From the NCBI GenBank assembly GCA_938030745.1, contig CALHIP010000007.1:13180-77179 (forward strand): a stretch of DNA of 64,000 nt. Direction: 5' to 3'. The stretch is from an uncultured Patescibacteria group bacterium (GTDB lineage Bacteria > Patescibacteriota > Patescibacteriia > UBA2591 > CALHIP01). Positions 1 through 64,000 of the stretch are shown one piece after another. Made by a program: the position numbers and the translations under genes. Below the pieces are notes generated by a model that searched no databases, had not been told where the DNA came from, and worked only from the letters and a program-made list of their open reading frames with translations. How positions within the stretch are numbered: position 1 is the stretch's first letter; the number at the start of each line of letters is the position of its first letter.

Positions 1-138
1 CAATAAATTTCTCTTCCGTTGCTTTAACAGTCATAATATTTTTTTATCCAACCAGTCTGTGACCTTTCTCAAATCCTTGCGGATTTCAAGATTTTTTCAG
101 ACCGGAATTTAAAATATTATTTAATAATTTAAATTTTG

Positions 139-456
139 TCAAGACTTATTTTCAGTTTGAGGAGTTTTTTCTTCAGTTGAATTTTCTTTTTTCTTTTTAA
201 TTTTTATTTTAATCTTTTTTCCAGTGATAATTTTTTCTTTAACTAATAAATTATAAACAGTTGGAGTAGTTTGAGCTCCTTTTTCTAACCAATATTTTAT
301 TCTTTCTGTTTTCAATCCAATTTCTTTAGTTCTTGGATTATAAAACCCAACATCTTCTTTAAAATCACCCCAAGGATCTTTTCTTTTATCAACAACAATT
401 AGACGATAACTTGGTTGTTTTTTCTTACCACGCCGAGTGAGCTTAATTGTCAGCAT
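139..456 (-). CDS. rpsP: 30S ribosomal protein S16 (bS16); the start was moved to the internal Met (MLTIKLTRRG...).
   Basis: The N-terminus MLTIKLTRRGKKKQPSYRLIVVDKRKDPWGDFKEDVGFYNP is a typical S16 signature. The upstream ATG in the ORF track would add 10 non-conserved residues. Confidence 0.85.
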   Translation of the reverse strand: MLTIKLTRRGKKKQPSYRLIVVDKRKDPWGDFKEDVGFYNPRTKEIGLKTERIKYWLEKGAQTTPTVYNLLVKEKIITGKKIKIKIKKKKENSTEEKTPQTENKS

Positions 457-493
457 AATTGATAAAATTAAAGGAAAATATACCATTTATTTT

Positions 494-1684
494 TTAAATG
501 TCAAGCTTGATAAATCTTCTTGGTCCGACTTTAACAATCATTCCTTTTTTTATTTTTATCTCTTTCCGCCAATTCTTTTCAACTTTTCCATCAATTTTTA
601 CTGCACCCTGCTTAATTAATCTTCTCGCTTCTGATTTAGATGGAGCTAAGTTTATTTTGACTAAAAGATCTACCAATTGATAATTAGTAATTGGCAATTT
701 AAATGTTGGAATTTTGCTTGGTAATTTTTTCTTTTGGAAAACTCTGTTGAATTCTTTTTCTGCTTCTTTGGCTTTTTCCTGACCATGATAAATTTTAACG
801 ATCTCAAAAGCTAGTTTTGCTTTAAAATCTCGCGGATTAGCACCCCTTTTCATTTCTTCTTCTATCTGATGAATTTCTGAAAGAGGAACATCAGTTGCTA
901 AGATAAAATATTTAATAATCAAATTATCAGGAAGAGACATTATTTTACCAAACATATCATTTGGTTCAAAATCAATGCCAATATAATTGTGATAACTTTT
1001 GCTCATTTTTCTTTTTCCATCTAGACCTTCGAGAAGAAACATTGTCATTATATCCTGTGGTTTCTGACCAAATTTTTCTTGTAATTCTCTTCCCATTAAC
1101 ATATTCAATAATTGATCTTGACCACCAATTTCAAGATCTGATTTTAAAACAACTGAGTCATATCCTTGAAGAAGAGGATAAAAAATTTCGCTTAATCTTA
1201 AAGGTAAATTTTTTTTAAAACGAGCTTTAAAATCTTCTCTTTCTAAAATCCGATTGACAGTGACCATTGAAAGAAGGGAAAAAAAATCAGCAGGTTTCAT
1301 CTTGTTATACCATTCTGAGTTATAACGAATTTCAATTTTATCTAAATCAAGAATTTTTGCTACTTGTTTTTTATAAGTGGCCATATTTTTTTTAATCTCC
1401 TCATTACTTAATTGACGACGAATAGAAATTGTTCCAGAAGGATCACCAATTCTTGCCGTAAAATCGCCAATTAAAAAAATAACCTGATGACCAAGATCTT
1501 GAAAATTTTTAAGTTTACGAAGAATTACCGCATTACCTAAATGGATTTCTGGTGCAGTTGGATCAATACCAAATTTAATTCTTAATTTTTTTCCTAACTC
1601 CAACTCTTTTTTTAAATGTTGATAATCAATAATTTCTTTTACTCCTCGAGTAAGTAAACTTTTTATTTTCTCTTTATCGATCAT
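494..1684 (-). CDS. tyrS: tyrosyl-tRNA synthetase (class I aminoacyl-tRNA synthetase with a C-terminal S4 domain)
   Basis: It has a HIGH-like motif (PEIHLGN), a KMSKS motif and the GDFTARIGDPSG segment. The C-terminal S4-like RNA-binding region is RRLIKQGAVKIDGKV. Confidence 0.9.
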   Translation of the reverse strand: MIDKEKIKSLLTRGVKEIIDYQHLKKELELGKKLRIKFGIDPTAPEIHLGNAVILRKLKNFQDLGHQVIFLIGDFTARIGDPSGTISIRRQLSNEEIKKNMATYKKQVAKILDLDKIEIRYNSEWYNKMKPADFFSLLSMVTVNRILEREDFKARFKKNLPLRLSEIFYPLLQGYDSVVLKSDLEIGGQDQLLNMLMGRELQEKFGQKPQDIMTMFLLEGLDGKRKMSKSYHNYIGIDFEPNDMFGKIMSLPDNLIIKYFILATDVPLSEIHQIEEEMKRGANPRDFKAKLAFEIVKIYHGQEKAKEAEKEFNRVFQKKKLPSKIPTFKLPITNYQLVDLLVKINLAPSKSEARRLIKQGAVKIDGKVEKNWRKEIKIKKGMIVKVGPRRFIKLDI

Positions 1685-1763
1685 ATTTTAATTATACTAG
1701 AAAAGGAAGTTTTGACAAATTTTATTCTTGAAGAAAATATCAAATTAGGTAAAATAATAAATT

Positions 1764-1928
1764 ATGGTTAAAGTTAAATCATTTACTGGTTATAATGCTA
1801 ATGAATTAGAAAGAAAAATTAATAAATGGCTAGAAGAAAATAAAGAAATTGAGATTATTGAAGTTAGTCAAAGTCAGTCACCTGTTGAAAATGAAATTGT
1901 TATTTTTATCTTTTATAAAGAAAAGTAA
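1764..1928 (+). CDS. small hypothetical protein of 54 aa that is not in the ORF track
   Basis: The reading frame MVKVKSFTGYNANELERKINKWLEENKEIEIIEVSQSQSPVENEIVIFIFYKEK is intact. It sits in the 255-bp gap between tyrS and the ROK kinase. A plausible upstream promoter is TTGAAG-N16-TAAAAT. Confidence 0.3.
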   Translation: MVKVKSFTGYNANELERKINKWLEENKEIEIIEVSQSQSPVENEIVIFIFYKEK

Positions 1929-1939
1929 TTCTAAAAAAT

Positions 1940-2827
1940 ATGATTTTATCATTTGATATCGGAGGAACAAAAATTGCAGTTGGATTAGTAAAGAAGAATC
2001 AGATTTTTAATTTTCAAAAATTAAACTGGCAAGGAAAAATTACCCAACAAAAGTTTCTAAATCAATTAATAGAGATTATTTTAAATTTTAAATCTTCAAT
2101 TTCGAATTTGAAAGCAATTACTATAGCTGTTGCTGGTCAAGTTAATAAAAAAGGTGAAGTTTTCCTAACTCGCAATTTAATCAGAAAAAAAACTAAAATT
2201 TCCCTTAAAAAAATTCTTCAACAAAAATTTCATTTACCAGTCTTTGTTGAAAACGATGCTAATTGTTTTACTTTAGGTGAAGCAGTTTTTGGTCAAGGGA
2301 AAAATAAAGATTTTCTTCTTGGTTTAACAATTGGCTCTGGAATTGGTGGTGGAATAGTGATTGATAAAAAAATCATTAAAGGAAAAGATGGTTTTGCTGG
2401 AGAATTTGGTCATTTGATTTTAGAAGTTGGAGGAAGAAAATGTTCTTGTGGAAAAAGGGGTTGTTTTGAGGCCTATGCTTCTGCTCGAGCTATGGAAGAA
2501 TTTTATTTTGAATTAACCGGTAGAAAAAAAACAACTTTCCAAATTAAAGAAGAATTTTTAAAGAAAAAATCAGATGCAATTTTGGCTGTTAATGAAACAG
2601 CTAGATGGTTAAGTATTGGAATAGCTAATTTAGTTAATATTTTTAATCCAGATCTAATTGTTTTAGGAGGTGGAATGATTAATTTCCCATCTTTTCTTAA
2701 AATTGCTATTAAAAATTTTAAATCTTGGCTTTTGGTTAAAGAGGCAAAAACAAAAATTTTAGTTTCTAATTTAAATGAAAAAGCTACTCTTTTAGGTGCA
2801 AGTCTTTTAACTTATGAAAAAAGATAA
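1940..2827 (+). CDS. ROK-family sugar kinase (glucokinase-like)
   Basis: It has the N-terminal FDIGGTKIAVGLV ATPase motif. The ROK zinc motif is CSCGKRGCFEAYAS. Confidence 0.8.
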   Translation: MILSFDIGGTKIAVGLVKKNQIFNFQKLNWQGKITQQKFLNQLIEIILNFKSSISNLKAITIAVAGQVNKKGEVFLTRNLIRKKTKISLKKILQQKFHLPVFVENDANCFTLGEAVFGQGKNKDFLLGLTIGSGIGGGIVIDKKIIKGKDGFAGEFGHLILEVGGRKCSCGKRGCFEAYASARAMEEFYFELTGRKKTTFQIKEEFLKKKSDAILAVNETARWLSIGIANLVNIFNPDLIVLGGGMINFPSFLKIAIKNFKSWLLVKEAKTKILVSNLNEKATLLGASLLTYEKR

Positions 2828-5633
2828 AACAAAATGGTTAAGAAGAGAAATTTATCGATATCCTAAAAGAAGAAAATTTAAATTTTTAAAGATTCTTTTT
2901 CTTTTGCTTTTTTTTCTTTTTTCATTAAGTATTTCTGCATTTGGAATTATCTATTTCTGGGTAGCTAAAGATTTACCCGATCCAAATAAACTTCTTGAAA
3001 GGGAGGTTAGTCAGTCAACAAAGATTTATGATAGAGAAGGTAAAACAGTTCTTTATGAGATTTTTACCAAAGAAAGAAGAACTTTAGTTGAACTTTCTGA
3101 CATTCCTCAAAATATGATTAGAGCAACAATTGCTGCTGAAGATCGTCATTTTTTTGAACATAAAGGATTTAATTTAAAAAGTATGGCCCGAGCGATGCTG
3201 ATTAATTTTTTAAAAGGAGGCAAAATTCAAGGCGGTTCAACTATTACCCAGCAACTAATTAAAAATGCAATTTTGAAACCAGAAAAAACTTATCTAAGAA
3301 AGATCCGCGAACTCATTCTTGCTTATCAGATTGAGAAAAAATTTTCAAAAGAAGAAATTTTAAAAATGTATTTTAACGAAATTCCTTATGGTTCAAATGC
3401 TTACGGTGTTGAGGCAGCTAGTCAAATTTATTTTGGTAAAAATGTTTCTCAACTTACTTTAGATGAAGCAGCAACTTTAGCAGCCCTACCAAAAGCACCA
3501 ACTTATTATTCTCCATATGGACAAAATAAGGAAAAATTAATCGCTCGGAGAGATTATATTCTCGATCAGATGCTTGAATTAGAATTTATTTCAGAAGAAG
3601 AGTATAAAGAGGCAAAAGATACTGATACTTTAGCTAAAATTAAACCAAAAAAAGAAAGAATGATTGCTCCTCATTTTGTTGAATTTGTTAAATCGCAACT
3701 AATTGAAAAATATGGCCATCGAATGGTTGAACAAGGAGGCCTAAAAGTCATTACTACTTTAGATTTAAAAAAACAAAAAATTGCTGAAGAAGTAATTAAG
3801 AAAAATGAAGAAAATTTAAAAAAATTTAAAGCAAATAATGCAGCCTTAGTTGCTTTAGATGTCAAGACTGGTGAAATCTTGGCAATGGTTGGTTCAAAAG
3901 ATTACTTTGATGAGTCAATTGATGGTCAAGTCAATGTGACTTTATCAGAGCGTCAACCAGGTTCTTCTTTTAAACCGATCGTTTATGCTAAGCTTTTTGA
4001 AAAAGGTTATACTCCAGAGACAATTTTATTTGATGTAATAACTAATTTTGGTCCTGATGGAAGTGGAAAAGATTATATTCCTAAAGATTATGATGAAAAA
4101 GAAAGGGGACCAATTACTATAAGAAAAGCTCTGGCTGGTTCTTTAAATATTCCTGCTGTTAAAGCTCTTTATTTAGCTGGTATTGATCAAGTTTTAGATC
4201 TAGCTGAAAAAATGGGTTATACAACTTTTAAAGATCGATCTCGTTTCGGTTTAGCTATCGTTCTAGGCGGAGCGGAAGTAAAACTTTTAGAACATGTTGC
4301 TGCTTTTTCTATTTTTGCTCGCGAGGGAATAAAAATTCCGATTATTTCTATTTTAAAAGTTGAAGACCCTTCAGGTAAAATCCTAGAAGAAAAACAAGAG
4401 CCAATCCCAGAAAAAGTTTTGGAACCACAAATAGCTAGACAGATTAATGATATTTTATCTGATAATTCAGCTCGAAGTTTTATCTTTGGTGAAAAAAATT
4501 ATTTAACCTTACCAGACAGACCAGTTGCAGCAAAAACTGGAACAACTCAAAATTGGCGAGATGCTTGGACAATTGGTTATACACCTTCTTTAGTAGCTGG
4601 GGTTTGGGTTGGCAATACAAGAGGTGAAGAAATGAAAAAAGGAGCTGATGGTTCAAAAATAGCTGCACCAATTTGGCAAGCTTTCATGAAAGAAGCAACA
4701 AAAAATACGCCAGTTGAAAATTTTACTCCGCCAGAACCAGAAAATGTTGAAAAGCCAATTTTAAGAGGTGAAATTCCTGGTGAAATTACCCTCAAAATTG
4801 ACCGAGCTTCAGGTAAATTAGCTACCAATTTAACACCACCAAGTTATATTATTGAAAAGAAATATAGGACTCGTTATTATACTATTCTTCATTTTGTTGA
4901 TAAAGATAATCCAAGAGGTCCAGCTCCAGAAAAACCTGAAAATGATCCGATGTATTTTCGTTGGCAAAAAGCAATTGAAGATTGGGCAAAAAGACAGGGT
5001 ATTGTTTTTGAACCTATTCCAACTGAATATGATGATTTACACACTTTAGAAAATAGACCAAAAATAAAAATCAATTGGCCAATTGAAGGAATGAGTTTTA
5101 TTCCTGGACAAATTTTAGTTGATGTTTCAGCTGAAGCGCCAAGAGGAATTAGAAAAGTTGAAGGTTTAATCAATGGAATTTCTTTTGATAAAGTTTATAA
5201 TCCACCTTATCAACTTTCTTTAAATACTTCAGGTCTTTTACCAGGAAGTCAGAAAATTATTGTTTCTGCTTGTGATGATATTGATAATTGTCAAACCTCT
5301 TCGGTAAATATTAATTTAATTCAAAGCTCAAATCCAACAATTTTCTGGCTCTCTCCAAAAAACAATGAGAATATTTATCCTGAAAATTTTCCTTATGTTA
5401 TTTCTCTTTCTTTACCTCTTGTTAGGATCAAGGAAATAAAAGTTTATACTCAAAGAATTGGCTATTTAGAAAAACAATTACTTGCTCAGATTAATTTTCC
5501 AACTACTGCTCGAATTAATATTACTTGGCTTGATATTCCTTCAGCTGGTCAATATGAACTTTCATTAGAAGCAATAAGTGAGAATAATCAACCAATTTCT
5601 GCTGAAAAAATAATTGTTAATTTCTATGATTAA
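2814..5633 (+). CDS. class A penicillin-binding protein (bifunctional transglycosylase/transpeptidase, PBP1A-type) with a long C-terminal extension
   Basis: It has an N-terminal transmembrane segment. GT51 motifs are present (EDRHFFEHKGF, GGSTITQQLIKN). The transpeptidase motifs SSFKP and KTGT are present. About 300 aa extend past the transpeptidase domain. Confidence 0.85.
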   Translation: MKKDKTKWLRREIYRYPKRRKFKFLKILFLLLFFLFSLSISAFGIIYFWVAKDLPDPNKLLEREVSQSTKIYDREGKTVLYEIFTKERRTLVELSDIPQNMIRATIAAEDRHFFEHKGFNLKSMARAMLINFLKGGKIQGGSTITQQLIKNAILKPEKTYLRKIRELILAYQIEKKFSKEEILKMYFNEIPYGSNAYGVEAASQIYFGKNVSQLTLDEAATLAALPKAPTYYSPYGQNKEKLIARRDYILDQMLELEFISEEEYKEAKDTDTLAKIKPKKERMIAPHFVEFVKSQLIEKYGHRMVEQGGLKVITTLDLKKQKIAEEVIKKNEENLKKFKANNAALVALDVKTGEILAMVGSKDYFDESIDGQVNVTLSERQPGSSFKPIVYAKLFEKGYTPETILFDVITNFGPDGSGKDYIPKDYDEKERGPITIRKALAGSLNIPAVKALYLAGIDQVLDLAEKMGYTTFKDRSRFGLAIVLGGAEVKLLEHVAAFSIFAREGIKIPIISILKVEDPSGKILEEKQEPIPEKVLEPQIARQINDILSDNSARSFIFGEKNYLTLPDRPVAAKTGTTQNWRDAWTIGYTPSLVAGVWVGNTRGEEMKKGADGSKIAAPIWQAFMKEATKNTPVENFTPPEPENVEKPILRGEIPGEITLKIDRASGKLATNLTPPSYIIEKKYRTRYYTILHFVDKDNPRGPAPEKPENDPMYFRWQKAIEDWAKRQGIVFEPIPTEYDDLHTLENRPKIKINWPIEGMSFIPGQILVDVSAEAPRGIRKVEGLINGISFDKVYNPPYQLSLNTSGLLPGSQKIIVSACDDIDNCQTSSVNINLIQSSNPTIFWLSPKNNENIYPENFPYVISLSLPLVRIKEIKVYTQRIGYLEKQLLAQINFPTTARINITWLDIPSAGQYELSLEAISENNQPISAEKIIVNFYD

Positions 5634-5922
5634 AAAAATTGATTCTTTTTTATGGCAATCAATCGCAAAAGCTGGCCTTGAAAAAGAAATGATTGCTGCT
5701 TTAGTTATTGAAGAATTTAAAAAAATTCTAGTTAAAAAATTTGGCCAAAAAATTTTAAACAAAGTCAAAATTTTATCTTTCAAAAATCAAATTTTAACTA
5801 TTTCAGTTTTAAGTTCAGTTATTGCTCAAGAAATAAAATTGAATCAAGAAAATTTTCTTAAAAAGATTAATAAAAAATTTAATAAAAAATTAGTTGAAAG
5901 GATCCGTTTTTTAGCTAAATAA
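5614..5922 (+). CDS. DUF721 / DciA-like small protein
   Basis: It is about 100 aa. Its pattern (FLWQSIAKAGLEKEMIAALVIEEFKKIL ... ILTISVLSSVIAQEIKLNQENFLKKINKKF) resembles the DUF721 / DciA fold. A perfect DnaA box lies immediately downstream. Confidence 0.45.
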   Translation: MLISMIKKIDSFLWQSIAKAGLEKEMIAALVIEEFKKILVKKFGQKILNKVKILSFKNQILTISVLSSVIAQEIKLNQENFLKKINKKFNKKLVERIRFLAK

Positions 5923-6052
5923 ATCTGTGGATAACTTTTTTGATTTATTTGGTATAATAAAAACGATGAAAAATTATTCCCAAAAATTTAATTTCAGCCC
6001 CTTTTTCGCTAAGGGCCGGTCCGCCTGATGATTTTTAATTTGACTAAGGCGG

Positions 6053-6086
6053 AATCGGCTTCTAAAAAGAAGCCGATTTTTATTTT
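6053..6086 (+). terminator. rho-independent terminator hairpin
   Basis: The hairpin AATCGGCTTC-TAAAAA-GAAGCCGATT is followed by TTTTATTTTT. Confidence 0.6.
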
Positions 6087-6123
6087 TAGGTAAAAAAAAT
6101 AATTAATGAAAAGGAGGAAGAAA

Positions 6124-6294
6124 ATGAAAAAGAAGAAAACAAAACAAGATCCATGGTTTGAGCCATGGGAATCAAAAAAACAAAAAGAAAAAAAACACAA
6201 AAAAGGAGGAAAAAAAGGAAACCAAACAACCAAGAAAAATCAAACTTCACTGAATTTTCAGGAGTTATTCGGATCATTCGGTTTAGGCTGTTAA
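6124..6294 (+). CDS. small, very basic lysine-rich protein of about 56 aa; an alternative start is the upstream ATG at 6106
   Basis: The protein sequence is MKKKKTKQDPWFEPWESKKQKEKKHKKGGKKGNQTTKKNQTSLNFQELFGSFGLGC. A strong SD (AAAGGAGG) sits 6 nt upstream of the 6124 ATG. The gene is bracketed by two intrinsic terminators. Confidence 0.4.
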   Translation: MKKKKTKQDPWFEPWESKKQKEKKHKKGGKKGNQTTKKNQTSLNFQELFGSFGLGC

Positions 6295-6303
6295 CTTAAA
6301 ACC

Positions 6304-6339
6304 AGACGGGAGTAAAATTTACTCCCGTCTTTTTCTTTC
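6304..6339 (+). terminator. rho-independent terminator hairpin
   Basis: The hairpin AGACGGGAGT-AAAATTT-ACTCCCGTCT is followed by TTTTCTTTC. Confidence 0.7.
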
Positions 6340-6346
6340 ATCATTG

Positions 6347-6371
6347 TGTTAACACGTTAATCTGTTAATAC
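6347..6371. repeat. copy A of a 25-nt imperfect direct repeat (TGTTAACACGTTAATCTGTTAATAC); copy B is at 7276..7300
   Basis: Copies A and B are identical at 21 of 25 positions and lie in the same orientation. They flank the SplB-like gene on both sides. Confidence 0.5.
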
Positions 6372-6376
6372 ATTAC

Positions 6377-6400
6377 AAAATGTTCCACGTGGAACATTTT
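6377..6400. promoter_or_regulatory. 24-bp perfect palindrome AAAATGTTCCAC|GTGGAACATTTT
   Basis: It is an exact inverted repeat with a CACGTG core. It lies 32 bp downstream of the SplB-like stop codon. It could be an operator, or a hairpin terminator for the convergent transcripts. Confidence 0.4.
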
Positions 6401-6431
6401 AAAAATTTCGTTTATTTAAGCCAAAATTTGG

Positions 6432-7229
6432 CTAAAAAGTAATTTTAACCGGTATTTTGAAATATTTACCTAAAAATTCAATTTCTTCTTTTAATTGGTT
6501 TTCATACTTTCTTCTATTTTCAAAAAAGATTTTCTTATATTCAGATAAAATTTTTGGAAAATGTAATTTTAAAGCTTTTTCTAAACCTTGCCAATTTTCT
6601 TTTTTTGTATTTAGAGTATCAAACCAAATTCTATCTACTTTATTTTTTAAAATTCCAAAAATTTGCTTTAAATTAGTAAAATAAGGCAAAATAGGTCCAA
6701 TAAAGGCATAAGTTGAAAGACCAGCTTTTTTTAATTTCTTTAAAGCCTCAATTCTTTTTTCAATTGAACTTGCTCCTGGTTCTAAAATCATTTGGCTTCT
6801 TTTATTTAAAGTAGTAATGGTAAAACCAATTTTAATGAAAGAATAAAATTTTTTAAAAATATCTAAATCTTTTAAAACTAAATCAGATTTAGTTAAAATT
6901 GAAACAGGCCATTGATATTTTGCCAAAATTTTTAAACATTCTCGAGTAATCTGATATTGCTTTTCTAAAGGATTATAAGGATCAGTAATAGTGGAAAAGA
7001 AAACCTCTTCTTTTTCCTTTTCTGTAATTTCTTTTTCTAAAACTTCTGGCGCATTTAATTTAATTTCCAAAAAATTGCCCCATTTTTCTTCCCTTCCAAT
7101 TTTTTTAATAAAGTGTTGGTTATAACAATAAACACAACCATGAAGACAACCAATATAAGGATTTAAAGTATAGCCACCAAATTTGGAGCGAGTCAATATC
7201 GATTTTGCTTTAATAAAACGAATTTTCAT
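6432..7229 (-). CDS. SplB-like radical SAM protein (DNA repair photolyase / spore-photoproduct-lyase family, COG1533-like)
   Basis: The N-terminal motif is NPYIGCLHGCVYCY, which fits CxxxCxxC. It is about 265 aa and has no SPASM domain. Confidence 0.7.
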   Translation of the reverse strand: MKIRFIKAKSILTRSKFGGYTLNPYIGCLHGCVYCYNQHFIKKIGREEKWGNFLEIKLNAPEVLEKEITEKEKEEVFFSTITDPYNPLEKQYQITRECLKILAKYQWPVSILTKSDLVLKDLDIFKKFYSFIKIGFTITTLNKRSQMILEPGASSIEKRIEALKKLKKAGLSTYAFIGPILPYFTNLKQIFGILKNKVDRIWFDTLNTKKENWQGLEKALKLHFPKILSEYKKIFFENRRKYENQLKEEIEFLGKYFKIPVKITF

Positions 7230-7275
7230 ATAAATTATTCAATCTTCTATTTATTTTACCAAATTCATTATATTG

Positions 7276-7300
7276 TATTAACACATTAACATGTTAATAC
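7276..7300. repeat. copy B of the 25-nt direct repeat (TATTAACACATTAACATGTTAATAC)
   Basis: See copy A. Copy B lies between the SplB-like start codon and the 3' end of tRNA-Glu. Confidence 0.5.
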
Positions 7301-7325
7301 GATAAAAGAAAGAATTTTTATTAAC

Positions 7326-7396
7326 AGCCCCACCGGGATTCGAACCCGGGTTACCACATTGAAAGCGTGGAGTCCTAGACCACTAGACGATGGGGC
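7326..7396 (-). tRNA. tRNA-Glu (anticodon TTC)
   Basis: The reverse complement folds as a cloverleaf. It has a GCCCCAT acceptor stem, an anticodon loop CTTTCAA and a T-loop GGTTCGAATCC. Confidence 0.85.
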
Positions 7397-7483
7397 CGTT
7401 TAAAAATAATTTTAACTATTTTTTTTCCTTTGTCAAATAAAAATTTTTAAAAAATAGAAATTTTTGATAAAATTGAATCTGAT

Positions 7484-8569
7484 ATGATTATTTTAGGCAT
7501 TGAGACAAGTTGTGACGAAACCGCAGTTGCGATTTTAGAAATTCAAAATTCGAATTTTAAAATTCGAAAGAATGTAGTTTCATCTCAAGTGAAAATCCAC
7601 GCAAAATATGGTGGAATTGTTCCTGAATTAGCTGCCAGAAAACACGCAGAAAATATCATTGGGATTTTAGAAACAGCTTTATCATTTAAACCAGAAATTA
7701 GAGATTGGAAATCAAAAATTGAAAATTATGTAGATGCTATTGCGGTAACAAATGGACCAGGATTAATTACCTCTTTATTAGTTGGAGTTGAAGCAGCTAA
7801 AACATTAGCTTTTTTAGCGAAAAAACCATTGATTCCTGTTAACCATTTAGCTGGACACATTTATGCTAATTTTATTGACCAGTCTCAAATCTTTCAAAAT
7901 TTATTTCCAGCTATTTGTTTAGTTGTTTCTGGCGGACACACAGAACTAATTTTAATGAAAGACTTTGAAAATTTTAAAAAAATTGGCCAGACTTTAGATG
8001 ATGCAGCTGGTGAATGTTTTGATAAAGTAGCAAAAATTTTAGGATTGGGATATCCTGGCGGACCAGCAATTGCTAAGTGCGCTCAACAAAGCAAATTTAA
8101 AAAATTCCAAACAAATTCAAAATTTTCAATTAAATTACCTAGGCCAATGATAGATAGCGGTGATTTTAATTTTAGTTTTTCTGGCTTAAAAACCGCTGTT
8201 TTATATAAAATTCGTGAACTTGGCAATATTAAAACTCAAAAATTTATTTCGGAAATTTGTGCTGAGACCCAGCAGGCAATTATTGATGTTTTAATTGCTA
8301 AAACTATTCATGCTTCACAAAAATTTAATGCAAAATCAATTATTTTAGGTGGCGGAGTTGTAGCTAATGAAGAATTGCGAAAACAGATAAAATTAAAAAT
8401 TAAAAATTTAAAAATTAAACTTTTGATTCCGCCAAAAATTTTATGTACTGATAATGCAGCAATGATTGCTGCTGGTGGATATTTTAAATTAAAAAAAATA
8501 CCAAGATCAAAATGGTTAATCAAATTCGATTGGCAAAAAATAAAGGTTGATCCAAATTTAGAAATTTAA
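7484..8569 (+). CDS. tsaD: tRNA N6-adenosine threonylcarbamoyltransferase TsaD (Kae1/Gcp family)
   Basis: The N-terminus is MIILGIETSCDETAVAIL. The HxxH metal site (HLAGHIY) and the GGVVANEELR motif are present. Confidence 0.9.
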   Translation: MIILGIETSCDETAVAILEIQNSNFKIRKNVVSSQVKIHAKYGGIVPELAARKHAENIIGILETALSFKPEIRDWKSKIENYVDAIAVTNGPGLITSLLVGVEAAKTLAFLAKKPLIPVNHLAGHIYANFIDQSQIFQNLFPAICLVVSGGHTELILMKDFENFKKIGQTLDDAAGECFDKVAKILGLGYPGGPAIAKCAQQSKFKKFQTNSKFSIKLPRPMIDSGDFNFSFSGLKTAVLYKIRELGNIKTQKFISEICAETQQAIIDVLIAKTIHASQKFNAKSIILGGGVVANEELRKQIKLKIKNLKIKLLIPPKILCTDNAAMIAAGGYFKLKKIPRSKWLIKFDWQKIKVDPNLEI

Positions 8570-9145
8570 ATAAAAAGGTTTTATCTTTAAATCTACAATT
8601 TTATCTCGGTAAACATAAATTATGGTTGTTTCACCAAATTTTGTAATTGCATTTCTTTCATTTACATCTGTATGTCCGTGTAAAAAATATTTTGGTTTTT
8701 TTTGTTGAATATACTCTCTTAAAGCTTTAAATCCTTGATGAGTTAATTCTTCAGGCTTGTCATTTATCCCATAAGGCGGAGAATGGGCAATCATTACATC
8801 AACAGATGGAAAATCTTTCAATAATTCAAAAGCTTCTTCTTGAGTATACATTATTGCTTCTTGACTATTCTTGTAACGAACACTACCTTCAAATCCGCCG
8901 AAGACTAAATTCTCAAATTCAAAAGTTTTCAAATGGATGTTAATAATGCCAAGTGATTCAAAATATTTACCAGAATCGTGATTTCCATATACTCCAATTT
9001 TTGGAATATTAGTTATCTCGGCTAATTCTTTAAGGGCAAAGAAATCTAAATCTCCAAGAGTACAAATTAATTTAACAGGTTCTCTTTCAAGAATCTTCTT
9101 TATCTTCTCTCTTGGTGGTCTATCAGCAATTGCTAAAATTCTCAT
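8558..9145 (-). CDS. calcineurin-like metallophosphoesterase (YfcE/MJ0936-like)
   Basis: Phosphoesterase motifs are present: D at MRILAIAD, GDLD, GNHD, and the GHTD/HGH motifs. Confidence 0.7.
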   Translation of the reverse strand: MRILAIADRPPREKIKKILEREPVKLICTLGDLDFFALKELAEITNIPKIGVYGNHDSGKYFESLGIINIHLKTFEFENLVFGGFEGSVRYKNSQEAIMYTQEEAFELLKDFPSVDVMIAHSPPYGINDKPEELTHQGFKALREYIQQKKPKYFLHGHTDVNERNAITKFGETTIIYVYRDKIVDLKIKPFYLNF

Positions 9146-9255
9146 AGTCTTTATTTTTCTAATTTTAGCAGTTTATGAACAGAGATCAAATAATTTTAAA
9201 TTCACTTTGGTATAATTATTTCATATAGTCTATCTTAGCAATTTAAATAATTAAA

Positions 9256-9690
9256 ATGCATCTAAATTTTATTTCAAAATCAGAGAAAGAAACTGAAAAT
9301 ATCGGAAATAAATTTGCTAAACAATTAAAAGGTGGTGAAGTTATTGGTTTAATTGGTGAATTAGGGACTGGTAAAACAGTTCTTGTTAGAAGTTTAGCTA
9401 AAGCTTTAGGAATCAAAAAATCAATTACTAGCCCATCTTTTGTTCTTTTGAAATTGTATAAAATTAAAAATTCAAAAATTAAAAATTTAGTCCATGTTGA
9501 TGCTTATCGATTAAAAAATGAAAAAGATTTAATTGAAATTGGTATCTTAGATTGGTTGAATAAAAAAGATACAGTTGTTGTTATTGAATGGGCTGAAAAA
9601 GTAAAAAAAATTTTGCCAAAGAAGGCAATTAAGGTTATAATTAAATTTGGTAAAAAAGAAAATGAAAGAATAATTAAGATTAAAAGATAA
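9256..9690 (+). CDS. tsaE: t6A biosynthesis ATPase TsaE (YjeE family)
   Basis: It has the P-loop GELGTGKT. It is about 144 aa. It sits next to tsaD. Confidence 0.75.
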   Translation: MHLNFISKSEKETENIGNKFAKQLKGGEVIGLIGELGTGKTVLVRSLAKALGIKKSITSPSFVLLKLYKIKNSKIKNLVHVDAYRLKNEKDLIEIGILDWLNKKDTVVVIEWAEKVKKILPKKAIKVIIKFGKKENERIIKIKR

Positions 9691-9701
9691 TATTTGTTTT
9701 T

Positions 9702-12038
9702 ATGGAAAAAGTTTATCAACCAAAAAAATACGAAGAAAAGATCTATCGGCTTTGGGAAAAGTCAGGATTTTTCAATCCTGATAAATTAGCTAAGAGAAAA
9801 AAAACTTATACGATTTCAATTCCGCCACCAAACGTGACTGGTTCCCTTCACATGGGTCATGCTTTAAATAGCGCAATCCAGGATATTTTGATTAGATTTT
9901 ATCGGATGAATGGTTATCGCACCCTTTGGCTACCAGGGATTGATCATGCTGGTATTGCTACCCAAAATGTTGTTGAAAAAGAATTAAAAAAAGAGGGATT
10001 AACTCGCCATCAGCTTGGCCGAGAAAAATTCGTTGAAAGAGTTTGGCAGTGGGTTAAACAATACGGCAATCTAATTATTGAGCAGTTTAAAAAACTGGGT
10101 TGCTCTTGCGATTGGTCTCGACAGAGATTTACCTTGGATAAAGAATATGCCAAGGCAGTGGAATTTGCTTTTATTCATTATTATAAGAAAGGACTAATCT
10201 ATCGTGGACCAAGAATTGTTAATTGGTGTCCAAGATGTGAGACTGCTATTTCTGATATTGAAGTGAAATACCAAGAGACGAAAGGAAAATTGTGGTATAT
10301 CAAATATAAATTCAAAATTCAAAATTCCATAGTTGTCGCAACAACAAGACCGGAAACAATGCTTGGTGATACAGCAGTAGCAGTCAATCCAAATGATGAA
10401 AGATATAAAAATTTAATTGGCCAAAAAGTTGTTTTACCATTAGTAAACCGTGAAATTCCAATTATTGCTCATCCTTTAGTTGATAAGGAATTTGGTACTG
10501 GCGCAGTAAAAGTTACTCCTGCTCATGACCCAATTGATTGGCAAATTGGTAAAGAAAAGAAATTAGCAGTGATTAATGTTATTGGACCAGATGGAAAAAT
10601 GACTCAAGAAGCAGGGAAATATGCTGGTTTATCAGTTTTAAAAGCAAGAGAGATGATTATTCAAGATTTAAAAAACCTTAATTTATTAGAAAAAGAAGAA
10701 GAATATACTTATAATATAGCTTTATGTGATCGCTGTCATACACCAATTGAACCTCAAATTTCTACTCAATGGTTTCTAAAGATGAAAGAATTAGCAAAAC
10801 CAGCTATCGAAGTAGTTAGAAAAAATAAAATAAAAATTATTCCTCAAAGATACAAAAAAGTTTATCTTAATTGGCTAAGCCGAGTTGAGGATTGGTGTAT
10901 CTCAAGACAATTATGGTGGGGACATCAATTACCTGTTTGGTTTTGTCAAAATCAAAAGGAAAAATTTATTGTTTCATTAAAAAAACCATTAAAATGTCCT
11001 TTCTGTGGTAGATGTAAAATGCAACAATCAGAAGAAGTATTAGATACATGGTTTTCTTCAGCCTTATGGCCATTTGCTACTTTAGGTTGGCCAAAAAAAA
11101 CAAAAGATTTTAAAAAATTTTATCCAACAGATTTTCTTTCTACTGCTCAAGAGATTTTGTATTTATGGGTAGCAAGAATGGTTTTTTCTTCATTAGAATT
11201 TACTGGCAAAATTCCTTTTAAAAGTGTTTATATCCACCCAACTGTTTTAGCTATTTCTGGTAAAAGAATGAGTAAATCATTAGGGACTGGCGTTGATCCT
11301 TTAGAAATTGGTGAGAAATTTGGTTTTGATGCAGTAAGAATGGGTTTGATTTATCAGATTAGCCGTGATCAACAGGCATTTAAATTTGACGAGAGAACAA
11401 TTTTGGCTAGTCGCAATTTTATCAATAAGCTTTGGAACATTGCTCGTTTTATTAAAATTTCAACAAAAAAAGATTCAAAATTTAAAATTCAAAATTTTCA
11501 ATTAAAATCATTGACTTTATTTGATAAATGGATATTAAGCAGGATCAATACAATTATTGATTCAACAACAAAAAAAATAAAAAACTATCAATTTGGTGAA
11601 GCAATTCGTGAGCTTTATGACTTCATCTGGCATGAATTTGCTGACTGGTATCTTGAAATTAGCAAGATTCAGATGGAAAATATCAAAACCAAAGACTCAA
11701 CTTTATTTATTCTTTATTATTCATTATTTAACATTCTTAAATTATTACATCCATTTATTCCTTTTGTTACAGAAGTAATTTGGCAGCAATTTTTTGCTCA
11801 AAAATTTTTGATGATGGAAAATTGGCCTAAGATAAATAAAAAATTTATCAATAAAAAAGTTGAAGAAGATTTTAAAAAAATAAAAAGTTTGATTGTTGAA
11901 ATTCGTAACTGGCGAAAAGAAAAAAATATTTTACCGCAAGAGATTATTGAATATCAAATAAATAAACCAGAAAAAATATTTTCGGAAAATAAAGAAATTA
12001 TTGAAAAATTAGCTAAAGTTAAGTTAAATTGTTCCTAA
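9702..12038 (+). CDS. valS: valyl-tRNA synthetase (short form lacking the C-terminal coiled coil)
   Basis: It has the HIGH motif (LHMGHALN) and KMSKS. The editing-domain and anticodon-binding regions are present. Confidence 0.9.
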   Translation: MEKVYQPKKYEEKIYRLWEKSGFFNPDKLAKRKKTYTISIPPPNVTGSLHMGHALNSAIQDILIRFYRMNGYRTLWLPGIDHAGIATQNVVEKELKKEGLTRHQLGREKFVERVWQWVKQYGNLIIEQFKKLGCSCDWSRQRFTLDKEYAKAVEFAFIHYYKKGLIYRGPRIVNWCPRCETAISDIEVKYQETKGKLWYIKYKFKIQNSIVVATTRPETMLGDTAVAVNPNDERYKNLIGQKVVLPLVNREIPIIAHPLVDKEFGTGAVKVTPAHDPIDWQIGKEKKLAVINVIGPDGKMTQEAGKYAGLSVLKAREMIIQDLKNLNLLEKEEEYTYNIALCDRCHTPIEPQISTQWFLKMKELAKPAIEVVRKNKIKIIPQRYKKVYLNWLSRVEDWCISRQLWWGHQLPVWFCQNQKEKFIVSLKKPLKCPFCGRCKMQQSEEVLDTWFSSALWPFATLGWPKKTKDFKKFYPTDFLSTAQEILYLWVARMVFSSLEFTGKIPFKSVYIHPTVLAISGKRMSKSLGTGVDPLEIGEKFGFDAVRMGLIYQISRDQQAFKFDERTILASRNFINKLWNIARFIKISTKKDSKFKIQNFQLKSLTLFDKWILSRINTIIDSTTKKIKNYQFGEAIRELYDFIWHEFADWYLEISKIQMENIKTKDSTLFILYYSLFNILKLLHPFIPFVTEVIWQQFFAQKFLMMENWPKINKKFINKKVEEDFKKIKSLIVEIRNWRKEKNILPQEIIEYQINKPEKIFSENKEIIEKLAKVKLNCS

Positions 12039-13268
12039 TTGCCAACTTCTAAGGTATCTTTTTTGTTTTTTAGTTAACCGATCAATCTTTATTCCTAAAG
12101 ACTTAAGTTTTAAAAAAGCAATTTTTTCCTCAAGTTGTTCAGGAAGAAAATAAACTTTTGGAATTAATTTTTTTGCATTTTTAGCTAAATATTCTTGAGC
12201 TAATGCTTGACTAGCAAAACTTAGATCCATAACTTCAGAAGGATGGCCTTCAGCTGAAGCTAAATTGACTAAACGGCCTTCAGCTAATAAATAAATTTTT
12301 TTACCATTTTTTAAAATAAACTCCTCAAGATTGTTTCTAATTAATCTTTTTTGTTTAGCAAGCTTGTTTAAATCTTTTAGATTTATTTCAACATTAAAAT
12401 GACCAGCATTAGCTAAAATAGCACCATTCTTCATTTTTAGAAAGTGCTCTTTTCTTAAAACATCAATGTTGCCAGTGACAGTCACAAAGATATCACCAAT
12501 TTTTGCTGCTTTATAAGAAGGTAAGACTTCAAAACCATCCATTTTTGCCTCAAGCGCTTTAATTGGGTCTTTTTCGCAAACAAAAACTTGAGCACCCATA
12601 CCTTTAGCTCTTTGGCTTAAACCTTTACCACAGAAACCGTAGCCAAAAACAACAAAATTTTTTCCAGCTAAGAGGATATTAGTTGCTCTTAAGATTCCAT
12701 CAATTGTTGATTGGCCAGTTCCATAACGATTATCAAAAAGATTTTTTATTTTCGCTTCATTAACAGCAATCACCGGAAAAAGAAGTTTATTTTCTTTTTC
12801 TAAATTTTTGATTCTTAAAACACCAGTTGTTGTTTCTTCAGAAGCACCTAAAACTCTTTGTTTTTTTCTTATTGCTAGACTAATTAAATCTGCTCCATCA
12901 TCAATTAACAAGTCGGGATTAAAAGATAAAACTTTTTTAAGCGCTTTCTGATAATATCCAAGAGTTTCACCTCGATAAGCAAAAATAGGAATTTTAAAAT
13001 AAAAAGAAAGAGCAGCCATAACTTCGTCTTGAGTTGATAAAGGATTTGAGGCACAAAGGAAGACTTTTGCTCCACCTATTTTAAGACAACGAATTAAATT
13101 CGCTGTCTCAGTTGTAATATGTAAGCAAGCACCAATTTTTAGATTTTTAAAAGGTTTAGTTTTAGCAAAATTTCTAGCGATTAAAGATAAAACCGGCATC
13201 CGAGAAAATGCCCAATTGATTTTCTTTTTTCCTATTGGTGCTAATTTTTTTAAGTTTATTTTTTTCAT
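12024..13268 (-). CDS. ahcY: adenosylhomocysteinase (S-adenosyl-L-homocysteine hydrolase)
   Basis: The NAD-binding motif GYGFCGKG and conserved AhcY N-terminal blocks are present. Confidence 0.85.
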   Translation of the reverse strand: MKKINLKKLAPIGKKKINWAFSRMPVLSLIARNFAKTKPFKNLKIGACLHITTETANLIRCLKIGGAKVFLCASNPLSTQDEVMAALSFYFKIPIFAYRGETLGYYQKALKKVLSFNPDLLIDDGADLISLAIRKKQRVLGASEETTTGVLRIKNLEKENKLLFPVIAVNEAKIKNLFDNRYGTGQSTIDGILRATNILLAGKNFVVFGYGFCGKGLSQRAKGMGAQVFVCEKDPIKALEAKMDGFEVLPSYKAAKIGDIFVTVTGNIDVLRKEHFLKMKNGAILANAGHFNVEINLKDLNKLAKQKRLIRNNLEEFILKNGKKIYLLAEGRLVNLASAEGHPSEVMDLSFASQALAQEYLAKNAKKLIPKVYFLPEQLEEKIAFLKLKSLGIKIDRLTKKQKRYLRSWQLGTI

Positions 13269-13270
13269 AA

Positions 13271-14935
13271 TTACACAACTCTAAAAACTTCTTCAACTGT
13301 CGTTATTCCTTTGATAGCCTTTAAAATTCCATCTTGAGCCATTGTTATCATTTTTTGTTCTTTTAAAACTTTTCTCATTTCATCTTCTGAAAGAGTTGTT
13401 TTTAAAATTAATTTTTCAATTTCAGAATTATTGATAAAAAATTCAAAGATACCAATTCTTCCTTTATAGCCAATATTTTGACAAGATTCACAACCTTTAC
13501 CTTGGTAAAATTTTAATTTCTTAAAATCAATTTCTTTTTTTTCTTCTTCTGGAAGATCATCAAGAATTTTTTTTACTTTCTCTTCTAATTCAGAAGGGAG
13601 TTTCGTTTCTTCCTTACAATTTTGACAAATTCTTCTAACCAATCTTTGACCCATGATCATGGTTAAAGCTGGAGCTAAAAGAAATGGTTTAACTCCTAAA
13701 GCCAAAAATCGTGGGATTGCTCCAGCTGCATCGTTAGTATGTAAAGTTGAAAGAACAAGGTGGCCAGTTAAAGCAGCTTGAATTGAAACTTCAGCTGTTT
13801 CTTGATCTCTGATCTCGCCAATCATAATAATATCAGGATCATGTCTCATAATTGATCTGAAATTTTTAGCAAAAGTTTGTCCCTTTGAATAATCAATCTG
13901 AGTTTGAATAACCCCCTTTAATTCGTATTCAATTGGATCTTCTAAAGTAATGATTTTAACTTCCGGCCTAGCTAACTTAGATAAAATCGCATAAAGAGTT
14001 GTTGTTTTTCCAGCTCCGGTTGGACCAGTAACAATAATCATTCCATTTGGTCGAGAAATTTCTTTTTTGACTATTTCAAGAGATTTTTCTCTTAAACCAA
14101 GATTTTCTAAACTAATCTGATAAGATGGCATTAAAAGTCGGATAACTACACTTTCTCCAAAAGAACTTGGAACAGTTGAAACCCTGACATCAATTTTTTC
14201 TTCTTTAAAGAAGATTGAAAAATGACCATCTTGTGGTTGGTCAGTAATATTAATTTTTAAACCAGATAAAAGTTTTATTCTTGAGATAACTGGCGGCCAT
14301 AATTTTTTAGAAATTAGAGCAACATCATGCAAAATACCATCAATTCGAAAACGAAATTTTATCTTCTCTTCTTCTGGTTCAAGATGAATATCTGAAGCTC
14401 TTGATTTTATGGCAGTAGCAATAACTAAAGTTACTAAATCAGAAAGTGAACATTTTTGGATCTCTCTTTGTAAATCAGAAAAATTTTTTATTTTTGTTTG
14501 ATAATTTAAAAGGTCTTCCTCTGTGATTTCTACTCCTTTTTCTCTCTTTTTAATTTTTGGTAAACTTTTATAAAGTTTTAAAGCTGATAAAAAACTATTC
14601 TCAGAAGTAAGATAGAGGAAGACCTCTAAATTAGTTTCATTTTCTATTTTTGTTTTTAATTCTAAAACTTCTGGTTTAAAAGGATCAAGAACAGCTAAAT
14701 TAACTTTCCTTTCATCTAAAAAAAATGGAATAAGACCATTTTTTTCTGCTTCTTCTTGAGAAACAATTCTTAAAGTTTCTGGCGGAATAGAAAAACCTTT
14801 TAGATTAACATAAGGTAGGCCAAGAGCAACTGCTTTTTTCTGTGTTTCTTCTTCTATTTTTTTAATTTTTAGCTCTTCAAGTTTCCTTTTAAGCTCTAAC
14901 CTTTTATCTTCGGGCTGGGCGTATTTTTGATCCAT
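13271..14935 (-). CDS. pilB: type IV pilus assembly / type II secretion ATPase (PilB/GspE family)
   Basis: It has a GspII_E N-domain, a Walker A (GPTGAGKTTT) and a C-terminal tetra-Cys motif. Confidence 0.8.
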   Translation of the reverse strand: MDQKYAQPEDKRLELKRKLEELKIKKIEEETQKKAVALGLPYVNLKGFSIPPETLRIVSQEEAEKNGLIPFFLDERKVNLAVLDPFKPEVLELKTKIENETNLEVFLYLTSENSFLSALKLYKSLPKIKKREKGVEITEEDLLNYQTKIKNFSDLQREIQKCSLSDLVTLVIATAIKSRASDIHLEPEEEKIKFRFRIDGILHDVALISKKLWPPVISRIKLLSGLKINITDQPQDGHFSIFFKEEKIDVRVSTVPSSFGESVVIRLLMPSYQISLENLGLREKSLEIVKKEISRPNGMIIVTGPTGAGKTTTLYAILSKLARPEVKIITLEDPIEYELKGVIQTQIDYSKGQTFAKNFRSIMRHDPDIIMIGEIRDQETAEVSIQAALTGHLVLSTLHTNDAAGAIPRFLALGVKPFLLAPALTMIMGQRLVRRICQNCKEETKLPSELEEKVKKILDDLPEEEKKEIDFKKLKFYQGKGCESCQNIGYKGRIGIFEFFINNSEIEKLILKTTLSEDEMRKVLKEQKMITMAQDGILKAIKGITTVEEVFRVV

Positions 14936-14958
14936 ATTGGATTATTATACCATTTTCC

Positions 14959-16335
14959 TTATCGATTATAAATCCTCTGCCGGATAAGCTCTATTTCTTG
15001 CTTAATCCTTCCTTCTTCTTCAACCTCTTTTTTAATCTTCTGCCAAGCATGAATGGCAGTGGTATGATCTCGATTACCTAATTCTTTACCAATTAAAGGA
15101 AAAGAGGCATTAATTTCTTCTCTTAATAGATACATCGCTACTTGACGAGGAATAACCAGTTCTTTTTTTCGAGAAGGACTGATCAATTCTGAAAGTTTTA
15201 GATTATAAAAGTCAGCAACAATCTGAAGTAATTCTTTTGGCGAAAGAGCCGCTTTCCTTGGGAGATTAATTAAGCTATCAACAATTTTTTTTGTCTCTTC
15301 TAAAGAAAATGGCAATTTGTTTAACTCATGGAAAGCAATGACTTTATTTAAAGCACCTTCAAGTTGGCGGACATTATTTTGGATATGAGTGGCAATATAT
15401 TGAACAATTTCCTTTGGTAGCTCAACATTTCTTTCCTTTGCTTTTCTTTCTAGAATAGCAATTCTTGTTTCTAAATCAGGTGGTGAAATATCAACAATCA
15501 TACCTCCTTCAAAGCGAGAAATTAGTCTTTCTTCAATAGCAGGAATAACCCTTGGTGGTCGATCAGAAGTTAAAACAATTTGTTTATCTTTCTGATAAAG
15601 AGTATTAAAGGTGTGAAAAAATTCTTCCTGAACTGCTTCTTTGCCAGCAAAAAATTGGACATCATCAACCAAAAGGACATCTTGAACTCGATAATTTTTT
15701 TTAAAGACATCCATTTTTCTCTCTCTAATTGCTTTAATGAACTCATTAGTAAATCTTTCAGCACTAATATATAATACTTTCTTTTTTTTATCAGTCTTTA
15801 AAATCTTATTCCCGATTGCCTGAAGAAGATGTGTTTTTCCTAAACCAACTCCACCGTAAATAAAAAGAGGGTTATATTTTTTTCCAGGAGCTTGAGCAAC
15901 AGCTACGGAGGCAGCAAAAGCAAGTTCATTTCCTTTACCGACAACAAAATTTTCAAAAGAGTAACGAGAATTTAAACCATGTTTGTTAGTCTCTAATTCT
16001 TTCGTTTCACTCTCTTCTTTAATTATTTCTTCTAAACTAACAAATCTTTTTTCTATTGAAGGAGGAATTTTTGTCTCAATTTTATAAACGATATTTTTTA
16101 TCTTATTATTAGTTGCATTTTGTAAAATATCTAAAATCATTTTATGATATTTTTTCTCAAACCAGAGTCTAGTAAATTCGTTTGGTAAAGAAATAACAAC
16201 TGTTTCGCCGTCATCTTCAATTGAAGAAATATAGGCATTTTTAAACCAAGTCATAAAATTAGCCCGTGAAAGCTGGAGCTCCATTTCTCCTAAAACAATT
16301 TGCCATAATTTTTCTTTTGTTAATTCGTTATTCAT
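14959..16335 (-). CDS. dnaA: chromosomal replication initiator DnaA
   Basis: The AAA+ Walker A is GGVGLGKTHL. The C-terminal DNA-binding signature is GKELGNRDHTTAIHAWQKI. Confidence 0.9.
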   Translation of the reverse strand: MNNELTKEKLWQIVLGEMELQLSRANFMTWFKNAYISSIEDDGETVVISLPNEFTRLWFEKKYHKMILDILQNATNNKIKNIVYKIETKIPPSIEKRFVSLEEIIKEESETKELETNKHGLNSRYSFENFVVGKGNELAFAASVAVAQAPGKKYNPLFIYGGVGLGKTHLLQAIGNKILKTDKKKKVLYISAERFTNEFIKAIRERKMDVFKKNYRVQDVLLVDDVQFFAGKEAVQEEFFHTFNTLYQKDKQIVLTSDRPPRVIPAIEERLISRFEGGMIVDISPPDLETRIAILERKAKERNVELPKEIVQYIATHIQNNVRQLEGALNKVIAFHELNKLPFSLEETKKIVDSLINLPRKAALSPKELLQIVADFYNLKLSELISPSRKKELVIPRQVAMYLLREEINASFPLIGKELGNRDHTTAIHAWQKIKKEVEEEGRIKQEIELIRQRIYNR

Positions 16336-16487
16336 ATAAAATCAATTTTTAATTTATTTTATTATAATTTAAAAAGAAAGAAAGCAAAAATGGTGGATAA
16401 GATGGGGATGAATTGTGGAAAAATAAAAAACCTTGCTCTATTTTTTTCCTCTGTTATAATAAATTTTACTTAATAACCTTATAAACC
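16336..16487. promoter_or_regulatory. divergent dnaA / rpmF control region; an extended -10 promoter for rpmF; a candidate minimal oriC, or dnaA autoregulatory boxes
   Basis: Two 8/9 DnaA-box matches are present (GGTGGATAA at 16392-16400 and TTGTGGAAA). An AT-rich tract lies immediately upstream of dnaA. TGTTATAAT sits just upstream of rpmF. Confidence 0.35.
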
Positions 16488-16673
16488 ATGGCTCTACCTT
16501 CAAAAAAAAGACCAAGAAGTGAAAAAAGAAAAAGAAGGATTAATCAAAGGCTTAAAAAAATAACCTATTCTTTTTGTCCTCAATGTAAAAGACCGTTAAA
16601 GCCTCATCATTTTTGTCCATTTTGTGGTACTTACAAAGGAGAAGAAGTTATCAAATTAAAATTAAAAAAATAA
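16488..16673 (+). CDS. rpmF: 50S ribosomal protein L32 (bL32) with a zinc ribbon
   Basis: The sequence is MALPSKKRPRSEKRKRR...CPQCK...CPFCG. Confidence 0.85.
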   Translation: MALPSKKRPRSEKRKRRINQRLKKITYSFCPQCKRPLKPHHFCPFCGTYKGEEVIKLKLKK

Positions 16674-16679
16674 TTTTAT

Positions 16680-17171
16680 ATGAGCAGTCGTCGTTTAGCG
16701 AGAATAGTTACTTTTCAAATTCTTTTCCAATTAGATTTTTCTGGTTTTTTTGAAAAGAAAACAAAACAAGAAAAAGATTTAAAAGAGATTTTAGATTATA
16801 ATTTTAAAAAATTTCTTTCTTCCTCTGAAGATAAAGATTTTTCCAAAAAATTAATTTTTGAAATAATAAAAAAATCAGAAGAAATAGATAAATTAATTAA
16901 AAAATTTGCTCCTCAATGGCCAATCAATCAGATTTCTTTAGTTGATAGGAATATTTTAAGAATAGGAATAGCGGAGCTTGTTTTTTTAAAAGAGGTTCCT
17001 GAAAAGGTAGCTATTAATGAGGCAATAGAAATAGCAAAAACATTCGGTTCTGAAACATCTGGTCGATTTATCAATGGTGTTTTAGGAGCAATTTATGAAG
17101 AGTTAAAGGGAAAAGCGAAAAATCAATTTAATAAGGAAAATAATCATGGAAAAGAAATTAAACAATCTTGA
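16680..17171 (+). CDS. nusB: transcription antitermination factor NusB
   Basis: The N-terminus [17 protein letters not shown] is conserved. The central motif [17 protein letters not shown] is conserved. Confidence 0.8.
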
Positions 17172-17844
17172 AAAAAAAATAAAAATTAAATTTAAAAATC
17201 AGAATCTCCTTCGTCAGGCTCTTATTCATCGTTCATATTTAAATGAACATCCTGAAGAAAAATTAGATGATAATGAAAGATTAGAATTCTTAGGCGATGC
17301 AATCATTGAATTCGTTGTTACTGAATATCTTTATAAAAATTATAAAGAACCAGAAGGAATTTTAACATCTTGGCGGGCTGGTTTGGTTAATGCAAAAAGA
17401 TTGGCAAAGATAGCTCGTGAAATTTCTTTGGATAAATATCTTTATCTCTCCAAAGGTGAACTTCTTTCTTCTTCGGAAAAAGCAAGAGAAAATATTTTAG
17501 CTAATAGTCTTGAAGCTTTAATTGGTGCTATTTTCCTAGATCAAGGAATTAAGAAAGCAAAAAAATTTATTAGAGAAAAAATAATTTCAAAACTTCCTTT
17601 CATTTTAAAATATAAACTTTTCCAAGATCCAAAAAGTAAATTTCAGGAATTAGCCCAAGCAGATTTTAAAATTACTCCAACTTATAAAGTTTTGAAAGAA
17701 ACAGGTCCTGATCATTTAAAAGAATTTACTGTTGGTGTTTTTCTTAATCAAAAACTTATTGCCAAAGGAAAAGGGAAAAGTAAACAAGAGGCAGAGATAA
17801 AAGCAGCAAAAATAGCCTTAAGAAAATATAAAACTATTAAATAA
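17146..17844 (+). CDS. rnc: ribonuclease III
   Basis: The signature is [22 protein letters not shown]-terminal dsRBD is present. Confidence 0.9.
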
Positions 17845-17851
17845 TTGGTTT

Positions 17852-19969
17852 ATGATTTTAGAAAGATTAGAAATTTTTGGTTTTAAATCTTTCGCAAAAA
17901 AAGCGGTTTTAACATTTCCTTTAGGAATTACCTGCATTGTTGGTCCAAATGGTTGTGGTAAATCAAACTTGGCTGACTCAATTCGTTGGGTTTTAGGAGA
18001 ACAAAGTTTTAAAAATTTAAGAATAGAAAAAAGCGACGATCTCATCTTTTCTTCCGGAAAAAAGAGAGTAAATTTTTCTCAAGTGACTCTTTATTTGAAA
18101 GATGATAAAAAAGGAGAAAGTTTGGAAATTACAAGAAAATTATTCAGGAATGGAGAGAATGAATATTTTATTAATCACCAGCCGGTAAAAAAAGAAGAAA
18201 TTTCTTTCCTTTTAGCAAAAATAAATTTTGGTCAGAAAAGTTATTCGGTAATTGGTCAAGGAATGGTTGACTGGATTCTTTATTCTTCAAAACAAGAAAG
18301 AAAAGAATTTTTTGATGAAGCAGCAGGAATTAAAGAATATCAAATTAAAAAAATAAAAGCAGAGGCAAAAATTAAAAGAACATTATTAAATCTTTCTCAA
18401 GCTGAGATTGCTATTAAAGAGGTTGAACCAAGATTAAAGTTTTTATCCCGACAAATTAAAAGATGGGAAAAACGTCAAAAAATAGAAGAAGAAATTATTA
18501 ATCTTAAAAAGGACTATTATGGAGCGAAATTATCTAAATTAGAAGAAGAAAAAAAAGAAATTGACAGGAAAATTGAGAAAGAGAAAAAAATCTTAGAAAA
18601 AGAGGAAAAAGATTTTGAATTTTTTCAAAAAAAGATAAAAAAAATAGCTATTGATGAACCTAATCAAGAACTTGAACTTCTTAAAAAAGATTGGCAGGAA
18701 ATTTTAGAAAAAAGAAATAAACTTTTAGAAGAAAAAATAACTTACCAAAGTATAGCTAAGAAAGAAGAAAAAATAACATTTGAAGAAGGAGATTTATTAA
18801 AATTTAAAAATTCTCTCGAAGACATTCTTTTTCAACAAGAAAAATTTATTAAAAGATTAAATGAAATTAAGAAATTAGAAGAAATTGTAAAGATCAAGGA
18901 AAAAGCTAATGAGATCTTTCAAAAGATTAAAAATTTATCAATTTTTTTCTCAAAAATTACAACCCGAGAAAAAAGGGATGAAAAAGAATTAGAAAAAAAA
19001 GAGAAAGAATTGGAAAATATTAATAAAGAACTTAAAGTTTTAGAAGATAAATTAAAAGATTTTTTAATAATTGAAAACAAAAAAAGAAAAGAAATGTTGG
19101 AAATCCAAAAAGAACTTCAAGAAAAGCAAAATATCATCTCTTCCTTAAATTATAAAATAAAAGATTTAGAAATTGAAAAAGCAAGAATTGAAACAAAGGA
19201 GGAAGATTTAAAAAATGAAATCGAAAGAGAAACAAATTTTAAAGATTTATCACTTCTTTCTAAAATTAATTTAACTGATGAAGAAGAGGAAAAAATTTTT
19301 TCTCGAATTAGAAGATTAGAAAAAGAATTGGAACTTATTGGTAGTTTTGATGAAAATCTCTTTCAAGAATATAAAGAAACTAAAGAAAAATATGATTTCC
19401 TTTCTTCACAAATTAATGATTTAAAAAAAAGTATTTCCTCCTTACAGAAAATTAAAAGAAAGTTAGAAGAAAAAATTAAAGATAAATTTTTCTCTAATTT
19501 TAACAAAATAAATGAAAATTTTAAACAATATTTTAAATTTTTGTTTAAAGGAGGAGAAGCAAAATTAGTTTTGGAAGAATTATCATCAAATGAAGCATCA
19601 GAAAATAAAGAACGATCAGATGAAATAAATTATGGAATAGAAATCTATGCTCGACCGCCGAGAAAAAAAATAAAAACAATACATTCTCTTTCTGGCGGAG
19701 AAAAGGCATTAACTTCTTTAGCATTACTTTTTGCTATTTTAAAAACTCAAAAACCACCATTTATTGTTTTAGATGAGGTTGATGCTGCTTTAGATGAAGT
19801 AAACTCATCAAGATTTGTAGAAATAATGAAAGAACTTTCAAAAGATACTCAATTTATTGTGATTACTCATAATCAAATAACAATGGAATCAGCTGTCGCT
19901 CTTTATGGAATAACGATGGATAAAGAAGGAGTTTCCCATCTTGTTTCTTTTAAATTAGAAAGTCATTAA
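17852..19969 (+). CDS. smc: SMC-family chromosome segregation ATPase, unusually short at 705 aa
   Basis: The N-terminus is MILERLEIFGFKSFA with a Walker A (GPNGCGKSN). The C-terminus carries the signature LSGGEKALTSLALLF and a Walker B (FIVLDEVDAALD). It lies in an rnc-smc synteny block. The coiled-coil and hinge region is only about 450 aa. Confidence 0.7.
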   Translation: MILERLEIFGFKSFAKKAVLTFPLGITCIVGPNGCGKSNLADSIRWVLGEQSFKNLRIEKSDDLIFSSGKKRVNFSQVTLYLKDDKKGESLEITRKLFRNGENEYFINHQPVKKEEISFLLAKINFGQKSYSVIGQGMVDWILYSSKQERKEFFDEAAGIKEYQIKKIKAEAKIKRTLLNLSQAEIAIKEVEPRLKFLSRQIKRWEKRQKIEEEIINLKKDYYGAKLSKLEEEKKEIDRKIEKEKKILEKEEKDFEFFQKKIKKIAIDEPNQELELLKKDWQEILEKRNKLLEEKITYQSIAKKEEKITFEEGDLLKFKNSLEDILFQQEKFIKRLNEIKKLEEIVKIKEKANEIFQKIKNLSIFFSKITTREKRDEKELEKKEKELENINKELKVLEDKLKDFLIIENKKRKEMLEIQKELQEKQNIISSLNYKIKDLEIEKARIETKEEDLKNEIERETNFKDLSLLSKINLTDEEEEKIFSRIRRLEKELELIGSFDENLFQEYKETKEKYDFLSSQINDLKKSISSLQKIKRKLEEKIKDKFFSNFNKINENFKQYFKFLFKGGEAKLVLEELSSNEASENKERSDEINYGIEIYARPPRKKIKTIHSLSGGEKALTSLALLFAILKTQKPPFIVLDEVDAALDEVNSSRFVEIMKELSKDTQFIVITHNQITMESAVALYGITMDKEGVSHLVSFKLESH

Positions 19970-20269
19970 AATTTTTTCCAATTCTTTTTTGCTTATTAAA
20001 CCAACAATTCTTTTTTCCTCTTTACCATCTTTAAAAATAATCAAAGTTGGAACACTTAATATCTGATATTTTGTAACTATCTCTTCTCCTTCGTCAACAT
20101 TAAATTTTCCAATTTTTATTTTTCCTTGATATTTTTTAGCTAGCTCTTCAATGATTGGTGAAAGAATTTGACAAGGAGGACACCAATCAGCATAAAAATC
20201 GATTAAAACCGGAATTTTTGATTCTAAAACTTCTTTTTTAAAGTTTTCTTTATTAATTAAGAGTGCCAT
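19955..20269 (-). CDS. trxA: thioredoxin
   Basis: The active site is WCPPC (ADWCPPCQ). Confidence 0.85.
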   Translation of the reverse strand: MALLINKENFKKEVLESKIPVLIDFYADWCPPCQILSPIIEELAKKYQGKIKIGKFNVDEGEEIVTKYQILSVPTLIIFKDGKEEKRIVGLISKKELEKILMTF

Positions 20270-20274
20270 ATTGT

Positions 20275-21030
20275 TTAAAATTTTCTTTCTTTACCAACAA
20301 TGACCTTTAAAGAGTTTGGTAAAATTTCTACAGTTAAAGGAGTTTTTAAAATCTTATAGTTATCAACTACAACAGGAACTCCTTTTTTATTTTCAGGAGA
20401 TTTAATTCCTAATTTTTTTAAAAAAAATAAGCTATCAATCATTTTCTCCTTAAAACCAAAGAAAGGAAAAAGGCCCCAAGATTCTTTTTCTAAAATAATT
20501 TCTAAAAGTCCATCTTTTGGATTGCTTATTTTATTAAAAATATAATTAAGATTAGAGATGTAAATTTTATTAATTTCAGAAGAAGGATGAATTTTAAAAT
20601 TATCAGATTCTAAAATTACTTTATTAGTCTTAATTTCAACCGAAGAAATAAAAAAATGATGATTTATTTTTCCTAAATCAAGATTTTCTATTAAACGAGC
20701 AGAAATCACTTCGCAAGCAAGCTCTTCTTTTGGAATATCGAGGATTTCACTAATTTTATTTCCTTCACCTATTGGGATAAAACCTAAAACAGTTTCTGAA
20801 TTAGCGAGAGCGCTTGCTGCTTGGCAAAAAGTTTTATCATTACCAACTGCAACAACAGTCTTTACTCCTTTTTTTGTTGCTTCTTTTATTAAGTCCGGAA
20901 TAGATTCTAAAATAGTTAGTTTGATAATTCGACCAGAAATTTCTAAATCAGTAATTCTTGTTTCTATTCTATCAAGAATTTTTTTATATTTTCTTTTAGC
21001 CAAAAAAGAATCAAAAAGATAAAGATACAT
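20275..21030 (-). CDS. diacylglycerol-kinase-catalytic-domain lipid kinase (YegS/BmrU-like)
   Basis: It has a DAGK_cat-like N-terminal fold (KILDRIETR...TVVAVGNDKTFCQAA) and is of appropriate size. Confidence 0.55.
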   Translation of the reverse strand: MYLYLFDSFLAKRKYKKILDRIETRITDLEISGRIIKLTILESIPDLIKEATKKGVKTVVAVGNDKTFCQAASALANSETVLGFIPIGEGNKISEILDIPKEELACEVISARLIENLDLGKINHHFFISSVEIKTNKVILESDNFKIHPSSEINKIYISNLNYIFNKISNPKDGLLEIILEKESWGLFPFFGFKEKMIDSLFFLKKLGIKSPENKKGVPVVVDNYKILKTPLTVEILPNSLKVIVGKERKF

Positions 21031-21056
21031 ATCTTGATTATTTTTTGATTAGCCAT

Positions 21057-21416
21057 TTACTCCTCAGTTATTTTTTCTGTCATTCGACATTCTCCATTGA
21101 TAATTGCTCCTTCTTCAATAGAAAGAATTTTACATTCTATATTTCCTAAAAGACGAGCAGTTCTTGAAAGACTAATTTTCTCTTCTGCTTTAAGGTTTCC
21201 TTTTACTTCTCCAGCTAAAAAAATGTTTTTTGCTTTAGAATCTCCTTCAACAAAAGATCCGTCTTCAATTCTTAAATTATCTTTTGTCTCTATGGTTCCT
21301 TTGATTTGTCCTTTAATAATCACCTCTCCTTCAGCAACAAAATTACCTTCTAACTTAACGCCTGGACCAATAATTGTTTCTAAATTTTCTGTTTTTAATT
21401 TCTTTTCTTTAAACAT
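21057..21416 (-). CDS. bactofilin-family cytoskeletal protein (DUF583 beta-helix); the start was moved to an internal Met
   Basis: It has repetitive G-x-hydrophobic beta-helix repeats (IIGPGVKLEGNFVAEGEVIIKGQIKGTIETKDNLRIEDGSFVEGD...). Confidence 0.65.
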   Translation of the reverse strand: MFKEKKLKTENLETIIGPGVKLEGNFVAEGEVIIKGQIKGTIETKDNLRIEDGSFVEGDSKAKNIFLAGEVKGNLKAEEKISLSRTARLLGNIECKILSIEEGAIINGECRMTEKITEE

Positions 21417-21496
21417 ATAAGATATTGTTAAAAAAACTTTAAAGATTATAGCATAATTAAATTGACAAAACAAGAAGAATAAATTAAAATATTATT

Positions 21497-21673
21497 ATGG
21501 CAAAAAAAGAAATAACCAAAGATTATTCTTATCTTAAAAAAGATTTATTAAAAGTTTTGATTCTGACAGGAACTTTGTTGATCTTAATTATCGCTCTTTT
21601 TATCTTAGAGAAAAAAACAAATTATATCTTATCACTGACGGAAAAAATAATGAATATTTTAATAAAGAAATAA
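21497..21673 (+). CDS. small single-TM hypothetical protein of 58 aa that is not in the ORF track
   Basis: The sequence is MAKKEITKDYSYLKKDLLKVLILTGTLLILIIALFILEKKTNYILSLTEKIMNILIKK. The frame is intact and ends 5 nt before the tRNA cluster. Confidence 0.3.
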   Translation: MAKKEITKDYSYLKKDLLKVLILTGTLLILIIALFILEKKTNYILSLTEKIMNILIKK

Positions 21674-21678
21674 AACTT

Positions 21679-21750
21679 GCCCTCATAGCTCAATGGATAG
21701 AGCAGATCCGTCCTAAGGATAAGATGGGGGTTCAATTCCCTCTGAGGGCA
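21679..21750 (+). tRNA. tRNA-Arg (anticodon CCT)
   Basis: Cloverleaf features are acceptor GCCCTCA/TGAGGGC, anticodon loop GTCCTAA and T-loop GGTTCAATTCC. Confidence 0.75.
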
Positions 21751-21764
21751 TAAATTTTTTAATT

Positions 21765-21835
21765 GGGCTCATAGGTAAATGGTATACCGCAGTCTTCGCA
21801 TGACTGAATTCTGGGTTCGATTCCCAGTGAGTCCA
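21765..21835 (+). tRNA. tRNA-Ala (anticodon CGC) with the G3:U70 identity pair
   Basis: The acceptor is GGGCTCA/TGAGTCC, giving G3:U70. The anticodon loop is TTCGCAT. The T-loop is GGTTCGATTCC. Confidence 0.8.
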
Positions 21836-21838
21836 AAA

Positions 21839-21920
21839 GCCGCGGTGGCGAAATTGGAAAACGCACTGGGCTTAGGACCCAGGGGGGAAACCCTTGAGAG
21901 TTCGAGTCTCTCCCGCGGCA
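21839..21920 (+). tRNA. tRNA-Leu (anticodon TAG) with a long variable arm
   Basis: It is 82 nt. The anticodon loop is CTTAGGA and the T-loop is AGTTCGAGTCT. The long variable arm fits a class II tRNA. Confidence 0.85.
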
Positions 21921-21934
21921 AGAATAAAAATTTT

Positions 21935-22285
21935 ATGAAAACAAAAATTATTGTTTTGATTTTCATTATCTTTTTTGGTTTGCTAGTTAATTATGAAGAA
22001 GAGACTGGTTCTTTTTTGAAAATTTTTCCAATTGTTAAAAATCCATCTTTAGCTTTTATATCTCTTTATAAAAATAACAACAAAAATTTCTTTCAAAAAG
22101 AAAACTTCTGGGGTTGGCCATTTCCTTATTGGTTTAAAAAAGAATTTAATTTAAAATCTTTATTTTTCGATTTAATTTTTTATTTAATTATCTGGTTAAT
22201 TCTTATTTTCTTCTGGTGGTTTATTTCTGCTTTTAAAAGATTTCATCAAAAAAGGAAAAAACCTCCTTATAAATTTACTTTGTAA
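21935..22285 (+). CDS. hypothetical membrane protein of about 116 aa, taken from the downstream portion of ORF 21779..22285
   Basis: Hydrophobic N- and C-terminal segments flank an aromatic-rich middle. The upstream part of the tracked ORF overlaps the tRNAs and is not coding. Confidence 0.3.
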   Translation: MKTKIIVLIFIIFFGLLVNYEEETGSFLKIFPIVKNPSLAFISLYKNNNKNFFQKENFWGWPFPYWFKKEFNLKSLFFDLIFYLIIWLILIFFWWFISAFKRFHQKRKKPPYKFTL

Positions 22286-22303
22286 AATTATCCACAGTTT
22301 TTC

Positions 22304-22332
22304 TTGACTTTTTAAATTTTATTCTTTATAAT
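22304..22332 (+). promoter_or_regulatory. sigma70-type promoter for the 23S-5S rRNA transcript (TTGACT-N17-TATAAT)
   Basis: The hexamers read directly are TTGACT at 22304-22309 and TATAAT at 22327-22332. A perfect DnaA box (TTATCCACA) abuts at 22288-22296. Confidence 0.55.
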
Positions 22333-22382
22333 ATAATTAAAATACAATGTTTATGAAACCAAAAAACCTTAAATTAAAAATT

Positions 22383-22465
22383 CCAAGCGGTTAATTTTGG
22401 TCATTTTCGCCTTAACCAAAAAAACCGCTTGGAAAAGCGGTTTTTTGGTTTCCGCTCTTTTAAAA
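22383..22465 (+). promoter_or_regulatory. rRNA leader with mutually exclusive hairpins, one of them terminator-like, and a boxA-like element (CGCTCTTTTAAAA)
   Basis: CCAAGCGGTT (22383-92) can pair with AACCGCTTGG (22423-32). Alternatively ACCGCTT-GGAA-AAGCGGT plus a T-tract at 22424-22449 forms an intrinsic-terminator-like hairpin. AGCGG/CCGCT precedes the boxA-like sequence at 22453-22465. Confidence 0.4.
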
Positions 22466-22487
22466 TTTTAAAAATAAAGTCTTATAC

Positions 22488-25468
<2,981 letters not shown>

Positions 25469-25511
25469 CCCATATAAGCCTTTATTTTTAAAAATTTAAT
25501 TTTTCTCATTT

Positions 25512-25634
<123 letters not shown>

Positions 25635-25654
25635 AAATGGGAAAAATTATTTCA

Positions 25655-26200
25655 ATGTCTTTTATATATTTTTTATTATTTTTATTATTTCTTTCTCTCT
25701 TTTCTCTTTTTTTGTTTTATACTTTTCTTTTAATTGGTTATTTAATAACTAAAGTTCCGTTTGTTTCTTTATCAAAAAAAGATATTCATAAAATTTTAAA
25801 AATGATGAATCTTAAAGAGGGAGAAGTTTTGGTTGATTTAGGTTGTGGTGATTCTCAATTTTTAATTGAAGCAGAGAAAAAATATAAAGTAAAGACTATT
25901 GGTTATGAACTTTCTTTAACTGCCTTTATCCTTTCAAAGATTAATATTTTACTTAAAAAAGCAAAGACGAAAATCTATTTAAAAGATTTCTTTAAAATTA
26001 ATCTCTCTTACTCCGATGTTATTTTTTGTTATCTTTTTCCAAACGTGATGGCTCGTCTTTCAGAAAAATTGAAAAAAGAAGTAAAAACAGGAACAAAAAT
26101 CTTTTCTTTAGCTTTTCCTTTGCCAGATTGGCCTAATGAAAAAATATTATATTTAGATGAGAAAAACAAAAAAGGAAAAATTTTTATTTATCAGAAATAA
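25655..26200 (+). CDS. class I SAM-dependent methyltransferase with an N-terminal membrane anchor
   Basis: Motif I is VLVDLGCGDSQ. The N-terminal segment is hydrophobic. The tracked start at 25637 overlaps the 5S 3' end, so an internal Met was used. Confidence 0.6.
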   Translation: MSFIYFLLFLLFLSLFSLFLFYTFLLIGYLITKVPFVSLSKKDIHKILKMMNLKEGEVLVDLGCGDSQFLIEAEKKYKVKTIGYELSLTAFILSKINILLKKAKTKIYLKDFFKINLSYSDVIFCYLFPNVMARLSEKLKKEVKTGTKIFSLAFPLPDWPNEKILYLDEKNKKGKIFIYQK

Positions 26201-26203
26201 TTT

Positions 26204-27487
26204 ATGAGATATATTGCCGATTTTCATCTTCATTCAAAATATTCCCGTGCTACTTCCCAATTAATGGATTTAAAACATTTAGATGAATGGGCAAGATTAA
26301 AAGGAATTCAAATTTTAGGTACTGGTGATTTTACCCATCCAGAATGGTTTAAAGAATTAAAAGAAAAACTAGAGCCTCTTAGTAATGGACTTTTTAAATT
26401 AAAAACCGCTAAAGATTTAGCGGTTTCTTTTATTTTAACAACTGAAGTCTCTTGTATTTATCCAAAAAAAGGTGCTCTTCGTCGGATTCATTTAATTGTT
26501 TTTTTTCCTGATTTTAAATGTGTTGAGAGATTTAATACTCAACTTTCTTGGTCTGGTAATTTAAAAGCTGATGGTCGACCAATTTTAGGTTTAGATGCTA
26601 AAGAAATTTTAAAAATGGCTTTAGATATCTCACCAGATGCCTTAGTTATTCCAGCTCATGTTTGGACGCCTTGGTTTTCAATTTTTGGATCAAAATCTGG
26701 TTTTGATTCAATTGAAGAATGTTTTGATGAGTTAACACCAGAAATTTATGCTATCGAAACAGGCCTTTCAAGTGATCCAGCAATGAATTGGCGATTATCA
26801 AAATTAGATAAAGTAGCAATTATCTCCTCTTCTGATTCTCATTCACTTCAAAATCTAGGTCGAGAAGCAACTGTTTTTGAGTTTTTAAATTATCCAAATT
26901 ATCTTGATATTGTTAAAGCAATTAAAAATAGTTCTATTCTTCAACGACAATTAATGTTAGATCAACCAACAATCGCTTATACTATTGAATTTTTTCCTGA
27001 AGAAGGAAAATATCATTTTGATGGTCATCGATTATGCAATGTTTCTTTTTCACCATCAGAGACAAAGAAAAGAGGTGGTAATTGTCCTGTTTGCGGTAAA
27101 CCTTTAACTATTGGTGTGATGCATCGGGTAGAAGATTTAGCTGATCGTCCAGAAGGATTTATTCCAGAAAAATCTGTTCCTTTCAAAAGTTTAGTTCCTT
27201 TAAGAGAAATCATCGCTGAGGCATTAAATGTAGATAAAAACTCAAAACTAGTAGAAAATGAATACCTTTCTTTAGTAAAAAGAGGAGGTAATGAATTTAA
27301 AATTCTTTTAGATCTAAATGAAGAAGAAATAAAAAAGATTGCTTCAAAAAGGATTGTTGAAGGAATTATTAAAATGAGAAATGGAGAAGTAACAAAAATT
27401 GCTGGTTATGATGGTGTTTATGGCAAAATCAGTGTTTTCGGGAAAAAAGAAGAAAAAAAAGAAAACAAGCAAGGTGTTCTCTTTTAA
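26204..27487 (+). CDS. PHP-domain nuclease of the endonuclease Q (EndoQ / TIGR00375) family with a C-terminal zinc ribbon
   Basis: The N-terminal PHP motif is YIADFHLHSKYSRATSQLM...ILGTGDFTHPEW. Other motifs are SSDSHS, LGREATVFEF and KYHFDGHRLCNV...CPVCGKPLTIGVMHRVEDLADRP. These match the order of conserved EndoQ blocks. Confidence 0.65.
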   Translation: MRYIADFHLHSKYSRATSQLMDLKHLDEWARLKGIQILGTGDFTHPEWFKELKEKLEPLSNGLFKLKTAKDLAVSFILTTEVSCIYPKKGALRRIHLIVFFPDFKCVERFNTQLSWSGNLKADGRPILGLDAKEILKMALDISPDALVIPAHVWTPWFSIFGSKSGFDSIEECFDELTPEIYAIETGLSSDPAMNWRLSKLDKVAIISSSDSHSLQNLGREATVFEFLNYPNYLDIVKAIKNSSILQRQLMLDQPTIAYTIEFFPEEGKYHFDGHRLCNVSFSPSETKKRGGNCPVCGKPLTIGVMHRVEDLADRPEGFIPEKSVPFKSLVPLREIIAEALNVDKNSKLVENEYLSLVKRGGNEFKILLDLNEEEIKKIASKRIVEGIIKMRNGEVTKIAGYDGVYGKISVFGKKEEKKENKQGVLF

Positions 27488-27498
27488 TTTTTGAAATT

Positions 27499-28302
27499 AT
27501 GAGAATTTTATTTAGTAAAATAATTGTTGAAAAAATTTATCAGGATCTTAAGAAAGAAAGAAAAAAATTAAAAATCAAACCTGGTCTGGCAGTGATTATG
27601 ATTGGTAAAAATAAGACCTTACAAATTTTCCTCAATTTAAAACAAAGATCAGCAAGAAAACTTAATTTCTATTTTAAAAAATTTTTACTTCCAGTAAAAG
27701 TAAAAGAAGAAAAAGTAATCAGTTTAATTAATAATTTGAATCAAGATAAAAAGATTCATGGTATTATTGTTCAATTTCCTTTACCAAGAAAATTTAATCC
27801 TTCCAAAATCATCAAAACAATTTTGCCAGAAAAAGATATCGATGGTTTCCATCCAAAGACAAAATTTATTCCGCCAGTCCACCAAGCTATTTTAAAACTT
27901 CTTTCTTCTTATAAAATTAAAATAAAAAATAAGAAAGTTGTTATTTTAGCTAACTCTTTGATTTTTGCAAAACCGCTTCAAAAAATTTTTAAAAAAAGAG
28001 GAGCAAAAGTAAAAATAATCTTAAAAAGATATTCATCTCAATTAAAGAAGGCAGATATTTTAATTATTGCTATTGGCAGACCAAAATTTTTAAAAAAGGA
28101 AATGATTAAAAAGGGAGCAGTAATTATTGATGTTGGCTACTCAAGAATTAAAAAAAAGGCATTTGGTGATGTTGATTTTGAAAGTTGTGCTGAAAAAGCT
28201 AGTGCTCTTTCGCCAGTTCCTGGTGGAATAGGTCCTTTAACTGTTGCCTATTTAATGAAGAACGTTTTTGAATCAGCTAAAATGCTTTCTAAGATAAAAT
28301 AG
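27499..28302 (+). CDS. folD: bifunctional methylenetetrahydrofolate dehydrogenase / methenyl-THF cyclohydrolase
   Basis: Conserved blocks are IHGIIVQFPLP, DIDGFHP, AVIIDVG and PVPGGIGPLTVAYL. Confidence 0.85.
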   Translation: MRILFSKIIVEKIYQDLKKERKKLKIKPGLAVIMIGKNKTLQIFLNLKQRSARKLNFYFKKFLLPVKVKEEKVISLINNLNQDKKIHGIIVQFPLPRKFNPSKIIKTILPEKDIDGFHPKTKFIPPVHQAILKLLSSYKIKIKNKKVVILANSLIFAKPLQKIFKKRGAKVKIILKRYSSQLKKADILIIAIGRPKFLKKEMIKKGAVIIDVGYSRIKKKAFGDVDFESCAEKASALSPVPGGIGPLTVAYLMKNVFESAKMLSKIK

Positions 28303-28310
28303 TTTAAACC

Positions 28311-29534
28311 TTATAAATTAAAATTTTTCTTATATTTTTCTAATCCCTTCTTTAAAATCATCATTGCTTCTTTCAATTTTTCACAAGATAAAACAAAAGC
28401 AATCCGAAATTCATCTTTTCCTAAACCAGAAGTACTATAAAAACCACTCGCTGGAGCAACTAAAACTGTTTTTCTTTGGTAAGAAAATTTTGTTAGAAGC
28501 CATTGAGCAAAATGATCTGAATCTTTAAGCCAAGGAATTTTAACAATAAGATAAAAAGCACCTTTTGGCTTAACAACAATTGCTTCAGGGATTTTTTTTA
28601 TTTCGGTAAAAACAACATCTCTTCTTTTTTTATATTCAGAGACAATCTTTTTAAGATATTTTTCTGGATTCTCTAAAAGAGGAATGACAGCTAATTGTTC
28701 AACCATTGGCGAAGAAAGTCTGGCTTGAGCAAACTTAATTGCTGCTTCAATAACTTTCTTATTTTTACTTGCTAAAACACCAATTCTTGCTCCACAAGCA
28801 GAAAATCTTTTAGAAACACTATCAAGCAAAACTACTTGCTGAAGAATTTCAGGAAAACTCATCATCGAATAATAATTTTCATTATCATAAACAAATTCGC
28901 GATAAGTCTCATCAGAAAGGATAAAGAGATGATACTTTTTTGCTATTTCAATTATTGTCTTTAATTCAGATTTTTTATAAACAGTACCAGTTGGATTATT
29001 AGGGTTACAAATAATAATCCCCCTTGTTTTTTTGTTAATTTTTTTCTCAATTTCTTTTTGAGTTGGTAAATGGAAACCATTTTCTGCTAATGTTCTAATT
29101 GGTCTTAATTTAATTCCAGTAATTGAAGCATAACCATTATAATTTGTATAAAATGGTTCAAAGACAATTATTTCTTCATTTGGTTGACAAACAGCAGCAA
29201 AAGCAAATAAAATTGCTTCACTTCCACCAGTTGTGACAACTATTTCTGAAAGATCAAAATCAATACCAACACTTTTAAAATATTTCTGCCAAGCTAATTT
29301 TAACTCATTGATTCCATCAGAAGGAGTATAAGCTAAAATTTTTTCCTTAAAATTTCTTATTCTTTGTAAAATCTCTTTTGGCGTTTCTAAATCTGGTTGA
29401 CCAATATGAACTTCAAAAACTTTTATTCCTTTCTCTTTTATTTTTTGGAGAAGTGGAACAAATTTTCTAATTGGTGAAAATTGCGCTTCTTCAGCTCGAG
29501 ATGAGATTTTTATTTTGTTTCTTGTTTTAACCAT
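28311..29534 (-). CDS. PLP-dependent aminotransferase class I/II (aspartate/aromatic aminotransferase-like)
   Basis: A lysine-containing SKRFSACGARIG motif is present. It has the fold-type I size and layout. Confidence 0.8.
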   Translation of the reverse strand: MVKTRNKIKISSRAEEAQFSPIRKFVPLLQKIKEKGIKVFEVHIGQPDLETPKEILQRIRNFKEKILAYTPSDGINELKLAWQKYFKSVGIDFDLSEIVVTTGGSEAILFAFAAVCQPNEEIIVFEPFYTNYNGYASITGIKLRPIRTLAENGFHLPTQKEIEKKINKKTRGIIICNPNNPTGTVYKKSELKTIIEIAKKYHLFILSDETYREFVYDNENYYSMMSFPEILQQVVLLDSVSKRFSACGARIGVLASKNKKVIEAAIKFAQARLSSPMVEQLAVIPLLENPEKYLKKIVSEYKKRRDVVFTEIKKIPEAIVVKPKGAFYLIVKIPWLKDSDHFAQWLLTKFSYQRKTVLVAPASGFYSTSGLGKDEFRIAFVLSCEKLKEAMMILKKGLEKYKKNFNL

Positions 29535-29815
29535 TTTAAATAATTTTTCTCTACTTTATTAATTAACCAAGAAAAGATAGCTGGGATTTGATAAGGATGG
29601 TTTTCTTTAATTATTTTTTCAATTTTTTGATAATTTTTCTTCACTGTTTTAATGATCATCGCCCATTCTCTTGTTTTTTCTATTTTTTTCTTCCACCAAT
29701 ATTGCGAGTTAATTGGCCAATAATTAAGACAAGATGCTAATCTTTCTTTTAAAATTTTTTTAGCCAATTTTTCAGCTGATTTTTTATTAGGAAAGGTTGT
29801 GTAAACAATAATCAT
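29510..29815 (-). CDS. cutA: divalent-cation tolerance protein CutA
   Basis: Conserved blocks are MIIVYTTFPNKKSAEKLAKKIL...ASC and ...HPYQIPAI. It is about 100 aa. Confidence 0.7.
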   Translation of the reverse strand: MIIVYTTFPNKKSAEKLAKKILKERLASCLNYWPINSQYWWKKKIEKTREWAMIIKTVKKNYQKIEKIIKENHPYQIPAIFSWLINKVEKNYLKWLKQETK

Positions 29816-30279
29816 ACTTTTTTATAACCAACTGGAATGATTGCTAAAGGTCTTTGAGATTTTTCTAATTTTAAAATTTGAGAGATTTTATCTTCATCAA
29901 AGGCACCAACCCAACAAGTACCAAGACCTAAAGCAGTTGCTGCTAAAAGTAAATTTTCTGTGGCTGCTGCTGCATCCTGGATTGCATACAAATTTCGACC
30001 ACGTTGGCCATATCTTGAAGCAGTTTTTTCAATATCAGCAACGACAACAATAACAACTGGTGCTTCAGAAATAAAATATTGACCTAAAGCTGCTTCAGCA
30101 ATTTCAATTTTTGTTTTTTGATCACGAATTATTAAAAAATTAGTTGGATAGATAGCGCCAGCTGAAGGTGCCATTTTCCCTGCTTCAATAATTTTTTTAA
30201 TGTCTTTATCAGAAACATCTTTTTGTGAATCAAAACTCCGAACCGAATGTCTTTTTTTAATAACTTGCCAAAAATCCAT
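29812..30279 (-). CDS. nitroreductase-family flavoprotein; an internal Met start was chosen
   Basis: Nitroreductase motifs are KKRHSVRSFD...APSAGA...LGLGTCWVG. Confidence 0.7.
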   Translation of the reverse strand: MDFWQVIKKRHSVRSFDSQKDVSDKDIKKIIEAGKMAPSAGAIYPTNFLIIRDQKTKIEIAEAALGQYFISEAPVVIVVVADIEKTASRYGQRGRNLYAIQDAAAATENLLLAATALGLGTCWVGAFDEDKISQILKLEKSQRPLAIIPVGYKKV

Positions 30280-30283
30280 ATTT

Positions 30284-31021
30284 TTAATAGCCAATAGAGA
30301 GTCTTTCAATTAAAAAATTGGGAAAACCTTTCTTTCTCATTTTTTCTTGAGTTCTGTAATAATCATATTCTATCCGATGGTATTCTAAAGTCAAAGCTTC
30401 ATTGTCAAAGATAATAAAACTTGCTTTTGGATTTCGATCACGTGGTTGGCCAACAGAACCAGGATTGATAATATAGAAAGAATCTTTTTCAAACTTTAAA
30501 AATGCTTTATCTGGCGGAAATCTAAATTGATAAATTTTATTTTCTCTTTTTTCAAAAATTGTTGGGATATGTGAATGGCCAACAAATAAAACTTTTTCTT
30601 TAAAAAGAGTAAAATTTTCTTCAGCCTGATAAATTTCTAAAAGATATTCCCAAATCGGATCACGAAGTGAACCATGGGCAAGGATTATCTCTTTTTCTGG
30701 TTTCAAAGTTAAAGGCAGATTGCTTAAAATTTTTTTATTTTCTTGGGAAAGCTCTGAGGCATTAATTTTTACTGCTTGAGCAGCATAAGGATTAAAATCA
30801 AAAATTGAGATTTTTCCAATAACTGCTAAATCATGATTGCCTACTACAGAAATTATTTTTTTCTTTTTTAATAATTCTACACACTCATTTGGGTTTGGTC
30901 CATAACCGACAATATCTCCTAAATGCCAGATTTTTTTGATTCCCCTTTTTTCTAAATTAAAAAGAACTGCTTGAAAAGCCTCTAAATTTGAATGGACATC
31001 AGCTAAAATTCCTATTTTCAT
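30284..31021 (-). CDS. calcineurin-like metallophosphoesterase
   Basis: Motifs are MKIGILADVHSN, GDIVGYGP, VVGNHD and VGHSH. Confidence 0.7.
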   Translation of the reverse strand: MKIGILADVHSNLEAFQAVLFNLEKRGIKKIWHLGDIVGYGPNPNECVELLKKKKIISVVGNHDLAVIGKISIFDFNPYAAQAVKINASELSQENKKILSNLPLTLKPEKEIILAHGSLRDPIWEYLLEIYQAEENFTLFKEKVLFVGHSHIPTIFEKRENKIYQFRFPPDKAFLKFEKDSFYIINPGSVGQPRDRNPKASFIIFDNEALTLEYHRIEYDYYRTQEKMRKKGFPNFLIERLSIGY

Positions 31022-31034
31022 ATCAATTTAACTA

Positions 31035-31053
31035 AATCATTTACAGCGGCCGC
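31035..31053 (-). promoter_or_regulatory. 18-bp element ATCATTTACAGCGGCCGC (copy 1 of 2), 14 nt upstream of the phosphoesterase start codon; it contains the GC palindrome GCGGCCGC
   Basis: An identical 18-mer recurs at 35263-35282 upstream of the MFS start codon. Both copies are in the same orientation relative to the downstream gene. Confidence 0.5.
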
Positions 31054-31070
31054 TTTAAAGAGTTTAGTGG

Positions 31071-31622
31071 TTATTCGGATAATTTTTTTGTGGTAAAAAT
31101 AAAAATTTCTGTTTTTGGATCACGCCAAGCATCAGCTGGTAAACCAGCTTTATAAACACAAAGGCTACTTAAAAATTCTTCTAAATTATAATTGAATTCT
31201 TCTGCTACTTCTGGTAAGAAAACTCCACCTTTAAAACCCTTTTTGATAATTACCCCATGTTTTCCCAACTCTATTTCTTTAGATGGATCTTTTATTTTTC
31301 TCAATGGTGAAATAATTGAAATTTCAATCTTAATTTCTTTTAATTCTTCTAAACTTAAAGGAAAAAAACGAGTATCTTCAAAAGCAGCAGCAATAGCCAT
31401 TTTTGCTACTGCTTCAGCTAATGGATATCTTGGTTCTAAATGACCAATACAACCACGAAGATTACTATCCTTTTTTAAAGTCACAAAAACTGCCATTTTT
31501 TCTTTTAATTTCTCTGGTACTTCAAATTTTGGAATTTCTTTATTTTTTAAATAAAATTCTATTGAATCTCGAGCAATTTTTAATAATAATTTTTTTTCTT
31601 CTTCTTTAAATTCATTTTTCAT
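31071..31622 (-). CDS. AMMECR1-domain protein (AmmeMemoRadiSam system component A-like)
   Basis: The signature is LRGCIGHLEPRYPLAEAVAKMAIAAAFEDTRF. Confidence 0.8.
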   Translation of the reverse strand: MKNEFKEEEKKLLLKIARDSIEFYLKNKEIPKFEVPEKLKEKMAVFVTLKKDSNLRGCIGHLEPRYPLAEAVAKMAIAAAFEDTRFFPLSLEELKEIKIEISIISPLRKIKDPSKEIELGKHGVIIKKGFKGGVFLPEVAEEFNYNLEEFLSSLCVYKAGLPADAWRDPKTEIFIFTTKKLSE

Positions 31623-31631
31623 ACAATTAAA

Positions 31632-32528
31632 TTAATCAGCAAAACGATAAAGACCAAATTTTTTAGCTAAATTAATTGCTTCTTGATATTCTTGATCAGT
31701 AATTGTTCGAGAAAGTTCTTGATAATTAAATGCTTTATAACAAGGCCGATATTGATCCATAATATTTAAGAAAGTATCTTTTGAAATTTCTTCAGCTAAA
31801 AATTTCATAATTTTTTCTGTTCCAGCTAAATTATTTGGTAAAACAAGATGTCGGACAATTAGTCCTTTTTTTGCAATTCCATTTTCAATAATCAAATTAT
31901 TCACTTGGCGATGCATCTCCTTTAATGCTTCTTTTAAAATCTTAAAATAATTTGGCGCTGATGAATATTTTAAAGCTATTTCATCATCACTATATTTTGC
32001 ATCAGGCATATAAATATCAATTATTCCATCTAAAATTTTTAAAGTTTCAACAGAATCATAACCATTTGAATTATAAACTAAGGGAATTTTTAATCCTTTC
32101 TCAATAGCTATTTCTAACCCTTCTAAAATTTGAGGTACTTGAGATGTTGGTGTGACCAAATTAATATTATGACAACCGATTTTTTGTAAATAAATCATCA
32201 TTTCAGCCAATTGATAAGGAGAAACTTCCTCACCATAATCTAATTGAGAAATCTCATAATTTTGACAAAAAACACAAGCCAAATTACAGGAAGTGAAAAA
32301 AATTGTTCCAGAACCATAATTACCAACTAAACATTTTTCTTCACCAAAATGAGGATGAAAAGAAGAGACTTTTGCTTTCCTTCCTAAACGGCAGAACCCT
32401 TTTTCATTTTTTAATCGATTAACATTACATTTTCTCGGACAAACATGACATGGATTTAAAAAAGAAATTGCTTTTTTTATTCTTTTTTTTAATTCTTCTT
32501 TTGAAAGATTAAGATAAGAAGGAAACAT
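31632..32528 (-). CDS. radical SAM enzyme partnered with AMMECR1 (PflA/PflX-like, AmmeMemoRadiSam-type)
   Basis: An N-terminal Cys-rich segment is CHVCPRKCNVN...GFCRLG. The radical SAM cluster is TSCNLACVFCQN (CxxxCxxC). Confidence 0.8.
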   Translation of the reverse strand: MFPSYLNLSKEELKKRIKKAISFLNPCHVCPRKCNVNRLKNEKGFCRLGRKAKVSSFHPHFGEEKCLVGNYGSGTIFFTSCNLACVFCQNYEISQLDYGEEVSPYQLAEMMIYLQKIGCHNINLVTPTSQVPQILEGLEIAIEKGLKIPLVYNSNGYDSVETLKILDGIIDIYMPDAKYSDDEIALKYSSAPNYFKILKEALKEMHRQVNNLIIENGIAKKGLIVRHLVLPNNLAGTEKIMKFLAEEISKDTFLNIMDQYRPCYKAFNYQELSRTITDQEYQEAINLAKKFGLYRFAD

Positions 32529-32530
32529 GT

Positions 32531-32998
32531 TTATAAATAACGATATTTATTTATCTGGTAAATAGCAATGCCAGCAGCAACAGCAACATTTAATGATTCT
32601 TTTTGGCCATACATAGGTAAATAAATAATTTTTTCAGCTCTTTTCAATAAAGATTTTGAAACTCCTTTTATTTCATTACCAACAATTAAAAGCAATGGAA
32701 ATTTTGGTCTGAATTTAGTATATAAAATGCTTTTTTTTGTTTGTTCTAAAGCAACAATATAAAAACCTTCTTTTTTAAGTTTATCAACTATTCGCCAAGG
32801 TTGCCAATGGTGTTCCCAAAAAACAGTTTTTTCTGCTCCTAAAGATACTTTTTTCATTTTCTCTGAATCTGGAGTTCCAGTGATTCCACCTAAAATGATT
32901 TTATCAATACCAGCTGCATCAGCAGTACGGAAAATTGCACCAACATTAAAAAGAGAGCGGATATTATCTAATAAAAGATAAAATTTTTTAGATCTCAT
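32531..32998 (-). CDS. SPOUT-superfamily (SpoU/TrmH-like) RNA 2'-O-methyltransferase, small form
   Basis: Motifs are NIRSLFNVGAIFRTADAAGIDKIIL and LLIVGNEIKGVSK...LPMYG...SLNVAVAAGIAIY. Confidence 0.7.
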   Translation of the reverse strand: MRSKKFYLLLDNIRSLFNVGAIFRTADAAGIDKIILGGITGTPDSEKMKKVSLGAEKTVFWEHHWQPWRIVDKLKKEGFYIVALEQTKKSILYTKFRPKFPLLLIVGNEIKGVSKSLLKRAEKIIYLPMYGQKESLNVAVAAGIAIYQINKYRYL

Positions 32999-33008
32999 TC
33001 TCTCAATT

Positions 33009-34073
33009 TTATTTTAAAATAGATTTTAAAGCTTGAGATTTTTCTGAAGAATTTAATTTTGCTTTACGAATTGCTTTCTCTAAAATAAAAATTGATAAAT
33101 CATATTGTTTTTTATTGATTGGATAAGGTGTACCATCTTTACCACCGTGAGCAAAAGAATATCTGACTGGGTCATGAAAACTCGGTTTAGCTCCATAAAT
33201 TAATTCGGAGATTAAAGCTAAAGCTCTTAAAGTTTTTGGCCCAACTCCTTCATAAGAAACTAATTCCTCATAACTTTTTGGATTTTTCTCATGAGCAGTA
33301 AATAAAATTTTTTGAATTCTTTTCTCAGTATCTGGTTTTAATGGAATCCAATGATATCGAGGCATATTTAAAATTCTAATTTTTTTAAAATCTTTAAGAA
33401 GAGTTTGAAAAGGACCTCGAACAATTTCTGTTGAAACTTCTCTTGTTTTTTTACTTTCTAAAGCAACTAAATTTAAAACTTTACCTTTCCAATCGCAACA
33501 GATAGCTGAATGTGGTTCTTCAACAAAATTTTTTAATTTTTCAGATAGCCAATGATAACGTCTAGCCATTTGAATTTCTGTATTCATCCCTTGCTGAATC
33601 ACTGTCCAATTACCATTTTTTGTGAAAATAAAAGTATGATGATAAATTTGAAAACCATCCTGTAAGCAAGAATTATCAACTTTAGCTACCATTTTACTAG
33701 CATAAATAAGTTTTGGTGTAAAATCTAATGAAAATTTTTGGCCATATTCTTCAATTTCAATTGGTGCTTTTCTTGAAGTTTTTCCTTTACCACCAACAAC
33801 AAAAAGCCCTAAAGATTTTTCTGTTCCTTTCAAAGCTTCTTTAATTGCTCCACAGACAGTAGTACTTAAACCAGAAGAATGCCAATCAAAACCTAAGACA
33901 CAGCCAAAAGATTGAAACCAATAAGGATCGGAAAGCCGACGTAAAACCTCCTCTTGAGAAAATTCATAAACCATTGCTTCGATAATTGCTCGAGCCAATC
34001 TTTTCATTCTTCTGAAAAGCCAAGCTGGTATTGTTCCCCAATGGAGAGGTAAATTAGCGATTCCTGTTCTCAT
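33009..34073 (-). CDS. conserved hypothetical protein with a C-terminal helix-hairpin-helix-like motif, possibly of the DUF763 type; it is not MEMO1
   Basis: A HhH-like motif is YEGVGPKTLRALALISE. No MEMO1 HAG/HS motifs are present. The family assignment is unverified. Confidence 0.45.
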   Translation of the reverse strand: MRTGIANLPLHWGTIPAWLFRRMKRLARAIIEAMVYEFSQEEVLRRLSDPYWFQSFGCVLGFDWHSSGLSTTVCGAIKEALKGTEKSLGLFVVGGKGKTSRKAPIEIEEYGQKFSLDFTPKLIYASKMVAKVDNSCLQDGFQIYHHTFIFTKNGNWTVIQQGMNTEIQMARRYHWLSEKLKNFVEEPHSAICCDWKGKVLNLVALESKKTREVSTEIVRGPFQTLLKDFKKIRILNMPRYHWIPLKPDTEKRIQKILFTAHEKNPKSYEELVSYEGVGPKTLRALALISELIYGAKPSFHDPVRYSFAHGGKDGTPYPINKKQYDLSIFILEKAIRKAKLNSSEKSQALKSILK

Positions 34074-34079
34074 ATTTTA

Positions 34080-35252
34080 TTATTTTACCATTTTCTTCTC
34101 AGTAGTAAAAAGCATTAATAAAATTGCTAGAATTGAAGTAAAAAAAGCAAAAAGAAAAACAGTTCTTGGACCGAAAAATTGCCAGAAGAAGCCAGCTAAA
34201 GATGAGGCAGCTAAAAATACTAAACCAGAAATCATTTGGAAAAATCCTAAAGTTTGACCTTTAAATAAAGGATGAGAAAATTCAGAAATGAAAGCAATTT
34301 GACTCGGCCTTAATGTTGCTTTGGCAAAACCAAATAAAACTAAAAGAGGAATAATTAAAGAATTTTTAAAACCAAAAACAAAACCTAAAACTGAAAGACT
34401 CCAAAAAAGATAAGCTAAAATAATTATCTTTTTTTTACCAATTTTATCAGCCAAACGAGAGATAGGATAAGCCATCAACATCATACTCATTGTCATGATT
34501 AAATAAAGAATTGGTATTGAAGTAACTGACCAGCCATTTTCTCTGGCATAGATAAGTAAAAATGAATAACTAAAAAATCCTAAAGCAAACAAAAGATTGG
34601 CAAAAAAGAAAATTTTTAAAGAGGGATGAAATTTACCAGGTGAAAATTTTAAAAAGGAGGGTTGAACTGGTAAAGCTCTTTCTTTGACCAAAGTGAAAAT
34701 TAAATAGGCACCAATTAAAGAAGGTAAGCCAGCAATAAAAAACATTTCCCGCGGCTTAAGGAATCTAATTAAAATAATGGCTGAAATAATTCCGAAAACT
34801 GCACCTAAATGATCCATTGCATCTAAAAAACCAATCGTTTGGGTTTTAAAACGATGATCAGCTATATCTAAAGCTAAAATATCTCTTGGTGTTTCACGAA
34901 TCTTACCAGCTCGATCTAAAATTTTAAAAGGAAAAAGTAGCCCCCAAAAATAAGTGATGGAATAGCCTAAACGAGCTAATCCACTTATTAAATAACCAAG
35001 CCAGATAAATGGTTTTCTTTTACCTAATTTATCAGAGAGCCAACCAGCAAAAGTTTGAGAAAAAGAAACAACTGCTTCACCGATTCCGTCAATTAGACCT
35101 AAAACACTCATTGGTGCTTTTAAAATCTCTCTGACAAAAACTGGCCAGATTGAATGACCAATTTCTGCTCCCAAATCGTTTAAAAAAGAAGTCGAGCCAA
35201 ATACAAGAATTGTTTTCTTTCTTCGATTATTAAAATCTTTTATTTTTTCCAT
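34080..35252 (-). CDS. MFS-family transporter
   Basis: There are about 12 predicted hydrophobic helices. An MFS loop motif (GWLSDKLGKRKP) is present. Confidence 0.8.
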   Translation of the reverse strand: MEKIKDFNNRRKKTILVFGSTSFLNDLGAEIGHSIWPVFVREILKAPMSVLGLIDGIGEAVVSFSQTFAGWLSDKLGKRKPFIWLGYLISGLARLGYSITYFWGLLFPFKILDRAGKIRETPRDILALDIADHRFKTQTIGFLDAMDHLGAVFGIISAIILIRFLKPREMFFIAGLPSLIGAYLIFTLVKERALPVQPSFLKFSPGKFHPSLKIFFFANLLFALGFFSYSFLLIYARENGWSVTSIPILYLIMTMSMMLMAYPISRLADKIGKKKIIILAYLFWSLSVLGFVFGFKNSLIIPLLVLFGFAKATLRPSQIAFISEFSHPLFKGQTLGFFQMISGLVFLAASSLAGFFWQFFGPRTVFLFAFFTSILAILLMLFTTEKKMVK

Positions 35253-35262
35253 AATCTTTCCT

Positions 35263-35282
35263 ATATCATTTACAGCGGCCGC
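35263..35282 (-). promoter_or_regulatory. copy 2 of the ATCATTTACAGCGGCCGC element, 13 nt upstream of the MFS start codon and just downstream of the rtcA stop
   Basis: The 18-mer is identical to copy 1 at 31035-31053. Confidence 0.5.
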
Positions 35283-35311
35283 GTGAAATCGTATAGTAAA
35301 GGAATTTAGAT

Positions 35312-36322
35312 TTATTCTTTAAAAATTTTATTTTTTTCTTTATCTATTTTAATTTTAATATCTAAAAATTTCTCTAAAAGCCAAATATGAGTTAAAAGAT
35401 GATTAGTAATTTTTGAAACAGTAAAAGCAAATGGTTTTTTACTAATAGCTAAATAAAGGACAATTTGGTCAGCTAAATAAGGATCGATTACTTTTTCTGA
35501 TTGATAATAATCAGAAAATTGTTGAGCTACTTCTTGACCTACTTTCTCAGCTGGCTTACCTTTTTCACCTAAAGAGGAAAAACCAGCTAAGATATTTTCA
35601 AATTTTACTTTCAAAAAAACAAAAGTTCCAGCTGATAATGCTTCTACCCTTTCTGCTAATATATTTATTCCTGAAAAATTTTTAAGAAAAGATTGAAGAG
35701 CATTTTTCTGACGTTCGGCAATAGAAAAAGGTAAATTTGCGACAACTGATAAACCAGAAATTTCTTCTATTTTTCCTCTTTCTAAAAAATCACTTGCCAC
35801 TAATTTCTGTATTGGCTGAACAAACAATCTTATTCTTCCTCCTCCTTTTGGATAAAAACCATATTTTTCTAATTTTGCTTCTGCTTTTATTCCTAATTTT
35901 TCTATCATTGGTAAAAAAACTTCGGAAAAATAATGAAAAGGCGGAGCCAACGGATTATGAGTTCCACCAACAATTAAAACTTCAGAAGGATGTTTTGAAA
36001 AAGAAAGAGGTAATAAAATAGTCTGAGCTACTAATGTTGTTGAACCAGCTGTACCAATATCAAATTCAAATCTACCAAATTTTATTTTTTTTGGTTCAAA
36101 TCTTAAAATTTTTGAGCCAATTTTTGCACCAGAAACTTTTGCCTGAGAAATTTCCTCAGCTGCTTTAACAGCAACTAAATGTTGAGCCTGAAGTCCTGGC
36201 TTTTTTCTTTTTGCCCGAATATTGAAAATTTCAATTGCTTGAGCAGCTAAAACTGATAAAGAAAGAGAAGTTCTTAAAATTTGCCCACCACCCTCACCAT
36301 AACTTCCATCTATTCTTAACAT
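35312..36322 (-). CDS. rtcA: RNA 3'-terminal phosphate cyclase
   Basis: The N-terminus is MLRIDGSYGEGGGQILRTSLSLS. It has the size expected of RtcA. Confidence 0.8.
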   Translation of the reverse strand: MLRIDGSYGEGGGQILRTSLSLSVLAAQAIEIFNIRAKRKKPGLQAQHLVAVKAAEEISQAKVSGAKIGSKILRFEPKKIKFGRFEFDIGTAGSTTLVAQTILLPLSFSKHPSEVLIVGGTHNPLAPPFHYFSEVFLPMIEKLGIKAEAKLEKYGFYPKGGGRIRLFVQPIQKLVASDFLERGKIEEISGLSVVANLPFSIAERQKNALQSFLKNFSGINILAERVEALSAGTFVFLKVKFENILAGFSSLGEKGKPAEKVGQEVAQQFSDYYQSEKVIDPYLADQIVLYLAISKKPFAFTVSKITNHLLTHIWLLEKFLDIKIKIDKEKNKIFKE

Positions 36323-36347
36323 AAAAATTGAAAATGGTTATTGAAAA

Positions 36348-37853
36348 TTAGAAATTTTTTGTTTTATTCTTTCTGCCTCTTTTAATAACTCTCACCATCC
36401 CTTTATTAGCGTCAACCTCAACAAAATCCCCATCTTTTAAAACCTTAGTAGCAATTTTGGTTCCAATGATACAAGGAATGCCGAGTTCACGGGAAACAAT
36501 CGCTGCATGACAGGTTATTCCGCCTTCATCAGTGACAATAGCAATACATTTTTTAAGAGCTGGAGCAAAATCGGGCGTTGTCATTGGAGTAACTAAAATT
36601 TCTCCTCTTTTTATATTTTTAATTTCTTCTTTAGTTTTTATGACTTTTACTCTACCAGAAATTTTTCCTGCCGAAGCAACTACTCCTTTGATTACCTTTT
36701 CTACTTGAGAAGACTTCTCTTCCAAGACTAAATAAGGATTCATTTCTTTTCCGAGATAAATTTTAGATTTTCCATTTTTGATATCAAAAACACAAAGTTT
36801 AGTTCTCGCTTTTAATATTTTTAATATTTTTTTATCAACTTTTTTTTCCTGCCAGATTTCCTTCATTTCATGAGGAAGAATATATCGGACTAATTGAAAA
36901 TGAATTTTTAGTCTCTTTGCCATTTCTTTGATTAAGATTTCTGTTTTAAAATTAAAATAAGAATTATAATATTTTCTTATATCTTGAAGAATAGCAGCAT
37001 CTTGTAAGGCAAAAATGATAGACTTTTCTTTTTGAGTAAGTTTAAGATTTTTCATTAAATTCTTTTGATCAATTTTTAGTTTTTTATAAAAATTATTTTT
37101 CTCCTTTATCTCTTCTTTTAAATTAACTTTTTTAGATATTTTTTTTATTTCTCTTAAATAGTCTTTTTCTTTTTTAACCTTCGGTCCCCGATAGTCATAA
37201 ATCATAAAACCAAATTTATTAACTAGATTTCTTATTTTTATTTTTATCTTTGAAAAAGGAATATTTTTAATTTTTTGAGCTAATTTTAATATCTCAATTT
37301 CTTCCTGAAGAATAAAAGATGGTTTAGAAGGGGTAATGAGGATGTTTAGAATTTTATTGTATTCCCGCCTGTTAATTTTTCTCTGTTGTAAAATTTTTTT
37401 CACCTCTCGAAAAATGGCCTTTTCTCCCCACAGCCAGATAGGAAAAGAAAAAAAACAAAAAAGACGGTAGTCTTCTACTAACAGGGAATAAATTTTGAAT
37501 ATTTTTTTATCAGAAAATTTACTTAATTTTTTTCCTTCTAGTATTTTTAAATCTCTTACCATCTTTTTAGCATATTTTTTCGTTTTTGAAATTAGATAAG
37601 AAGTAAATCGAAAATTCTTTGAGATTTTCTTTAAAATCGCTCGACCAAAATTGTTTAAATGGCGAAAACGAACAGAGGCACTAGCCCAATCGCCTCTTAA
37701 AATATTAATTTGTTCTATTGGAGGAGCACCATAAATTTTAGTCATTTGTGGGGTAGAGGAATAATAATATATTAAATCTAAAATAAAAGGGTGAACCTTA
37801 CTGGCCCTTTTTCTAAATTGATACCAGTTTTGAGGATTTATTTTTTTTATCAT
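36348..37853 (-). CDS. protein with a C-terminal PEP-utilizing-enzyme mobile (phosphohistidine) domain and an uncharacterized 400-aa N-terminal region
   Basis: The C-terminal segment VTPMTTPDFAPALKKCIAIVTDEGGITCHAAIVSRELGIPCIIG is the swivel phosphohistidine domain of PEP synthase / PPDK-like enzymes. Confidence 0.6.
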   Translation of the reverse strand: MIKKINPQNWYQFRKRASKVHPFILDLIYYYSSTPQMTKIYGAPPIEQINILRGDWASASVRFRHLNNFGRAILKKISKNFRFTSYLISKTKKYAKKMVRDLKILEGKKLSKFSDKKIFKIYSLLVEDYRLFCFFSFPIWLWGEKAIFREVKKILQQRKINRREYNKILNILITPSKPSFILQEEIEILKLAQKIKNIPFSKIKIKIRNLVNKFGFMIYDYRGPKVKKEKDYLREIKKISKKVNLKEEIKEKNNFYKKLKIDQKNLMKNLKLTQKEKSIIFALQDAAILQDIRKYYNSYFNFKTEILIKEMAKRLKIHFQLVRYILPHEMKEIWQEKKVDKKILKILKARTKLCVFDIKNGKSKIYLGKEMNPYLVLEEKSSQVEKVIKGVVASAGKISGRVKVIKTKEEIKNIKRGEILVTPMTTPDFAPALKKCIAIVTDEGGITCHAAIVSRELGIPCIIGTKIATKVLKDGDFVEVDANKGMVRVIKRGRKNKTKNF

Positions 37854-37879
37854 GAAAATACGAAATAAATGTCAGATTT

Positions 37880-38776
37880 TTATTCAGCAATTTTTTTCTC
37901 AAATTCTTCGCCTTCTTTTATTAATTCATCGATCAATTCTGGTGTTATCTTTATTGTCTCCTCTTTCCCTTCTTCTGAAGAATAATGAATTAAAATTTCT
38001 TTTCCACCTAAAATTTCTAAAGAAAAACCTTCTGTTTCTTTAAAACCACCTTTATATTTTTCTACCCATTTTTCTAAACTCTCTTTTCCTTTAACTTTTT
38101 CAATGACTTTAGCCAAAAAAGATTCACCAATACTTTGATGAGTTACTAAATATCTTTCTAATTGGTTACCATAAGGAGCATATTTTTCTGGATTTTTTTC
38201 AACAATATTTTCAAAAACAGTACCAACAGTTAAATACTTTTTAATAATTTTAGCCACATTAGTAGCAGCGCGTGTCCAACAAGTGGAATTTTTGTCTTTT
38301 TTTTCTAAAATTAATTTGTCACTCTCTTCAACCAAAAATTTAACTACCTCTTTTCTTTTTACTGCATTAGTCAATTCTTCATAAGGAACAAAATCCAATC
38401 CTTTTTCTTCAATAAATTTTTTAACCCTTCCTGGTCCAAGTTTATATTCTTTATCAAGTTCTTCTTGAATTTTCTCTTGAATTTCTTCAAAACTTGCTTC
38501 CGGTGTGAAATATTTATAGAACAAAGCTTCTAATCCTGTTTGTAAAGTTCTTTTTCTTGGACTGCCAACAACTAATCCTACTTCTGGTTGTAGGTTAATT
38601 TCTTCACCTTTTTTGCGGGCTTGAGTTCTACCTACTTCTGATAATAGAACTTCATAATCAGACTGACCAGGTAGTTTCTCTGCCTTTTCTCCATGGCGAA
38701 GAACATGAAGAATTACTTTACTTTTGGATTCTTTAATTTCTTTTGATTCAAAAAATTTTTCACCTTCTTTATTCAT
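37880..38776 (-). CDS. histidine-phosphatase-superfamily protein (phosphoglycerate-mutase-like branch) with a long C-terminal extension
   Basis: The catalytic RHG motif (LHVLRHGEKAE) lies near the N-terminus. Confidence 0.55.
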   Translation of the reverse strand: MNKEGEKFFESKEIKESKSKVILHVLRHGEKAEKLPGQSDYEVLLSEVGRTQARKKGEEINLQPEVGLVVGSPRKRTLQTGLEALFYKYFTPEASFEEIQEKIQEELDKEYKLGPGRVKKFIEEKGLDFVPYEELTNAVKRKEVVKFLVEESDKLILEKKDKNSTCWTRAATNVAKIIKKYLTVGTVFENIVEKNPEKYAPYGNQLERYLVTHQSIGESFLAKVIEKVKGKESLEKWVEKYKGGFKETEGFSLEILGGKEILIHYSSEEGKEETIKITPELIDELIKEGEEFEKKIAE

Positions 38777-38794
38777 AATATTTTAAAGAATTAG

Positions 38795-39487
38795 TTAATT
38801 TTCGGACCAACCTGTCTGCAGGAGGCAGGAATTGATCCAAAAAATAATTTAAGGAGCTCGACCTTTCTAAAATTGAATTTAAATTCTAACTCCTTAAGGT
38901 ATAAATAAAAGTTATTCTTTTTAATGCCGTGATATTTCATAAAATGTTCTTTGGCAAAAGTCCAGAAACTTTCTACTCTATTGATATGGGTCTAATGATT
39001 TTTGGGATGAATTAGATATTTTTATTTGTTAATTTTGCTGGCCAAAAAGTTTTAAATCATGATAGTTTCTGAATCTATCAGTATAGAAGATGCTTCCTTT
39101 TTCAGTTTTTTCTTTAAGCAATGTTTCTGATTTAACATTTGGAACAATGATGGTATAAATACGATTACTTCGCTCTAAAATGCCTAAAACAATGACCTTT
39201 TCAGCTGCGCCTTGACCACCGAAATAGGCTTCGTCAATTTCTCCTTTTAATTTTTCAAATTCCTGATCTAGAAATTCAACAATTTTTTCTCTGAACCTTT
39301 GATATCTTTGACTAACCGTATTGTAGCTCAAATTTAGAATTTTTGCTAACTGAAATCTCTAAAGGAAATATTTTAAAACTTCTAAATCTGTTTTAATTTT
39401 TCTGAGACTATACTTTTTCTGACATTTTTGCCATTTAATTCTCTTATCTTTAAGCCGGTAAAGATAGTTCTGACCACAAAAAAACAT
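38795..39487 (-). pseudogene. decayed IS1595-family (ISXO2-like) transposase gene with multiple frameshifts and stops; a remnant insertion sequence
   Basis: Three out-of-frame fragments were found. The first is an N-terminal zinc ribbon (MFFCGQNYLYRLKDKRIKWQKCQKKYSLRKIKTDL) with an SD (AGAGGAAG). The second is a middle DDE fragment (EIDEAYFGGQ...VLGILERSNRIYTIIVPNVKSETLLKEKTEKGSIFYTDRFRNY). The third is a C-terminal fragment (THINRVESFWTFAKEHFMKYHGIKKNNFYLYLKELEFKFN). Confidence 0.65.
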
Positions 39488-39717
39488 TTTCTTCCTCTTA
39501 AAATTTTGACAGCCAATTATATACCATAATTTTTCGCTTAAATACTACACTTTTAGTATATAGCTGGTCCAAATTTTAATTAGCTTATCAAATGGTTTTT
39601 ATAAGATTAATTGGAGGTTTACTTTAAAAATTTTTTCAAACTAATTAATGGATGTCAAATAAAGAAAATTTTTTTGATAAGACTTTTCTTAAATAATTAT
39701 TTTTGAAAGGATAAAAA

Positions 39718-39933
39718 TTAAAAACCAGAAAAAAGACGCCGAGCTAAAATAAAAGAGACTCCTCCCCATAAAAGGGATAAAATCAAAATCAATCTTCCTT
39801 CTTTTTTCAATTGGGGTTCTGATAAAAGAAACAATCCGAAAATCAATCCTGCTAATAAAGGATTAAGTAAGGTAATAAGAAGTCCAACAATAACTAATTT
39901 TTGTTTTGATTTCAAAACAATTCTTTCATCCAT
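39718..39933 (-). CDS. small two-helix membrane protein of 71 aa
   Basis: It has two hydrophobic segments (LVIVGLLITLLNPLLAGLIFGLFLL and LILILSLLWGGVSFILA). It lies downstream of rtcB. Confidence 0.35.
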   Translation of the reverse strand: MDERIVLKSKQKLVIVGLLITLLNPLLAGLIFGLFLLSEPQLKKEGRLILILSLLWGGVSFILARRLFSGF

Positions 39934-39948
39934 AAATAAATCAATGAT

Positions 39949-40227
39949 TTACTCGATTATCTTATAAACAATATCTCCTTCTTTGACTGGTTGATCTACT
40001 TTCAAACCAATTGATTGGCCTTTGCTTGCTTTTTCAACATTTTTGTGTTCAATCTGCATTGAAGAGACAGTTTGAGTAAATTCCTGACCATGACCAACAA
40101 TTTTGATTGTGTCTCCAACTTTAATTTCATCACTTAATTCAACAACTGCAACTGAAATTTTGTTGAAATAGTGAGTAATTTTTCCAATTTGAACTTCTGG
40201 CATAAATTTATATTTATTTTTATTCAC
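39949..40227 (-). CDS. standalone EF-Tu domain-2-like beta-barrel mini-protein of 92 aa; its start overlaps the rtcB stop
   Basis: GKITHYFNKISVAVVELSDEIKVGDTIKIVG ... QSIGLKVDQPVKEGDIVYK resembles the GTP_EFTU_D2 barrel of EF-Tu/IF2/SelB. It overlaps rtcB by 8 nt. Confidence 0.5.
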   Translation of the reverse strand: MNKNKYKFMPEVQIGKITHYFNKISVAVVELSDEIKVGDTIKIVGHGQEFTQTVSSMQIEHKNVEKASKGQSIGLKVDQPVKEGDIVYKIIE

Positions 40228-41662
40228 CTTTAATAACTGCTAAAGGTATAAGTTTAGCTACTTTTTTTGATAAACCTGCTTTATGAACAACATCAACAAC
40301 CTCATCAATATTTTTATATGCCTCTGGTGCTTCTTCAGCTAAGCCTTTTAATGACCAACATTTAACAATAATTCCTTTTGCTTGTAATTTTTTAATTATT
40401 TCCTGACCAGAGATTGATCGAATTGCTGCATGTCTAGACATTGTTCGACCAGCTCCATGGGTGGTAGAATAAAATGCTTCTTCTCCTTGGCTAGTTCCGA
40501 CTAAAACATATGAAGCAGTTCCCATTGAGCCAGGAATTAAAACTGGCTGGCCAACCTCCCGATATCTTTGAGGAATCTCTGGATGATGAGGAGGAAAGGC
40601 TCTGGTTGAACCCTTTCGATGCATTGCTACTTCTGTTTCTTTACCATCAATAATATATTTTTCTTTTTTAATAATATTGTGAGCGACATCGTATAATAAT
40701 TGCAAAGAACTTTTTTCACCAAAAATACTTTTCCAAGCCTTTCTAACAAAATAAGTAATCATTTGACGATTTGCCCAGGCATAATTTGCTGCCGAAGCTG
40801 AAGCAGATAAACCTCTTTGACCTTCATTAGAATTAAAGGGTACACAGGCAAACTCTCGATCAGGAACTCTTATTTTATATTTCTCCATCAATCTCATAAA
40901 TTCATTTATATAATCAGTTGCTACTTGATGACCAAGTCCACGACTACCACAATGAATCATTATAACAATTTGATCTTTGAATAACCCAAAAACTTGAGCT
41001 ACTTCTTCATTAAAAATTTCTTCTACTTTTTGAATTTCAAGAAAATGATTTCCTGAACCAAGTGTTCCTACTTGATCGCGACCTCTATTTTTCGCTTTAA
41101 TTGAAACAAAAGAAGCATCAGCCCATTCTAATCTACCATTTGCCTCACAGTTTTCGACATCCTCTTTTTCACCATAACCTTTCTCAACTAAATATCTTGC
41201 TCCACCTTCCAAAATTTTATCAATCTGTTCAATTGAGAGTTTAATTTGCCTACCTCTTCCTAATCCAGATGGAACTTCCTTTTGAATCTCAGTTGCTAAT
41301 TTTTCTAAATAAGGTTTTGTTTCCTTTTCAGAATATTCTGAAAGGAGTAATCTTACTCCACAATTTATATCATAACCTTGCATTCCCGGAGAAATTATTC
41401 CGTCAGAAATCCTTATCGCTGCTACTCCACCAATTGGACTGGAATAACCTTCATGACAATCTGGCATGGCGATTCCGTATTTTTGGATTCCTGGTAAAGT
41501 ACAGAGATTTATTAATTGATAAAGTGATTTATCCCTGAAAACATCTTCTAACATTTTCTCTGAAACATAAATTCTTGCTGGCACTCGCATGTCAGCTCGA
41601 AAGCTTTTAGGGATTTCCCATAAATAATCATTAATTTTTTTAAAATCTTTTTTAGAGATCAT
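40220..41662 (-). CDS. rtcB: RNA-splicing ligase RtcB (3'-phosphate / 5'-hydroxyl RNA ligase)
   Basis: Motifs are MPDCHEGYSSPIGGV, HNAGR-type motifs (HGAGRTMSR), and the metal-binding histidines characteristic of RtcB. Confidence 0.9.
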   Translation of the reverse strand: MISKKDFKKINDYLWEIPKSFRADMRVPARIYVSEKMLEDVFRDKSLYQLINLCTLPGIQKYGIAMPDCHEGYSSPIGGVAAIRISDGIISPGMQGYDINCGVRLLLSEYSEKETKPYLEKLATEIQKEVPSGLGRGRQIKLSIEQIDKILEGGARYLVEKGYGEKEDVENCEANGRLEWADASFVSIKAKNRGRDQVGTLGSGNHFLEIQKVEEIFNEEVAQVFGLFKDQIVIMIHCGSRGLGHQVATDYINEFMRLMEKYKIRVPDREFACVPFNSNEGQRGLSASASAANYAWANRQMITYFVRKAWKSIFGEKSSLQLLYDVAHNIIKKEKYIIDGKETEVAMHRKGSTRAFPPHHPEIPQRYREVGQPVLIPGSMGTASYVLVGTSQGEEAFYSTTHGAGRTMSRHAAIRSISGQEIIKKLQAKGIIVKCWSLKGLAEEAPEAYKNIDEVVDVVHKAGLSKKVAKLIPLAVIKGE

Positions 41663-42075
41663 ACATCGAAAACAACAATAAGAATAAATTTATCCTTTTC
41701 CTTTTTAAAAGAAAATTCATACCAGGTTACTCCTTTAATTTCCGTTGTAAATCTTTTAACTTTTTGACCGAAAATTTCTCCTTCTAATTTTTTCTCCGTA
41801 GATTTTTTTATTTTTACTTTTTCATAAAATGAATCATTTAAATCCATTTGATAAACTAATTCAGCTAAAAAATTGAAAATTAAATTTTCAAAATTTTCTC
41901 CTTCAATTTTAAAAGGTGTAACAATTTCTTCTTTTAAAAGTTCTGGTCGAGTTCCTTCTTTGATTGCTAACAAAATATTATTTAAAATTTCTTCTAAATT
42001 TTTACCCCAAACTTTAATTTTAAGATCAGCTGGGTGTTCTAAAATCTCATAATTTTTTGAGGCCAAGTTTTTCAT
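41659..42075 (-). CDS. archease (RtcB activator / chaperone)
   Basis: The N-terminal motif is YEILEHPADLKIKVWG (consensus YE.LEHTAD). It is about 138 aa. It lies immediately upstream of rtcB and overlaps it by 4 nt. Confidence 0.75.
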   Translation of the reverse strand: MKNLASKNYEILEHPADLKIKVWGKNLEEILNNILLAIKEGTRPELLKEEIVTPFKIEGENFENLIFNFLAELVYQMDLNDSFYEKVKIKKSTEKKLEGEIFGQKVKRFTTEIKGVTWYEFSFKKEKDKFILIVVFDV

Positions 42076-42190
42076 AAAGTTCTTTAATTAATTTTTTTTG
42101 TTCTGCTAAATCTAAAACTTCTCGACGGATTCGAGCTTTTTCTTGACGAATAAATTTCCGTAAACTTTTTGGCAATCTTTTTTTTCCCAT
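42047..42190 (-). CDS. possible leaderless small basic ORF of 47 aa, overlapping the archease start in another frame
   Basis: The sequence is MGKKRLPKSLRKFIRQEKARIRREVLDLAEQKKLIKELYEKLGLKKL. The ATG lies 6 nt downstream of a TGGTATAAT extended -10. It is not in the ORF track and could be non-coding 5' UTR. Confidence 0.25.
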   Translation of the reverse strand: MGKKRLPKSLRKFIRQEKARIRREVLDLAEQKKLIKELYEKLGLKKL

Positions 42191-42196
42191 TTTTAA

Positions 42197-42246
42197 ATTA
42201 TACCAAAATTATTTTTCTTGGCAAGATTAATTAAATTTGTTATAAT
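42197..42246. promoter_or_regulatory. back-to-back divergent promoters sharing a palindromic -35 (TTGGCA/TGCCAA)
   Basis: On the plus strand, TTGGCA (42218-23), N17, TATAAT (42241-46) drives ychF. On the minus strand, TTGCCA (42224-19), N16, TGGTATAAT (42202-42197) drives the archease operon. Confidence 0.5.
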
Positions 42247-42266
42247 AATTTTTGATTTCTAATTTT

Positions 42267-43328
42267 ATGGGTTTTTCGGTTGGTATTGTTGGTTTACCAA
42301 ATGTTGGTAAGTCAACATTATTTAAAGCTTTAACAAAAAAGCAAGTTGAGATCGCCAATTATCCCTTTACTACAATTAAAGAAAATGTTGGAGTAGTAAA
42401 AGTTCCTGATGAAAGATTAGATAAATTGGCTGAAGTTTTAAAACCAAAAGAAGTTATTCCAACTCATATTGAATTTTTTGATATTGCTGGGTTAGTTAAA
42501 GGTGCTCATAAAGGTGAGGGATTGGGTAATCAATTTTTAGCAAAAATTAGAGAAACTGACTTGATTTGTCATTTAATTAGAAATTTCGAAGCAAAAAATG
42601 TTCCTCATCCAGCCGGAGAAATAAATCCTAAACGAGATTTAGAAATTGTCAATTTAGAATTAATTATGGCTGATCTATCAACTTTAGAAAAAAGATTAGA
42701 AAAAGTAAGAAAAGAAGCAAAAAGAGGAGATAAAAAAGCAATTAAGAATTTAACAATTTTAGAGAAAATAAAAGATGGTTTAGAAAAAGGTTTTTCTGTT
42801 CGTGACTTAAATTTAACTGAGGAAGAAAAAATAGAAATTAAAGATCTCAATCTTTTAACAATCAAGCCTGTCATTTATGTTTTAAATATCTCAGAAGAAG
42901 ATATAGGTGAGACAATTTCTGGGATTGGCGAAGCAATTCCAATTTGTGCTAAATTAGAAGCAGAATTATCAGAACTTAGTCCAGAAGAGGAAAAAGAATA
43001 TTTAGCTAGTTATGGTTTAAAAAAATCTCAACTTGATGATTTAATTGTTGCTGCTTACAAAACTTTAAATTTAATTACTTTTTTTACTTGCCAAAATGAA
43101 ATATTACAGGCCTGGACAGTTAAAAAAGGAGAAAAAGTGCCAGCAGCTGGTGGAAAAATTCATACTGATTTTGAAAAAGGATTTATTAAGGCTGAGGTTA
43201 TTAATTGGGAAGATTTAGTTAAAGTTGGGTCAGAATATTTAGCTCGAGAAAAAGGTTTGCTAAGAATTGAAGGAAAAGAATATGAAGTAAAAGATGGCGA
43301 TGTTATCCACTTCTACTTTAAAAGGTGA
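42267..43328 (+). CDS. ychF: ribosome-binding ATPase YchF (Obg-like GTPase family) with a C-terminal TGS domain
   Basis: The N-terminus is MGFSVGIVGLPNVGKSTLFKALT. It has the G-motifs and a TGS domain at the C-terminus. Confidence 0.9.
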   Translation: MGFSVGIVGLPNVGKSTLFKALTKKQVEIANYPFTTIKENVGVVKVPDERLDKLAEVLKPKEVIPTHIEFFDIAGLVKGAHKGEGLGNQFLAKIRETDLICHLIRNFEAKNVPHPAGEINPKRDLEIVNLELIMADLSTLEKRLEKVRKEAKRGDKKAIKNLTILEKIKDGLEKGFSVRDLNLTEEEKIEIKDLNLLTIKPVIYVLNISEEDIGETISGIGEAIPICAKLEAELSELSPEEEKEYLASYGLKKSQLDDLIVAAYKTLNLITFFTCQNEILQAWTVKKGEKVPAAGGKIHTDFEKGFIKAEVINWEDLVKVGSEYLAREKGLLRIEGKEYEVKDGDVIHFYFKR

Positions 43329-43404
43329 CAGTCACCGAAAAGAGGGGAAAGATAAGCTAGATAAATTCTATTAAATAAGGCGAAAAATTAAATTTGGCAA
43401 AATT

Positions 43405-44028
43405 TTAATCATTTTTCAGCAGATCTTTAATTACTTCCCAACTAAAACCTCGATTAGCTAAAAAACGAGCTATTTTTTGTTTTTGTAAAAATACTCCATT
43501 TGATGACTGAGATTCTTTTTTTAAAAGCTTCATTTTTTTTCTAATAAGTTGACGAGCAATTTCAATTTCATCTTTTTTTGAATATTTCTCCAAAGTTTTT
43601 TTAATAATCTCTTCAGCGATACCTTTTCGCTTTAATTCTTTCATAATGGAATATTTACCTCTTCCTGAAAGCTTTTTTGCTTCAAGCCAACTTTCAGCAA
43701 ATTTTTTATCATCAAGATAATTTAACTCTTTTAATCTTTTTAAAGTTTTTTTGATAATTCTTTGATCAAATTCCTTTTCTTTAAGTTTTTCTTCTAATTC
43801 TTTTTTACTTCGCGGTCTAATTCCTAACCAACGAAATGATTTTTCTAAAGCTTTTATTTGCTGATCCTTTTCTATAATCTTATTAATTTCTTTTTTTCCT
43901 AGAATTTTTCCTTTATATAAGTTAAAATCAGCTAAAATTTTCTTTGAGATACCGAAAGCAAATTTACCATCAATAAAAATATTGACTCTTGAACTTCTTT
44001 TCTGTTGAGTAATTTTAGTAATTTTCAT
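43405..44028 (-). CDS. recX: RecX-family regulatory protein
   Basis: N-terminal block: VNIFIDGKFAFGISKKILADFNLYKGKIL. Alpha-helical repeats follow. It has the size expected of RecX. Confidence 0.65.
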   Translation of the reverse strand: MKITKITQQKRSSRVNIFIDGKFAFGISKKILADFNLYKGKILGKKEINKIIEKDQQIKALEKSFRWLGIRPRSKKELEEKLKEKEFDQRIIKKTLKRLKELNYLDDKKFAESWLEAKKLSGRGKYSIMKELKRKGIAEEIIKKTLEKYSKKDEIEIARQLIRKKMKLLKKESQSSNGVFLQKQKIARFLANRGFSWEVIKDLLKND

Positions 44029-45275
44029 ATTAATTTTGCTTTGAAAATAAGAATTTCTCTTAAAACTTTTTGATCTGGCCGACTATAAATAATTGAATTG
44101 CGATCAGTTAATCTAATGACAGGACTTTTTTCTAATTTTTTTGGAAAAGGATTAACAATTTGCCAACCCATTTTTTTTAATTCATCTAAAATCGGTAAAA
44201 AATGTAATTGATTCTCTATCTTAAAAACTGGAAAAATAATAACAATTTTTCCTTTCGGTTTTAGTATTTTCTTAAACTCTTTAAATGCTTCAAGATAAAG
44301 ATTTGATAATTCATTAATTAAATTCAAAATTCGAGATTTAAGAGTAAAAATTTTGGTTGGTCCAAGATATGGTTCAGTGACAATAGCATCAATCGATTTG
44401 AACGGTATTTTTTGCGACAAATTCCTGACGTCGGACTGAAATACTTTTAAATTTTTAATTATATTTTTTATTTTTTGTTTTTTATCTTTTATCTTAGTTG
44501 CTAACCATTCTAAATTTTTTTTAGTATTATTAACAGCCTCTTGACTAATATCAGAGCCAATAATTTTTTGATAGCCAATTAAAATTGCTTCTTGTAATAT
44601 TGTTCCTGAACCACAGAAAGGATCTAAAATTAAACCATTTTCTGGGACTTTTCCTAAATTGATCATTATTTTTGCTAATTTTGGTGGAATCAATCCTTTC
44701 TTTATTTTTCTGATTGGCCGACCATAATCTTGCCATTGATACTCTTCAAATTCTTGACAAGTTAATGTTTTTCCTATCAAAATAGATTGATCATTTAAAA
44801 AAAGACAAAATTCTGCACCCTCTCTTAATAATTTATTTTTCTGGACAATAACCGAAGAAAGCTTTAATTCTTTTGATTCCACCCAACGTGAAGAAATCCC
44901 TTTTTCTTTTAGTTTCTTTTTTATTTTTAAAGCTAAATTTTTAATTTTAAATTTTAAATTGTCGATTTTTGATTTCTCATCAATTCGATATAAACTAAAT
45001 CCAAAAAATACTTTATTTCTTCTTTTCAATTCATTTAAAAATAGATCTATCTTAAGTGATTCTAAATCTGGAGAAGCTTGTATAATATAGCCAATTTTAA
45101 TTGTTCCTCCTAATCTTTTTTGTAAATCATAAACATTTAATTTCTCTTTTGTTTCTAAAATTAAAACCTCATAAGAAAGATGAGAAATTTTTACTGATTT
45201 GTTAATCGGTTTAACATTTATAATTTCCGCTATCGATAAAGTCTGATTATGACCTAAAATGAAAAAATATTTCAT
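44025..45275 (-). CDS. putative RNA (guanine-N2 / N6-adenine class) methyltransferase, Trm11/RlmL-like
   Basis: Motif I is ILDPFCGSGTILQEA. Motif IV resembles VTEPYLG. There is an N-terminal putative RNA-binding region. Confidence 0.5.
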   Translation of the reverse strand: MKYFFILGHNQTLSIAEIINVKPINKSVKISHLSYEVLILETKEKLNVYDLQKRLGGTIKIGYIIQASPDLESLKIDLFLNELKRRNKVFFGFSLYRIDEKSKIDNLKFKIKNLALKIKKKLKEKGISSRWVESKELKLSSVIVQKNKLLREGAEFCLFLNDQSILIGKTLTCQEFEEYQWQDYGRPIRKIKKGLIPPKLAKIMINLGKVPENGLILDPFCGSGTILQEAILIGYQKIIGSDISQEAVNNTKKNLEWLATKIKDKKQKIKNIIKNLKVFQSDVRNLSQKIPFKSIDAIVTEPYLGPTKIFTLKSRILNLINELSNLYLEAFKEFKKILKPKGKIVIIFPVFKIENQLHFLPILDELKKMGWQIVNPFPKKLEKSPVIRLTDRNSIIYSRPDQKVLREILIFKAKLI

Positions 45276-45372
45276 AGAAAAGTATTGACAAAGATAGATT
45301 TGAATTTAAAATATTATAACATTTTAGCATTAAATTAGATTTGTTAAAGTTTTTAAAATTGATAAAATAAAT

Positions 45373-45657
45373 ATGAAGAACTACGAACTCCTTTCTCTTA
45401 TTTCCTCAAAAATTGATGAAAAACAACTTCCTTTAATTGGAGAAAAGATTGAAGGAATAATTAAAGATTTAAAAGGTAATTTAATCAATAAAGAAAATCT
45501 TGGTAAAAAAGAAATTGCTTATCCGATTAAACATGAAAATAAAGGTTATTTTTTAGCTTTTCGCTTTACACTTGAACCAAAAGAAGTAAAAAAATTAGAA
45601 GAGAAGTTAAAAAATATTTCAGAAATTTTAAGATTCCAAATTATTAAAAAAATATGA
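45373..45657 (+). CDS. rpsF: 30S ribosomal protein S6 (bS6)
   Basis: The sequence is MKNYELLSLISSKIDEKQ...IAYPIKHENKGYFLAFRF. A TTGACA-N16-TAAAAT promoter lies upstream. Confidence 0.85.
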   Translation: MKNYELLSLISSKIDEKQLPLIGEKIEGIIKDLKGNLINKENLGKKEIAYPIKHENKGYFLAFRFTLEPKEVKKLEEKLKNISEILRFQIIKKI

Positions 45658-46061
45658 ATGTCAACAAAGCAATTATTGTTGGAAGATTAACAAGGAACCC
45701 TGAGTCAAGGACAACTCCCGATGGTCAGACTGTTTGCTCATTTACTGTAGCAACAACTCGAGCTTGGAAAGATGCATCAGGAGTGAGGCAAGAAAAAACA
45801 GAATATCATAACATTGTTACTTGGGGAAAATTAGCTGAACTCTGCCAAACTTATCTTATCAAAGGTCAAATGGTTTTTGTTGAAGGTAGAATTGAAACCC
45901 GTTCTTGGGAAGCACCAGATGGAACAAAAAGGACAAGGACAGAAATCATCGCTGAAGATTTGCAATTTGGTCCAAAACCGAAAGGATTGGTAGTTGAAGA
46001 AATACCAGAAGAAGAAACTCCACCAGAAGAAGAAATAAATGTTGAAGAGATTCCATTTTAA
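45654..46061 (+). CDS. ssb: single-stranded DNA-binding protein
   Basis: An OB-fold ([19 protein letters not shown]...[11 protein letters not shown]) and an acidic C-terminal tail ending IPF are present. Confidence 0.9.
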
Positions 46062-46069
46062 ATAAAAAT

Positions 46070-46273
46070 ATGAAAAAACAATGTTATTTTTGTTCCCATC
46101 ACCTTAAAGAAATTGATGAGAAAAATACCGAATTACTTAATCGTTTTATTTCTTTTACAGGAAAAATCTTGCCAAAAAAAAGGACAGGCACTTGTGCTAA
46201 ACATCAAAGAAAATTAACCAAAGCTATAAAAAGAGCAAGAATAATGGGATTATTGCCATTTGTTAAAGAATAG
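46070..46273 (+). CDS. rpsR: 30S ribosomal protein S18 (bS18)
   Basis: [53 protein letters not shown]. Confidence 0.9.
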
Positions 46274-46275
46274 TT

Positions 46276-46842
46276 ATGGATATTAATGATTTAAAAAAAC
46301 AAGGGATTATTATTAAATTAAATAATGAGCCACATCTTGTGGTAAAATCCCAACATGCTCGAACTGCTCAGAGAAGAGCTTTTGTTAGAACAACCCTGAA
46401 AAATCTAATCTCTGGCAAAACAATTGAGAAAACATTTAATGCTGGAGATAAAATTGAAGAAGCTGAAGTAAAAAAAGTCAAAGCAAATTTTCTTTATCAG
46501 AAAGGAGAAAATTTCTATTTCATGAATTTAGAAAATTTTGAAGAAATTTTTTTATCTGAAGAACAGATATTTGATAAAAAAGGTTTTTTAAAAGAAGGAA
46601 TGGAGGTTTTGATTCTTTATTTTGAAGAAAAACCAATTACTTTAGAATTGCCACCAAAGATTAGATTAAAAGTTATTGAAGCACCGCCAGCCGTCAGAGG
46701 TGATACAAGCCAAGGAACAGTGACAAAGATAGCAACTTTAGAAACAGGATTGAAAATAGAAGTTCCTTTTTTTATTGAAGTTGGTGATGAGATTATTATT
46801 AATACAGAAGATGGAAAATATGTTGAAAGAGCCAAAAAATAA
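46276..46842 (+). CDS. efp: elongation factor P
   Basis: It has the EF-P KOW/OB architecture (VVKSQHARTAQRRAFVRTTLKNLISGK). Confidence 0.9.
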   Translation: MDINDLKKQGIIIKLNNEPHLVVKSQHARTAQRRAFVRTTLKNLISGKTIEKTFNAGDKIEEAEVKKVKANFLYQKGENFYFMNLENFEEIFLSEEQIFDKKGFLKEGMEVLILYFEEKPITLELPPKIRLKVIEAPPAVRGDTSQGTVTKIATLETGLKIEVPFFIEVGDEIIINTEDGKYVERAKK

Positions 46843-46853
46843 ATTTTAATTAT

Positions 46854-47900
46854 ATGATCGATATCAAAGAAATTTTTAAAGAAGCAATCGAATTAAAAGC
46901 TTCTGATGTTCATTTAATTGTTGGTCAATCTCCAATTTTTAGAATAAGTACTCAATTAAAACCAATTGAAAAATGGCAAATCTTAACTAAAAAAGATATA
47001 GAAAATGTCATAAAAGAAATTACTTCAGAAGAACAAAGGAAGACATTTAGTGAGAAAAAGGAATTAGATTTTTCTTATGATTTAGAAAAATTAGTTCGAG
47101 CAAGAATCTCGCTTTTTGTAGAAAGAGGAAATCCATCTTTGGCTGCTCGAATTATTCCGTCACAGATTCCAACGATGGAAGAAATTATGATGCCGAAAGT
47201 TGCTTATGAATTAGCAAGAGGTTATCGAGGATTAGTAATTGTTACCGGTCCAGCTGGTTCTGGTAAATCAACTTCTTTAGCAGCAATGATTAATCTAATT
47301 AATCATGAAAGAAATTGCCGAATTATTACTTTGGAGGATCCGATTGAATATATCTTTCCTTCAATAAAAAGTTTTATTGTTCAAAGAGAATTGGGAAGAG
47401 ATATGGTTTCCTTCCAAGAAGGTTTAAAACATATTGTTCGTCAAGATCCGAATGTCATTATGGTTGGTGAAATGAGAGATTTAGAAACAATGGCTTTAGC
47501 TGTAACTTTGGCTGAAACAGGTCATTTGGTTCTAACTACTTTACATACACCCGATGCGACTCAAGCTATCACTAGAATAATTGATGTTTTTCCACCTCAT
47601 CAACAGACTCAAATCAGGGTTCAACTTTCTATCTCTTTAAGAGGAGTTATTGCCCAAAAACTTTTACCAAGAAAAGACAAAGGATTGATTGCTGTTCGAG
47701 AAGTTTTAGTTAATACGCCAGCTATTGCTCATTTAATCAGAGAAAACAAAATTGCTCAAATTAGAACAGCTATTCAAACTGGTGCTGAGGTAGGAATGTT
47801 TACAATGGATCAAGATCTTAAAAGACTTTACAAAGAAGGTTATATTAGTAAAGAAGTTGCTCGTCTTCACATGCTTAACCCTTCTGAACTTGACACATAA
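46854..47900 (+). CDS. pilT: type IV pilus retraction ATPase PilT
   Basis: The Walker A is GPAGSGKSTSL. PilT blocks are VVGEMRD and LVLTTLHT. Confidence 0.85.
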   Translation: MIDIKEIFKEAIELKASDVHLIVGQSPIFRISTQLKPIEKWQILTKKDIENVIKEITSEEQRKTFSEKKELDFSYDLEKLVRARISLFVERGNPSLAARIIPSQIPTMEEIMMPKVAYELARGYRGLVIVTGPAGSGKSTSLAAMINLINHERNCRIITLEDPIEYIFPSIKSFIVQRELGRDMVSFQEGLKHIVRQDPNVIMVGEMRDLETMALAVTLAETGHLVLTTLHTPDATQAITRIIDVFPPHQQTQIRVQLSISLRGVIAQKLLPRKDKGLIAVREVLVNTPAIAHLIRENKIAQIRTAIQTGAEVGMFTMDQDLKRLYKEGYISKEVARLHMLNPSELDT

Positions 47901-47903
47901 AGT

Positions 47904-47975
47904 GCCTCCATAGCTCAATGGATAGAGTGCTGGTCTTCGGAACCAGCGATCCCCGTTCGAATCGGGGTGGAGGCA
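47904..47975 (+). tRNA. tRNA-Arg (anticodon TCG)
   Basis: The acceptor is GCCTCCA/TGGAGGC. The anticodon loop is CTTCGGA. The T-loop is GTTCGAATC. Confidence 0.85.
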
Positions 47976-47979
47976 GTTT

Positions 47980-48050
47980 GCCCCCATAACTTAATGGTAA
48001 AGTAGCTGCCTCTTAAGCAGCCTATCCAGGTTCGATTCCTGGTGGGGGCA
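47980..48050 (+). tRNA. tRNA-Lys (anticodon CTT)
   Basis: The acceptor is GCCCCCA/TGGGGGC. The anticodon loop is CTCTTAA. The T-loop is GTTCGATTC. Confidence 0.85.
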
Positions 48051-48073
48051 CTTAAAAAATTAAAAAATAAAAA

Positions 48074-49006
48074 ATGGGAGAAATATATGATTTAATCATT
48101 ATTGGCGCTGGACCGGCTGGATTAACTGCTTCAATTTTTGCTTCAAGATATAAAATAAAACATTTAGTTATTGGTAATCCTTTTACTAGTCAAGTTGCTG
48201 AAGCTCATTTAATTGAAAATTATCCTGGATTTCAATCAATTTCAGGACTTGAGTTAATTAAAAAATTTGTTGATCAGGTTAAAAAATATAATGTTGAAAT
48301 TTTAAATGAGAATGTTTTAGAGATAAAAAAAGAAAATTTTTTTAAAATAAAAACAGAAAGTGGTAAAATTTATCAATCAAAATCTTTGATCATTGCTTCA
48401 GGAGCAGAAAAGAAGCGACTTTTAGTTCCTGGCGAAAAAGAATTTTTGGGCAAAGGTGTTTCTTATTGTGCAACTTGCGATGCACCTTTTTATAAAAACA
48501 AAATTGTTGCGGTAATTGGTGGTGCTAATTCTGCTTTAAGCGCTGCCTTACTCTGTGCTTCTTATGCAAAAAAAGTTTATTTGATCTATCGGAAAAAAGA
48601 ATTTCGAGCTGAAAAAATTTTGCAAGAAAGAATTAAAAAGAATAAAAAAATTATTCCGATTTTTAAAACGAATGTGACAAAAATTGAAGGAAAGGATAAA
48701 TTAGAAAAAATTATTTTAGATAAAAAATATCAAGGAAAAGAAGAGTTAAAAGTTGATGGTTTAGTCATTGAAATTGGTTCAGAGCCGCTTTCAAAATTGG
48801 TTAAAAATTTAGGAGTCAAATTAGATAAAGACGGTTTGATAAAAATAAAAAAAGATTGTTCAACAAATATTTCTGGTATTTTTGCTGCTGGTGATATTAC
48901 TACTGGTTCAAATAAATTTCGTCAAATCATTACTGCTTGCGCTGAAGGAGCAATTTCTGCTTTATCTGTTTATAAATATTTAAAATATGTTAAAAGACAT
49001 CATTAA
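48074..49006 (+). CDS. trxB: thioredoxin reductase
   Basis: The FAD motif is IIIGAGPAGLTA. The redox-active site is CATCDAPF. An NADPH motif is GGANSALS. Confidence 0.9.
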   Translation: MGEIYDLIIIGAGPAGLTASIFASRYKIKHLVIGNPFTSQVAEAHLIENYPGFQSISGLELIKKFVDQVKKYNVEILNENVLEIKKENFFKIKTESGKIYQSKSLIIASGAEKKRLLVPGEKEFLGKGVSYCATCDAPFYKNKIVAVIGGANSALSAALLCASYAKKVYLIYRKKEFRAEKILQERIKKNKKIIPIFKTNVTKIEGKDKLEKIILDKKYQGKEELKVDGLVIEIGSEPLSKLVKNLGVKLDKDGLIKIKKDCSTNISGIFAAGDITTGSNKFRQIITACAEGAISALSVYKYLKYVKRHH

Positions 49007-50189
49007 AAAATTTGAAAAAATAGCAAAAATTTTAAATTTATCAGAAAAGGTTAAAAAAAGAATTATTGAACCAGAAAATATTTTAGATTTTAAAATCGAA
49101 TTAAATGGCAAAATTTTTCCTGCTTGGCGAGTTCAACATAATTCTTTACTTGGTCCTTACAAAGGTGGAATTAGATTTCATCCCAAAACAAATTTAGAAG
49201 AGATTAAAGCTCTGGCAATGATTATGACTTTTAAAACTGCTTTAATGGACTTACCTTTTGGTGGCGGTAAGGGAGGAGTTAGAATTAATCCAAAAGAATA
49301 TTCTGAAGAAGAATTAGAAAAGATTTCAAGAGATTATGTTCGGTTTATCTATCAAAATATTGGTGAAAACAAAGATATTCCTGCTCCAGATATGGGAACA
49401 AATGAAAAAATAATGGAAATAATGCTTAATGAATATGAAAAATTAACTGGAAAAAAATCACCAGCTACTTTTACTGGAAAACCAATTGAAAAAGGAGGAA
49501 TAGTTTTAAGAAAAGAAGCAACTGGTTTAGGTGGAGCAATTATAACAGAGGAAATAGTAAAAAAACTTAATTGGCAAGCAAAAAAAACAAAAATTGCTAT
49601 TCAAGGTTTTGGTAATGTTGGGAGTTACGCTGCTTTATACCTTTTTGAAAAAGGTTTTAAAATTATTGCTATTTCTGATTCATTATCTGGCATTTTTAAT
49701 CCAGAGGGTATCAATATAAAAGAAGCAATTGAATATAAAAAAGCAATAAAATATTTAAAAGGATTTCCAGGAACTGAAGAAATTACTAACCAACAATTAC
49801 TTTCTTTAAAGACAGATATTTTGATTCCAGCTGCTACAGAAAATGTTATTACCAAAAACAATGCTAAAAATATTAAAGCAAAAATTATTATTGAGCTAGC
49901 TAATGGCCCAATTACAGAAGCTGGCGAAAAAATATTATTAAAAAATAAAAAAATTATTCTTCCCGATATTTTAGCTAATGCTGGTGGAGTAACTGTCTCT
50001 TATTTTGAATGGCAACAAAATAAAGAAAATAAAATCTGGAGTAAAGAAAAAGTCTTCCAAGAACTTGATAAAAAAATGAAAAATATTTTTAATAAAGTTT
50101 GGCAAACTTCTCTTGAAGAAAAAATAGATTTAAGAACAACTGCTTATCTTTTAGCAGTAAAAAAATTAGTAGAAAAAATAAAATTTTAA
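48987..50189 (+). CDS. gdhA: glutamate dehydrogenase (Glu/Leu/Phe/Val dehydrogenase family)
   Basis: The catalytic Lys region is KGGIRFHP...GGGKGG. The NAD(P) domain is GFGNVG. Confidence 0.85.
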   Translation: MLKDIIKKFEKIAKILNLSEKVKKRIIEPENILDFKIELNGKIFPAWRVQHNSLLGPYKGGIRFHPKTNLEEIKALAMIMTFKTALMDLPFGGGKGGVRINPKEYSEEELEKISRDYVRFIYQNIGENKDIPAPDMGTNEKIMEIMLNEYEKLTGKKSPATFTGKPIEKGGIVLRKEATGLGGAIITEEIVKKLNWQAKKTKIAIQGFGNVGSYAALYLFEKGFKIIAISDSLSGIFNPEGINIKEAIEYKKAIKYLKGFPGTEEITNQQLLSLKTDILIPAATENVITKNNAKNIKAKIIIELANGPITEAGEKILLKNKKIILPDILANAGGVTVSYFEWQQNKENKIWSKEKVFQELDKKMKNIFNKVWQTSLEEKIDLRTTAYLLAVKKLVEKIKF

Positions 50190-50197
50190 TTCAATAC

Positions 50198-50230
50198 AAA
50201 ATCCCGATCCCAATAAAGAATCGGGATTTT
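50198..50230. terminator. bidirectional intrinsic terminator between the convergent gdh and hup genes
   Basis: AAAATCCCGA ... TCGGGATTTT forms a 10-bp stem with a 13-nt loop. T-rich sequence lies on both sides. Confidence 0.6.
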
Positions 50231-50266
50231 GTTATCCAAAATAGGCTTAGTAAATAGAAATAATTC

Positions 50267-50542
50267 TTACTTTAATGCGTCCTTAAGGGCTTTACCAGGT
50301 TTAAATTTTGGTCTTTTCATTGAAGGAATCTGGATTTTTTCTCCAGTTTTTGGATTAACACCACTTCGAGCAGCCCTTGTTTTAACTGAAAAAGTACCAA
50401 AGCCAGCAATTGCCACTTCCTCACCTGCCTTTAAAGCCTCGGTAACAATATCAATAAAAGCATCTAAATATCTGGCTGCTTCAGCTTTAGAAGAACCACC
50501 AGCCTTTTCCATTAATTTTTGAATTAATTCTGCTTTGTTCAT
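50267..50542 (-). CDS. hup: nucleoid-associated protein HU
   Basis: MNKAELIQKLMEKAG...AIAGFGTFSVKTRAARSGVNPKTGEKIQIPSMKRPKFKPGKALKDAL. Confidence 0.9.
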   Translation of the reverse strand: MNKAELIQKLMEKAGGSSKAEAARYLDAFIDIVTEALKAGEEVAIAGFGTFSVKTRAARSGVNPKTGEKIQIPSMKRPKFKPGKALKDALK

Positions 50543-50620
50543 AATTTTTGCTCAAATTTTGGCTTAAAATCGACCTTTTTAAATGGTATTGTGGATAATT
50601 TAGCAAAATAAAGGAAAAAG

Positions 50621-51079
50621 TCAAGGTGTATGTGGATAAATGACGCGACGAAAAATAATTTTTTCTGGACCAAATTTCTTTCGAGCAGAAATTTTGATTA
50701 AATTAAGGCCGGAAACAAGGGAGATGGTTTCTTCAAATGAATTCTGATTAAGAGGAATAATCTGGTCATTGATTGCTACAGTTACTCCTTTATTAACCTT
50801 TCCTCTGATAGTAATTGTTTTTTCCTGACTAATAAAATTGTCTTGAGGAAAATAAATAATAATTTCAGGAGGAGAAAAAAGATTTTTAATTCCTAAAAAT
50901 AAATAAAATAGAACAAAAAAGATAATTAGCCAAAGCCATAGATTTTTAAAGAAAATAGAATTTATTTTATTTTCTTTAATGATTTCTGGACCAAAAAAGA
51001 GTCTCGGTTTAAAATTTAAAGATTTTTCTTTTAAAAAAGGTGAAGGTTTTTCTTTAATTTCTCTTTTTTTAAACTCCAT
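50621..51079 (-). CDS. hypothetical membrane-anchored protein of 152 aa, downstream of ftsK
   Basis: It has a single N-terminal TM segment (LWLWLIIFFVLFYLFLGI) followed by a beta-rich extracytoplasmic domain. Confidence 0.4.
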   Translation of the reverse strand: MEFKKREIKEKPSPFLKEKSLNFKPRLFFGPEIIKENKINSIFFKNLWLWLIIFFVLFYLFLGIKNLFSPPEIIIYFPQDNFISQEKTITIRGKVNKGVTVAINDQIIPLNQNSFEETISLVSGLNLIKISARKKFGPEKIIFRRVIYPHTP

Positions 51080-51083
51080 ATTT

Positions 51084-53162
51084 TTAATAATTTATTTTTT
51101 CATCACTCTCTTTTTTTAAAACTCGCCTTGGTCTAGCTCCATCAGCTGGACCAATTGTTCCTTCTTTTTCCAATAGATCCAAAAGCCGAGCTGCTCTTGC
51201 GTAGCCAATTCTTAAATATCTTTGTAATAAAGTGGCTGAAGCTCGACCTGCCTTAATTACAACTTCTCTCGCCTGGGGCAAAAGTTCATCTTCTTCATTA
51301 AAGAATTCTTCTTTTATCTCTTCAGCTGGTTTAAAATTAGTAATTTCCTCTAAATATTCTGGTTCAGCTTTATTTCTTAAAAATTCAACAATTCTTTTTA
51401 TTTCCTCATCAGAAACATAAGCTCCTTGCAAACGTTTTGGCTTTGAAAGTTGAGGTGAGATAAACAACATATCTCCTCGACCTAAAAGTTTTTCTGCTCC
51501 AGAAAAGTCTAAAATTGTTCTTGAATCAATCATTGAAGCAACAGCAAAGGCGATTCGAGAAGTAATATTTGCCTTAATTAAACCAGTAATAATATCAACT
51601 GATGGTCTCTGAGTTGCTAAGATCAAGTGAATACCAGTTGCTCTTGCCATCTGAGCTAATCTAATAATTGAAGACTCAATTTCTTTTGGACTGGCAACCA
51701 TCAAATCAGCTAATTCATCAATAATAATAAGAATATAAGGGATTTTTTCTTTCGCTTGGCTATTATAAGAGCCAATATCTCTTGCTCTATTTTGAGAAAA
51801 AAGATCAAAACGTTTCTCCATTTCTGAAATTGCCCATTTTAAAGCAGAAACTGCTTCCTCAACTTTTGTAATCACCGGACAAAGAAGATGGGGGATATCA
51901 TTATATAAAACTAATTCAACTCTTTTCGGATCAATTAAAATAAATCTTAAATTTTCTGGTGAGTTTTGATAAAGCAAAGAAACAATAATTGAGTTGATCA
52001 TTACTGTTTTACCTGAACCAGTTGCGCCAGAAATTAAAAGATGTGGCATTTTACCTAAATCAGCCAGCCAGATATGGCCAGCTACATCTTTACCTAAAGC
52101 AATTGTTAAATTTGAAGTTCTTTTTTTAAAGACATCTGATTCTAAAATCTCTTTCAATGAAACAATTGCTACTTTTCGATTCGGCACCTCAATTCCAACT
52201 AATGATTTACCAGGAATTGGTGCTTCAATTCTGATTGGATGACTGGCTAAGGCTAAAGCTAAATCATTAGCTAAAGAAGTAATCTGAGAAAGTTTTATTC
52301 CTTCTGCCGGTCTTAAAGTATATTGAGTGATAGTTGGACCAACCTTGACTTCACCCATTTCAACCTCGATACCAAAATTTTCTAAAGTTTTTTTGATAAT
52401 GTATTTTCCTTCCTCAATATCTTTTGGTTCAGCTTTTTTTTCATGATAGAAAAGTAGATCTAAAGGTAGTTCTATTTTTGTTAATGGTTTTAAAATTTTA
52501 AATTTTTTTTCTGGTTTTGCTTCAATAATCCCGTAATTTTTCTCTTCAATTGGTTCTTCTTTAATTTCTTTTCGTTTAAATTCAATCGGCTTTTCTTTCT
52601 TGGCAAAGAATTTCTTTAAAATATTTTTAAAAAAAGCAGTTATTTTTAAAAAAATAAAAGATAGATAAGAAAAAATAAGATTGATTTTGTTTTTTAATGG
52701 CTCTTCTAAAATTAAAAAAAGAGAAAAAATAGCTAAAGCGAGAAGAATCACAAATGTTCCCCAAAAAGCAAAAATTTTTTCTAATGGAAAAGCAATAACT
52801 TTACCTAAATAACCGCCACTTTCTTTTATTTTTTCTAAATTTTTAAACTCTGTTTTTTCAAAAAGACTATAAAAAGAAGAAGAGACAACCAAAATTAAAA
52901 AAAGACCAAAAATTATCCTTTTTCTTCCTTTAGGTGAAATTTCTTTAGTAAAAAAAAGCCAACTGATTAACAATAATAAAAAAGGAAAGCTAAAAGAGAT
53001 TTTGCCAAAAATAATTTTTAAGCCAAAAGCCAAGTAATTACCAGCTAAACCAGCCAAACCAAAAAGAGATAAAAACAAAATAACAGCAATAGCTAAAGAA
53101 AAAATTGCTTTAAACGTCTCCCTTTCTTTTTTAGAAAAAAGATTTTCTTTATTATGAGGCAT
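51084..53162 (-). CDS. ftsK: DNA translocase FtsK/SpoIIIE with a C-terminal gamma (winged-helix) domain
   Basis: It has N-terminal TM helices, a Walker A (GATGSGKTVMIN) and a gamma domain (LLQRYLRIGYARAARLLDLLEKEG). Confidence 0.85.
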   Translation of the reverse strand: MPHNKENLFSKKERETFKAIFSLAIAVILFLSLFGLAGLAGNYLAFGLKIIFGKISFSFPFLLLLISWLFFTKEISPKGRKRIIFGLFLILVVSSSFYSLFEKTEFKNLEKIKESGGYLGKVIAFPLEKIFAFWGTFVILLALAIFSLFLILEEPLKNKINLIFSYLSFIFLKITAFFKNILKKFFAKKEKPIEFKRKEIKEEPIEEKNYGIIEAKPEKKFKILKPLTKIELPLDLLFYHEKKAEPKDIEEGKYIIKKTLENFGIEVEMGEVKVGPTITQYTLRPAEGIKLSQITSLANDLALALASHPIRIEAPIPGKSLVGIEVPNRKVAIVSLKEILESDVFKKRTSNLTIALGKDVAGHIWLADLGKMPHLLISGATGSGKTVMINSIIVSLLYQNSPENLRFILIDPKRVELVLYNDIPHLLCPVITKVEEAVSALKWAISEMEKRFDLFSQNRARDIGSYNSQAKEKIPYILIIIDELADLMVASPKEIESSIIRLAQMARATGIHLILATQRPSVDIITGLIKANITSRIAFAVASMIDSRTILDFSGAEKLLGRGDMLFISPQLSKPKRLQGAYVSDEEIKRIVEFLRNKAEPEYLEEITNFKPAEEIKEEFFNEEDELLPQAREVVIKAGRASATLLQRYLRIGYARAARLLDLLEKEGTIGPADGARPRRVLKKESDEKINY

Positions 53163-53244
53163 ATTTATTTATTTTAACAAATTATTCAAAAATAAGGAAG
53201 TTTGAAATAATTTAGATTTTTTTAAAAAATGGTAAAATAAAAAT

Positions 53245-54792
53245 ATGCCAGAACAATTTAATTCTAAAGAAATAAAAGATTTTGTTTTACCAAAAGAAAT
53301 TTTAGAAATTGATGAAAAATTAAAAAAAGCGGGTTTTGAAAGTTATTTAGTTGGAGGTTGTGTCAGAGATTTGATTTTGAAGAAAAAGCCAAAAGATTGG
53401 GATTTTACAACAAACGCTAAACCAGAAGAAATTCAAAAAATTTTTGAAAAAAGTTTTTATGATAATAAATTTGGTACAGTTAGTGTTTTAACTGGAAGCA
53501 AAGATGAGAGTTTAAAGACAGTTGAAATTACTCCTTATCGTTTGGAAGGAAAATATACCGATAAAAGACATCCGGATGAAATTAAATTTGCTACTAAAAT
53601 AGAAGACGATTTAAAAAGAAGAGATTTTACAATAAATGCGATAGCACTGGAAATAAAATCCAAAATTCCAATCACTAAATCTCAAACAAAATCTAAATTC
53701 ATTTTAGTTGATCTGTTTAATGGACAAAAAGATTTGAAAAAGAAAATTATTCGGGCGGTTGGTGAACCAAATGAACGATTTCAGGAAGATGCCTTACGAT
53801 TAATGAGAGCAGTGCGTTTGGCTACGGAGCTTGATTTTGAAATTGAAAAAAAGACTAAAAGAGCCATTAAAGAAAATGCTTGGTTAATTAAAATGATTGC
53901 TAAAGAGAGGATTCGTGATGAATTTATAAAAATTTTAGAAAGCAAAAATCCAAAAAGAGGGGTTGAAATGTTAGAAGAGTTAGGGCTTCTGCATTTCATT
54001 ATTCCAGAACTTCGAGAAGGAATTGGTGTAACTCAAAACTGGGCTCATCTTTATAATGTTTGGGAGCATCAGTTACGTGCTTTACAAGCAGCTGCTGATT
54101 GTAATTTTAGTTTAGAAGTACGCTTGGCTGCTTTGTTTCATGACATTGGCAAACCTTATGTTAAAAAAGGTGAAGGACCAGATGCAACCTTTTATAATCA
54201 TGATATTGTTGGTGCTGAGGCAACAAAAAAAATTCTTACTCGGCTTAGATTTCCAAAAAAGATAATAAATGAAGTAGTAATGTTAGTTAGAAACCATATG
54301 TTTAATTCCGATCCAGAGAAGTTAACTGCTCATGGAGCAAGACGACTTTGGCGAAGAGTAGCTAATGGCCGGGAAATTAATCAAGAGGTAAGAAGAGAGA
54401 TGCAAGATTTAATCAATTTAAGGATTGCTGATCGGATGGGTATGGAAAAAAAGCCGAGACCATTTCGTTTAAGAGCAATTGAGGCACTTTTAGAAAAAGT
54501 TTCCCGTGATCCTATCTCAGAAAAAATGTTAGCCATTAATGGTTATGAAATTATGGAAATTTTAAAGATCGAACCAGGGCCAAAGATTGGCGCTTTATTA
54601 AAAATTCTTCTTGCTGAGATTTTGGAAGATCCTAAAAAAAATAAAAAAGAATATCTTAAAAAAAGAGTGGAAGAATTATCTGGACTTTCCGATGAAAGTT
54701 TACAAGAACTAAAAAAATCCGCTCAATATCGGATCGAAAAGGAGATAGAAAAAGAAGAAGAGGAGATTAAAGCAAAATATTTTATAAAATGA
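53245..54792 (+). CDS. cca: CCA-adding tRNA nucleotidyltransferase / poly(A) polymerase family with an HD domain
   Basis: The head domain motif is LVGGCVRDLIL...RDFTINA. The HD motif is LFHDIGK. The upstream TGGTAAAAT extended -10 lies 6 nt before the ATG. Confidence 0.8.
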   Translation: MPEQFNSKEIKDFVLPKEILEIDEKLKKAGFESYLVGGCVRDLILKKKPKDWDFTTNAKPEEIQKIFEKSFYDNKFGTVSVLTGSKDESLKTVEITPYRLEGKYTDKRHPDEIKFATKIEDDLKRRDFTINAIALEIKSKIPITKSQTKSKFILVDLFNGQKDLKKKIIRAVGEPNERFQEDALRLMRAVRLATELDFEIEKKTKRAIKENAWLIKMIAKERIRDEFIKILESKNPKRGVEMLEELGLLHFIIPELREGIGVTQNWAHLYNVWEHQLRALQAAADCNFSLEVRLAALFHDIGKPYVKKGEGPDATFYNHDIVGAEATKKILTRLRFPKKIINEVVMLVRNHMFNSDPEKLTAHGARRLWRRVANGREINQEVRREMQDLINLRIADRMGMEKKPRPFRLRAIEALLEKVSRDPISEKMLAINGYEIMEILKIEPGPKIGALLKILLAEILEDPKKNKKEYLKKRVEELSGLSDESLQELKKSAQYRIEKEIEKEEEEIKAKYFIK

Positions 54793-54843
54793 ATCAAATT
54801 TTTGCCATTTTTAAAAATTTTGCTTATTTGATAGATTTGATGC

Positions 54844-54866
54844 GGGTTTTAAACCCCTATTTTTCG
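54844..54866 (+). terminator. terminator-like hairpin GGGTTTTAAACCC plus T-tract after cca; it overlaps the htpX stop
   Basis: A short perfect stem is followed by CTATTTTT. Confidence 0.4.
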
Positions 54867-55774
54867 GTGACTGTCACCATCGATCGGAGGGCTTTTATCC
54901 TTTCTTCAACCGGTGGATGAGTAGAAAATAATTTGGTAAACCAATCAATTGCTTGTTTTCCTTTGAATGGATTAGCAATATATAAGTGAGCAGTAGCATT
55001 TGAAGCGACAGAAAGAGGTGTTTGGTCATTGGAAATTTTCTCTAAAGCCCGTGCTAGTCCTTCTGGATACCGAGTCAGCATTGCTCCACAAGCATCAGCT
55101 AAAAATTCTCTTTTTCGAGAGATAGCTAAACGAATCAAAGTAGCAGCAATTGGAGCTAAGATTGCTGCTAAGATTGCTAAAAAAAATAAAATTAGGTTAA
55201 GATAACCTTCTTGTCGCCCTCGTCTCATTCGAAAACCTCGCCAGAAACTCATTCTTAAAAACAGATTAGAAAGAAGAGCAATAGTTCCAGCTAAGACAAC
55301 AATAATTGTTTGCAAAAGCATATCACGATTACCAATATGAGATAATTCATGGGCAATTACTCCTTCTAATTCAACTTTTTCTAATTTTTCTAAAAGACCA
55401 CAAGTGACAGCAATAACTGCATGATTTTTATCTCGACCAGTAGCAAAAGCATTTGGTGCTTTTTCATCAATGATATAAATTTTTGGCAAAGGTAAACCAG
55501 CAGTAATGCATAAATTTTCAACAAGACGATAAAGCTGAGGCGCATCTTCTTTTTTTATTTCTTTTGCTCGAGAAATAGCTAAAACAATTTTATCAGAAAA
55601 CCAGTAAGATAAAAAATTCATTAAAAAACTAAAAATAATAGCAAAAATTAAAATCTCTTGGGAGTCAAAAATATGAGCAAAAAGCCAGCCTAAAGCAATA
55701 ATGAAAATAAAAAATAAACCCATTAGAAACCAAGTTTTTCGCAAATTACTGCCAATATGAGTATAAATGGTCAT
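54857..55774 (-). CDS. htpX: zinc metalloprotease HtpX (M48 family)
   Basis: The HExxH motif is HELSHI. It has N-terminal TM helices. It is paired with lemA. Confidence 0.85.
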   Translation of the reverse strand: MTIYTHIGSNLRKTWFLMGLFFIFIIALGWLFAHIFDSQEILIFAIIFSFLMNFLSYWFSDKIVLAISRAKEIKKEDAPQLYRLVENLCITAGLPLPKIYIIDEKAPNAFATGRDKNHAVIAVTCGLLEKLEKVELEGVIAHELSHIGNRDMLLQTIIVVLAGTIALLSNLFLRMSFWRGFRMRRGRQEGYLNLILFFLAILAAILAPIAATLIRLAISRKREFLADACGAMLTRYPEGLARALEKISNDQTPLSVASNATAHLYIANPFKGKQAIDWFTKLFSTHPPVEERIKALRSMVTVTEK

Positions 55775-55782
55775 ATTAATTT

Positions 55783-56334
55783 TTAAAATGAAACTTTAAT
55801 CGGTTCTTTTTTTTCTTCCATCTCGAAAAATTCGCGTGGTTTAAATTTTAACCAGTGAGCAACTAAATTGTTAGGAAAGATCTGAATTTTAATGTTAAAA
55901 TCGCGGACATTCGCATTATAAAATCTGCGAGCTGCTTGGATCTTATCCTCTGTATCAGTTAATTCCCTCTGGAGTTCTAAAAAATTTTGACTTGCTTTTA
56001 AATCTGGATAATTTTCGGCAACAGCAAAAAGAGTTTTTAAAGTTGAGGATAAAAAATTTTCCGCTTCAGCATGTTCTTTCATTGTTTTTGCACCAATCGC
56101 TTTTGCTCTGGCTTCAGCTATTTTTTCAAATAATTGCCGTTCATGACTAGCGTATCCTTTAACAATCTCAACTAAATTAGGGATCAAATCATGTCTTCTT
56201 TTTAATTGAACTTCAATATCTGCCCAGGCTTCATCAACTCGATTCTTTGAGGTAACTAAAGAATTAAAAATACCGATTAACCAAAGGATAAAAAAGATAA
56301 TGATGCCAATAATAATCAAAGCAAAAGTAGGCAT
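55783..56334 (-). CDS. lemA: LemA-family membrane protein
   Basis: It has an N-terminal TM segment followed by the LemA block NRVDEAWADIEVQLKRRHDLIPNLVE. Confidence 0.85.
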   Translation of the reverse strand: MPTFALIIIGIIIFFILWLIGIFNSLVTSKNRVDEAWADIEVQLKRRHDLIPNLVEIVKGYASHERQLFEKIAEARAKAIGAKTMKEHAEAENFLSSTLKTLFAVAENYPDLKASQNFLELQRELTDTEDKIQAARRFYNANVRDFNIKIQIFPNNLVAHWLKFKPREFFEMEEKKEPIKVSF

Positions 56335-56338
56335 AAAA

Positions 56339-59300
56339 TTATTTTAAATTTTTTTTATTTTTAGTAAAACCAGTTCCAACTGGGATTAATCGACCGATAA
56401 TCACATTTTCTTTTAAACCATAAAGGCGATCTGGCCTTCCAGTCACTGCTGCATTGATTAAAACTCGAGCAGTTTCTTGGAAGGAAGCAGCTGAAAGAAA
56501 ACTATCAGTTGAAAGAGAGACTCGCGAAATTCCTAATAAAAGTTCTTTAGCTTCAGCCGGCTTTCCTCCTTTTTCAATTGTTTCTTTATTAACCTCTTCA
56601 AGATAAGCTTTTGGAATAATTTCACCTGGTTGTAAATCAGTGTCTCCACTTTCAGTGACCGAACATCTGGAAAACATCTGACGAATAATAATTTCAATAT
56701 GTTTTTCATTTACTTTCTGGCCTTGTGAAGAATAGATGTATTGTATTTCTTTTAAAATATATTTTTGTGTTGCCTCCTTTCCTTTTAATCGATAATATTC
56801 ATAAAGATCAAAATCGCCATCAGTTAAAGGATCGCCTGGAGAAACTTTATCTTTTTCTTTTACCCAGATAAGATAATTTGGTGGAATAATAATTTCCTCT
56901 TTTTCTTCTTTTCCGTCAACAAAATATTTTAAAGTAATTTTCTTTTGAATTTCTCCCTCTATTTTTTCAATAATCCCTTCTCTTTGAGAAAGAATTGCCC
57001 TTCTTTTTGGTGGTCGAGCCTCAAAAAGTTCTTCAACTCTTGGTAATCCTTGAGTAATATCTCGGCCGGCTATTCCACCAGTATGGAATGTTCGAAGAGT
57101 TAATTGAGTTCCAGGTTCACCAATTGCTTGAGCAGCAATAATACCAACTGCGGTTCCTAATTCAACCGGTCGATTATAAGACAAATCATAACCATAACAT
57201 TTAACGCAAACACCTCTTAGTGTTTGACAAGTTAAAACAGATCTAATCTTTACCTCTTTGATCCCTGCTTTTTCTATTTCTTGGGCTTCTTGTCGGCCAA
57301 TAAAATCTCCTTTCTTGACAATAATTTTTTTAGTTTTAGGATGACGAATATCTTCTAAAGCAACCCTACCAAAAATTCGGGAAGCCAAAGTTTCTCCCAT
57401 TTCTTCTACTTCTTCTTTTAAAATAACAATACCCCTTTTGTCACCACAATCTTCTTCTCTAACTGTAACATCTTGAGCAACATCAATCATTCTTCTGGTT
57501 AAATAACCAGCTGAGGCAGTTCTTAAGGCGGTATCAGCCACACCTTTTCTTGTTCCGTGAGTAGAAATAAAATATTCAAAAACATTAAATCCTTCTTGGA
57601 AACTACTCTTTATTGGTACTTCAATAACCTTTCCTGTTGGCGAGGAGACTAATCCTTTCATCCCAGCCATTTGGATAAGCTGGGTCCAAGAACCTCGAGC
57701 TCCTGATTCAATCATTGAAATAATTGGTCCAAAAGAAGAAGTTTTGCTTCTGCAGAGTTCACCAATTTCATCACGAACCTTAGTCCAGACTTCTAAAACT
57801 TTAAGATATCTTTCATCTTCTGTTAGAAGTCCATAATTAAATTCTTTTTGTATTTTTTCTATTTCTTCTTCAGCTTTCTTTAAAATTTCTTTCTTTTCTT
57901 TAAGGACTGGTAGATCATCAAAACTCCAAGAAAGTCCAGCTCGCGTAAGATATTTTAAGCATACTTCTTTAAGATTATCAAGCATTTCTACTGTTTTTTC
58001 TTCACCAAATGTCTCTAAAAATTTAGTAATAATTTCTTTTAATATTTTTTTATCAACTGGTTTATCAATTTGATAAAAATCTTTTGGAAAAAGTTCAGAA
58101 AAAATAAGACGACCAACACTTGTTTCTAAAAATTTTCCATTCTTTCTTACTTTTATTTTCTCTTGAAGGGAAATTTTTTCGTTTTCATAAGCCAAGATTG
58201 CTTCTTCAGGAGAAGAAAAAACTTTGATTTTTTCTTTTTCTTTAATCAATGTTAACCAATAAGCACCCCAGACAATATCTTGGGTTGGTGTAACAATTGG
58301 TTCACCAGTAGCTGGCTTTAAAAGATTTTTAGATGAAAGCATTATTTCTTTAGCCTCTTTTTGAGCCATTTCTGTTAAAGGTAAATGAACAGCCATCGCA
58401 TCTCCATCAAAATCAGCATTGAAGGCTGGACAGACAAAAGGGTGGATTTGAATTGCTTTTCCCTCGATTAAAACTGGCTTGAAAGCTTGAATCCCTAAAC
58501 GATGAAGGGTTGGTGCTCGATTTAAAAGAACATATGAATTAGAACTTATTTCTTCTAAAATATCCCAAACCTCTTTTGGTCCTGCTTCAACTAACCGGGA
58601 GGCACTTCGGACATTATGGGAAAGATTTCTTTTAATTATTTCTCGAATGATAAAAGGTTTAAAAAGTTCAAGAGCCATGACTTTCGGTAAGCCACATTGA
58701 TAAAGTTTTAATTCAGGTCCTACCACAATCACTGATCGTCCAGAGTAGTCAACTCTTTTACCTAAAAGATTTTGTCTGAATCTACCTTGTTTTCCACGTA
58801 AAATATCAGCTAAGGATTTCAAAGGTCTTTTTTGGGCACCAGTTGTTACTGCTTTACCACGTTTCATTTCATTATCAATTAAAGCATCAACTGCTTCTTG
58901 AAGCATTCTTTTTTCATTTCGACAAATTACTTCTGGTGCCTGAAGTTCTATTAATCTTTTTAATCGATTGTTTCGATTAATAATCCTTCGATATAAATCG
59001 TTTAAATCAGAGGAAGCAAATCTTTCTCCATCCAATTGAACCATTGGTCGAAGATCCGGTGGAATAACTGGTAAGACACGAAGAACCATCCATTCTGGTT
59101 TTATTTTTTGATTAATTAAATTTTTTACTAATTTTGCTCTTAAGGTAATTTTTTTCTGTCGAGCAGGATTTTTTGTTTTTTCTTTTTCTTTTTGGAGTTC
59201 AAGGTATAATTTCCTTAAATCTAAATTTTGCAAAAGTGTGAGAATTGCTTCAGCTCCAATTTGTGCTTCAAAAAAATATCCATATTTTAAAGAAAGGGAA

Positions 59301-59965
59301 AGATATTCTCTTTCAGAAAGAATTCTTTTTAATCTTATTTCCTCAATTTCTCTTTTCTTGGCAAAATATTTTTCTTGAAGATCTTTTAATTCTTTTTCAA
59401 GTTTTTCTTTTTCTTTTATTTCCTTCTTTAAAAGATTTCTTTTCTTTTTATATTCATCTTCAAGATTTTCAAGAGTGCTTTTTTTAATTTCTTCATTAAC
59501 TGAGGTAATAATAAAATTAGCAAAATAAACAACTTTCTCTAAGTTTTGAACTGAAAGATCTAAAAGAAGTCCTATTTTCGAAGGAACTCCTCTTAAAAAC
59601 CATATATGAACAACTGGTGCAGCTAAACTGATATGCCCCATCCTTTCTCTTCTGACTCGAGAAGTAGTAACTTCGACACCACAACGATCACAAATTATTC
59701 CTCTGTATCTGATTTTTTTATATTTTCCACAAGCACATTCATAATCTTTAACTGGGCCGAAAATTTTTTCACAGAAAAGCCCATCTCTTTCTGGTTTTTG
59801 GGTTCGATAATTAATTGTTTCTGGTTTAGTTACTTCGCCATGGCTCCAAGAAAGAATTTCTTCTGGCGAGGCTAATTTTAATCTAATTGCTTTAAAGAAA
59901 GAAATGCCTCCCCTTTCTTTTTCTTGATTTAAATCTAATGTTCGAGTAAAAACTGGTGCTGGCAT
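56339..59965 (-). CDS. rpoC: DNA-directed RNA polymerase subunit beta', compact at 1208 aa
   Basis: The zinc motif is CACGKYKKIRYRGIICDRCGVEV. The catalytic motif is NADFDGDAMAVH. Bridge-helix and trigger-loop blocks are present. Confidence 0.95.
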   Translation of the reverse strand: MPAPVFTRTLDLNQEKERGGISFFKAIRLKLASPEEILSWSHGEVTKPETINYRTQKPERDGLFCEKIFGPVKDYECACGKYKKIRYRGIICDRCGVEVTTSRVRRERMGHISLAAPVVHIWFLRGVPSKIGLLLDLSVQNLEKVVYFANFIITSVNEEIKKSTLENLEDEYKKKRNLLKKEIKEKEKLEKELKDLQEKYFAKKREIEEIRLKRILSEREYLSLSLKYGYFFEAQIGAEAILTLLQNLDLRKLYLELQKEKEKTKNPARQKKITLRAKLVKNLINQKIKPEWMVLRVLPVIPPDLRPMVQLDGERFASSDLNDLYRRIINRNNRLKRLIELQAPEVICRNEKRMLQEAVDALIDNEMKRGKAVTTGAQKRPLKSLADILRGKQGRFRQNLLGKRVDYSGRSVIVVGPELKLYQCGLPKVMALELFKPFIIREIIKRNLSHNVRSASRLVEAGPKEVWDILEEISSNSYVLLNRAPTLHRLGIQAFKPVLIEGKAIQIHPFVCPAFNADFDGDAMAVHLPLTEMAQKEAKEIMLSSKNLLKPATGEPIVTPTQDIVWGAYWLTLIKEKEKIKVFSSPEEAILAYENEKISLQEKIKVRKNGKFLETSVGRLIFSELFPKDFYQIDKPVDKKILKEIITKFLETFGEEKTVEMLDNLKEVCLKYLTRAGLSWSFDDLPVLKEKKEILKKAEEEIEKIQKEFNYGLLTEDERYLKVLEVWTKVRDEIGELCRSKTSSFGPIISMIESGARGSWTQLIQMAGMKGLVSSPTGKVIEVPIKSSFQEGFNVFEYFISTHGTRKGVADTALRTASAGYLTRRMIDVAQDVTVREEDCGDKRGIVILKEEVEEMGETLASRIFGRVALEDIRHPKTKKIIVKKGDFIGRQEAQEIEKAGIKEVKIRSVLTCQTLRGVCVKCYGYDLSYNRPVELGTAVGIIAAQAIGEPGTQLTLRTFHTGGIAGRDITQGLPRVEELFEARPPKRRAILSQREGIIEKIEGEIQKKITLKYFVDGKEEKEEIIIPPNYLIWVKEKDKVSPGDPLTDGDFDLYEYYRLKGKEATQKYILKEIQYIYSSQGQKVNEKHIEIIIRQMFSRCSVTESGDTDLQPGEIIPKAYLEEVNKETIEKGGKPAEAKELLLGISRVSLSTDSFLSAASFQETARVLINAAVTGRPDRLYGLKENVIIGRLIPVGTGFTKNKKNLK

Positions 59966-59989
59966 AATTTTTTAAAATAAAAAAAATTA

Positions 59990-62900
59990 TTATTTTTTTC
60001 GCTTTTTTTCTTCATCTTTGATTAATTCAACATTTAAACAAAGACCCTTTAGTTCTCTTATTAAAATTTGAAAAGATTCTGGAACAAAAACCTCTTTGAT
60101 TGGTTCGCCTTTAATAATTGATTCATAAGCTCTAGTTCGACCATAAACATCATCTGATTTAATAGTCAGCATTTCTTGCAAAGTATGGGCAGCACCATAA
60201 GCTTCTAAAGCCCAGACTTCCATTTCACCAAATCTTTGGCCACCAAATTGAGCTTTGCCACCAAGAGGTTGTTGGGTAATTAATGAATAAGGACCGATTG
60301 ATCGTTGATGAATTTTATCTTCAACTAAGTGATTCAATTTCATCATATAGATATAGCCAACTGTGACTTCTTCTTCAAAAGGTTGGCCAGTTCGACCATC
60401 ATAAAGTTTTATTTTCCCATTTTTTGGGAAATTTATTTTTCCTAGTTCTTCTTTGATTTCTTCAATTTTTATTCCATCTAAAGCAGGACTAGCTACTTTA
60501 TAATTTAAAGTTTTAGCTGCCATACCAAGATGAGTTTCAAAAATCTGACCCAGGTTCATTCTTGAGGCAATTCCTAAAGGATTAAGAATAATATCAATTG
60601 TCCTACCATCTTCTAAAAATGGCATATCTTCTTCTGGAATAATTTTAGAAACTACTCCTTTATTACCATGCCGACCAGCCAATTTATCACCGGCCTGAAT
60701 TTTCCTTAAGTCAGCAACTTTAACACAGATAGATTTTATTACTCTAGGCGGAAGTTTATCTCCTTGCTCTCGAGAAAGAATTTTTACATCTATAACCTTA
60801 CCCCTTTCTCCATGTTCTAGATAAAGAGATGTGTCGCGGACATCTTTTGCTTTTTCACCAAAGATTGCTCGAAGCAATTTTTCTTCAGCTGTCAAAGCAA
60901 CTTCTCCTTTAGGTGTAATTTTACCAACTAAAATATCGCCTGATTTTACTTCAGCACCAATTCTGACAATTCCACTGCTATCAAGATCTTTAAGTTTTAA
61001 TTCAGAAACATTTGGAATATCTCTTGTTGTTACTTCTGGACCAAGTTTTGTTTCTCTGACATCTATTGTATGTTCATCAATATGGATTGAGGAAAAAACA
61101 TCTTCTTTAATTAATCTTGAAGAAATTAAAATTGCATCTTCATAATTTCCACCCTCCCAAGACATAAAAGCAACCAAAAGATTCCTTCCTAAAGCAAGTT
61201 CGCCATTTTCCATAGCTGGTCCATCAACTAATACTTCTCCCTTTTTTACTTTTTGTCCCTTTTCAACTCTTACTCTTTGGTTAAGACAAGTATCAGCATT
61301 AGAACGCTCAAACTTTCGTAATTGGTAGGTAAAGACTTTATTTTTTTTGGTTCTAAATTTTAAATAAGAGGCACTAACCTCTTCAACTTTTCCGTCATCG
61401 GGAGCAACAATTAGATATCCAGAATTTTCAGCGACTTTTTTCTCAAATCCAGTACCAACTAAAGGAGCTTCAGGATTAATTAAAGGAACAGCCTGCCTTT
61501 GCATGTTAGCACCCATTAAAGCTCTAATTGCATCATTGTGTTCTAAAAAAGGAATCAAACTGGCACTTACGCTTAAGATCTGTTGAGGAGCTACATCAAC
61601 GAAGTCAATATCGTGAAGAGAAGCAAGACCAGGTTCTCCTTTAATTCTTGCTTCGATTCTTCCTTTCTCAATAAAATAGCCATGAGAATCAATTTTTACT
61701 GAAGCTGGTGCAATGTTGTATTTTTCTTCTTCAAAAGCATCAAGATAAACAATTTCATTAGTTACCTTTGGTCCTTTTGCTGTTTTTATTACTTTTCGAT
61801 ATGGTGTTTCAATAAAACCAAATTGGTTTAGCCTTGAATAGCAAGCGAAATAACCGACTAAACCAACATTTTGTCCTTCTGGCGTAGCGATAGGGCAGAT
61901 TCGACCATAATAAGTTGGATGAACATCTCTTATTTCAAGACCAGCTCTTTCTCTAGTTAAACCGCCAGGTCCGATCATTGTTAATCTTCTTTTATGTTCG
62001 AGTTCAGATAAAGGATTTGTCTGATCCATAAACTGGGAAAGTTGAGAAAGTAAGAAAAATTCACGGATAACAGAAATAACTGGTTGAGGATTAATTAATT
62101 GGGTTGGAGTAACTGTTGTTTGATCTAAAGTACTCATTCTATCTTTGATCACCCTTTCTAATCTCATTAGGCCAACCCTCATTCTCGATTGAACTAATTC
62201 ACCAACTGCTTTTATTCTTCTGTTACCTAAATGATCAATATCATCAGGTATTTTTTGGGTTTTATTTAGATTAATAATTTCTCTAAAAATAGAAATAATA
62301 TCTTCTTTTTGTAAAACCATAAATTTCCTTTCTGTTAAAGGAAAATTTAAATTAAGTCGCTGATTCATTTTATATCGACCAGCTGGAGATAAGTTATATC
62401 TGTCAGGATTAAAAAACATATTAGAAATTAAATATTTGGCATTATCAATTGTCGCTAATTCACCCGGCCTAATTTTTCGATAAACCTCTAGAAACCCTTC
62501 TTCTTCAGAAGATGTTGGATCTTTAGCTAAAGTTTTTTCAAGGTAGTCTTTTTCCTCCTCATCAAAATCTTTAAACAAATTAATAATTCCTTCATTATTC
62601 AAACCAAAAATTTTCAAAAAAGCAGTTGAGATAACTTTTCTTTGACGATTGATTCTTACCCAAATGCTTTTATCATAAGCAGTTTCAAATTCAAGCCAAG
62701 CACCTCGGTCAGGAATAATTTTTGCTCCATAATAATTTTTTCCACCAATATTTTCAGCAGTAAAAAATACACCAGCTGAGCGAACTAATTGATTAATAAT
62801 AACCCTTTCAATTCCATTAATAATAAAAGTCCCCCTTTCAGTCATAAGGGGGATATCACCTAAATAAATTTCTTGTTCAATCTTTTTACCAGTTTTTTTA

Positions 62901-63181
62901 TTAATTAATCTTGTTTTTACTTTAAGAGCTGATTCATAGTTTAGATTTCTTTCTTTTGCTGTTTTCTCATCAAACTTAGGTTTATCTAGATAATAATCCA
63001 AAAAATATAACTCTAATTCTCGACCCATATAATCTTGAATTGGCGATATCTCTTTAAATAATTCGCCAATTCCTTCTTTCAGAAACCAATCATAAGATTT
63101 CTTCTGAATTTCAATTAAATCTGCTTCAGGATAAACTCTCTCTAATTTTTTAAAAAATTTTCTCATAATTTTAAAAAACAA
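59990..63181 (-). CDS. rpoB: DNA-directed RNA polymerase subunit beta, compact at 1063 aa
   Basis: Conserved blocks are the Rif region (FFGSSQLSQFMDQTNPL-like: LSQLSQFMDQTNPLSEL), GEMEVWALEAYGAA and NLVEDKIHQRS. Confidence 0.95.
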   Translation of the reverse strand: MFFKIMRKFFKKLERVYPEADLIEIQKKSYDWFLKEGIGELFKEISPIQDYMGRELELYFLDYYLDKPKFDEKTAKERNLNYESALKVKTRLINKKTGKKIEQEIYLGDIPLMTERGTFIINGIERVIINQLVRSAGVFFTAENIGGKNYYGAKIIPDRGAWLEFETAYDKSIWVRINRQRKVISTAFLKIFGLNNEGIINLFKDFDEEEKDYLEKTLAKDPTSSEEEGFLEVYRKIRPGELATIDNAKYLISNMFFNPDRYNLSPAGRYKMNQRLNLNFPLTERKFMVLQKEDIISIFREIINLNKTQKIPDDIDHLGNRRIKAVGELVQSRMRVGLMRLERVIKDRMSTLDQTTVTPTQLINPQPVISVIREFFLLSQLSQFMDQTNPLSELEHKRRLTMIGPGGLTRERAGLEIRDVHPTYYGRICPIATPEGQNVGLVGYFACYSRLNQFGFIETPYRKVIKTAKGPKVTNEIVYLDAFEEEKYNIAPASVKIDSHGYFIEKGRIEARIKGEPGLASLHDIDFVDVAPQQILSVSASLIPFLEHNDAIRALMGANMQRQAVPLINPEAPLVGTGFEKKVAENSGYLIVAPDDGKVEEVSASYLKFRTKKNKVFTYQLRKFERSNADTCLNQRVRVEKGQKVKKGEVLVDGPAMENGELALGRNLLVAFMSWEGGNYEDAILISSRLIKEDVFSSIHIDEHTIDVRETKLGPEVTTRDIPNVSELKLKDLDSSGIVRIGAEVKSGDILVGKITPKGEVALTAEEKLLRAIFGEKAKDVRDTSLYLEHGERGKVIDVKILSREQGDKLPPRVIKSICVKVADLRKIQAGDKLAGRHGNKGVVSKIIPEEDMPFLEDGRTIDIILNPLGIASRMNLGQIFETHLGMAAKTLNYKVASPALDGIKIEEIKEELGKINFPKNGKIKLYDGRTGQPFEEEVTVGYIYMMKLNHLVEDKIHQRSIGPYSLITQQPLGGKAQFGGQRFGEMEVWALEAYGAAHTLQEMLTIKSDDVYGRTRAYESIIKGEPIKEVFVPESFQILIRELKGLCLNVELIKDEEKKRKK

Positions 63182-63304
63182 AGATTTCCCCTTTTAAAAA
63201 AGGAAACCTAAATTTTAATAAATTTAATAAATTCTATCTTCAAATTTTTTCCTTAATTTAAGCCAATTTGGCTCTAGTAAGGTTCTTCAAATCCTTACCG
63301 CTCT

Positions 63305-63338
63305 ATCAATTTTAATTATAAAATTATTTTATAAAAAG
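63305..63338 (-). promoter_or_regulatory. candidate rpoBC promoter (TTGACT-N16-TATAAT on the minus strand) followed by a 120-nt leader
   Basis: The hexamers were read on the minus strand upstream of a leader containing the short palindromes AGCCAAATTGGCT and CCTTTTTTAAAAGGGG. Confidence 0.4.
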
Positions 63339-64000
63339 TCAATATAAAGCTGTGGATAAATTATTAAGTTCTTCTTTAACTACCTTTCGATCATCCCAAG
63401 GAATTTTTTTATTATTTTTTACAACAATTGCTTGTTCACAACCTTTACCAGTGATTAAAACTATATCATTTACTTGAGCTAAACTTAATGCCTTTTTAAT
63501 TGCCTCGCGTCTATCTAAAATTTCATATAAATTTTGAATTTTAAATTTTGAATTTTTAATTCCAGATTTTATTTCAGATAAAATCTGATAAGGATCTTCA
63601 TCATAAGGGTCTTCGTTAGTTAAAATGATATAATCACAATTCTTTCCTGCTAATTCTCCTAAAACTGGCCTTCTCCATTTATCTCGGCCTCCACCAGCTG
63701 AACCAAAAACATGAATGACTTTTTGATGGGGAATCATTTTGATAGTTTCATAAAGAGCTTCTATTGCTCTTGGTTCAAAAGCATAGTCAACAATTACTTT
63801 AAATGGTTGACCTTGATCAATAAATTCAAGTCGGCCAGGAATTTCTTTAACTGAAGCTAAACCTTCAGCTATTTTTTTAAAACCTAATTCTTGAGAAAGA
63901 CAAACAGTAATAGAAGCTAAAATATTATAGAGATTATGTTGGCCAATCAAATTGGTTTTAAATTCTAAATCATTAATTTTAAATCTTGAACCATTTTGAG
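63339..64000 (-). CDS. murE: Mur ligase C-terminal portion (MurE-like); the N-terminus lies beyond the window edge
   Basis: Motifs are GQHNLYNILASI, PGRLEF, VIVDYAFEP and a C-terminal WDDRKVV (MurE consensus VDYAHTPD and DDRE). The frame is open to the window end. Confidence 0.55.
   Translation of the reverse strand, partial: QNGSRFKINDLEFKTNLIGQHNLYNILASITVCLSQELGFKKIAEGLASVKEIPGRLEFIDQGQPFKVIVDYAFEPRAIEALYETIKMIPHQKVIHVFGSAGGGRDKWRRPVLGELAGKNCDYIILTNEDPYDEDPYQILSEIKSGIKNSKFKIQNLYEILDRREAIKKALSLAQVNDIVLITGKGCEQAIVVKNNKKIPWDDRKVVKEELNNLSTALY

Follow-up and report, generated by a model that had tools for sequence, protein, structure and literature searches.

The met boxes of MetJ are tandem 8-bp palindromic boxes bound by ribbon-helix-helix (RHH) dimers. 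Transcriptional regulation in the uncultivated Patescibacteria clade studied here is, to our knowledge, almost undescribed. In several other phyla, SplB-type radical SAM genes (COG1533) are recurrent members of SOS regulons (PMC8565304, PMC7739468), and in Pseudomonas the 16-mer TGTTCCACGTGGAACA is the parS2/parS3 sequence of P. aeruginosa and the parS sequence of P. putida (PMC4368675, PMC7022226).

Each of these systems has a partial likeness in the 64-kb stretch of DNA that we analyzed (the window), where two 25-nt repeats lie on either side of a radical SAM gene adjoining tRNA-Glu. Like met boxes, the repeats belong to a motif of two to four contiguous 8-bp palindromic boxes with an 8-bp period, placed upstream of or over promoters. 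The resemblance is one of design only: the boxes of this clade are TGTTAACA-like whereas the met box is AGACGTCT, no RHH or other regulator was found near the sites, and no link to methionine genes was seen. As in LexA-controlled splB, a COG1533 gene has a palindromic site ahead of the promoter (PMC8565304), but the motif is unlike the quoted LexA motifs and showed no link to lexA or recA, and none of its co-targets is an SOS gene. Overall, the regulatory anatomy of the locus is ordinary, apart from two details of modest interest.

The radical SAM gene and its neighborhood

The features of the locus are as follows, in order of position.

6304-6330, plus strand: terminator of a 62-aa basic ORF (6106-6294), a GC-rich hairpin (12 pairs, 6 of them GC) followed by a T-run; left boundary of the locus
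6346-6371, plus strand: site A, three TTAA-centered 8-bp boxes, GTGTTAACACGTTAATCTGTTAATAC; 27.4 bits on the plus strand
6377-6400, no strand assigned: palindrome forming the predicted 3' hairpin of the radical SAM gene (11-bp stem, 4-nt loop, U4), with core TGTTCCACGTGGAACA at 6381-6396
6419-6433, minus strand: small first hairpin, AGCCAAA-UUU-UGGCU, overlapping the radical SAM stop codon
6432-7229, minus strand: radical SAM gene, 265 aa, Pfam Radical_SAM, CxxxCxxC (C28, C32, C35)
7253-7281, minus strand: predicted radical SAM promoter, with a -35-like TTAATA (7281-7276) inside site B, a 17-nt spacer and a TG-extended -10 element TAAAAT (7258-7253)
7275-7300, no strand assigned: site B, three 8-bp boxes, GTATTAACACATTAACATGTTAATAC; 22 of 26 positions self-complementary
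7324-7398, minus strand: tRNA-Glu(UUC), the conserved upstream neighbor of the radical SAM gene in syntenic relatives
7409-7436, minus strand: tRNA-Glu promoter, strong and sigma-70-like, TTGACA-16-TAAAAT, 11 of 12 matches

The radical SAM domain of the encoded protein is well supported (PF04055, 54.6 bits against a cut-off of 29.5), and its three motif cysteines are invariant in 28 homologues. SPL is the sole clear relative in the PDB (E = 2e-4; one other chain reaches 0.15), with the 265-aa protein set against a 338-position profile. Scores fall below the cut-offs for SplB proper (PF20903, 24.4 bits against 27; TIGR04070, 24 against 400) and radical SAM mobile pair protein B (TIGR04470; 174.9 against 410). 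The protein belongs to a loose SPL/COG1533-type group, below the cut-off of every named family.

The ORFs between 2814 and 12038 encode PBP1, DciA, the basic 62-aa protein, the radical SAM protein, TsaD, a metallophosphoesterase, TsaE and ValRS. A matching gene order, PBP-DciA-(YfiH or PDDEXK)-rSAM-tRNA-Glu-TsaD-TsaE-aaRS, is found in three related Patescibacteria genomes (L004, L005 and L006). The sequence-only reading had described the gene as a cassette insulated by strong terminators; we found a single GC-rich terminator, at 6304-6330 (-18.8 kcal/mol, z = -6.6), which serves the small ORF on the opposite strand, and a terminator scan detected none between tRNA-Glu and the radical SAM gene.

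That reading had also offered the repeats as att-like scars of an integrated element that delivered the radical SAM gene to the 3' side of tRNA-Glu. As in tRNA-targeted islands, the gene directly follows the 3' end of a tRNA and has similar 25-mers on both sides, and it occurs in other contexts in L001, L002, L136 and L137. Its GC content (0.247) is somewhat below that of TsaD, PBP and ValRS (0.30-0.32), but neighboring DciA is lower still (0.207). Against integration, the radical SAM gene lies directly after tRNA-Glu with the same outer flanks in L004, L005 and L006, where the tRNA-Glu site is occupied in every case and no empty-site polymorphism is seen. The longest string common to the tRNA and either intergenic region, repeats included, is 6 nt, and the stretch from 2.8 to 12 kb contains no integrase or recombinase gene. 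The motif represented by the repeats extends beyond the two ends of the supposed cassette, occurring upstream of the tRNA as well and in many copies per locus, and repeat A has its ortholog in a site close to the promoter of a different gene. Every defining feature of a tRNA-targeted island that we tested failed in the window, and we regard the att-scar explanation as extremely improbable. This removes a false lead: the locus offers no tRNA-site island carrying a repair gene.

A box motif shared with related loci

Both repeats lie where they were first reported (A at 6347-6371, B at 7276-7300), with the reported sequences and 21 of 25 positions identical. The 3' end of tRNA-Glu is 23 nt from repeat B by our measurement, versus the 26 nt claimed. 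Site B sits 23-24 nt past the 3' end of the tRNA and 45 nt upstream of the radical SAM ATG. Taken as 26-mers, the repeats are near-palindromes (20 of 26 and 22 of 26 positions self-complementary), which leaves the shared orientation with little weight where repeat B is concerned. A degenerate pattern that fits either repeat matched two places only in the 64 kb and had no matches in 100 shuffles. We built a weight matrix from 35 sites, all in related loci and with the window sites left out; at a threshold of 8 bits it exceeded that value in the window only at 6335-6382 and 7264-7311. By sequence comparison, these data show that both 25-nt repeats are copies of a clade-specific conserved DNA motif.

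The motif consists of two to four tandem TGTTAACA-like boxes with TTAA cores at an 8-bp period (consensus AnYGTGTTAACACRTTAA), and repeats A and B are both instances of such arrays. Related loci carry one to eight copies. The motif lies 45-155 nt upstream of the radical SAM ATG in nine of the ten loci compared; in the remaining one (L002), an rve_3 transposase insertion separates the motif sites from the gene. The motif also precedes an intact convergent YfiH-like gene by 37-81 nt in L001, L004, L006, L133 and L137, lies 184 nt upstream of a truncated YfiH gene in L131, and stands upstream of genes for LigT (L137) and an acyltransferase (L138), so that one motif precedes radical SAM, YfiH-like, LigT and acyltransferase genes. 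Copies lie ahead of the tRNA-Glu/TsaD region too. Most are directed towards the gene that follows, and about 5 of about 29 sites are non-promoter or wrongly oriented (L005 4944 and 5117, L006 5823, L133 9357, L137 3476).

Phylogenetic footprinting upstream of the radical SAM gene revealed only two kinds of conserved block, the boxes and the TGnTAAAAT block of the promoter, which is kept in relatives. These blocks form the invariant columns of the upstream alignments, in surrounding intergenic DNA that has diverged. Rather than covering the -10 element, the site in most relatives is located 13-35 nt upstream of it, so repression is only one of the modes of control open to a bound protein. The earlier proposal of operator sites thus holds in outline, given that relatives carry the same gene with the same flanks and that the motif stands ahead of other genes too, but not as tandem operators for this gene, because repeat A appears to be an orphan site of a lost convergent gene (see below). 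For this uncultivated Patescibacteria clade, the motif provides a 16-20-nt cis-element with defined targets (SPL-type radical SAM, YfiH-like and LigT genes).

Among known regulators, LexA or another damage-responsive repressor might bind these boxes, as the COG1533 gene is of a type recurrent in SOS regulons elsewhere (PMC8565304, PMC7739468) and a 2H/LigT-type phosphoesterase is among the other motif-bearing genes. We think this unlikely: the motif differs from all LexA motifs quoted in those two studies, within the window neither recX nor ssb has a site nearby, and the remaining targets (YfiH-like, acyltransferase, VIT1 region) fall outside the classical SOS set. Neither lexA nor recA is encoded in the 64-kb window. 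The PrfA box, CIRCE/HrcA, NrdR boxes, CtrA sites and the E. coli Zur box do not fit in spacing or half-sites. When we searched near the sites for a regulator gene, the unannotated ORFs were not conserved between loci and gave no helix-turn-helix or RHH match; the small basic ORF at 6106-6294, considered as a candidate, was likewise not conserved across loci and had no DNA-binding domain match.

A metagenome-wide scan with the three-box pattern TTAACAYRTTAAYRTGTTAA identified at least 120 stretches. A large share of the matches listed are contigs with a GC content of about 0.40 from a few JGI metagenomes; none of the listed matches contains a radical SAM homologue, and so no further regulon members were found there. 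Scanning viral contigs with TTAACAYRTTAAYRTGTTAA gave three unrelated matches, including a phage iteron region in L008, a scan of genome contigs gave one relative only, and a literature search for GTGTTAACAC returned only primers and unrelated text.

The YfiH-like gene and the origin of site A

In relatives, the radical SAM gene and a convergent YfiH/Cu-oxidase_4-type gene share the 3' hairpin that lies between them. The window contains no YfiH homologue. Site A can be aligned to the sites that precede YfiH in relatives, with about 33 nt of similarity to L001, the sister locus in the tree, and has the orientation expected for the missing YfiH-like gene; from this alignment we infer that site A is an orphan. 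In the lineage of the window, the YfiH-like gene and its promoter may have been lost in a deletion running from the hairpin's edge to that of the upstream site, which would have left site A 5 nt from the hairpin. Such a deletion would account for the look of a single gene bracketed by direct repeats, and illustrates how flanking repeats can be mimicked by an orphan site left behind after gene loss.

We consider it probable that the repeats are conserved motif copies acting as putative regulator sites, that site A was orphaned by loss of the YfiH-like gene, and that the hairpin also spells a parS sequence. By analogy with MetJ, a candidate dimeric protein would bind the boxes cooperatively, one dimer per 8-bp box, and control the TG-extended -10 promoters just downstream. 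Since site B covers the -35 position, binding there would be expected to repress the radical SAM gene. Binding at site B could also block read-through from the strong tRNA-Glu promoter, which has no terminator behind it.

Alternatively, genes may be shuffled in a hotspot between dciA and tsaD, with the arrays serving as recombination or junction sites and not as operators. The set of genes inside the conserved flanks does vary (YfiH, PDDEXK, LigT, MamF, VIT1, acyltransferase, LAGLIDADG and IS genes), in part through IS and homing-endonuclease insertions. Sites occur at most junctions, some of them between convergent 3' ends, the deletion proposed in the window ends exactly at a site, and a radical SAM-YfiH pair bounded by two sites stands in a different context in L001. 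This account must contend with sites that are co-directional with the next gene and keep a consistent short distance to gene starts and to conserved -10 elements, with several sites inside one intergenic region, and with the lack of any recombinase conserved at the loci, and we judge it quite unlikely. A stronger version, in which the arrays are junctions of an undescribed, integron-like exchange system near the origin that moves single-gene cassettes (radical SAM, YfiH-like, LigT, VIT1, PDDEXK and acyltransferase) with no recognizable integrase at the locus, seems to us very unlikely.

The palindrome, its hairpin and its parS-like core

The 24-bp palindrome AAAATGTTCCACGTGGAACATTTT is exact at 6377-6400, between repeat A and the gene, and unique in the window. 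Its exactness and CACGTG core had been noted correctly at the outset, and that description had missed two things: a canonical parS sequence and a conserved 3' hairpin.

In eleven related radical SAM loci there is a hairpin whose GTTC...GAAC arms are invariant and whose center varies; it folds as a 10-11-bp stem followed by a U-tract. In all 12 loci with the hairpin, including L139, GTTC-N6-GAAC lies about 40-75 nt past the radical SAM stop codon, and L135 is the only examined locus without it. The hairpin is present whatever genes adjoin, and the stop codon of YfiH is located ahead of, within or beyond it depending on the locus, so its conservation does not reflect a coding constraint. In the window, the radical SAM 3' UTR folds at -17.6 kcal/mol (z = -3.25), giving a stable hairpin with UUUU soon after the stop codon and only three G-C pairs; the terminator scan did not flag it. 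The small hairpin at 6419-6433 has a counterpart in relatives, visible in the alignment as a related GCTTA/TAAGC hairpin. A search of 5850-7480 against Rfam, at gathering and at relaxed thresholds, detected the tRNA only.

From these features we conclude that the palindrome is the conserved, predicted 3' hairpin of the radical SAM gene, terminator-like in form, and it would act as a terminator-type hairpin of the radical SAM transcript. Like a bidirectional intrinsic terminator, it is flanked by an A-run and a T-run between convergent 3' ends, at a conserved position and with a free loop. It differs from one in its AT-rich stem, with three G-C pairs in the window, and in arms that are invariant rather than covarying: of six predicted pairs, four are constant and one has an AU-to-UA change that is the only compensatory pair, and the arms stay invariant down to 54-59% protein identity. 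This degree of arm conservation exceeds what a plain terminator needs, and we count it against our preferred explanation.

Conserved arms around a variable center are also the pattern of I-CreI-type sites. A homodimeric LAGLIDADG homing endonuclease could target the palindrome, contacting the conserved 10-bp arms but not the 4-bp center, and in L131/L132 and L138/L139 165-aa LAGLIDADG_1 ORFs do sit about 22 nt past the hairpin. Endonuclease insertion has left the hairpin unsplit, however, endonuclease-free lineages including the distant L136 keep it, and the window has no LAGLIDADG gene, making a homing target highly improbable.

The terminator-like hairpin has a further property in the window. 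The core at 6381-6396 is a 16-bp palindrome matching tGTTNCACGTGAAACa and identical at 16 of 16 positions to the Pseudomonas parS sequences; it is present once in the 64 kb, where 0.04 occurrences within three mismatches are expected. The dnaA gene (14959-16335) lies 8,559 nt (8.6 kb) from the palindrome and an SMC-like gene lies at 17852-19969, with GC skew and DnaA-box counts placing oriC no more precisely than near dnaA.

Because the hairpin loop is ACGT in the lineage of the window, the DNA is a perfect parS, and any canonical ParB of the organism would therefore also load there. A working centromere of this kind, at which ParB would act in origin segregation and SMC loading, is compatible with the hairpin role. 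The sister locus L001 has the same ACGT loop and CACGTG center, which is common to these two loci only; the ten other related loci keep the arms but have other centers (TCAA, TTGA, CTGG, GCCGGG, CTTGAC and CTCGAC), from which the CAC/GTG half-site bases are gone. Unlike a chromosomal parS, moreover, the element goes with the 3' end of a single gene, following the radical SAM gene and not the origin in L001, L002, L136 and L137. No ParB-like ORF was recognized by eye among the window's ORF translations, a subset of which was run against Pfam, and a literature search on ParB in CPR bacteria returned nothing useful. We hold centromere function to be a serious possibility, somewhat short of an even chance. 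A parS on a conserved terminator hairpin would be either a centromere born from an older hairpin or a chance look-alike that still recruits ParB.

The radical SAM gene and its neighborhood

The window has a GC content of ~0.29 and comes from a genome of Patescibacteria type, and all closest public relatives of its 265-aa radical SAM (rSAM) gene are labeled as Patescibacteria MAGs. The gene lies between dciA and tsaD and is flanked by two 25-nt repeats, hereafter sites A and B:

5614-5922, plus strand: dciA, left border of the region
6051-6080: strong terminator in the non-coding stretch after dciA
6106-6294, plus strand: very basic 62-aa ORF
6304-6330: GC-rich terminator belonging to the 62-aa ORF
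6347-6371: repeat A
6377-6400: 24-bp palindrome
6432-7229, minus strand: radical SAM gene, 265 aa
7276-7300: repeat B
7324-7398, minus strand: tRNA-Glu(UUC)
7436-7409: near-consensus tRNA-Glu promoter
7484-8569, plus strand: tsaD, right border of the region

The rSAM protein matches Pfam Radical_SAM (54.6 bits), and its CxxxCxxC cysteines (C28, C32, C35) do not vary among 28 homologues. Its score against the SPL model is below threshold (24.4 against 27), the nearest NCBIfam models (rSAM_mob_pairB, PA0069 and Rv2578c) all score far under their cut-offs, and among solved structures, a profile of the 28 homologues points clearly to spore photoproduct lyase alone (E = 2e-4). Because of these sub-threshold scores and this single structural match, the label “SplB-like” given in the sequence-only reading is valid only in the loose COG1533 sense, and a role in DNA repair is at most putative.

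Combining a genome scan, protein search and contig look-ups, we identified 11 related loci, all distinct and 55-78% identical at the protein level. Three of these (L004, L005 and L006) share the window’s gene order, mirrored: PBP1-DciA-(YfiH-like or PDDEXK)-rSAM-tRNA-Glu-TsaD-TsaE-aaRS. L133 retains TsaD...rSAM-YfiH with additional genes, L131 retains rSAM...YfiH-DciA-PBP, and the rSAM neighbors differ in the sister locus L001 and in L002, L136 and L137. Judging from the gene order common to the window and L004-L006, the tRNA-Glu/rSAM adjacency is ancestral for the group and not a recent insertion. The repeats have at most 6 nt in common with tRNA-Glu, and no recombinase lies near the rSAM locus. 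The earlier proposal that the repeats are att-like scars of a cassette integrated at tRNA-Glu thus fails on synteny, tRNA overlap and recombinase content alike, and is rejected.

Several smaller features accompany these genes. Between tsaD and tsaE, the window carries a metallophosphoesterase gene (8558-9145), and L004 (2082-2336) and L006 (2237-2500) carry a conserved 84-87-aa ORF with no family match. The lysine-rich 62-aa ORF at 6106-6294 has a ribosome-binding site (AAGGAGG) and its own terminator. Neither Pfam nor NCBIfam matches it, and all related loci lack a homologue; it could be specific to this lineage, or no gene at all. The non-coding stretch 5923-6090 contains a perfect DnaA box (5926-5934), a TGgTATAAT-like -10 near 5950 and the terminator at 6051-6080. 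It matches no Rfam family, and may encode a plus-strand small RNA of ~115 nt.

A TTAA-box motif upstream of rSAM and YfiH-like genes

The repeat sequences and coordinates reported earlier proved exact, with 21 of 25 positions identical; the gap from repeat B to the tRNA-Glu 3' end, put at 26 nt, measures 23 nt. Taken as 26-mers, the repeats are self-complementary at 20/26 and 22/26 positions. A degenerate pattern spanning both has two matches in 64 kb, the repeats themselves, and none in 100 shuffles. Related loci contain 1-8 copies each of the motif, which has the core AnYGTGTTAACACRTTAA and in full consists of two to four 8-bp boxes in series, with TTAA cores at an 8-bp period. A weight matrix trained on the relatives’ 35 sites alone exceeds 8 bits nowhere in the window except at sites A and B.

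In the window and in L001, L004, L005, L006, L131, L133, L137 and L138, the motif is found 45-155 nt 5' of the rSAM start. It also lies 37-81 nt 5' of a convergent YfiH/Cu-oxidase_4-type gene (L001, L004, L006, L133, L137), 184 nt 5' of a truncated YfiH gene (L131), and before LigT-type (L137) and acyltransferase (L138) genes, and it flanks tRNA-Glu on both sides in L004-L006. In L002, an rve_3 transposase now separates the sites from the rSAM gene and its promoter, an IS insertion between site and promoter; upstream of this transposase (2737-3862) is a 38-nt tandem duplication with two TTAAC sites (2503-2580). Two-box sites have a direction, and most face the next gene; promoter-distal sites are a minority. 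When the upstream regions are aligned, conservation is confined to the boxes and to a -10 with a TG extension (TGnTAAAAT before rSAM, TGnTATAAT before YfiH), as would be expected for a regulator site plus promoter. The predicted rSAM -35 of the window (TTAATA, 7281-7276) falls within site B.

Of the suggestion that the repeats are tandem operators of a damage-responsive regulator, the operator part is therefore supported in general form, since the motif precedes this and other genes; repeat A is better described as an orphan site. SplB-type genes are under SOS regulation in several phyla (PMC8565304). The motif resembles none of the LexA motifs we found described in the literature, and no SOS genes are among the non-rSAM genes that bear it. 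Because some sites are not promoter-proximal and the dciA-tsaD interval varies in gene content, we assign a small probability to the boxes being recombination sites.

Long arrays with TTAA every 8 bp are common, among the matches listed, in GC ~0.40 contigs of a few JGI metagenomes (L011-L130), and phage contig L008 (3380-3450) carries tandem GTGTTAAT octamers beside other iterons; neither is related to the rSAM locus.

Site A and the conserved 3' hairpin

The best score for site A is on the plus strand, the direction expected for a convergent YfiH-like gene. Site A can be aligned to the sites before YfiH in five relatives, and the L001 site matches it over ~33 nt. A search for a YfiH homologue in the window found none, and the gap between site A and the palindrome is only 5 nt. 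Most simply, the YfiH-like gene and its promoter would have been deleted in the window’s lineage, leaving site A as an orphan. L131, L137, L138, L005 and L002 likewise have a truncated or split YfiH or none, so loss is common in the group. In two lineages where the gene is truncated or replaced, a 165-aa LAGLIDADG_1 homing-endonuclease ORF sits ~22 nt past the rSAM hairpin (L131 1306-1803, L138 1864-2361; also L132, L139).

The 24-bp palindrome was confirmed; it corresponds to a 3' hairpin conserved in relatives and also reads as a canonical parS sequence. The window and 11 related loci have a GTTC-N6-GAAC dyad ~40-75 nt past the stop codon of rSAM, whichever genes adjoin it, and these loci contain no further copy. 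L136 (59% identity) keeps the dyad, and L135 (64% identity) is the only examined locus without it. The arms are unchanged around varying centers (ACGT, TCAA, TTGA, CTGG, GCCGGG, CTTGAC, CTCGAC). As RNA, the dyad forms a 10-11-bp hairpin followed by U4-6 and preceded by a smaller hairpin. The YfiH stop codon may fall before, inside or after the hairpin, so coding constraint does not explain its conservation. These features fit a shared terminator of the convergent rSAM/YfiH pair, and the unchanging arms hint at an extra sequence-specific constraint.

In the window, as in L001, the palindrome’s center yields TGTTCCACGTGGAACA, a perfect palindrome identical to parS of P. aeruginosa (parS2/parS3) and P. 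putida (PMC4368675, PMC7022226). The site is 8,559 nt from dnaA and has no second copy in 64 kb, and no parAB genes adjoin dnaA. We consider a role as a functional centromere a tentative candidate, somewhat less probable than its absence; such a role would be compatible with termination. Elsewhere in the window, the stretch 21678-25631 holds tRNA-Arg, tRNA-Ala and tRNA-Leu and, after them, 23S and 5S rRNA genes; the 64 kb contain no 16S gene, so the rRNA genes appear unlinked. Upstream of dnaA (14959-16335) are two near-consensus DnaA boxes (16392, 16414), and it is followed (to 19969) by nusB, a gene for RNase III and one for a short SMC_N protein (705 aa).

Follow-up and report, generated by a model that had tools for sequence, protein, structure and literature searches.

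A stand-alone bacterial-type endonuclease Q homolog encoded between a membrane-anchored methyltransferase gene and folD in a CPR genome

Introduction

Endonuclease Q (EndoQ) of P. furiosus (PfuEndoQ; PDB 5ZB8, with DNA complexes 7K30 to 7K33) consists of PHP, zinc-binding, and C-terminal helical domains. EndoQ cuts immediately 5′ of a lesion, whereas endonuclease V (Nfi) cuts the second bond 3′ of it (PMC5961232). Endonuclease V is likewise lesion specific, acts on deaminated bases, and provides alternative excision repair without a glycosylase, but its fold is unrelated. A PIP box at the C-terminus of archaeal EndoQ mediates its binding to PCNA (Shiraishi et al. 2016, PMC4858679).

Bacterial EndoQ is also described. 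The beta-clamp motifs of bacterial homologs, CPR included, have already been tabulated (PMC4858679, Suppl. Fig. S1). The homologs listed there come from Parcubacteria (KKP93828, with the motif 412-QKSLF-416), Daviesbacteria (KKQ65637), Woesebacteria (KKQ98233), Thermodesulfovibrio, and Dictyoglomus, and the stand-alone bacterial and CPR proteins are 405 to 464 aa long and end in a Q-x-x-L-F motif. Nicking at dU, dI, and AP sites has been demonstrated for the EndoQ of Bacillus pumilus and B. subtilis (Shiraishi et al. 2017, as cited in PMC5961232), and the activity therefore exists in Bacteria; its authors assign bacterial EndoQs to two families distinct from the archaeal one. Older review literature confines EndoQ to Euryarchaeota and "a few bacteria" (e.g., PMC8438529), and our literature search found the link between EndoQ and CPR/Patescibacteria in no main text, only in the supplementary table of PMC4858679.

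We describe here an EndoQ-family gene from a 64-kb stretch of CPR DNA (the window, meaning the whole stretch that was analyzed). A preliminary description, made from the sequence alone, had recognized it as an EndoQ-like PHP nuclease with a zinc ribbon. It did so correctly, and the gene is a routine member of a known family.

Gene location and local layout

The window has a GC content of 30.6% and carries ordinary housekeeping genes of the kind usual near dnaA on a CPR chromosome: those for TyrRS, a class I tRNA synthetase, PBP1, TsaD/TsaE, DciA, DnaA, PilB/PilT, NusB, RNase III, an SMC-like protein, RtcA/RtcB/archease, RecX, SSB, FtsK, the CCA-adding enzyme, and RpoB/RpoC. The EndoQ-family gene and its immediate neighbors are as follows.

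25516 to 25631, + strand: 5S rRNA, end of a 23S-5S unit (context; Rfam RF00001, 82.3 bits)
25637 to 26200, + strand: class I SAM methyltransferase with an N-terminal transmembrane helix (context; 187 aa)
26204 to 27487, + strand: EndoQ-family gene, stand-alone bacterial form (427 aa plus stop codon; ORF list, PDB, TIGR00375, and Foldseek matches)
27499 to 28302, + strand: folD, methylene-THF dehydrogenase/cyclohydrolase (context)

Rfam places the 23S rRNA at 22492 to 25469 and found no 16S rRNA within the 64-kb window. In the ORF list, the EndoQ reading frame (26204 to 27487, +) starts with ATG, ends with TAA, and encodes 427 aa. All of the motifs quoted in the preliminary description were found in it: DFHLHSKYSRATS at residues 6 to 18, GTGDFTHPEW at 39 to 48, SSDSHS at 209 to 214, LGREATVFEF at 218 to 227, and CPVCGKP at 294 to 300.

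Gaps of 5, 3, and 11 nt separate, in turn, the 5S rRNA from the methyltransferase ATG, the methyltransferase stop from the EndoQ ATG, and the EndoQ stop from folD. The gene had been placed directly after rrf together with a membrane-anchored methyltransferase; the neighbors and the hydrophobic N-terminus of the methyltransferase stand (Kyte-Doolittle 2.72 for the strongly hydrophobic segment, with an N-terminal hydrophobic or transmembrane segment in 31 of 33 methyltransferase homologs), but the gene that touches rrf is the methyltransferase and not EndoQ. A terminator scan found no terminator-like hairpin between the 5S rRNA and EndoQ, so it is possible that transcription reads through from the 5S rRNA into the methyltransferase and EndoQ genes. 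The number of terminator-like sites is what chance would give, and a hairpin at 26403 to 26426 falls within the EndoQ ORF.

Family assignment by sequence and fold

Among all PDB sequences, phmmer matched the protein solely to P. furiosus EndoQ (5zb8, 7k30 to 7k33). The match is full length (5zb8/7k30, E = 6.5e-52; query residues 5 to 411 against Pfu 5 to 382), with an identity to the characterized Pfu enzyme of about 35%. The EndoQ profile search that had been proposed as a check gave TIGR00375 as the only NCBIfam match (E = 2.7e-49, 168.6 bits, model positions 2 to 374 of 374). The two E values (6.5e-52 for PDB 5zb8 and 2.7e-49 for TIGR00375) put EndoQ homology well beyond chance. TIGR00375 is a hypothetical equivalog with a curated NCBI cutoff of 326.6 bits, and the score of 168.6 bits lies below it; the protein is therefore not filed under TIGR00375 as such and, by its score, is a homolog that this narrow equivalog model does not take in. 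Pfam, in its precomputed annotation, assigns PF27218 (MJ0043_C), which is the C-terminal domain of the EndoQ family.

An AlphaFold (AF2) model was built with an 82-sequence homolog alignment (pLDDT 91.4, pTM 0.90), in which only residues 416 to 427 are disordered. Foldseek searches of the PDB ranked the PfuEndoQ chains (5zb8, 7k30) at the top, with E values of 5e-37 to 4e-34 and TM scores of 0.80 to 0.89 over all chains; for the best matches, 5zb8 and 7k30 (E = 5e-37), the TM scores are 0.83 to 0.89. The next PHP protein was PsfC (E = 3e-8, TM 0.38), and below it came BAD_1165, RNase AM, and Pol III alpha, all matching over the barrel only with TM scores of at most 0.38.

These results bear on whether the protein could be a member of some other PHP family (histidinol phosphatase, Pol X/Pol III PHP, or an RNase AM/YcdX-type phosphoesterase) and resemble EndoQ only superficially. 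The Pfam-A search, which gave just a marginal PHP_C match of 20.7 bits, leaves some room for that reading; homology to EndoQ nevertheless extends end to end over three domains, the precomputed Pfam match is specific to the EndoQ family, and no other NCBIfam family was matched. A better fit to another PHP family had been named in advance as the result that would overturn the assignment. None was found, since non-EndoQ PHP proteins match far more weakly (E = 3e-8 or worse) and over the barrel only, and such a family was rejected as a candidate on NCBIfam, Pfam, and fold comparisons alike. We regard membership of a different PHP family as extremely unlikely, and the best sequence match, the best fold match, and the only NCBIfam match all agree on an EndoQ-family PHP nuclease with a zinc-binding module.

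Domains and conserved residues

Mapping onto the PfuEndoQ numbering divides the protein as follows.

26204 to 26995, + strand: PHP nuclease domain (residues 1 to 264)
26996 to 27196, + strand: zinc-binding domain (residues 265 to 331; ligands H275, C278, C294, C297)
27197 to 27448, + strand: C-terminal helical domain (residues 332 to 415; PF27218 MJ0043_C, precomputed Pfam)
27449 to 27469, + strand: disordered Lys/Glu-rich linker (residues 416 to 422; pLDDT below 50 for residues 416 to 427)
27470 to 27484, + strand: QGVLF, putative beta-clamp-binding pentapeptide (residues 423 to 427, extreme C-terminus)

The seven PHP metal ligands H8, H10, E81, H96, H152, D211, and H213 correspond to Pfu H8, H10, E76, H84, H139, D193, and H195 and are invariant in both alignments examined (16 diverse and 82 close homologs). 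The Trp wedge, Pfu W144, is kept as W157. The lesion pocket of the window protein is formed by H152, T155, E185, T186, G187, L188, S209, and D211, and its side chains are identical to those of Pfu H139, T142, E167, L170, and D193; the invariance of the metal ligands across the 16 diverse and 82 close homologs extends to the W144 position and these pocket side chains. There are two pocket substitutions relative to Pfu, L168 to T186 and N191 to S209. In the crystal structure, from which the residue roles are taken, the main-chain contributors to the Pfu pocket are L168, G169, and N191, and L168 and N191 contribute main-chain atoms only (PMC5961232). Short insertions relative to Pfu are present at residues 67 to 71, 84 to 90, and 244 to 258.

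All four predicted zinc ligand positions are occupied. The Pfu ligands C249, C252, C268, and C271 form a C4 site, whereas the window protein has His-Cys3, with H275 replacing Cys249. His occupies the first ligand position in 120/120 close homologs and in 144/150 representatives, and it is therefore a trait of the clade and not a peculiarity of the window gene. An alignment of 16 CPR, helicase-fused, and archaeal sequences likewise shows "DGHRxC...CPxC" to be common to all bacterial-type sequences, so that the predicted His-Cys3 site is bacterial-clade-wide and was rejected as a novelty. The C-terminal helical domain aligns with Pfu residues 304 to 382 and ends in conserved GYDGVYGKISVF strands; its helices at residues 333 to 392 are modeled with pLDDT above 90.

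C-terminal tail and clamp motif

The linker varies in sequence and length among homologs, and a motif conforming to Qxx[LIMF][FLIV] stands at the C-terminus of 118 of 119 close homologs, versus 4.6% of shuffled tails. QGVLF fits the bacterial beta-clamp-binding consensus QL[SD]LF. The Pfu PIP box, in contrast, reads QRTLLQYI. Three loci from Micrarchaeota (DPANN archaea) encode a bacterial-type EndoQ with a PIP-like end, QKSLDEFF, QRGLGEYL, or QKTLGEF, and the terminal motif thus follows the type of clamp that the host has. These endings lend small independent support to the clamp-binding reading.

Clamp binding by the window EndoQ, read from the five-residue motif by itself, is putative. The most likely role of the QGVLF tail is to hold the enzyme on the beta sliding clamp, as the PIP box holds the archaeal enzyme on PCNA. 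Such motifs were published in 2016, and the clamp motif was accordingly rejected as a novelty.

Distribution in Bacteria

A word-index search returned at least 8,000 candidates. The 120 homologs listed share 59 to 76% identity with the window protein and are about 415 aa each. The named ones among the matches listed carry the name "endonuclease Q family protein" or, if the record is older, "DNA helicase UvrD", and their sources are Patescibacteria, Nealsonbacteria, Wildermuthbacteria, and Parcubacteria. The window protein differs in nothing of substance from the stand-alone bacterial and CPR EndoQs already described, and its nearest deposited relatives, among the matches listed, are 76% identical.

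When 1.84 billion 50%-identity representatives were searched exhaustively, 3,702 clusters were obtained at an E value of at most 1e-3 and 1,022 at an E value of at most 1e-30. Most of the top representatives are 1,000 to 1,200 aa long and combine an EndoQ module at the N-terminus with a UvrD/PcrA-type SF1 helicase, with examples from Sorangium cellulosum and Chloroflexi; the existence of these fusions accounts for the outdated "UvrD" names found on stand-alone proteins. In fusions from S. cellulosum (AUX22689.1), Chloroflexi, Desulfovibrio, and Geobacter, the EndoQ module is 48 to 58% identical to the window protein, shares its His-Cys3 zinc site, and is directly followed by GQxxLF. What sets the fusions apart from it is a further SF1 helicase, about 650 aa in length; the window protein has no helicase match, and its gene ends with TAA after residue 427 and is followed by folD. 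Some EndoQ homologs are interrupted by LAGLIDADG inteins.

A scan of representative genomes, one for each GTDB species, confirmed EndoQ relatives in at least 547 of them. The best 80 of these at least 547 come from Patescibacteria classes, Omnitrophota, Nitrospirota, Thermodesulfobacteriota, Myxococcota, Chloroflexota, Aminicenantes, WOR-3, KSB1, Planctomycetota, and Bipolaricaulota, with a few from Micrarchaeota. The preliminary description had taken the family to be mainly archaeal and its occurrence in a small CPR genome to be unusual. The first view does not hold against this spread over many bacterial phyla and the clusters found at the stricter threshold; nor does the second, as close relatives already bear the NCBI name "endonuclease Q family protein [Patescibacteria]" and CPR homologs appear in Suppl. 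Fig. S1 of PMC4858679. Both views mirror the older reviews and not the data. Many bacterial groups, the ultra-small CPR among them, commonly carry EndoQ, so that the finding is correct and ordinary.

Gene neighborhood across relatives

The closest relative among the matches listed (L002, 76% identity) has the order 23S rRNA, 5S rRNA, transmembrane methyltransferase, EndoQ, folD, CutA1. A 69% relative has a 23S rRNA with LAGLIDADG ORFs, then 5S rRNA, a homolog of the methyltransferase (P0284), a 208-aa ORF, EndoQ, and CutA1, and folD was not found at its EndoQ locus. At about 60% identity, no rRNA, methyltransferase, or folD was found near EndoQ, which is flanked there by RtcA, GreA, HD-domain proteins, MgtC, or transporters. 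When ORFs within 4 kb of EndoQ were clustered across 87 loci, no neighbor family occurred in more than 14 of them (16%), and folD occurred in 2. The methyltransferase belongs to a small family of class I SAM enzymes of about 180 aa with a conserved N-terminal transmembrane helix; it adjoins EndoQ only in the window and in L002, and in L003 it follows rrf. Its distant homologs, from Thermosulfurimonas, a Thermodesulfobacteriota MAG, and another MAG, do not lie beside EndoQ.

EndoQ lies tightly inside a pyrimidine-biosynthesis operon in 13 or 14 Omnitrophota/Planctomycetota loci, and in about 7 CPR-type loci EndoQ is followed 1 to 2 kb downstream by Pol X.

In principle, the methyltransferase, EndoQ, and folD could work together as one functional unit linked to the rRNA operon, for instance by cotranscription with the 23S-5S unit, with the methyltransferase marking the substrate of the nuclease. 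The very tight spacing (5, 3, and 11 nt), the absence of a terminator-like hairpin from the 5S rRNA to EndoQ, and the repetition of the order in L002 are what would be expected of such a unit. Tight gene packing is normal in small genomes, however, and the arrangement decays quickly, with an intervening ORF and the loss of folD at 69% identity and the loss of rRNA, methyltransferase, and folD at about 60%. The rarity of folD and of every other neighbor family among the 87 loci points the same way. Both the pairing of the methyltransferase with the nuclease and a linkage to the rRNA operon were rejected on these comparisons, which include the distant methyltransferase homologs lying apart from EndoQ. 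The comparative context thus largely refutes a functional unit of this kind, which we consider very unlikely. The order rrf, methyltransferase, EndoQ, folD is kept only in the closest relatives and is therefore no evidence of functional coupling; judged from these comparisons, it is lineage-specific synteny in a compact genome, and the significance that the preliminary description had attached to this setting falls away.

Proposed function and repair context

With homology, fold, conserved catalytic and pocket side chains, a disordered tail, and a conserved terminal motif all observed, the ORF very probably encodes a functional, stand-alone bacterial-type EndoQ. The Pol X genes downstream of EndoQ in CPR-type loci and the activity of the Bacillus enzymes also speak for this reading. 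The TIGR00375 score below the cutoff, the identity of about 35% to the Pfu enzyme, and the His in place of a Cys zinc ligand count against it.

We infer the substrate range, cleavage position, clamp binding, and downstream steps from the archaeal and Bacillus enzymes, and the mechanism is modeled by homology on the characterized P. furiosus, T. kodakarensis, M. acetivorans, and Bacillus proteins. QGVLF would recruit EndoQ to DNA through the beta clamp, and the zinc-binding and C-terminal helical domains would bind duplex DNA. Trp157 would insert as a wedge, and a deaminated base (uracil, hypoxanthine, or xanthine) or an abasic sugar would be flipped into the pocket of H152, T155, E185, L188, and D211. 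The PHP zinc center (H8, H10, E81, H96, H152, D211, and H213) would then hydrolyze the phosphodiester bond immediately 5′ of the lesion, and the nick would be passed to a polymerase, a flap nuclease or 5′-exonuclease, and a ligase.

The EndoQ fold might instead serve another main substrate or pathway, such as helicase-coupled fork or flap processing or the cutting of foreign DNA with uracil or modified bases. The fusion of most bacterial representatives of the clade to a UvrD/PcrA-type SF1 helicase, which hints at a helicase-coupled role undescribed for archaeal EndoQ, would suit this alternative, as would the TIGR00375 score under the equivalog cutoff; moreover, no assayed or biochemically characterized enzyme of the CPR/helicase-fused clade is apparent in the literature. 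Against it, every lesion-pocket side chain and the Trp wedge are conserved, and lesion recognition by base flipping should therefore be retained. In addition, the window protein has no helicase domain, no helicase gene adjoins it, and the recurrent neighbors of EndoQ are housekeeping genes. We judge another main substrate quite improbable and favor an EndoQ acting on deaminated bases and abasic sites.

A further question is whether this enzyme stands in for other repair initiators, since the preliminary description had suggested an alternative base-excision route. The UDG, EndoV, HhH-GPD, Xth, and Nfo families had no match among the window ORFs scanned, which were those of at least 90 aa, clear of the rRNA genes and of any longer overlapping gene; three ORFs of 92 to 97 aa, at 39949 to 40227, 45373 to 45657, and 50229 to 50522, were left out of the scan. 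UDG is reported to be unevenly distributed in CPR (PMC8406219). A clamp-tethered EndoQ could be what chiefly, or solely, initiates the repair of uracil, hypoxanthine, and AP sites in this CPR lineage, replacing Ung and EndoV, and its placement beside folD or in a pyr operon could represent coregulation with nucleotide metabolism; the proposal is compatible with the lack of a UDG or EndoV match among the window ORFs scanned, with the reported unevenness of UDG in CPR, and with the embedding in pyr operons, which is real. An HhH-GPD glycosylase encoded 4 kb from the EndoQ gene of one relative weighs against it, and we consider it unlikely. Were it true, the position of EndoQ beside folD here and in the pyr operon in Omnitrophota would reflect the metabolism that sets the dUTP/dTTP ratio.

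Significance

The structure and mechanism of the family, its occurrence in Bacteria and CPR, and its clamp motif are already known from publications, and relatives of the window protein are already named at NCBI. EndoQ is widespread in uncultivated bacterial phyla, contrary to the picture given in reviews. The window EndoQ is small, stand-alone, and mesophilic and would be a reasonable assay candidate for the CPR/helicase-fused clade.

The rRNA unit of the window comprises 23S and 5S genes only, and no 16S rRNA gene is present anywhere in the 64 kb. Genes for tRNA-Arg(CCT), tRNA-Ala(CGC), and tRNA-Leu(TAG) precede the unit, and near-consensus sigma-70-like promoters lie before both the tRNAs and the 23S gene. 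The last two tRNA genes are overlapped by a listed 168-amino-acid (aa) open reading frame (ORF). If a real gene exists there, its start is probably an internal Met after 21920 and its product probably a small membrane protein, encoded just upstream of the 23S promoter.

Features of the window (window coordinates)
21462-21490, sigma-70-like promoter before the tRNA genes
21678-25631, tRNA genes and 23S-5S rRNA unit
21779-22285, listed 168-aa ORF
22304-22332, sigma-70-like promoter before 23S
25637-26200, transmembrane (TM)-anchored methyltransferase
35312-36322, RtcA
39029-39331, IS1595-type transposase fragment
40220-42075, RtcB and archease

Just 5 nt separate the 3′ end of the 5S gene from the first ATG (25637) of the methyltransferase ORF (window 25631-25660), leaving no space for a ribosome-binding site or terminator. 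The corresponding gap in L002, the locus of the closest EndoQ relative, is 57 nt. Translation may instead begin at a second ATG, at 25655, and the ORF could be transcribed by read-through of the rRNA operon. The best NCBIfam match of the TM-anchored methyltransferase is NF041081, an archaeal protein-lysine N-methyltransferase model, at 67 bits, far below the cutoff; DOT1 and PrmA are also matched weakly. The enzyme may act on protein and not on nucleic acid. Its family is small (33 matches) and also has members in Thermodesulfobacteriota.

The window additionally carries a set of RNA repair genes, RtcA and RtcB, the latter followed by archease; a short (100-aa) IS1595-type transposase fragment is located in the interval between RtcA and RtcB. 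In L003, the locus of a relative with 69% identity, three LAGLIDADG homing-endonuclease ORFs lie within the 23S rRNA gene upstream of EndoQ (L003 1-3210). The last 1,220 Rfam model positions of this 23S gene are spread across 3.2 kb, and the ORFs are presumably intron-borne.

Inteins containing LAGLIDADG domains interrupt some EndoQ homologs themselves (P0122, P0124, P0125, P0127, and P0265). Pfam was run on three of these, P0122, P0124, and P0127; the insertion lies near the catalytic His152 region in P0124 and after about residue 193 to 214 in P0122 and P0127, the latter of which appears to hold two inteins.

In fusions of EndoQ to a UvrD-type helicase (P0123, P0126, P0129, P0133, and others), the linker directly after the EndoQ module retains GQxxLF. 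This motif is additional to the far C-terminal motif of the fusions, already tabulated in 2016 (PMC4858679). Its retention means that the fusions may have two putative clamp-binding sites or may have originated from a stand-alone gene already ending in the motif.

Bacterial-type EndoQ, with about 52% identity, is also encoded in three metagenome-assembled genomes of Micrarchaeota (DPANN archaea), and the His zinc ligand was found in two of the three proteins. The C termini of these proteins are PIP-box-like (QRGLGEYL, QKSLDEFF, and QKTLGEF) and not QxxLF, which suggests that the gene was transferred between domains and that its clamp motif then adapted.

In about seven to eight loci, mostly CPR, EndoQ is followed 1 to 3 kb downstream by a same-strand gene for Pol X, which has a pol-beta-like domain and a PHP domain. 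This polymerase could plausibly partner EndoQ by filling the gap at the nick that EndoQ makes.

EndoQ homolog loci (local coordinates)
Micrarchaeota EndoQ: L043 6001-7248; L050 2407-3621; L065 6001-7230
Pol X downstream of EndoQ: L014 10439-12163; L016 8700-10460; L032 8929-10710; L034 7113-8885; L007 10419 onward; L013, L024, L028
EndoQ in pyrimidine operon, at about 6001-7240 in each: L021, L027, L031, L040, L048, L080
EndoQ in pyrimidine operon, further loci: L029, L041, L042, L047, L054, L056, L057, L086

In 13 to 14 Omnitrophota and Planctomycetota genomes, EndoQ is tightly enclosed in a pyrimidine biosynthesis operon, with intergenic gaps of 0 to 40 nt and the gene order PRTase (pyrR/upp-like), pyrB, pyrC, EndoQ, and then pyrK-pyrD or LDcluster4-carB. 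We know of no description of this placement. The colocation of UMP synthesis genes with an endonuclease acting on uracil in DNA may be a meaningful association.

Follow-up and report, generated by a model that had tools for sequence, protein, structure and literature searches.

Archease and the RNA ligase RtcB are encoded together in an operon in archaea and diverse bacteria, for example Pyrococcus horikoshii (Desai et al. 2014, PMC3973293), and in E. coli the RNA repair operon rtcBA is controlled by the sigma-54 activator RtcR (review, PMC10630183). We compared with these systems a one-strand gene array of ~14 kb from a Patescibacteria (CPR) genome, located within a 64,000-nt stretch of DNA (the window, to which all coordinates refer). 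As in the archease-RtcB operon, archease in the window lies directly 5' of, and is coupled to, a 480-aa RtcB of the archaeal type; unlike that operon, the pair here comes from a CPR bacterium, has a conserved ORF of 47 aa ahead of archease, and is followed on the same strand by RtcA and many unrelated genes. As in E. coli rtcBA, RtcB and RtcA are found on one strand within 6 kb and their predicted chemistry is identical, but five or six unrelated genes separate the two, the RtcB is of the long archease-dependent type rather than the 408-aa E. coli type (PRK09588, 194 bits against a cutoff of 407), and no RtcR-like regulator was detected among the array genes and the six that flank them. We believe, with a probability of roughly 0.6, that the array is an operon-like segment between ychF and folD, syntenic in one Patescibacteria clade, which strings together independently conserved modules and does not constitute a single Pnkp/Hen1-like machine.

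The first ORF, a basic 47-aa small ORF without a Pfam family (s47, 42047-42190; this and all other array genes are on the minus strand), overlaps the archease start, and homologues of 47-50 aa stand upstream of archease in the related loci L015, L020 and L102. Archease, the RtcB activator (41659-42075), matched PF01951 over its full length (95.9 bits), and its end overlaps the start of RtcB by 4 nt, coupling the two translationally. RtcB (40220-41662), a 3'-phosphate/5'-OH RNA ligase of the archaeal/eukaryal type (PF01139, 547.7 bits), matched P. horikoshii RtcB with E 1.5e-163; the motifs at Asp95/Cys98, Asn202/His203, His234, His329 and His404 are identical to those of the P. horikoshii enzyme, and the metal and GMP-His residues are all conserved. 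RtcA, the RNA 3'-terminal phosphate cyclase (35312-36322; TIGR03399, 392 bits against a cutoff of 250), matched PDB 4o89 with E 2.8e-71 and retains the nucleophile (adenylylated) His in the motif TNHLLTHIW. The preliminary description had placed RNA-end repair enzymes in the array, and the identities and catalytic residues of these three proteins confirm this. Since all three appear catalytically intact by sequence, an RtcB-type RNA sealing pathway is encoded here. The s47-archease-RtcB block, together with RtcA 4 kb downstream, would form a standard RtcB-type healing-and-sealing pathway: RtcA is predicted to convert RNA 3'-phosphate to 2',3'-cyclic phosphate, and RtcB, accelerated by archease and using GTP and Mn2+, would join ends bearing 3'-P or 2',3'>P to those bearing 5'-OH.

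The array was confirmed as an unbroken minus-strand run of 17 ORFs from 42190 down to 28311, an independent gene call on an identical public contig gave the same gene set, and each family assignment made earlier was upheld by Pfam and NCBIfam profiles. The junctions from s47 to RtcA measured, from coordinates, -29, -4, -8 (+16 from an ATG start), +15, +941, +26 and +25 nt, and those from RtcA to the terminal aminotransferase +59, +6, +10, +2, +9, +49, -26 (or +4), -4 and -25 nt. The tight spacing first claimed thus applies to 10 of the 16 junctions, which overlap or span no more than 10 nt, but that claim overlooked the gap of 941 nt. No other same-strand run in the window is as long: the array has 13 ORFs of 80 aa or more and the runner-up 7, which indicates more than chance. 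Immediately 5' of s47 lies a sigma-70-like promoter candidate (42224-42197, minus strand; TTGCCA-16-TG-TATAAT with extended TG, 11/12 matches, a consensus match only), opposite a divergent promoter-like partner for ychF (42218-42246, plus strand), and no convincing intrinsic terminator was found within the array. Judged from these signals, the array genes are probably co-transcribed from a promoter at about 42200.

Several array genes have no RNA link, namely an MFS transporter (34080-35252; PF07690, 126 bits) and, at the 3' end, the housekeeping genes for a nitroreductase (29812-30309), CutA (29510-29815) and a class I/II aminotransferase (28311-29534; NF005744, 567.9 bits against a cutoff of 389), beyond which the Pfam-confirmed folD (27499-28302, plus strand) converges on the array. 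The MFS gene, inserted between RtcA and DUF763 in a lineage-specific manner, is shared with L019 and L020 and missing there in L015, L016, L099 and L100. A hydrophobic membrane peptide of 71 aa (39718-39933), for which no family was found, is kept in close relatives only (L015, as a 73-aa ORF in the same place with 73% identity, and L020). The 941-nt gap that follows it (38777-39717) contains the remnant of an IS1595-family transposase (38791-39516), decayed by frameshifts and stops; PF12762 matched a 100-aa fragment, and three-frame translation showed a broken reading frame. In L015 and L020 this slot is occupied by a ThiI-type PP-loop + NFACT-R_2 gene, of which tblastn detected no remnant at the slot in the window. 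The dead element may have replaced this tRNA-thiolation-type gene, and with the transporter and the metabolic genes it would make up a further module of the array.

Gene neighbourhoods were compared at about 110 loci, many on short contigs. The arrangement recurs in relatives and is therefore not unique to the genome of the window. The full gene set was found only at loci whose DUF763 has an identity of about 75% or more (L015, L016, L019, L020 and L099), and these loci retain ychF and/or folD wherever the contig extends that far. Because the loci that keep the array also keep these unrelated flanks, the recurrence looks like inherited synteny. More distant relatives carry sub-blocks only: RtcA-DUF763-SpoU-nitroreductase followed by folD in L100; ychF, archease-RtcB-barrel-DUF763-RNaseH-like-LigD_N and then folD in L102; and archease-RtcB-NIF3-DUF763 in L077, L080, L085 and L097. 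The latter clade has lost the ychF and folD flanks and kept the arrangement, which may reflect selection, not inertia.

The recurrence of DUF763 in these sub-blocks raises the possibility of an extended, CPR-specific RNA repair system, in which archease-RtcB, RtcA, the small beta-barrel and DUF763, perhaps with the SPOUT methyltransferase, cooperate, DUF763 being a new nucleic-acid end- or lesion-processing component that feeds RtcB or RtcA. DUF763 (33009-34073; 455 bits), the 'HhH hypothetical' of the preliminary description, shows strong conservation across phyla and no relative with a solved structure; the HhH motif at its C-terminus and its numerous invariant His, Asp and Cys residues would suit such a role. 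Only a few genes, if any, separate it from RtcA or RtcB, in three different local arrangements: directly 3' of RtcA in L015, L016, L099 and L100, or one gene from it in the window, L019 and L020; directly 3' of RtcB-barrel in L102, where DUF763 is followed by an RNaseH-like gene and a LigD_N 3'-phosphoesterase domain; and one gene from RtcB in L077, L080, L085 and L097 (in L085 the intervening ORF is an uncharacterised protein of 526 aa). An Rtc gene was found at 6 of the 16 low-GC DUF763 loci in an unbiased sample. Against this, the loci appear to be one inherited region, with common flanks of ychF/folD or of ELP3-like and methyltransferase genes. At the 64 DUF763 loci whose GC is 0.40 or higher, which were taken as outside CPR (metagenome loci were assigned to taxa by their GC and gene content alone), RtcB was never found, and RtcA occurred twice, more than 6 kb off and on the opposite strand. 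Conversely, DUF763 was absent from 13 archaeal RtcA loci and from 2 distinct Nitrospirota-like RtcA loci, one of them seen on two contigs. The nearest non-CPR relatives of RtcA (55% identity) stand alone, beside lnt and prfB.

The recurrent partners of DUF763 elsewhere are instead DNA base-repair genes, namely Endonuclease Q (EndoQ), UDG family 4 and UdgX. Its commonest conserved neighbour in other lineages is the small beta-barrel, a 92-aa protein in the window (39949-40227; PF16325, 33.3 bits; PF03144, 27.7 bits) that resembles the Peptidase_U32 C-terminal domain and EF-Tu domain 2. Barrel orthologues of 39-83% identity adjoin DUF763 in L044, L047, L053, L059, L061, L062, L067, L068, L101 and L102, and the 64 loci above included 10 barrels, 9 Zn-ribbons and 6 EndoQ genes. 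In the window an EndoQ homologue (26204-27487, plus strand; PDB 5zb8, E 6.5e-52) lies in the convergent flank, just past folD, and its orthologues (54-58% identity) lie directly 3' of DUF763 in L044, L047, L059, L062 and L068. Barrel, DUF763 and EndoQ thus form an orthologous compact cassette in unrelated lineages without Rtc genes, which points to DNA base repair; a tie of the three window genes to that process is the more plausible one. We therefore consider a cooperating, extended RNA repair system unlikely.

It could also be argued that the neighbourhood is purely accidental, with RtcA and RtcB functionally unlinked and serving separate housekeeping roles, for example in RNA processing rather than repair. 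Only the window, L015 and L020 combine RtcB and RtcA in one array; around the RtcA of L100 no RtcB was seen for 6-7 kb, and around the RtcB of L102 no RtcA for 10 kb. However, RtcA and RtcB are a classical functional pair, and the probability that the two come to lie within 6 kb by chance in a ~1 Mb genome is roughly 1%, so that we regard an accident as quite improbable.

In the reading of the array as a string of modules, a histidine phosphatase and a swivel-His protein would form a separable CPR module. The phosphatase (HisPhos, 37880-38776; PF00300, 26.2 bits over residues 23-85, including the RHG motif) belongs to a small CPR-specific family of 67 homologues that partners swivel-His proteins. 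Its neighbour (36348-37853) has a C-terminal phosphohistidine swivel domain with the motif TCHAAIVSRE (PF00391, PEP-utilizers, 90.7 bits, residues 415-485), as in the rifampin phosphotransferase and PEP synthase dikinases (PDB 5fbs, 5hv1, 8a8e), its PDB matches being confined to the swivel region. Full-length CPR homologues are collinear with it across their middle and C-terminal domains; it aligned with residues 347-819 of an 819-aa PPDK_N + PEP-utilizers protein (hhalign probability 100%). Unlike the dikinases, it lacks the ATP-grasp domain (PPDK_N), which no other array gene supplies, and it is paired with the phosphatase. HisPhos directly adjoins PEP-utilizers genes in L015, L016, L104 and L105, and in the L017 cluster it has two such genes a few kb upstream; the clusters of L017, L104 and L105, which also include PPDK_N proteins, have no Rtc genes nearby. 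Both genes are missing from the close relatives L020 and L099.

The SPOUT 2'-O-methyltransferase (32531-32998; PF00588, 119.9 bits), the radical SAM/AMMECR1 pair and the metallophosphoesterase probably have RNA-modification or housekeeping functions. The SPOUT protein is a minimal, catalytic-domain-only member of the SpoU/TrmH clade; it scores below every equivalog cutoff (RlmB, TrmH, TrmL), and its closest solved structure is the Aquifex tRNA Gm18 methyltransferase TrmH (1zjr, E 7.7e-22). It always adjoins DUF763, never RtcB, and is missing in L016, L102 and L077/L080/L085/L097 despite RtcA or RtcB there. AMMECR1 (31071-31622; PF01871, 184.9 bits) passes TIGR04335 (185.6 bits against a cutoff of 99) and adjoins a radical SAM gene (31632-32528; PF04055, 54 bits), as in the AmmeMemoRadiSam system (TIGR04335/TIGR04336/TIGR04337). 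Unlike in that system, the radical SAM protein fails TIGR04337 (21 against 220 bits), leaving it in an unclassified subfamily with orthologues in close relatives only, and no Memo gene was found in the array or flanks. The calcineurin-like metallophosphoesterase (30284-31021; PF12850 and PF00149), which travels with AMMECR1, is ApaH/PrpE-like and of an uncharacterised subfamily. It scores below the YfcE and phosphodiesterase cutoffs; its closest structure is the uncharacterised 3rqz (E 4.7e-55), followed by ApaH enzymes, and no Pnkp entry is among its ten solved-structure matches.

The preliminary description had combined these enzymes into a composite Pnkp/Hen1 analogue, in which HisPhos or the metallophosphoesterase heals the ends, the PEP-utilizers protein transfers phosphate, RtcB seals and the SPOUT enzyme 2'-O-methylates the junction against re-cleavage. 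Every named enzyme class does stand in one tight same-strand array with a promoter-like site ahead, the SPOUT protein is not assignable to a known equivalog, and the phosphatase module of Pnkp is likewise a calcineurin-type metallophosphoesterase. The likeness is nevertheless one of abstract categories only (a ligase, phosphoesterases and a 2'-O-methyltransferase nearby), as Pfam, NCBIfam and solved-structure matches detected neither the Pnkp kinase, phosphatase and ligase modules nor the Hen1 methyltransferase in the array. With HisPhos, the swivel-His protein and SPOUT failing to co-vary with RtcB, the phosphoesterase being ApaH-like, the swivel-His protein lacking an ATP-grasp partner, RtcB chemistry, as far as we know, needing neither kinase nor phosphatase, and TrmH-clade SPOUT enzymes being known as modifiers of internal nucleotides of folded tRNA or rRNA, not of RNA termini, such a machine is highly improbable.

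SPOUT, AMMECR1 and the ThiI-NFACT-R gene of the relatives are all predicted RNA modifiers, so that a looser RNA-maintenance theme is possible. The array holds a known RNA-repair gene set (archease, RtcB and RtcA) within a lineage-specific patchwork, and what remains novel is the position of DUF763 beside RtcA or RtcB, shared by about a dozen related CPR loci.

Seventeen consecutive ORFs occupied the minus strand from 42190 down to 28311, the longest same-strand run of the window; the ORF listing bore out the preliminary description on this point, and an independent gene call on an identical public contig returned the same gene list. Every family that had been named was also confirmed with Pfam and NCBIfam. 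The array encodes archease, RtcB, an EF-Tu-D2/Peptidase_U32_C-like barrel, a branch-1 histidine phosphatase, a PEP-utilizers swivel-domain protein, RtcA, an MFS protein, DUF763, SpoU, radical SAM and AMMECR1 proteins, a calcineurin-like metallophosphoesterase, a nitroreductase, CutA and an aminotransferase. The tight spacing reported for it held at 10 of the 16 junctions, which overlapped or measured at most 10 nt; five others measured 15–59 nt, and one, at 941 nt, contained a frameshifted IS1595 transposase remnant that had gone unmentioned. A strong sigma-70-like site lay directly upstream of the first ORF, and a terminator scan inside the array returned only weak intragenic stems, none convincing. 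GC content of the window was ~29%, its 23S and 5S rRNA genes were bacterial, and its nearest public relatives carry Patescibacteria annotation.

The array was flanked on one side by ychF (42252–43328, plus strand, divergent), recX and a UPF0020 methyltransferase gene, and on the other by folD and a gene for Endonuclease Q (EndoQ); a small methyltransferase gene was also among the flanking genes. Beyond ychF, the 43405–45275 segment (minus strand) encodes RecX and a 416-aa UPF0020/N6_N4-type methyltransferase, weakly Trm14-like. The ychF and UPF0020-type methyltransferase arrangement was kept in L015, L020 and L102 (L numbers denote public loci compared with the array), and recX was kept as well in L015 and L020 but not in L102. 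A lysine/arginine-rich 47-aa ORF (42047–42190, minus strand), for which no family was found, overlaps the archease start and has conserved counterparts ahead of archease in L015, L020 and L102/L103. Elsewhere in the window, tRNA genes Arg-CCT, Ala-CGC and Leu-TAG were followed by a 23S-5S rRNA pair with no adjoining 16S gene, all within 21678–25631 on the plus strand; no large insertion was seen in the 23S gene, and all six tRNAs of the window were intron-free.

The RtcB protein matched the full-length PF01139 domain (547.7 bits, profile positions 1–426 of 426), was of the long archaeal/eukaryal type and aligned with Pyrococcus horikoshii RtcB over residues 7–479 (E = 1.5e-163). In the pairwise alignment the motifs GYDINCGVRL, GSGNHFLE, GSRGLGHQ, YDVAHNI and HGAGR were identical in the two proteins, and these cover the metal-binding and guanylylation residues Asp95, Cys98, Asn202, His203, His234, His329 and His404 (P. 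horikoshii numbering). The adjoining archease gene (PF01951) and the RtcB start overlap by 4 nt, an arrangement already known from archease-RtcB operons (PMC3973293). RtcA scored 392 bits against TIGR03399 (equivalog cutoff 250), and its nucleophilic, adenylylated His, aligned to P. horikoshii His307, was conserved. Given these identities and intact active sites, the array is predicted to encode a complete RtcB-type RNA sealing pathway, which is its ordinary part. RtcA would cyclise 3'-phosphate RNA ends, and RtcB with archease, GTP and Mn2+ would seal 2',3'-cyclic phosphate or 3'-phosphate ends to 5'-OH ends.

The two enzymes were found together in one array in the window, L015 and L020 and in no other locus, and the nearest non-CPR relatives of RtcA stood by themselves next to lnt and prfB. 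When GTDB was scanned with RtcA by means of query-specific peptide patterns, only DPANN and Asgard archaeal loci matched, which prompted the idea of a recent archaeal transfer; this was rejected when a full protein search returned nearer relatives among bacteria, in Nitrospirota and Thermodesulfobacteriota (52–55% identity). Whereas the E. coli-type rtcBA regulon has an adjacent divergent RtcR, the window core has the long RtcB type, and RtcR (CARF plus a sigma-54 AAA+ activator) was not found among the genes flanking the array. The core adds a member to two known kinds, archease-RtcB and RtcB/RtcA.

Among ~110 loci collected with RtcA, the histidine phosphatase and DUF763 as anchors and annotated with the window's proteins, a near-complete array occurred only in L015, L016, L019, L020 and L099, whose DUF763 proteins are 75–84% identical to that of the window. 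Even these close relatives differed in content: L020 and L099 had neither the histidine phosphatase nor the swivel-domain gene, L016 was without SPOUT and L019 without the radical SAM gene, and MFS was found in three loci only. Upstream ychF and downstream folD were kept in them wherever contigs reached far enough, which matches the prediction of inherited synteny. The array of L099 contains an MmeI restriction-modification gene (753–4256) and that of L016 a PaaX_M/Cas2-like gene (11557–12090), indicating that the region tolerates mobile or defence gene insertions. In the window, the segment 38777–39717 (minus strand) holds the decayed IS1595-family transposase, with its frameshifts and stops, and a promoter-like site at 39658–39630 (10/12). 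The slot of the transposase is taken in L015 and L020 by a ThiI-type PP-loop plus NFACT-R_2 gene, a predicted alternative tRNA 4-thiouridine (s4U) synthase (PMC4075521); a search for a remnant of that gene under the scar in the window found none.

More distant CPR relatives retained sub-blocks only. RtcA-DUF763-SpoU-nitroreductase preceded folD in L100, and archease-RtcB-barrel-DUF763-RNaseH-like-LigD_N lay between ychF and folD in L102. The order in L077, L080 and L097 was archease-RtcB-NIF3-DUF763, with an uncharacterised 526-aa ORF replacing NIF3 in L085; UDG family 4 followed within one or two genes of DUF763 in L085 and L097. The gene between RtcB and DUF763 in this second CPR clade (L077, L080, L088 and L097) is a divergent member of the NIF3/DUF34 family. 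The two genes after DUF763 in L102/L103 (11139–12537), a 62%-identity relative, encode an RNaseH-like protein (PF04308) and a stand-alone LigD_N 3'-phosphoesterase domain, a further end-healing enzyme beside RtcB-barrel-DUF763.

The histidine phosphatase (37880–38776) matched PF00300 over residues 23–85 only, its N-terminal third (26.2 bits, threshold 21.7); this match and the RHG catalytic motif (VLRHGEK) place it in branch 1 of the superfamily. Its family is small, with 67 homologues, and belongs to the CPR. In L017, L104 and L105 it occurred among two to five PEP-utilizers paralogues and a PPDK_N ATP-grasp protein, and the surroundings of these clusters were free of Rtc genes; it accompanied swivel-domain genes in L016 as well. 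The neighbouring 501-aa protein (36348–37853) carries the phosphohistidine swivel domain (PF00391, 90.7 bits), with His449 invariant in the alignment. It had no match to PF01326 (PPDK_N) and aligned end to end with residues 347–819 of an 819-aa PPDK_N plus PEP-utilizers homologue, and thus has no ATP-grasp domain. The swivel domain is held in common with PEP synthase and rifampin-phosphotransferase dikinases, but their N-terminal ATP-grasp domain is missing. Together, the two proteins are a putative rifampin-phosphotransferase-like phosphorelay, which some versions of the array carry as an insertion and others lack.

SPOUT (32531–32998) is a 155-aa protein of the TrmH/RlmB clade that consists of the catalytic domain only. 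Its best solved match was Aquifex TrmH, and its scores stayed below the cutoffs for RlmB (TIGR00186, 112.8 vs 160), TrmH (NF008295, 72.4 vs 227) and TrmL (TIGR00185, 37 vs 190). In the loci compared it always adjoined DUF763 and never RtcB, and it was missing from L016, L102, L077, L080, L085 and L097, all of which bear RtcA or RtcB. AMMECR1 was assigned as component A of the AmmeMemoRadiSam system (TIGR04335, 185.6 bits, cutoff 99), but the array and its flanks are without the cognate partners of that system: the neighbouring radical SAM protein scored 21.2 bits against TIGR04337, below the cutoff of 220, and no Memo gene was present among array or flank proteins. The metallophosphoesterase stands alone as a protein of 245 aa; nearest to it are 3rqz, an uncharacterised structure, and ApaH-type enzymes.

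DUF763 (33009–34073), previously listed as an HhH hypothetical protein, gave a full-length match to PF05559 and is extremely conserved (58–61% identity across phyla); no PDB relative of its fold was found. We examined its neighbours in 64 loci whose GC was 0.40 or higher and which represent a minimum of three or four lineages (~60% apart by DUF763 identity). RtcB was found in none of the 64, and RtcA in two, far off and on the opposite strand. The 92-aa barrel (39949–40227 in the window) was present in 10, a Zn-ribbon gene in nine and EndoQ in six; of the ~39 loci with enough upstream sequence, eight had the barrel directly upstream of DUF763 on the same strand. Identity to the window's proteins was 39–58% for the barrel orthologues and 54–58% for those of EndoQ, which in the window lies just beyond folD (26204–27487, plus strand; PDB 5zb8, E = 6.5e-52). 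The three genes formed a compact same-strand cassette in unrelated higher-GC lineages (L044, L047, L059, L062, L068 and L041), sometimes interrupted by a non-orthologous radical SAM gene; the window's radical SAM protein was rejected as a member (26–28% identity, core region alone). UDG family 4 followed DUF763 in several CPR loci. DUF763 loci on rhizobial and haloarchaeal plasmids had no Rtc gene in their vicinity; the sole gene of note was UdgX, ~3 kb away on Sinorhizobium meliloti pSymB. With the barrel, EndoQ, UDG family 4 and UdgX as neighbours, DUF763 looks linked to DNA base repair. No earlier description of the barrel/DUF763/EndoQ linkage was found in the literature, nor any prior account of DUF763, RtcB-AMMECR1, Patescibacteria RtcB or EndoQ-radical SAM linkages, of which the RNA-repair survey of Burroughs and Aravind (2016) may contain one.

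Most simply, the array genes other than the sealing core are co-transcribed passengers: RNA-modification enzymes, the DUF763/barrel pair with its apparent tie to DNA repair, the putative phosphorelay and housekeeping genes. About a dozen related CPR loci did have DUF763 next to RtcA or RtcB, in three different local arrangements, and in one of these the flanking ychF and folD are gone; this recurrence leaves room for a functional coupling specific to the CPR, a minority reading that we consider rather unlikely. RtcB also joins DNA 3'-phosphate ends. That DUF763 and the barrel form a new, widespread nucleic-acid repair module, coupled to RtcB/RtcA in Patescibacteria and to EndoQ in other lineages, strikes us as quite unlikely; were it so, the CPR array would be a previously unrecognised link from lesion or break processing to RtcB-type ligation. 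The core is not a Pnkp/Hen1 analogue, and the composite reading first proposed, under which the array would be a second, convergent system of RNA healing, sealing and marking, is not supported: no array protein matched the P-loop 5'-kinase, metallophosphatase or adenylyltransferase ligase domains of trifunctional Pnkp, no Hen1 3'-terminal 2'-O-methyltransferase was found (the sole methyltransferase being SPOUT), and the proposed substitutes did not co-vary with RtcB. Since RtcB/RtcA chemistry needs no kinase or phosphatase, the rationale for end-healing partners also falls away.

The passenger reading leaves two gene groups of interest in their own right. The consistent pairing of a CPR-specific histidine phosphatase with swivel-domain arrays hints at an unexplored phosphotransfer system, and DUF763, the barrel and EndoQ form a conserved, uncharacterised cassette that deserves a test for a role in nucleic-acid repair. 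As for the core, the retention of archaeal-type archease/RtcB and RtcA in Patescibacteria, whose genomes are reduced, suggests that repair of RNA breaks matters in these symbionts.

Follow-up and report, generated by a model that had tools for sequence, protein, structure and literature searches.

Two copies of a short imperfect palindrome inserted between genes of an RNA-repair operon in an uncultured Patescibacteria bacterium, with likenesses to REP and MITE-type repeats

Repetitive extragenic palindromes (REP/BIME) of enterobacteria and pseudomonads are moved by RAYT transposases, and their stem-loops in the mRNA shield the upstream message and uncouple the expression of neighbouring cistrons. 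Here, we describe a 38-nt element predicted to form a stem-loop that occurs twice in the window, i.e., the whole 64-kb stretch of DNA analysed, and that shares several features with REPs. These are short (20–40 nt) imperfect palindromes with stems GC-richer than their surroundings, located between co-transcribed genes just past stop codons and varying between close lineages. Differences are seen as well: REPs number hundreds per genome vs two copies here in 64 kb, no RAYT (Y1/HUH) transposase was found among the 64 window ORFs scanned with Pfam, the GTAG-type 5′ tetranucleotide is absent (the feet of the element are ACTA.../...TAGT or ...TAGG), and the hairpin is a weak one with AT-rich arms. 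The sole transposase trace in the window is an IS1595-type DDE fragment at 39029–39331. Rickettsia palindromic elements, Neisseria Correia elements and other MITEs of reduced or AT-rich genomes are likewise lineage-specific palindromic inserts, found at sites that are empty in relatives, that leave genes undisrupted; however, they are at least 100–150 nt long, with defined terminal inverted repeats, and usually come with target-site duplications or lie in-frame within genes, none of which is observed here. Neither terminal inverted repeats with a target duplication nor a consistent insertion target was seen at the two copies; conservation is lowest at the ends of the element, and a TAA duplication is possible at copy B but absent from copy A.

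Three other systems deserve comparison. Integron attC sites are imperfect palindromes with conserved unpaired bases, in one orientation between the cistrons of a co-directional array, in which structure outweighs sequence. In contrast to these, the end motifs of copy B are ACTAAAC (6/7) and an out-of-register GTTAAAT, a GTT motif is lacking in copy A, an integron integrase is missing from the window, and the flanked genes belong to the vertically inherited core of the operon rather than being cassettes. Palindromic repressor operators, of which the repeated site around a PaaX-like gene in relative L027 may serve as an example, are similar: that site is a repeated near-palindrome close upstream of starts, found in this operon family too, and its 15 + GC-centre + 15 layout resembles that of the element. 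In the window, however, neither copy has a regulator gene next to it or is overlapped by a promoter. HIP1 (GCGATCGC) of cyanobacteria is also an 8-bp all-GC-ended palindrome over-represented against base composition, but it is hyper-abundant (about one per kb) and within genes, whereas here there are two sites, intergenic and inside a longer element. Comparison by eye gave no fit to the consensus of an integron attC site, a dif/Xer site, a sigma-54 promoter, a LacI/cre-type operator or a DNA-uptake sequence, and a literature search on such elements in Patescibacteria or on GCGGCCGC-centred intergenic palindromes returned nothing relevant.

The first-pass annotation had pointed to a duplicated 18-bp element containing a GC palindrome, in the same orientation and between one gene's stop and the next gene's start, and this is borne out: the 18-mer ATCATTTACAGCGGCCGC is exact on the + strand at both sites, whose starts had been placed 1–2 nt off (Table 1). 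Read on the minus (coding) strand, the core is GCGGCCGCTGTAAATGAT in both copies, and it had been described as standing 13 nt ahead of an ATG. It does stand ahead of an ATG in each case, but at 14 nt in copy B (phosphoesterase ATG at 31021) and 12 nt in copy A (MFS ATG at 35252); upstream, it follows the AMMECR1 stop (31071–31073) by 17 nt and the RtcA stop (35312–35314) by 29 nt. The NotI palindrome GCGGCCGC occurs twice in the 64 kb vs 0.05 expected, both times as part of the element, and the same two sites are the sole intergenic 8-mers among all-GC runs of at least 6 nt when rRNA and tRNA genes are excluded. None of 100 dinucleotide-preserving shuffles contained two matches of the 18-mer, even at up to three mismatches, and the only GC-containing 11-mers common to different intergenic regions (3.6 kb in total) are those of the two copies. 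The likeness exceeds the 18-mer, with 31 of 38 positions identical and about 54 nt at 74% identity. The copies share an identical 18-nt core but show 5 differences over the 15 positions of the left arm; this pattern could mean a sequence-specific constraint, though with an estimated P ~0.03 under a uniform 18% divergence it is suggestive only.

Table 1 Coordinates of the two element copies, the spacers that hold them and the flanking genes (window positions).
Feature	Position	Strand	Basis
Copy A, 38-nt imperfect palindrome ACTATACGATTTCAC-GCGGCCGC-TGTAAATGATATAGG	35260..35297	-	
Copy B, 38-nt imperfect palindrome ACTAAACTCTTTAAA-GCGGCCGC-TGTAAATGATTTAGT	31031..31068	-	
Copy A shared core, exact 18 nt GCGGCCGCTGTAAATGAT (NotI palindrome + first 10 nt of right arm)	35265..35282	-	
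Copy B shared core, exact 18 nt	31036..31053	-	
RtcA-stop/MFS-start spacer, 59 nt, holds copy A	35253..35311	-	
AMMECR1-stop/metallophosphoesterase-start spacer, 49 nt, holds copy B	31022..31070	-	
RtcA (RNA 3′-phosphate cyclase), upstream of copy A	35312..36322	-	Pfam scan
MFS transporter, downstream of copy A	34080..35252	-	79% identity to L021 and L023 orthologues
AMMECR1, upstream of copy B	31071..31622	-	Pfam scan
Metallophosphoesterase, downstream of copy B	30284..31021	-	75–78% identity to fetched relatives' orthologues, database at most 81%

Each copy is built of a 15-nt AT-rich arm, GCGGCCGC and a second 15-nt arm mostly complementary to the first. In a fixed register, 11 of 15 arm positions are self-complementary in copy B (P ~5e-4) and 9 of 15 in copy A (P ~0.012), where pairing continues outward into the flanks (CCTTT / AAAGG); 83% of cells are paired in the proposed register vs 27–50% when the partner is slid by one to three columns. 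One pair is changed on both sides between the copies, from A-U to U-A, a single compensatory pair that carries no statistical weight with two sequences and was equalled by 245 of 500 shuffles. The sense-RNA hairpin is the predicted minimum-energy fold in both copies, at −10.8 kcal/mol (z −1.8) for a 50-nt version of copy A and −7.5 kcal/mol (z −1.75) for copy B. These are weak hairpins, folded equally well by 10 to 16 of 200 shuffles, and in a palindrome scan both copies ranked under the clear terminator-like hairpins of the genome. A Rho-independent terminator scan reported neither copy, and no T-run lies within 2 nt of the stem on either strand. The predicted stem-loop of each copy exactly fills the gap between its two cistrons. 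Of the two functions put forward in the first-pass annotation, an RNA-level intercistronic element fits best, each copy being an imperfect palindrome predicted to fold in this way, and an internal operator or promoter finds little support, as discussed below.

The flanking genes form a co-directional RNA-repair/modification operon, which runs from Archease-RtcB...RtcA through MFS-DUF763-SpoU-radical SAM-AMMECR1 to phosphoesterase-nitroreductase-CutA, with the inserts located before MFS and before the phosphoesterase; the two element-bearing spacers are the largest gaps in the tight part of the array. Syntenic relatives (about 72–84% protein identity) carry the same genes, and no NotI site is present in any of them. 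In four of them (L020, L021, L027 and L063) the AMMECR1/phosphoesterase junction is tight, with spacings of −4, −1, +1 and +3 nt, and in relatives that possess MFS (L021, L022 and L023) it overlaps RtcA by 14 nt. Because the junctions of relatives overlap or are 1–3 nt apart, the 49- and 59-nt spacers are lineage-specific insertions; on either side of each spacer the protein termini line up with those of the orthologues, and the spacers are pure insertions. Identity to relatives is 70–84% alike for genes inside and outside the 4.2-kb interval between the copies, which indicates that the genes were vertically inherited and the inserts came later. DUF763, SpoU, radical SAM and AMMECR1 sit in the same place in relatives without such sites, and the presence of MFS and phosphoesterase varies among relatives. 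Closer relatives were sought by DUF763 and phosphoesterase searches, which gave none above 84% and 81% identity, respectively. We also considered a mobile gene cassette, in which the element moves together with its downstream gene, and rejected it, as MFS and phosphoesterase match their orthologues as closely as the neighbours do.

The inserts are real, homologous over at least 38 nt, imperfectly palindromic, placed exactly between stop and start and absent from every relative examined. Quite possibly, they represent a paralogous pair of a small, non-coding palindromic insert of REP/MITE-like kind that yields a weak intercistronic hairpin in the mRNA, which is the reading we tentatively favour. 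The element looks like an ordinary lineage-specific small repeat, most likely a hairpin in the mRNA, rather than a conserved regulatory site of the operon, and since it is absent from all relatives despite their kept genes and tight junctions, its insertion is probably recent. The two copies may have landed in, or have been copied into, two junctions of the long co-directional operon. Once transcribed, each insert would fold, 7–9 nt ahead of the next start codon, into a weak stem-loop whose GGCC tip is GC-clamped, and this hairpin would break the stop/start coupling found in relatives. It may also serve as a processing site or a barrier to 3′-exonucleases (an RNase III gene is present in the window at 17146–17844), so that the operon mRNA would be split into three segments differing in stability or translation. 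Shine-Dalgarno motifs precede only 2 of 54 genes; with this signal hardly used, structure near the start codon would be the main handle on initiation, and sequestration of a Shine-Dalgarno motif by copy A was dropped for the same reason. Please note that the effect of the inserts may be small, perhaps close to neutral. If the reading is true, this is a small example of how compact coupled operons of reduced-genome CPR bacteria gain short palindromic spacers that break the stop/start overlap, and a hairpin near the start would be one of the few intra-operon expression tuners available there. The bearing on CPR genome evolution is modest, and no new regulatory system is revealed.

Further copies were sought in and beyond the window. 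A covariance model run with filters off gave no third copy in the 64 kb, and no diverged copy was found in the window plus 125 kb of relatives, either by matching with up to 13 of 37 mismatches or with the covariance model R1. In the GTDB species representatives (596 Gb, in which the window's own genome is absent) the 18-mer gave 16 single hits against about 17 expected by chance, all in unrelated organisms and mostly of higher GC; in JGI metagenomes it gave 32 single hits in unrelated sequence of other organisms, among them several recurrent groups of near-identical contigs, and in viral contigs it had 0 matches. Across the reference genomes and JGI metagenomes the 18-mer is thus at chance frequency only, in unrelated coding DNA. 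Rfam reported nothing over the window at the gathering score, and at E up to 5 no match within 30800–35500 overlapped either copy. Since only two copies are known and none lies elsewhere in the 64 kb, a dispersed, mobile family is not demonstrated by two copies 4.2 kb apart.

The main rival to a palindromic insert acting in the mRNA is an operator recognised by a dimeric DNA-binding protein whose gene lies elsewhere in the genome. Bound at the near-palindrome TTTAxAGCGG|CCGCTGTAAA close ahead of the two start codons, this protein would make the element a repressor site or roadblock, and the MFS-AMMECR1 and phosphoesterase blocks would each come under separate control. The perfectly identical 18-nt core within diverged flanks, the same orientation at a near-equal distance from the ATG, and a 10–20 bp palindrome of typical operator length are all consistent with it, and the repeated palindrome, PaaX-like gene and promoter of L027 indicate that repeated sites can accompany a regulator in this operon family. 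However, no sense-strand sigma-70-like promoter (−35/−10, 16–18 nt spacing) overlaps either copy, the nearest promoter-like site (35352–35325) being upstream, inside RtcA, and one of many in AT-rich DNA; a regulator or transcription-factor gene is also missing among the 64 window ORFs (Pfam), and the site is missing from all relatives though the regulated genes are conserved. For these reasons the internal operator or promoter of the first-pass annotation finds little support. The left half-site of copy A is, in addition, degenerate, TTTCACGCGG vs the TTTACAGCGG demanded by symmetry, and the outer-stem change, made on both sides, leaves each copy complementary within itself, which is expected of a nucleic-acid stem and not of base-specific protein contacts. 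We consider this explanation unlikely.

It is quite improbable that the two copies are paired sites for a site-specific recombinase (att-, dif- or attC-like), direct repeats that would flank an excisable or integrated 4.2-kb MFS-to-AMMECR1 segment. Identical 18-bp direct repeats do bound a discrete gene block, with inverted arms around a central GC core as in a recombinase core site, and MFS and phosphoesterase come and go among relatives; yet the four remaining genes of the block keep their place where the sites are lacking, identity to relatives does not change across the interval, and the window ORFs include no integrase, Xer, IntI or other tyrosine recombinase (Pfam). Copy A does not show the RYYYAAC / GTTRRRY motifs of attC ends, and hybrid attL/attR sites would swap arms, whereas each copy's own arms stay complementary. 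An outward promoter on the + strand, TTTACA-17 nt-TATAGT in copy A or TTTAGT in copy B, sending antisense RNA into RtcA and AMMECR1, is very improbable too. Copy A matches the sigma-70 consensus at 10 of 12 positions and belongs to a top-score tie of five among 61 promoter-like hits in 11 kb, with the −35-like hexamer within the conserved 18-mer and the −10-like hexamer in the conserved outer stem. Against this, 61 hits are barely above the 46 ± 6.5 of shuffles in such AT-rich DNA, the A that is essential at −10 position 2 is missing in copy B, and the + strand carries neither a plausible gene nor a known RNA downstream. Scarcely credible, finally, is an artefact, i.e., an adapter, linker or cloning scar with a NotI site or an assembly mis-join, even though synthetic DNA often contains NotI sites, which genomes of 30% GC very rarely have. 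The additional sequence comprises the entire spacers (49 and 59 nt) and not the 18-mer alone, it shares the AT-richness of the genome and lies precisely between an intact stop and start, gene order across both sites is as in relatives, and both copies are present in a separate Logan assembly of run ERR9287632, whose contig reaches about 200 nt past the window. BLAST of the spacers against 72,556 plasmids gave no match, and against phages a 21-mer common to two Listeria-phage records, which in the one inspected lies within an aldehyde-dehydrogenase-like coding region and is a chance match. Engineering would also be implausible for an uncultured Patescibacteria MAG.

Palindromes of other sequence occur in the same operon family. 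In L023 the AMMECR1/phosphoesterase junction holds a perfect palindrome of 34 nt that is unrelated to the element (−19.8 kcal/mol, z −7.8), and the different palindromes at the same junction in two related lineages hint that the place is a hotspot or that such inserts bring a recurring benefit. A 36-nt palindrome of its own occurs twice in L027, likewise built as 15 + GC-centre + 15 and with its own compensatory change from T-A to C-G; the two copies lie on either side of an inserted gene for a PaaX-like regulator, one of them overlapping a perfect TTGACA-17-TATAAT promoter. It is conceivable, though we regard it as quite improbable, that the clade's hairpins of a 15-nt arm, a GC palindrome and a 15-nt arm are undescribed structure-specific sites paired around gene blocks, which would mark the boundaries of gene insertion and loss in overlapping operons and allow a cassette shuffling distinct from integrons. 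Examples of such pairs would be those at MFS-AMMECR1 in the window, at the PaaX-like gene in L027 and at an aminotransferase in L023.

The 18-mer ATCATTTACAGCGGCCGC, which the first-pass annotation had described as a duplicated element carrying a NotI palindrome, is indeed duplicated, and far beyond chance: two matches were obtained in 0 of 100 dinucleotide-preserving shuffles with three mismatches permitted, and the NotI site GCGGCCGC (expectation, 0.05 sites) has no third occurrence in the 64 kb. Both annotated sites hold the 18-mer, with coordinates 1-2 nt out, and it does lie just before two start codons, at 14 nt from the phosphoesterase and 12 nt from the MFS transporter rather than 13 nt from each. 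With rRNA and tRNA genes set aside, the two GCGGCCGC sites are the only all-GC intergenic 8-mers of the window, and the only GC-containing 11-mers common to different intergenic regions (3.6 kb in total) are those of the two copies. GTDB species representatives contain 16 single matches to the 18-mer, and by our own arithmetic ~17 are expected (596 Gb, two strands); the 32 single matches in JGI metagenomes, several of which recur as families of near-identical contigs, all belong to other organisms, mostly of higher GC content, and lie in unrelated sequence. Viral contigs gave 0 matches to the 18-mer, and plasmids none to the element. Phage matches were rejected as a chance 21-mer, which in the inspected record lies within an aldehyde-dehydrogenase-like gene. 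A covariance model from the two copies found no more in the window (filters off) and none in 125 kb of relatives.

Within a longer, 38-nt element, the 18-mer is the stretch that has been kept best. The element's two copies (A, before the MFS transporter; B, before the phosphoesterase) are homologous, being identical at 31 of 38 positions; in fixed register, 10 of the 15 left-flank positions agree (P ~0.003). Both copies are imperfect palindromes centered between GCGG and CCGC, with arm complementarity of 11/15 in copy B (P ~5e-4) and 9/15 in copy A (P ~0.012). Two mismatched positions have the same bases in A and B (A opposite G in column 14, C opposite A in column 7), from which we infer common ancestry of the left arms, not convergence. 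The proposed register pairs 83% of cells, and shifting the partner by 1-3 columns lowers this to 27-50%. Both sides of one pair are changed (A-U in copy B, U-A in copy A), an observation that with n=2 sequences has no statistical weight alone. The seven differences amount to 18% divergence; therefore, neither copy was freshly made from the other. The lack of any difference over 18 consecutive core positions (P ~0.03 given uniform divergence, our own estimate) does no more than hint that the core is under additional constraint.

Positions of the NotI element copies and of other features, within the window unless another locus is named
Feature	Position	Strand	Sequence or remark
Copy A	35297 to 35260	minus (coding)	ACTATACGATTTCAC-GCGGCCGC-TGTAAATGATATAGG
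Copy B	31068 to 31031	minus (coding)	ACTAAACTCTTTAAA-GCGGCCGC-TGTAAATGATTTAGT
Exact 18-mer	31036-31053; 35265-35282	plus	
IS1595-type DDE transposase fragment	39029-39331	minus	100 aa
Two largest array gaps	38777-39028; 39332-39717		252 nt; 386 nt
RNase III gene	17146-17844		
Strong GC-cored intergenic hairpins	6053-6078; 6304-6330; 22419-22446; 50196-50232		terminator-like
~95-nt repeat	43320-43415; 54780-54900	plus; minus	shared exact 18-mer GGTGACAGTCACCGAAAA
Perfect 16-bp palindrome	6381-6396		TGTTCCACGTGGAACA, intergenic
DciA gene	5614-5922		
dnaA gene	14959-16335		
23S + 5S rRNA gene region	21678-25631		
42-nt inverted repeat	22460-22501 / 25458-25499		93% complementary
13-mer in rpoB	61317		CCTACCAATTACG
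L023 60-nt spacer (ENA ERZ1744544)	10573-10632		contains AACATTCTGACATTCTTAAGAATGTCAGAATGTT
L023 21-22-mer	12200-12225; 13475-13500		AAAAAACGCATATGCGTGAAAA
L027 36-nt palindromes (Logan SRR22387781)	10225-10260; 10827-10862		ACTTGCCATCTATCA-CGATCG-AGATATTTGACAAGT; ACTCGCTATCTATCA-CGATCG-AGATATTTGTCGAGT
Motif beside DUF763	L023 7921-8000; L027 9224-9306		TCCTACCAATTACG ... GAATTACGAAT

The DNA is chromosomal (30.6% GC) and comes from an uncultured Patescibacteria (CPR) bacterium, with bacterial 23S and 5S rRNA, six tRNAs, dnaA, rpoB, and rpoC among its genes and Patescibacteria MAGs supplying the closest named homologues. Both copies sit in one co-directional minus-strand gene array, in the order Archease, RtcB, two small ORFs, an IS1595-type transposase fragment, His-phosphatase, PEP-utilizer protein, RtcA, copy A, MFS, DUF763, SpoU, radical SAM, AMMECR1, copy B, metallophosphoesterase, nitroreductase, CutA, and aminotransferase. 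Over 38776 to 28311, neighboring genes are spaced by -26 to +26 nt, save 59 nt at copy A and 49 nt at copy B. The array's two largest gaps lie on either side of the transposase fragment, at a place where relatives carry a ThiI/NFACT-R_2-like gene, an arrangement that points to earlier activity of insertion sequences and to gene loss within the operon.

Syntenic loci of relatives were chosen by DUF763 at 75-84% identity, with one extra via the phosphoesterase. Protein ends beside both spacers are collinear with those of relatives, e.g., the AMMECR1 C terminus (...IFTTKKLSE* in the window, ...IFTTEKIKE* in a relative) and the phosphoesterase start (MKIGILADVHSNLEAF... and MKIAILSDIHSNLEAF..., respectively). 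AMMECR1/phosphoesterase spacing, 49 nt here, is -4 nt in L020, +1 in L021, -1 in L027, and +3 in L063; in place of the 59 nt that separate RtcA from MFS here, L021, L022, and L023 have the two genes sharing 14 nt. Neither a NotI site nor a diverged copy was found among these loci. Identity to relatives spans the same range inside and outside the 4.2-kb interval (70-84%; MFS 79%, phosphoesterase 75-78%), indicating that the genes were vertically inherited and the two spacers came later; the spacers are insertions placed precisely between stop and next start. The NotI element is not a conserved regulatory site.

Other palindromes occupy this operon in relatives. The L023 spacer, located where the window has copy B, holds a perfect 34-nt palindrome (-19.8 kcal/mol, z -7.8) unrelated to the NotI element and seemingly inserted independently at that junction. 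In L027, a 36-nt palindrome occurs twice, built like the window's element (15-nt arm, GC palindrome, 15-nt arm), and the pair brackets a PaaX-like (PaaX_M-domain) gene, an insertion that separates radical SAM from AMMECR1. A compensatory change, T-A to C-G, distinguishes the outer stems of the two copies. Because a perfect TTGACA-17-TATAAT promoter coincides in part with the first copy, the gene probably encodes a repressor that controls its own expression, with the palindrome as operator. Short lineage-specific palindromes thus recur at this operon's junctions in the clade. L023 also carries a 21-22-mer, containing the 12-bp palindrome ACGCATATGCGT, on either side of the aminotransferase gene, one copy over its start codon and the other in the gap with the convergent FolD. 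The motif shared by L023 and L027 spacers beside DUF763 differs in placement: one relative has it upstream of that gene, the other downstream. Its orientation is reversed between the two, and its blocks are 9 or 39 nt apart; this could be one more small, mobile element of intergenic regions in the clade. One more occurrence of the 13-mer CCTACCAATTACG, in the window's rpoB, is probably due to chance.

On the best-supported reading, the NotI element is a palindromic insert, small and REP/MITE-like, with two paralogous copies. In the operon transcript, each copy would fold into a stem-loop with a GC tip, at 7-9 nt from the start codon that follows, which would remove the stop/start coupling present in relatives and may double as a processing site or exonuclease barrier; an RNase III gene is in the window. 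The palindrome hairpin is the predicted minimum-energy structure of the sense RNA in both copies, with weak folds (-7.5 and -10.8 kcal/mol, z ~-1.8; 10 of 200 shuffles equally stable), and in a palindrome scan both copies rank under the window's clear terminator-like hairpins. Of 54 genes in the window, only 2 have a Shine-Dalgarno-like 4-5-mer in the 21 nt that precede the start codon. It seems that the organism can all but dispense with these motifs in starting translation; local structure is probably what governs initiation here, which is why a hairpin before the start codon could matter. The effect could also be near neutral. Best explained as a commonplace sort of element, the insert is lineage-specific and probably acts as a weak intercistronic hairpin.

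The first-pass annotation had offered an operator or promoter-proximal site, or an RNA-level element; the latter is best supported, given a palindrome predicted to fold as sense RNA. An operator for a dimeric protein would agree with the perfectly kept 18-nt core, the fixed orientation and ATG distance, and the L027 pair as an analogy; however, there is no sense-strand promoter at either copy and no regulator gene in the window, and the site is not conserved in relatives, which makes it unlikely. Complementarity kept within each copy, in the window pair as in the L027 pair (combined chance probability ~0.01-0.02, our own rough estimate), speaks for a stem formed by the nucleic acid rather than for base-specific contacts with a protein. 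It also argues against hybrid attL/attR sites; that the copies are a recombination-site pair is very unlikely, since the enclosed genes are vertically inherited and no recombinase is in the window, and the copies do not match the attC motifs, on which ground an attC site was rejected. We consider a paired hairpin-site system marking gene-block boundaries in CPR operons just as improbable. An antisense promoter, TTTACA-17-TATAGT, scores well in copy A only, and promoter-like matches are near background in this AT-rich DNA, leaving it a slim chance. An artefact is hardly credible: the intergenic placement is precise, the extra flanks are AT-rich, gene order is conserved, and the Logan assembly of run ERR9287632 has the same sequence with both copies.

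Among known systems, REP/BIME-type intercistronic palindromes are closest in working, but the NotI element has no GTAG foot, no RAYT gene was seen in the window, and two copies are present in 64 kb; it cannot be filed as REP/BIME. A MITE proper was rejected (no terminal repeats or target duplication), as was an intrinsic terminator (no U-tract), and no Rfam family matches the element. The four strong terminator-like hairpins of the window are far stronger than the NotI elements; AGACGGGAGTAAAATTTACTCCCGTCT is an example and AAAAAACCGCTTGGAAAAGCGGTTTTTT appears bidirectional.

A second repeat, of ~95 nt, occurs at two places where genes converge (YchF/RecX and CCA-adding enzyme/M48 peptidase); it lies in the gap and overlaps the flanking genes' stop codons. 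Its copies share an 18-mer with the palindrome GGTGAC-A-GTCACC and further blocks (...AGGGG..., AAATAAG, and GGCAAAA.TTT.AT.CATTTT); the first copy has no Rfam match. The 16-bp palindrome fits the parS consensus and shares its region with DciA and dnaA, so the window is probably near the replication origin. Three tRNAs (Arg-CCT, Ala-CGC, Leu-TAG) precede the 23S and 5S rRNA genes, with no 16S gene nearby, and the 42-nt inverted repeat that brackets the 23S gene is probably its processing stem.
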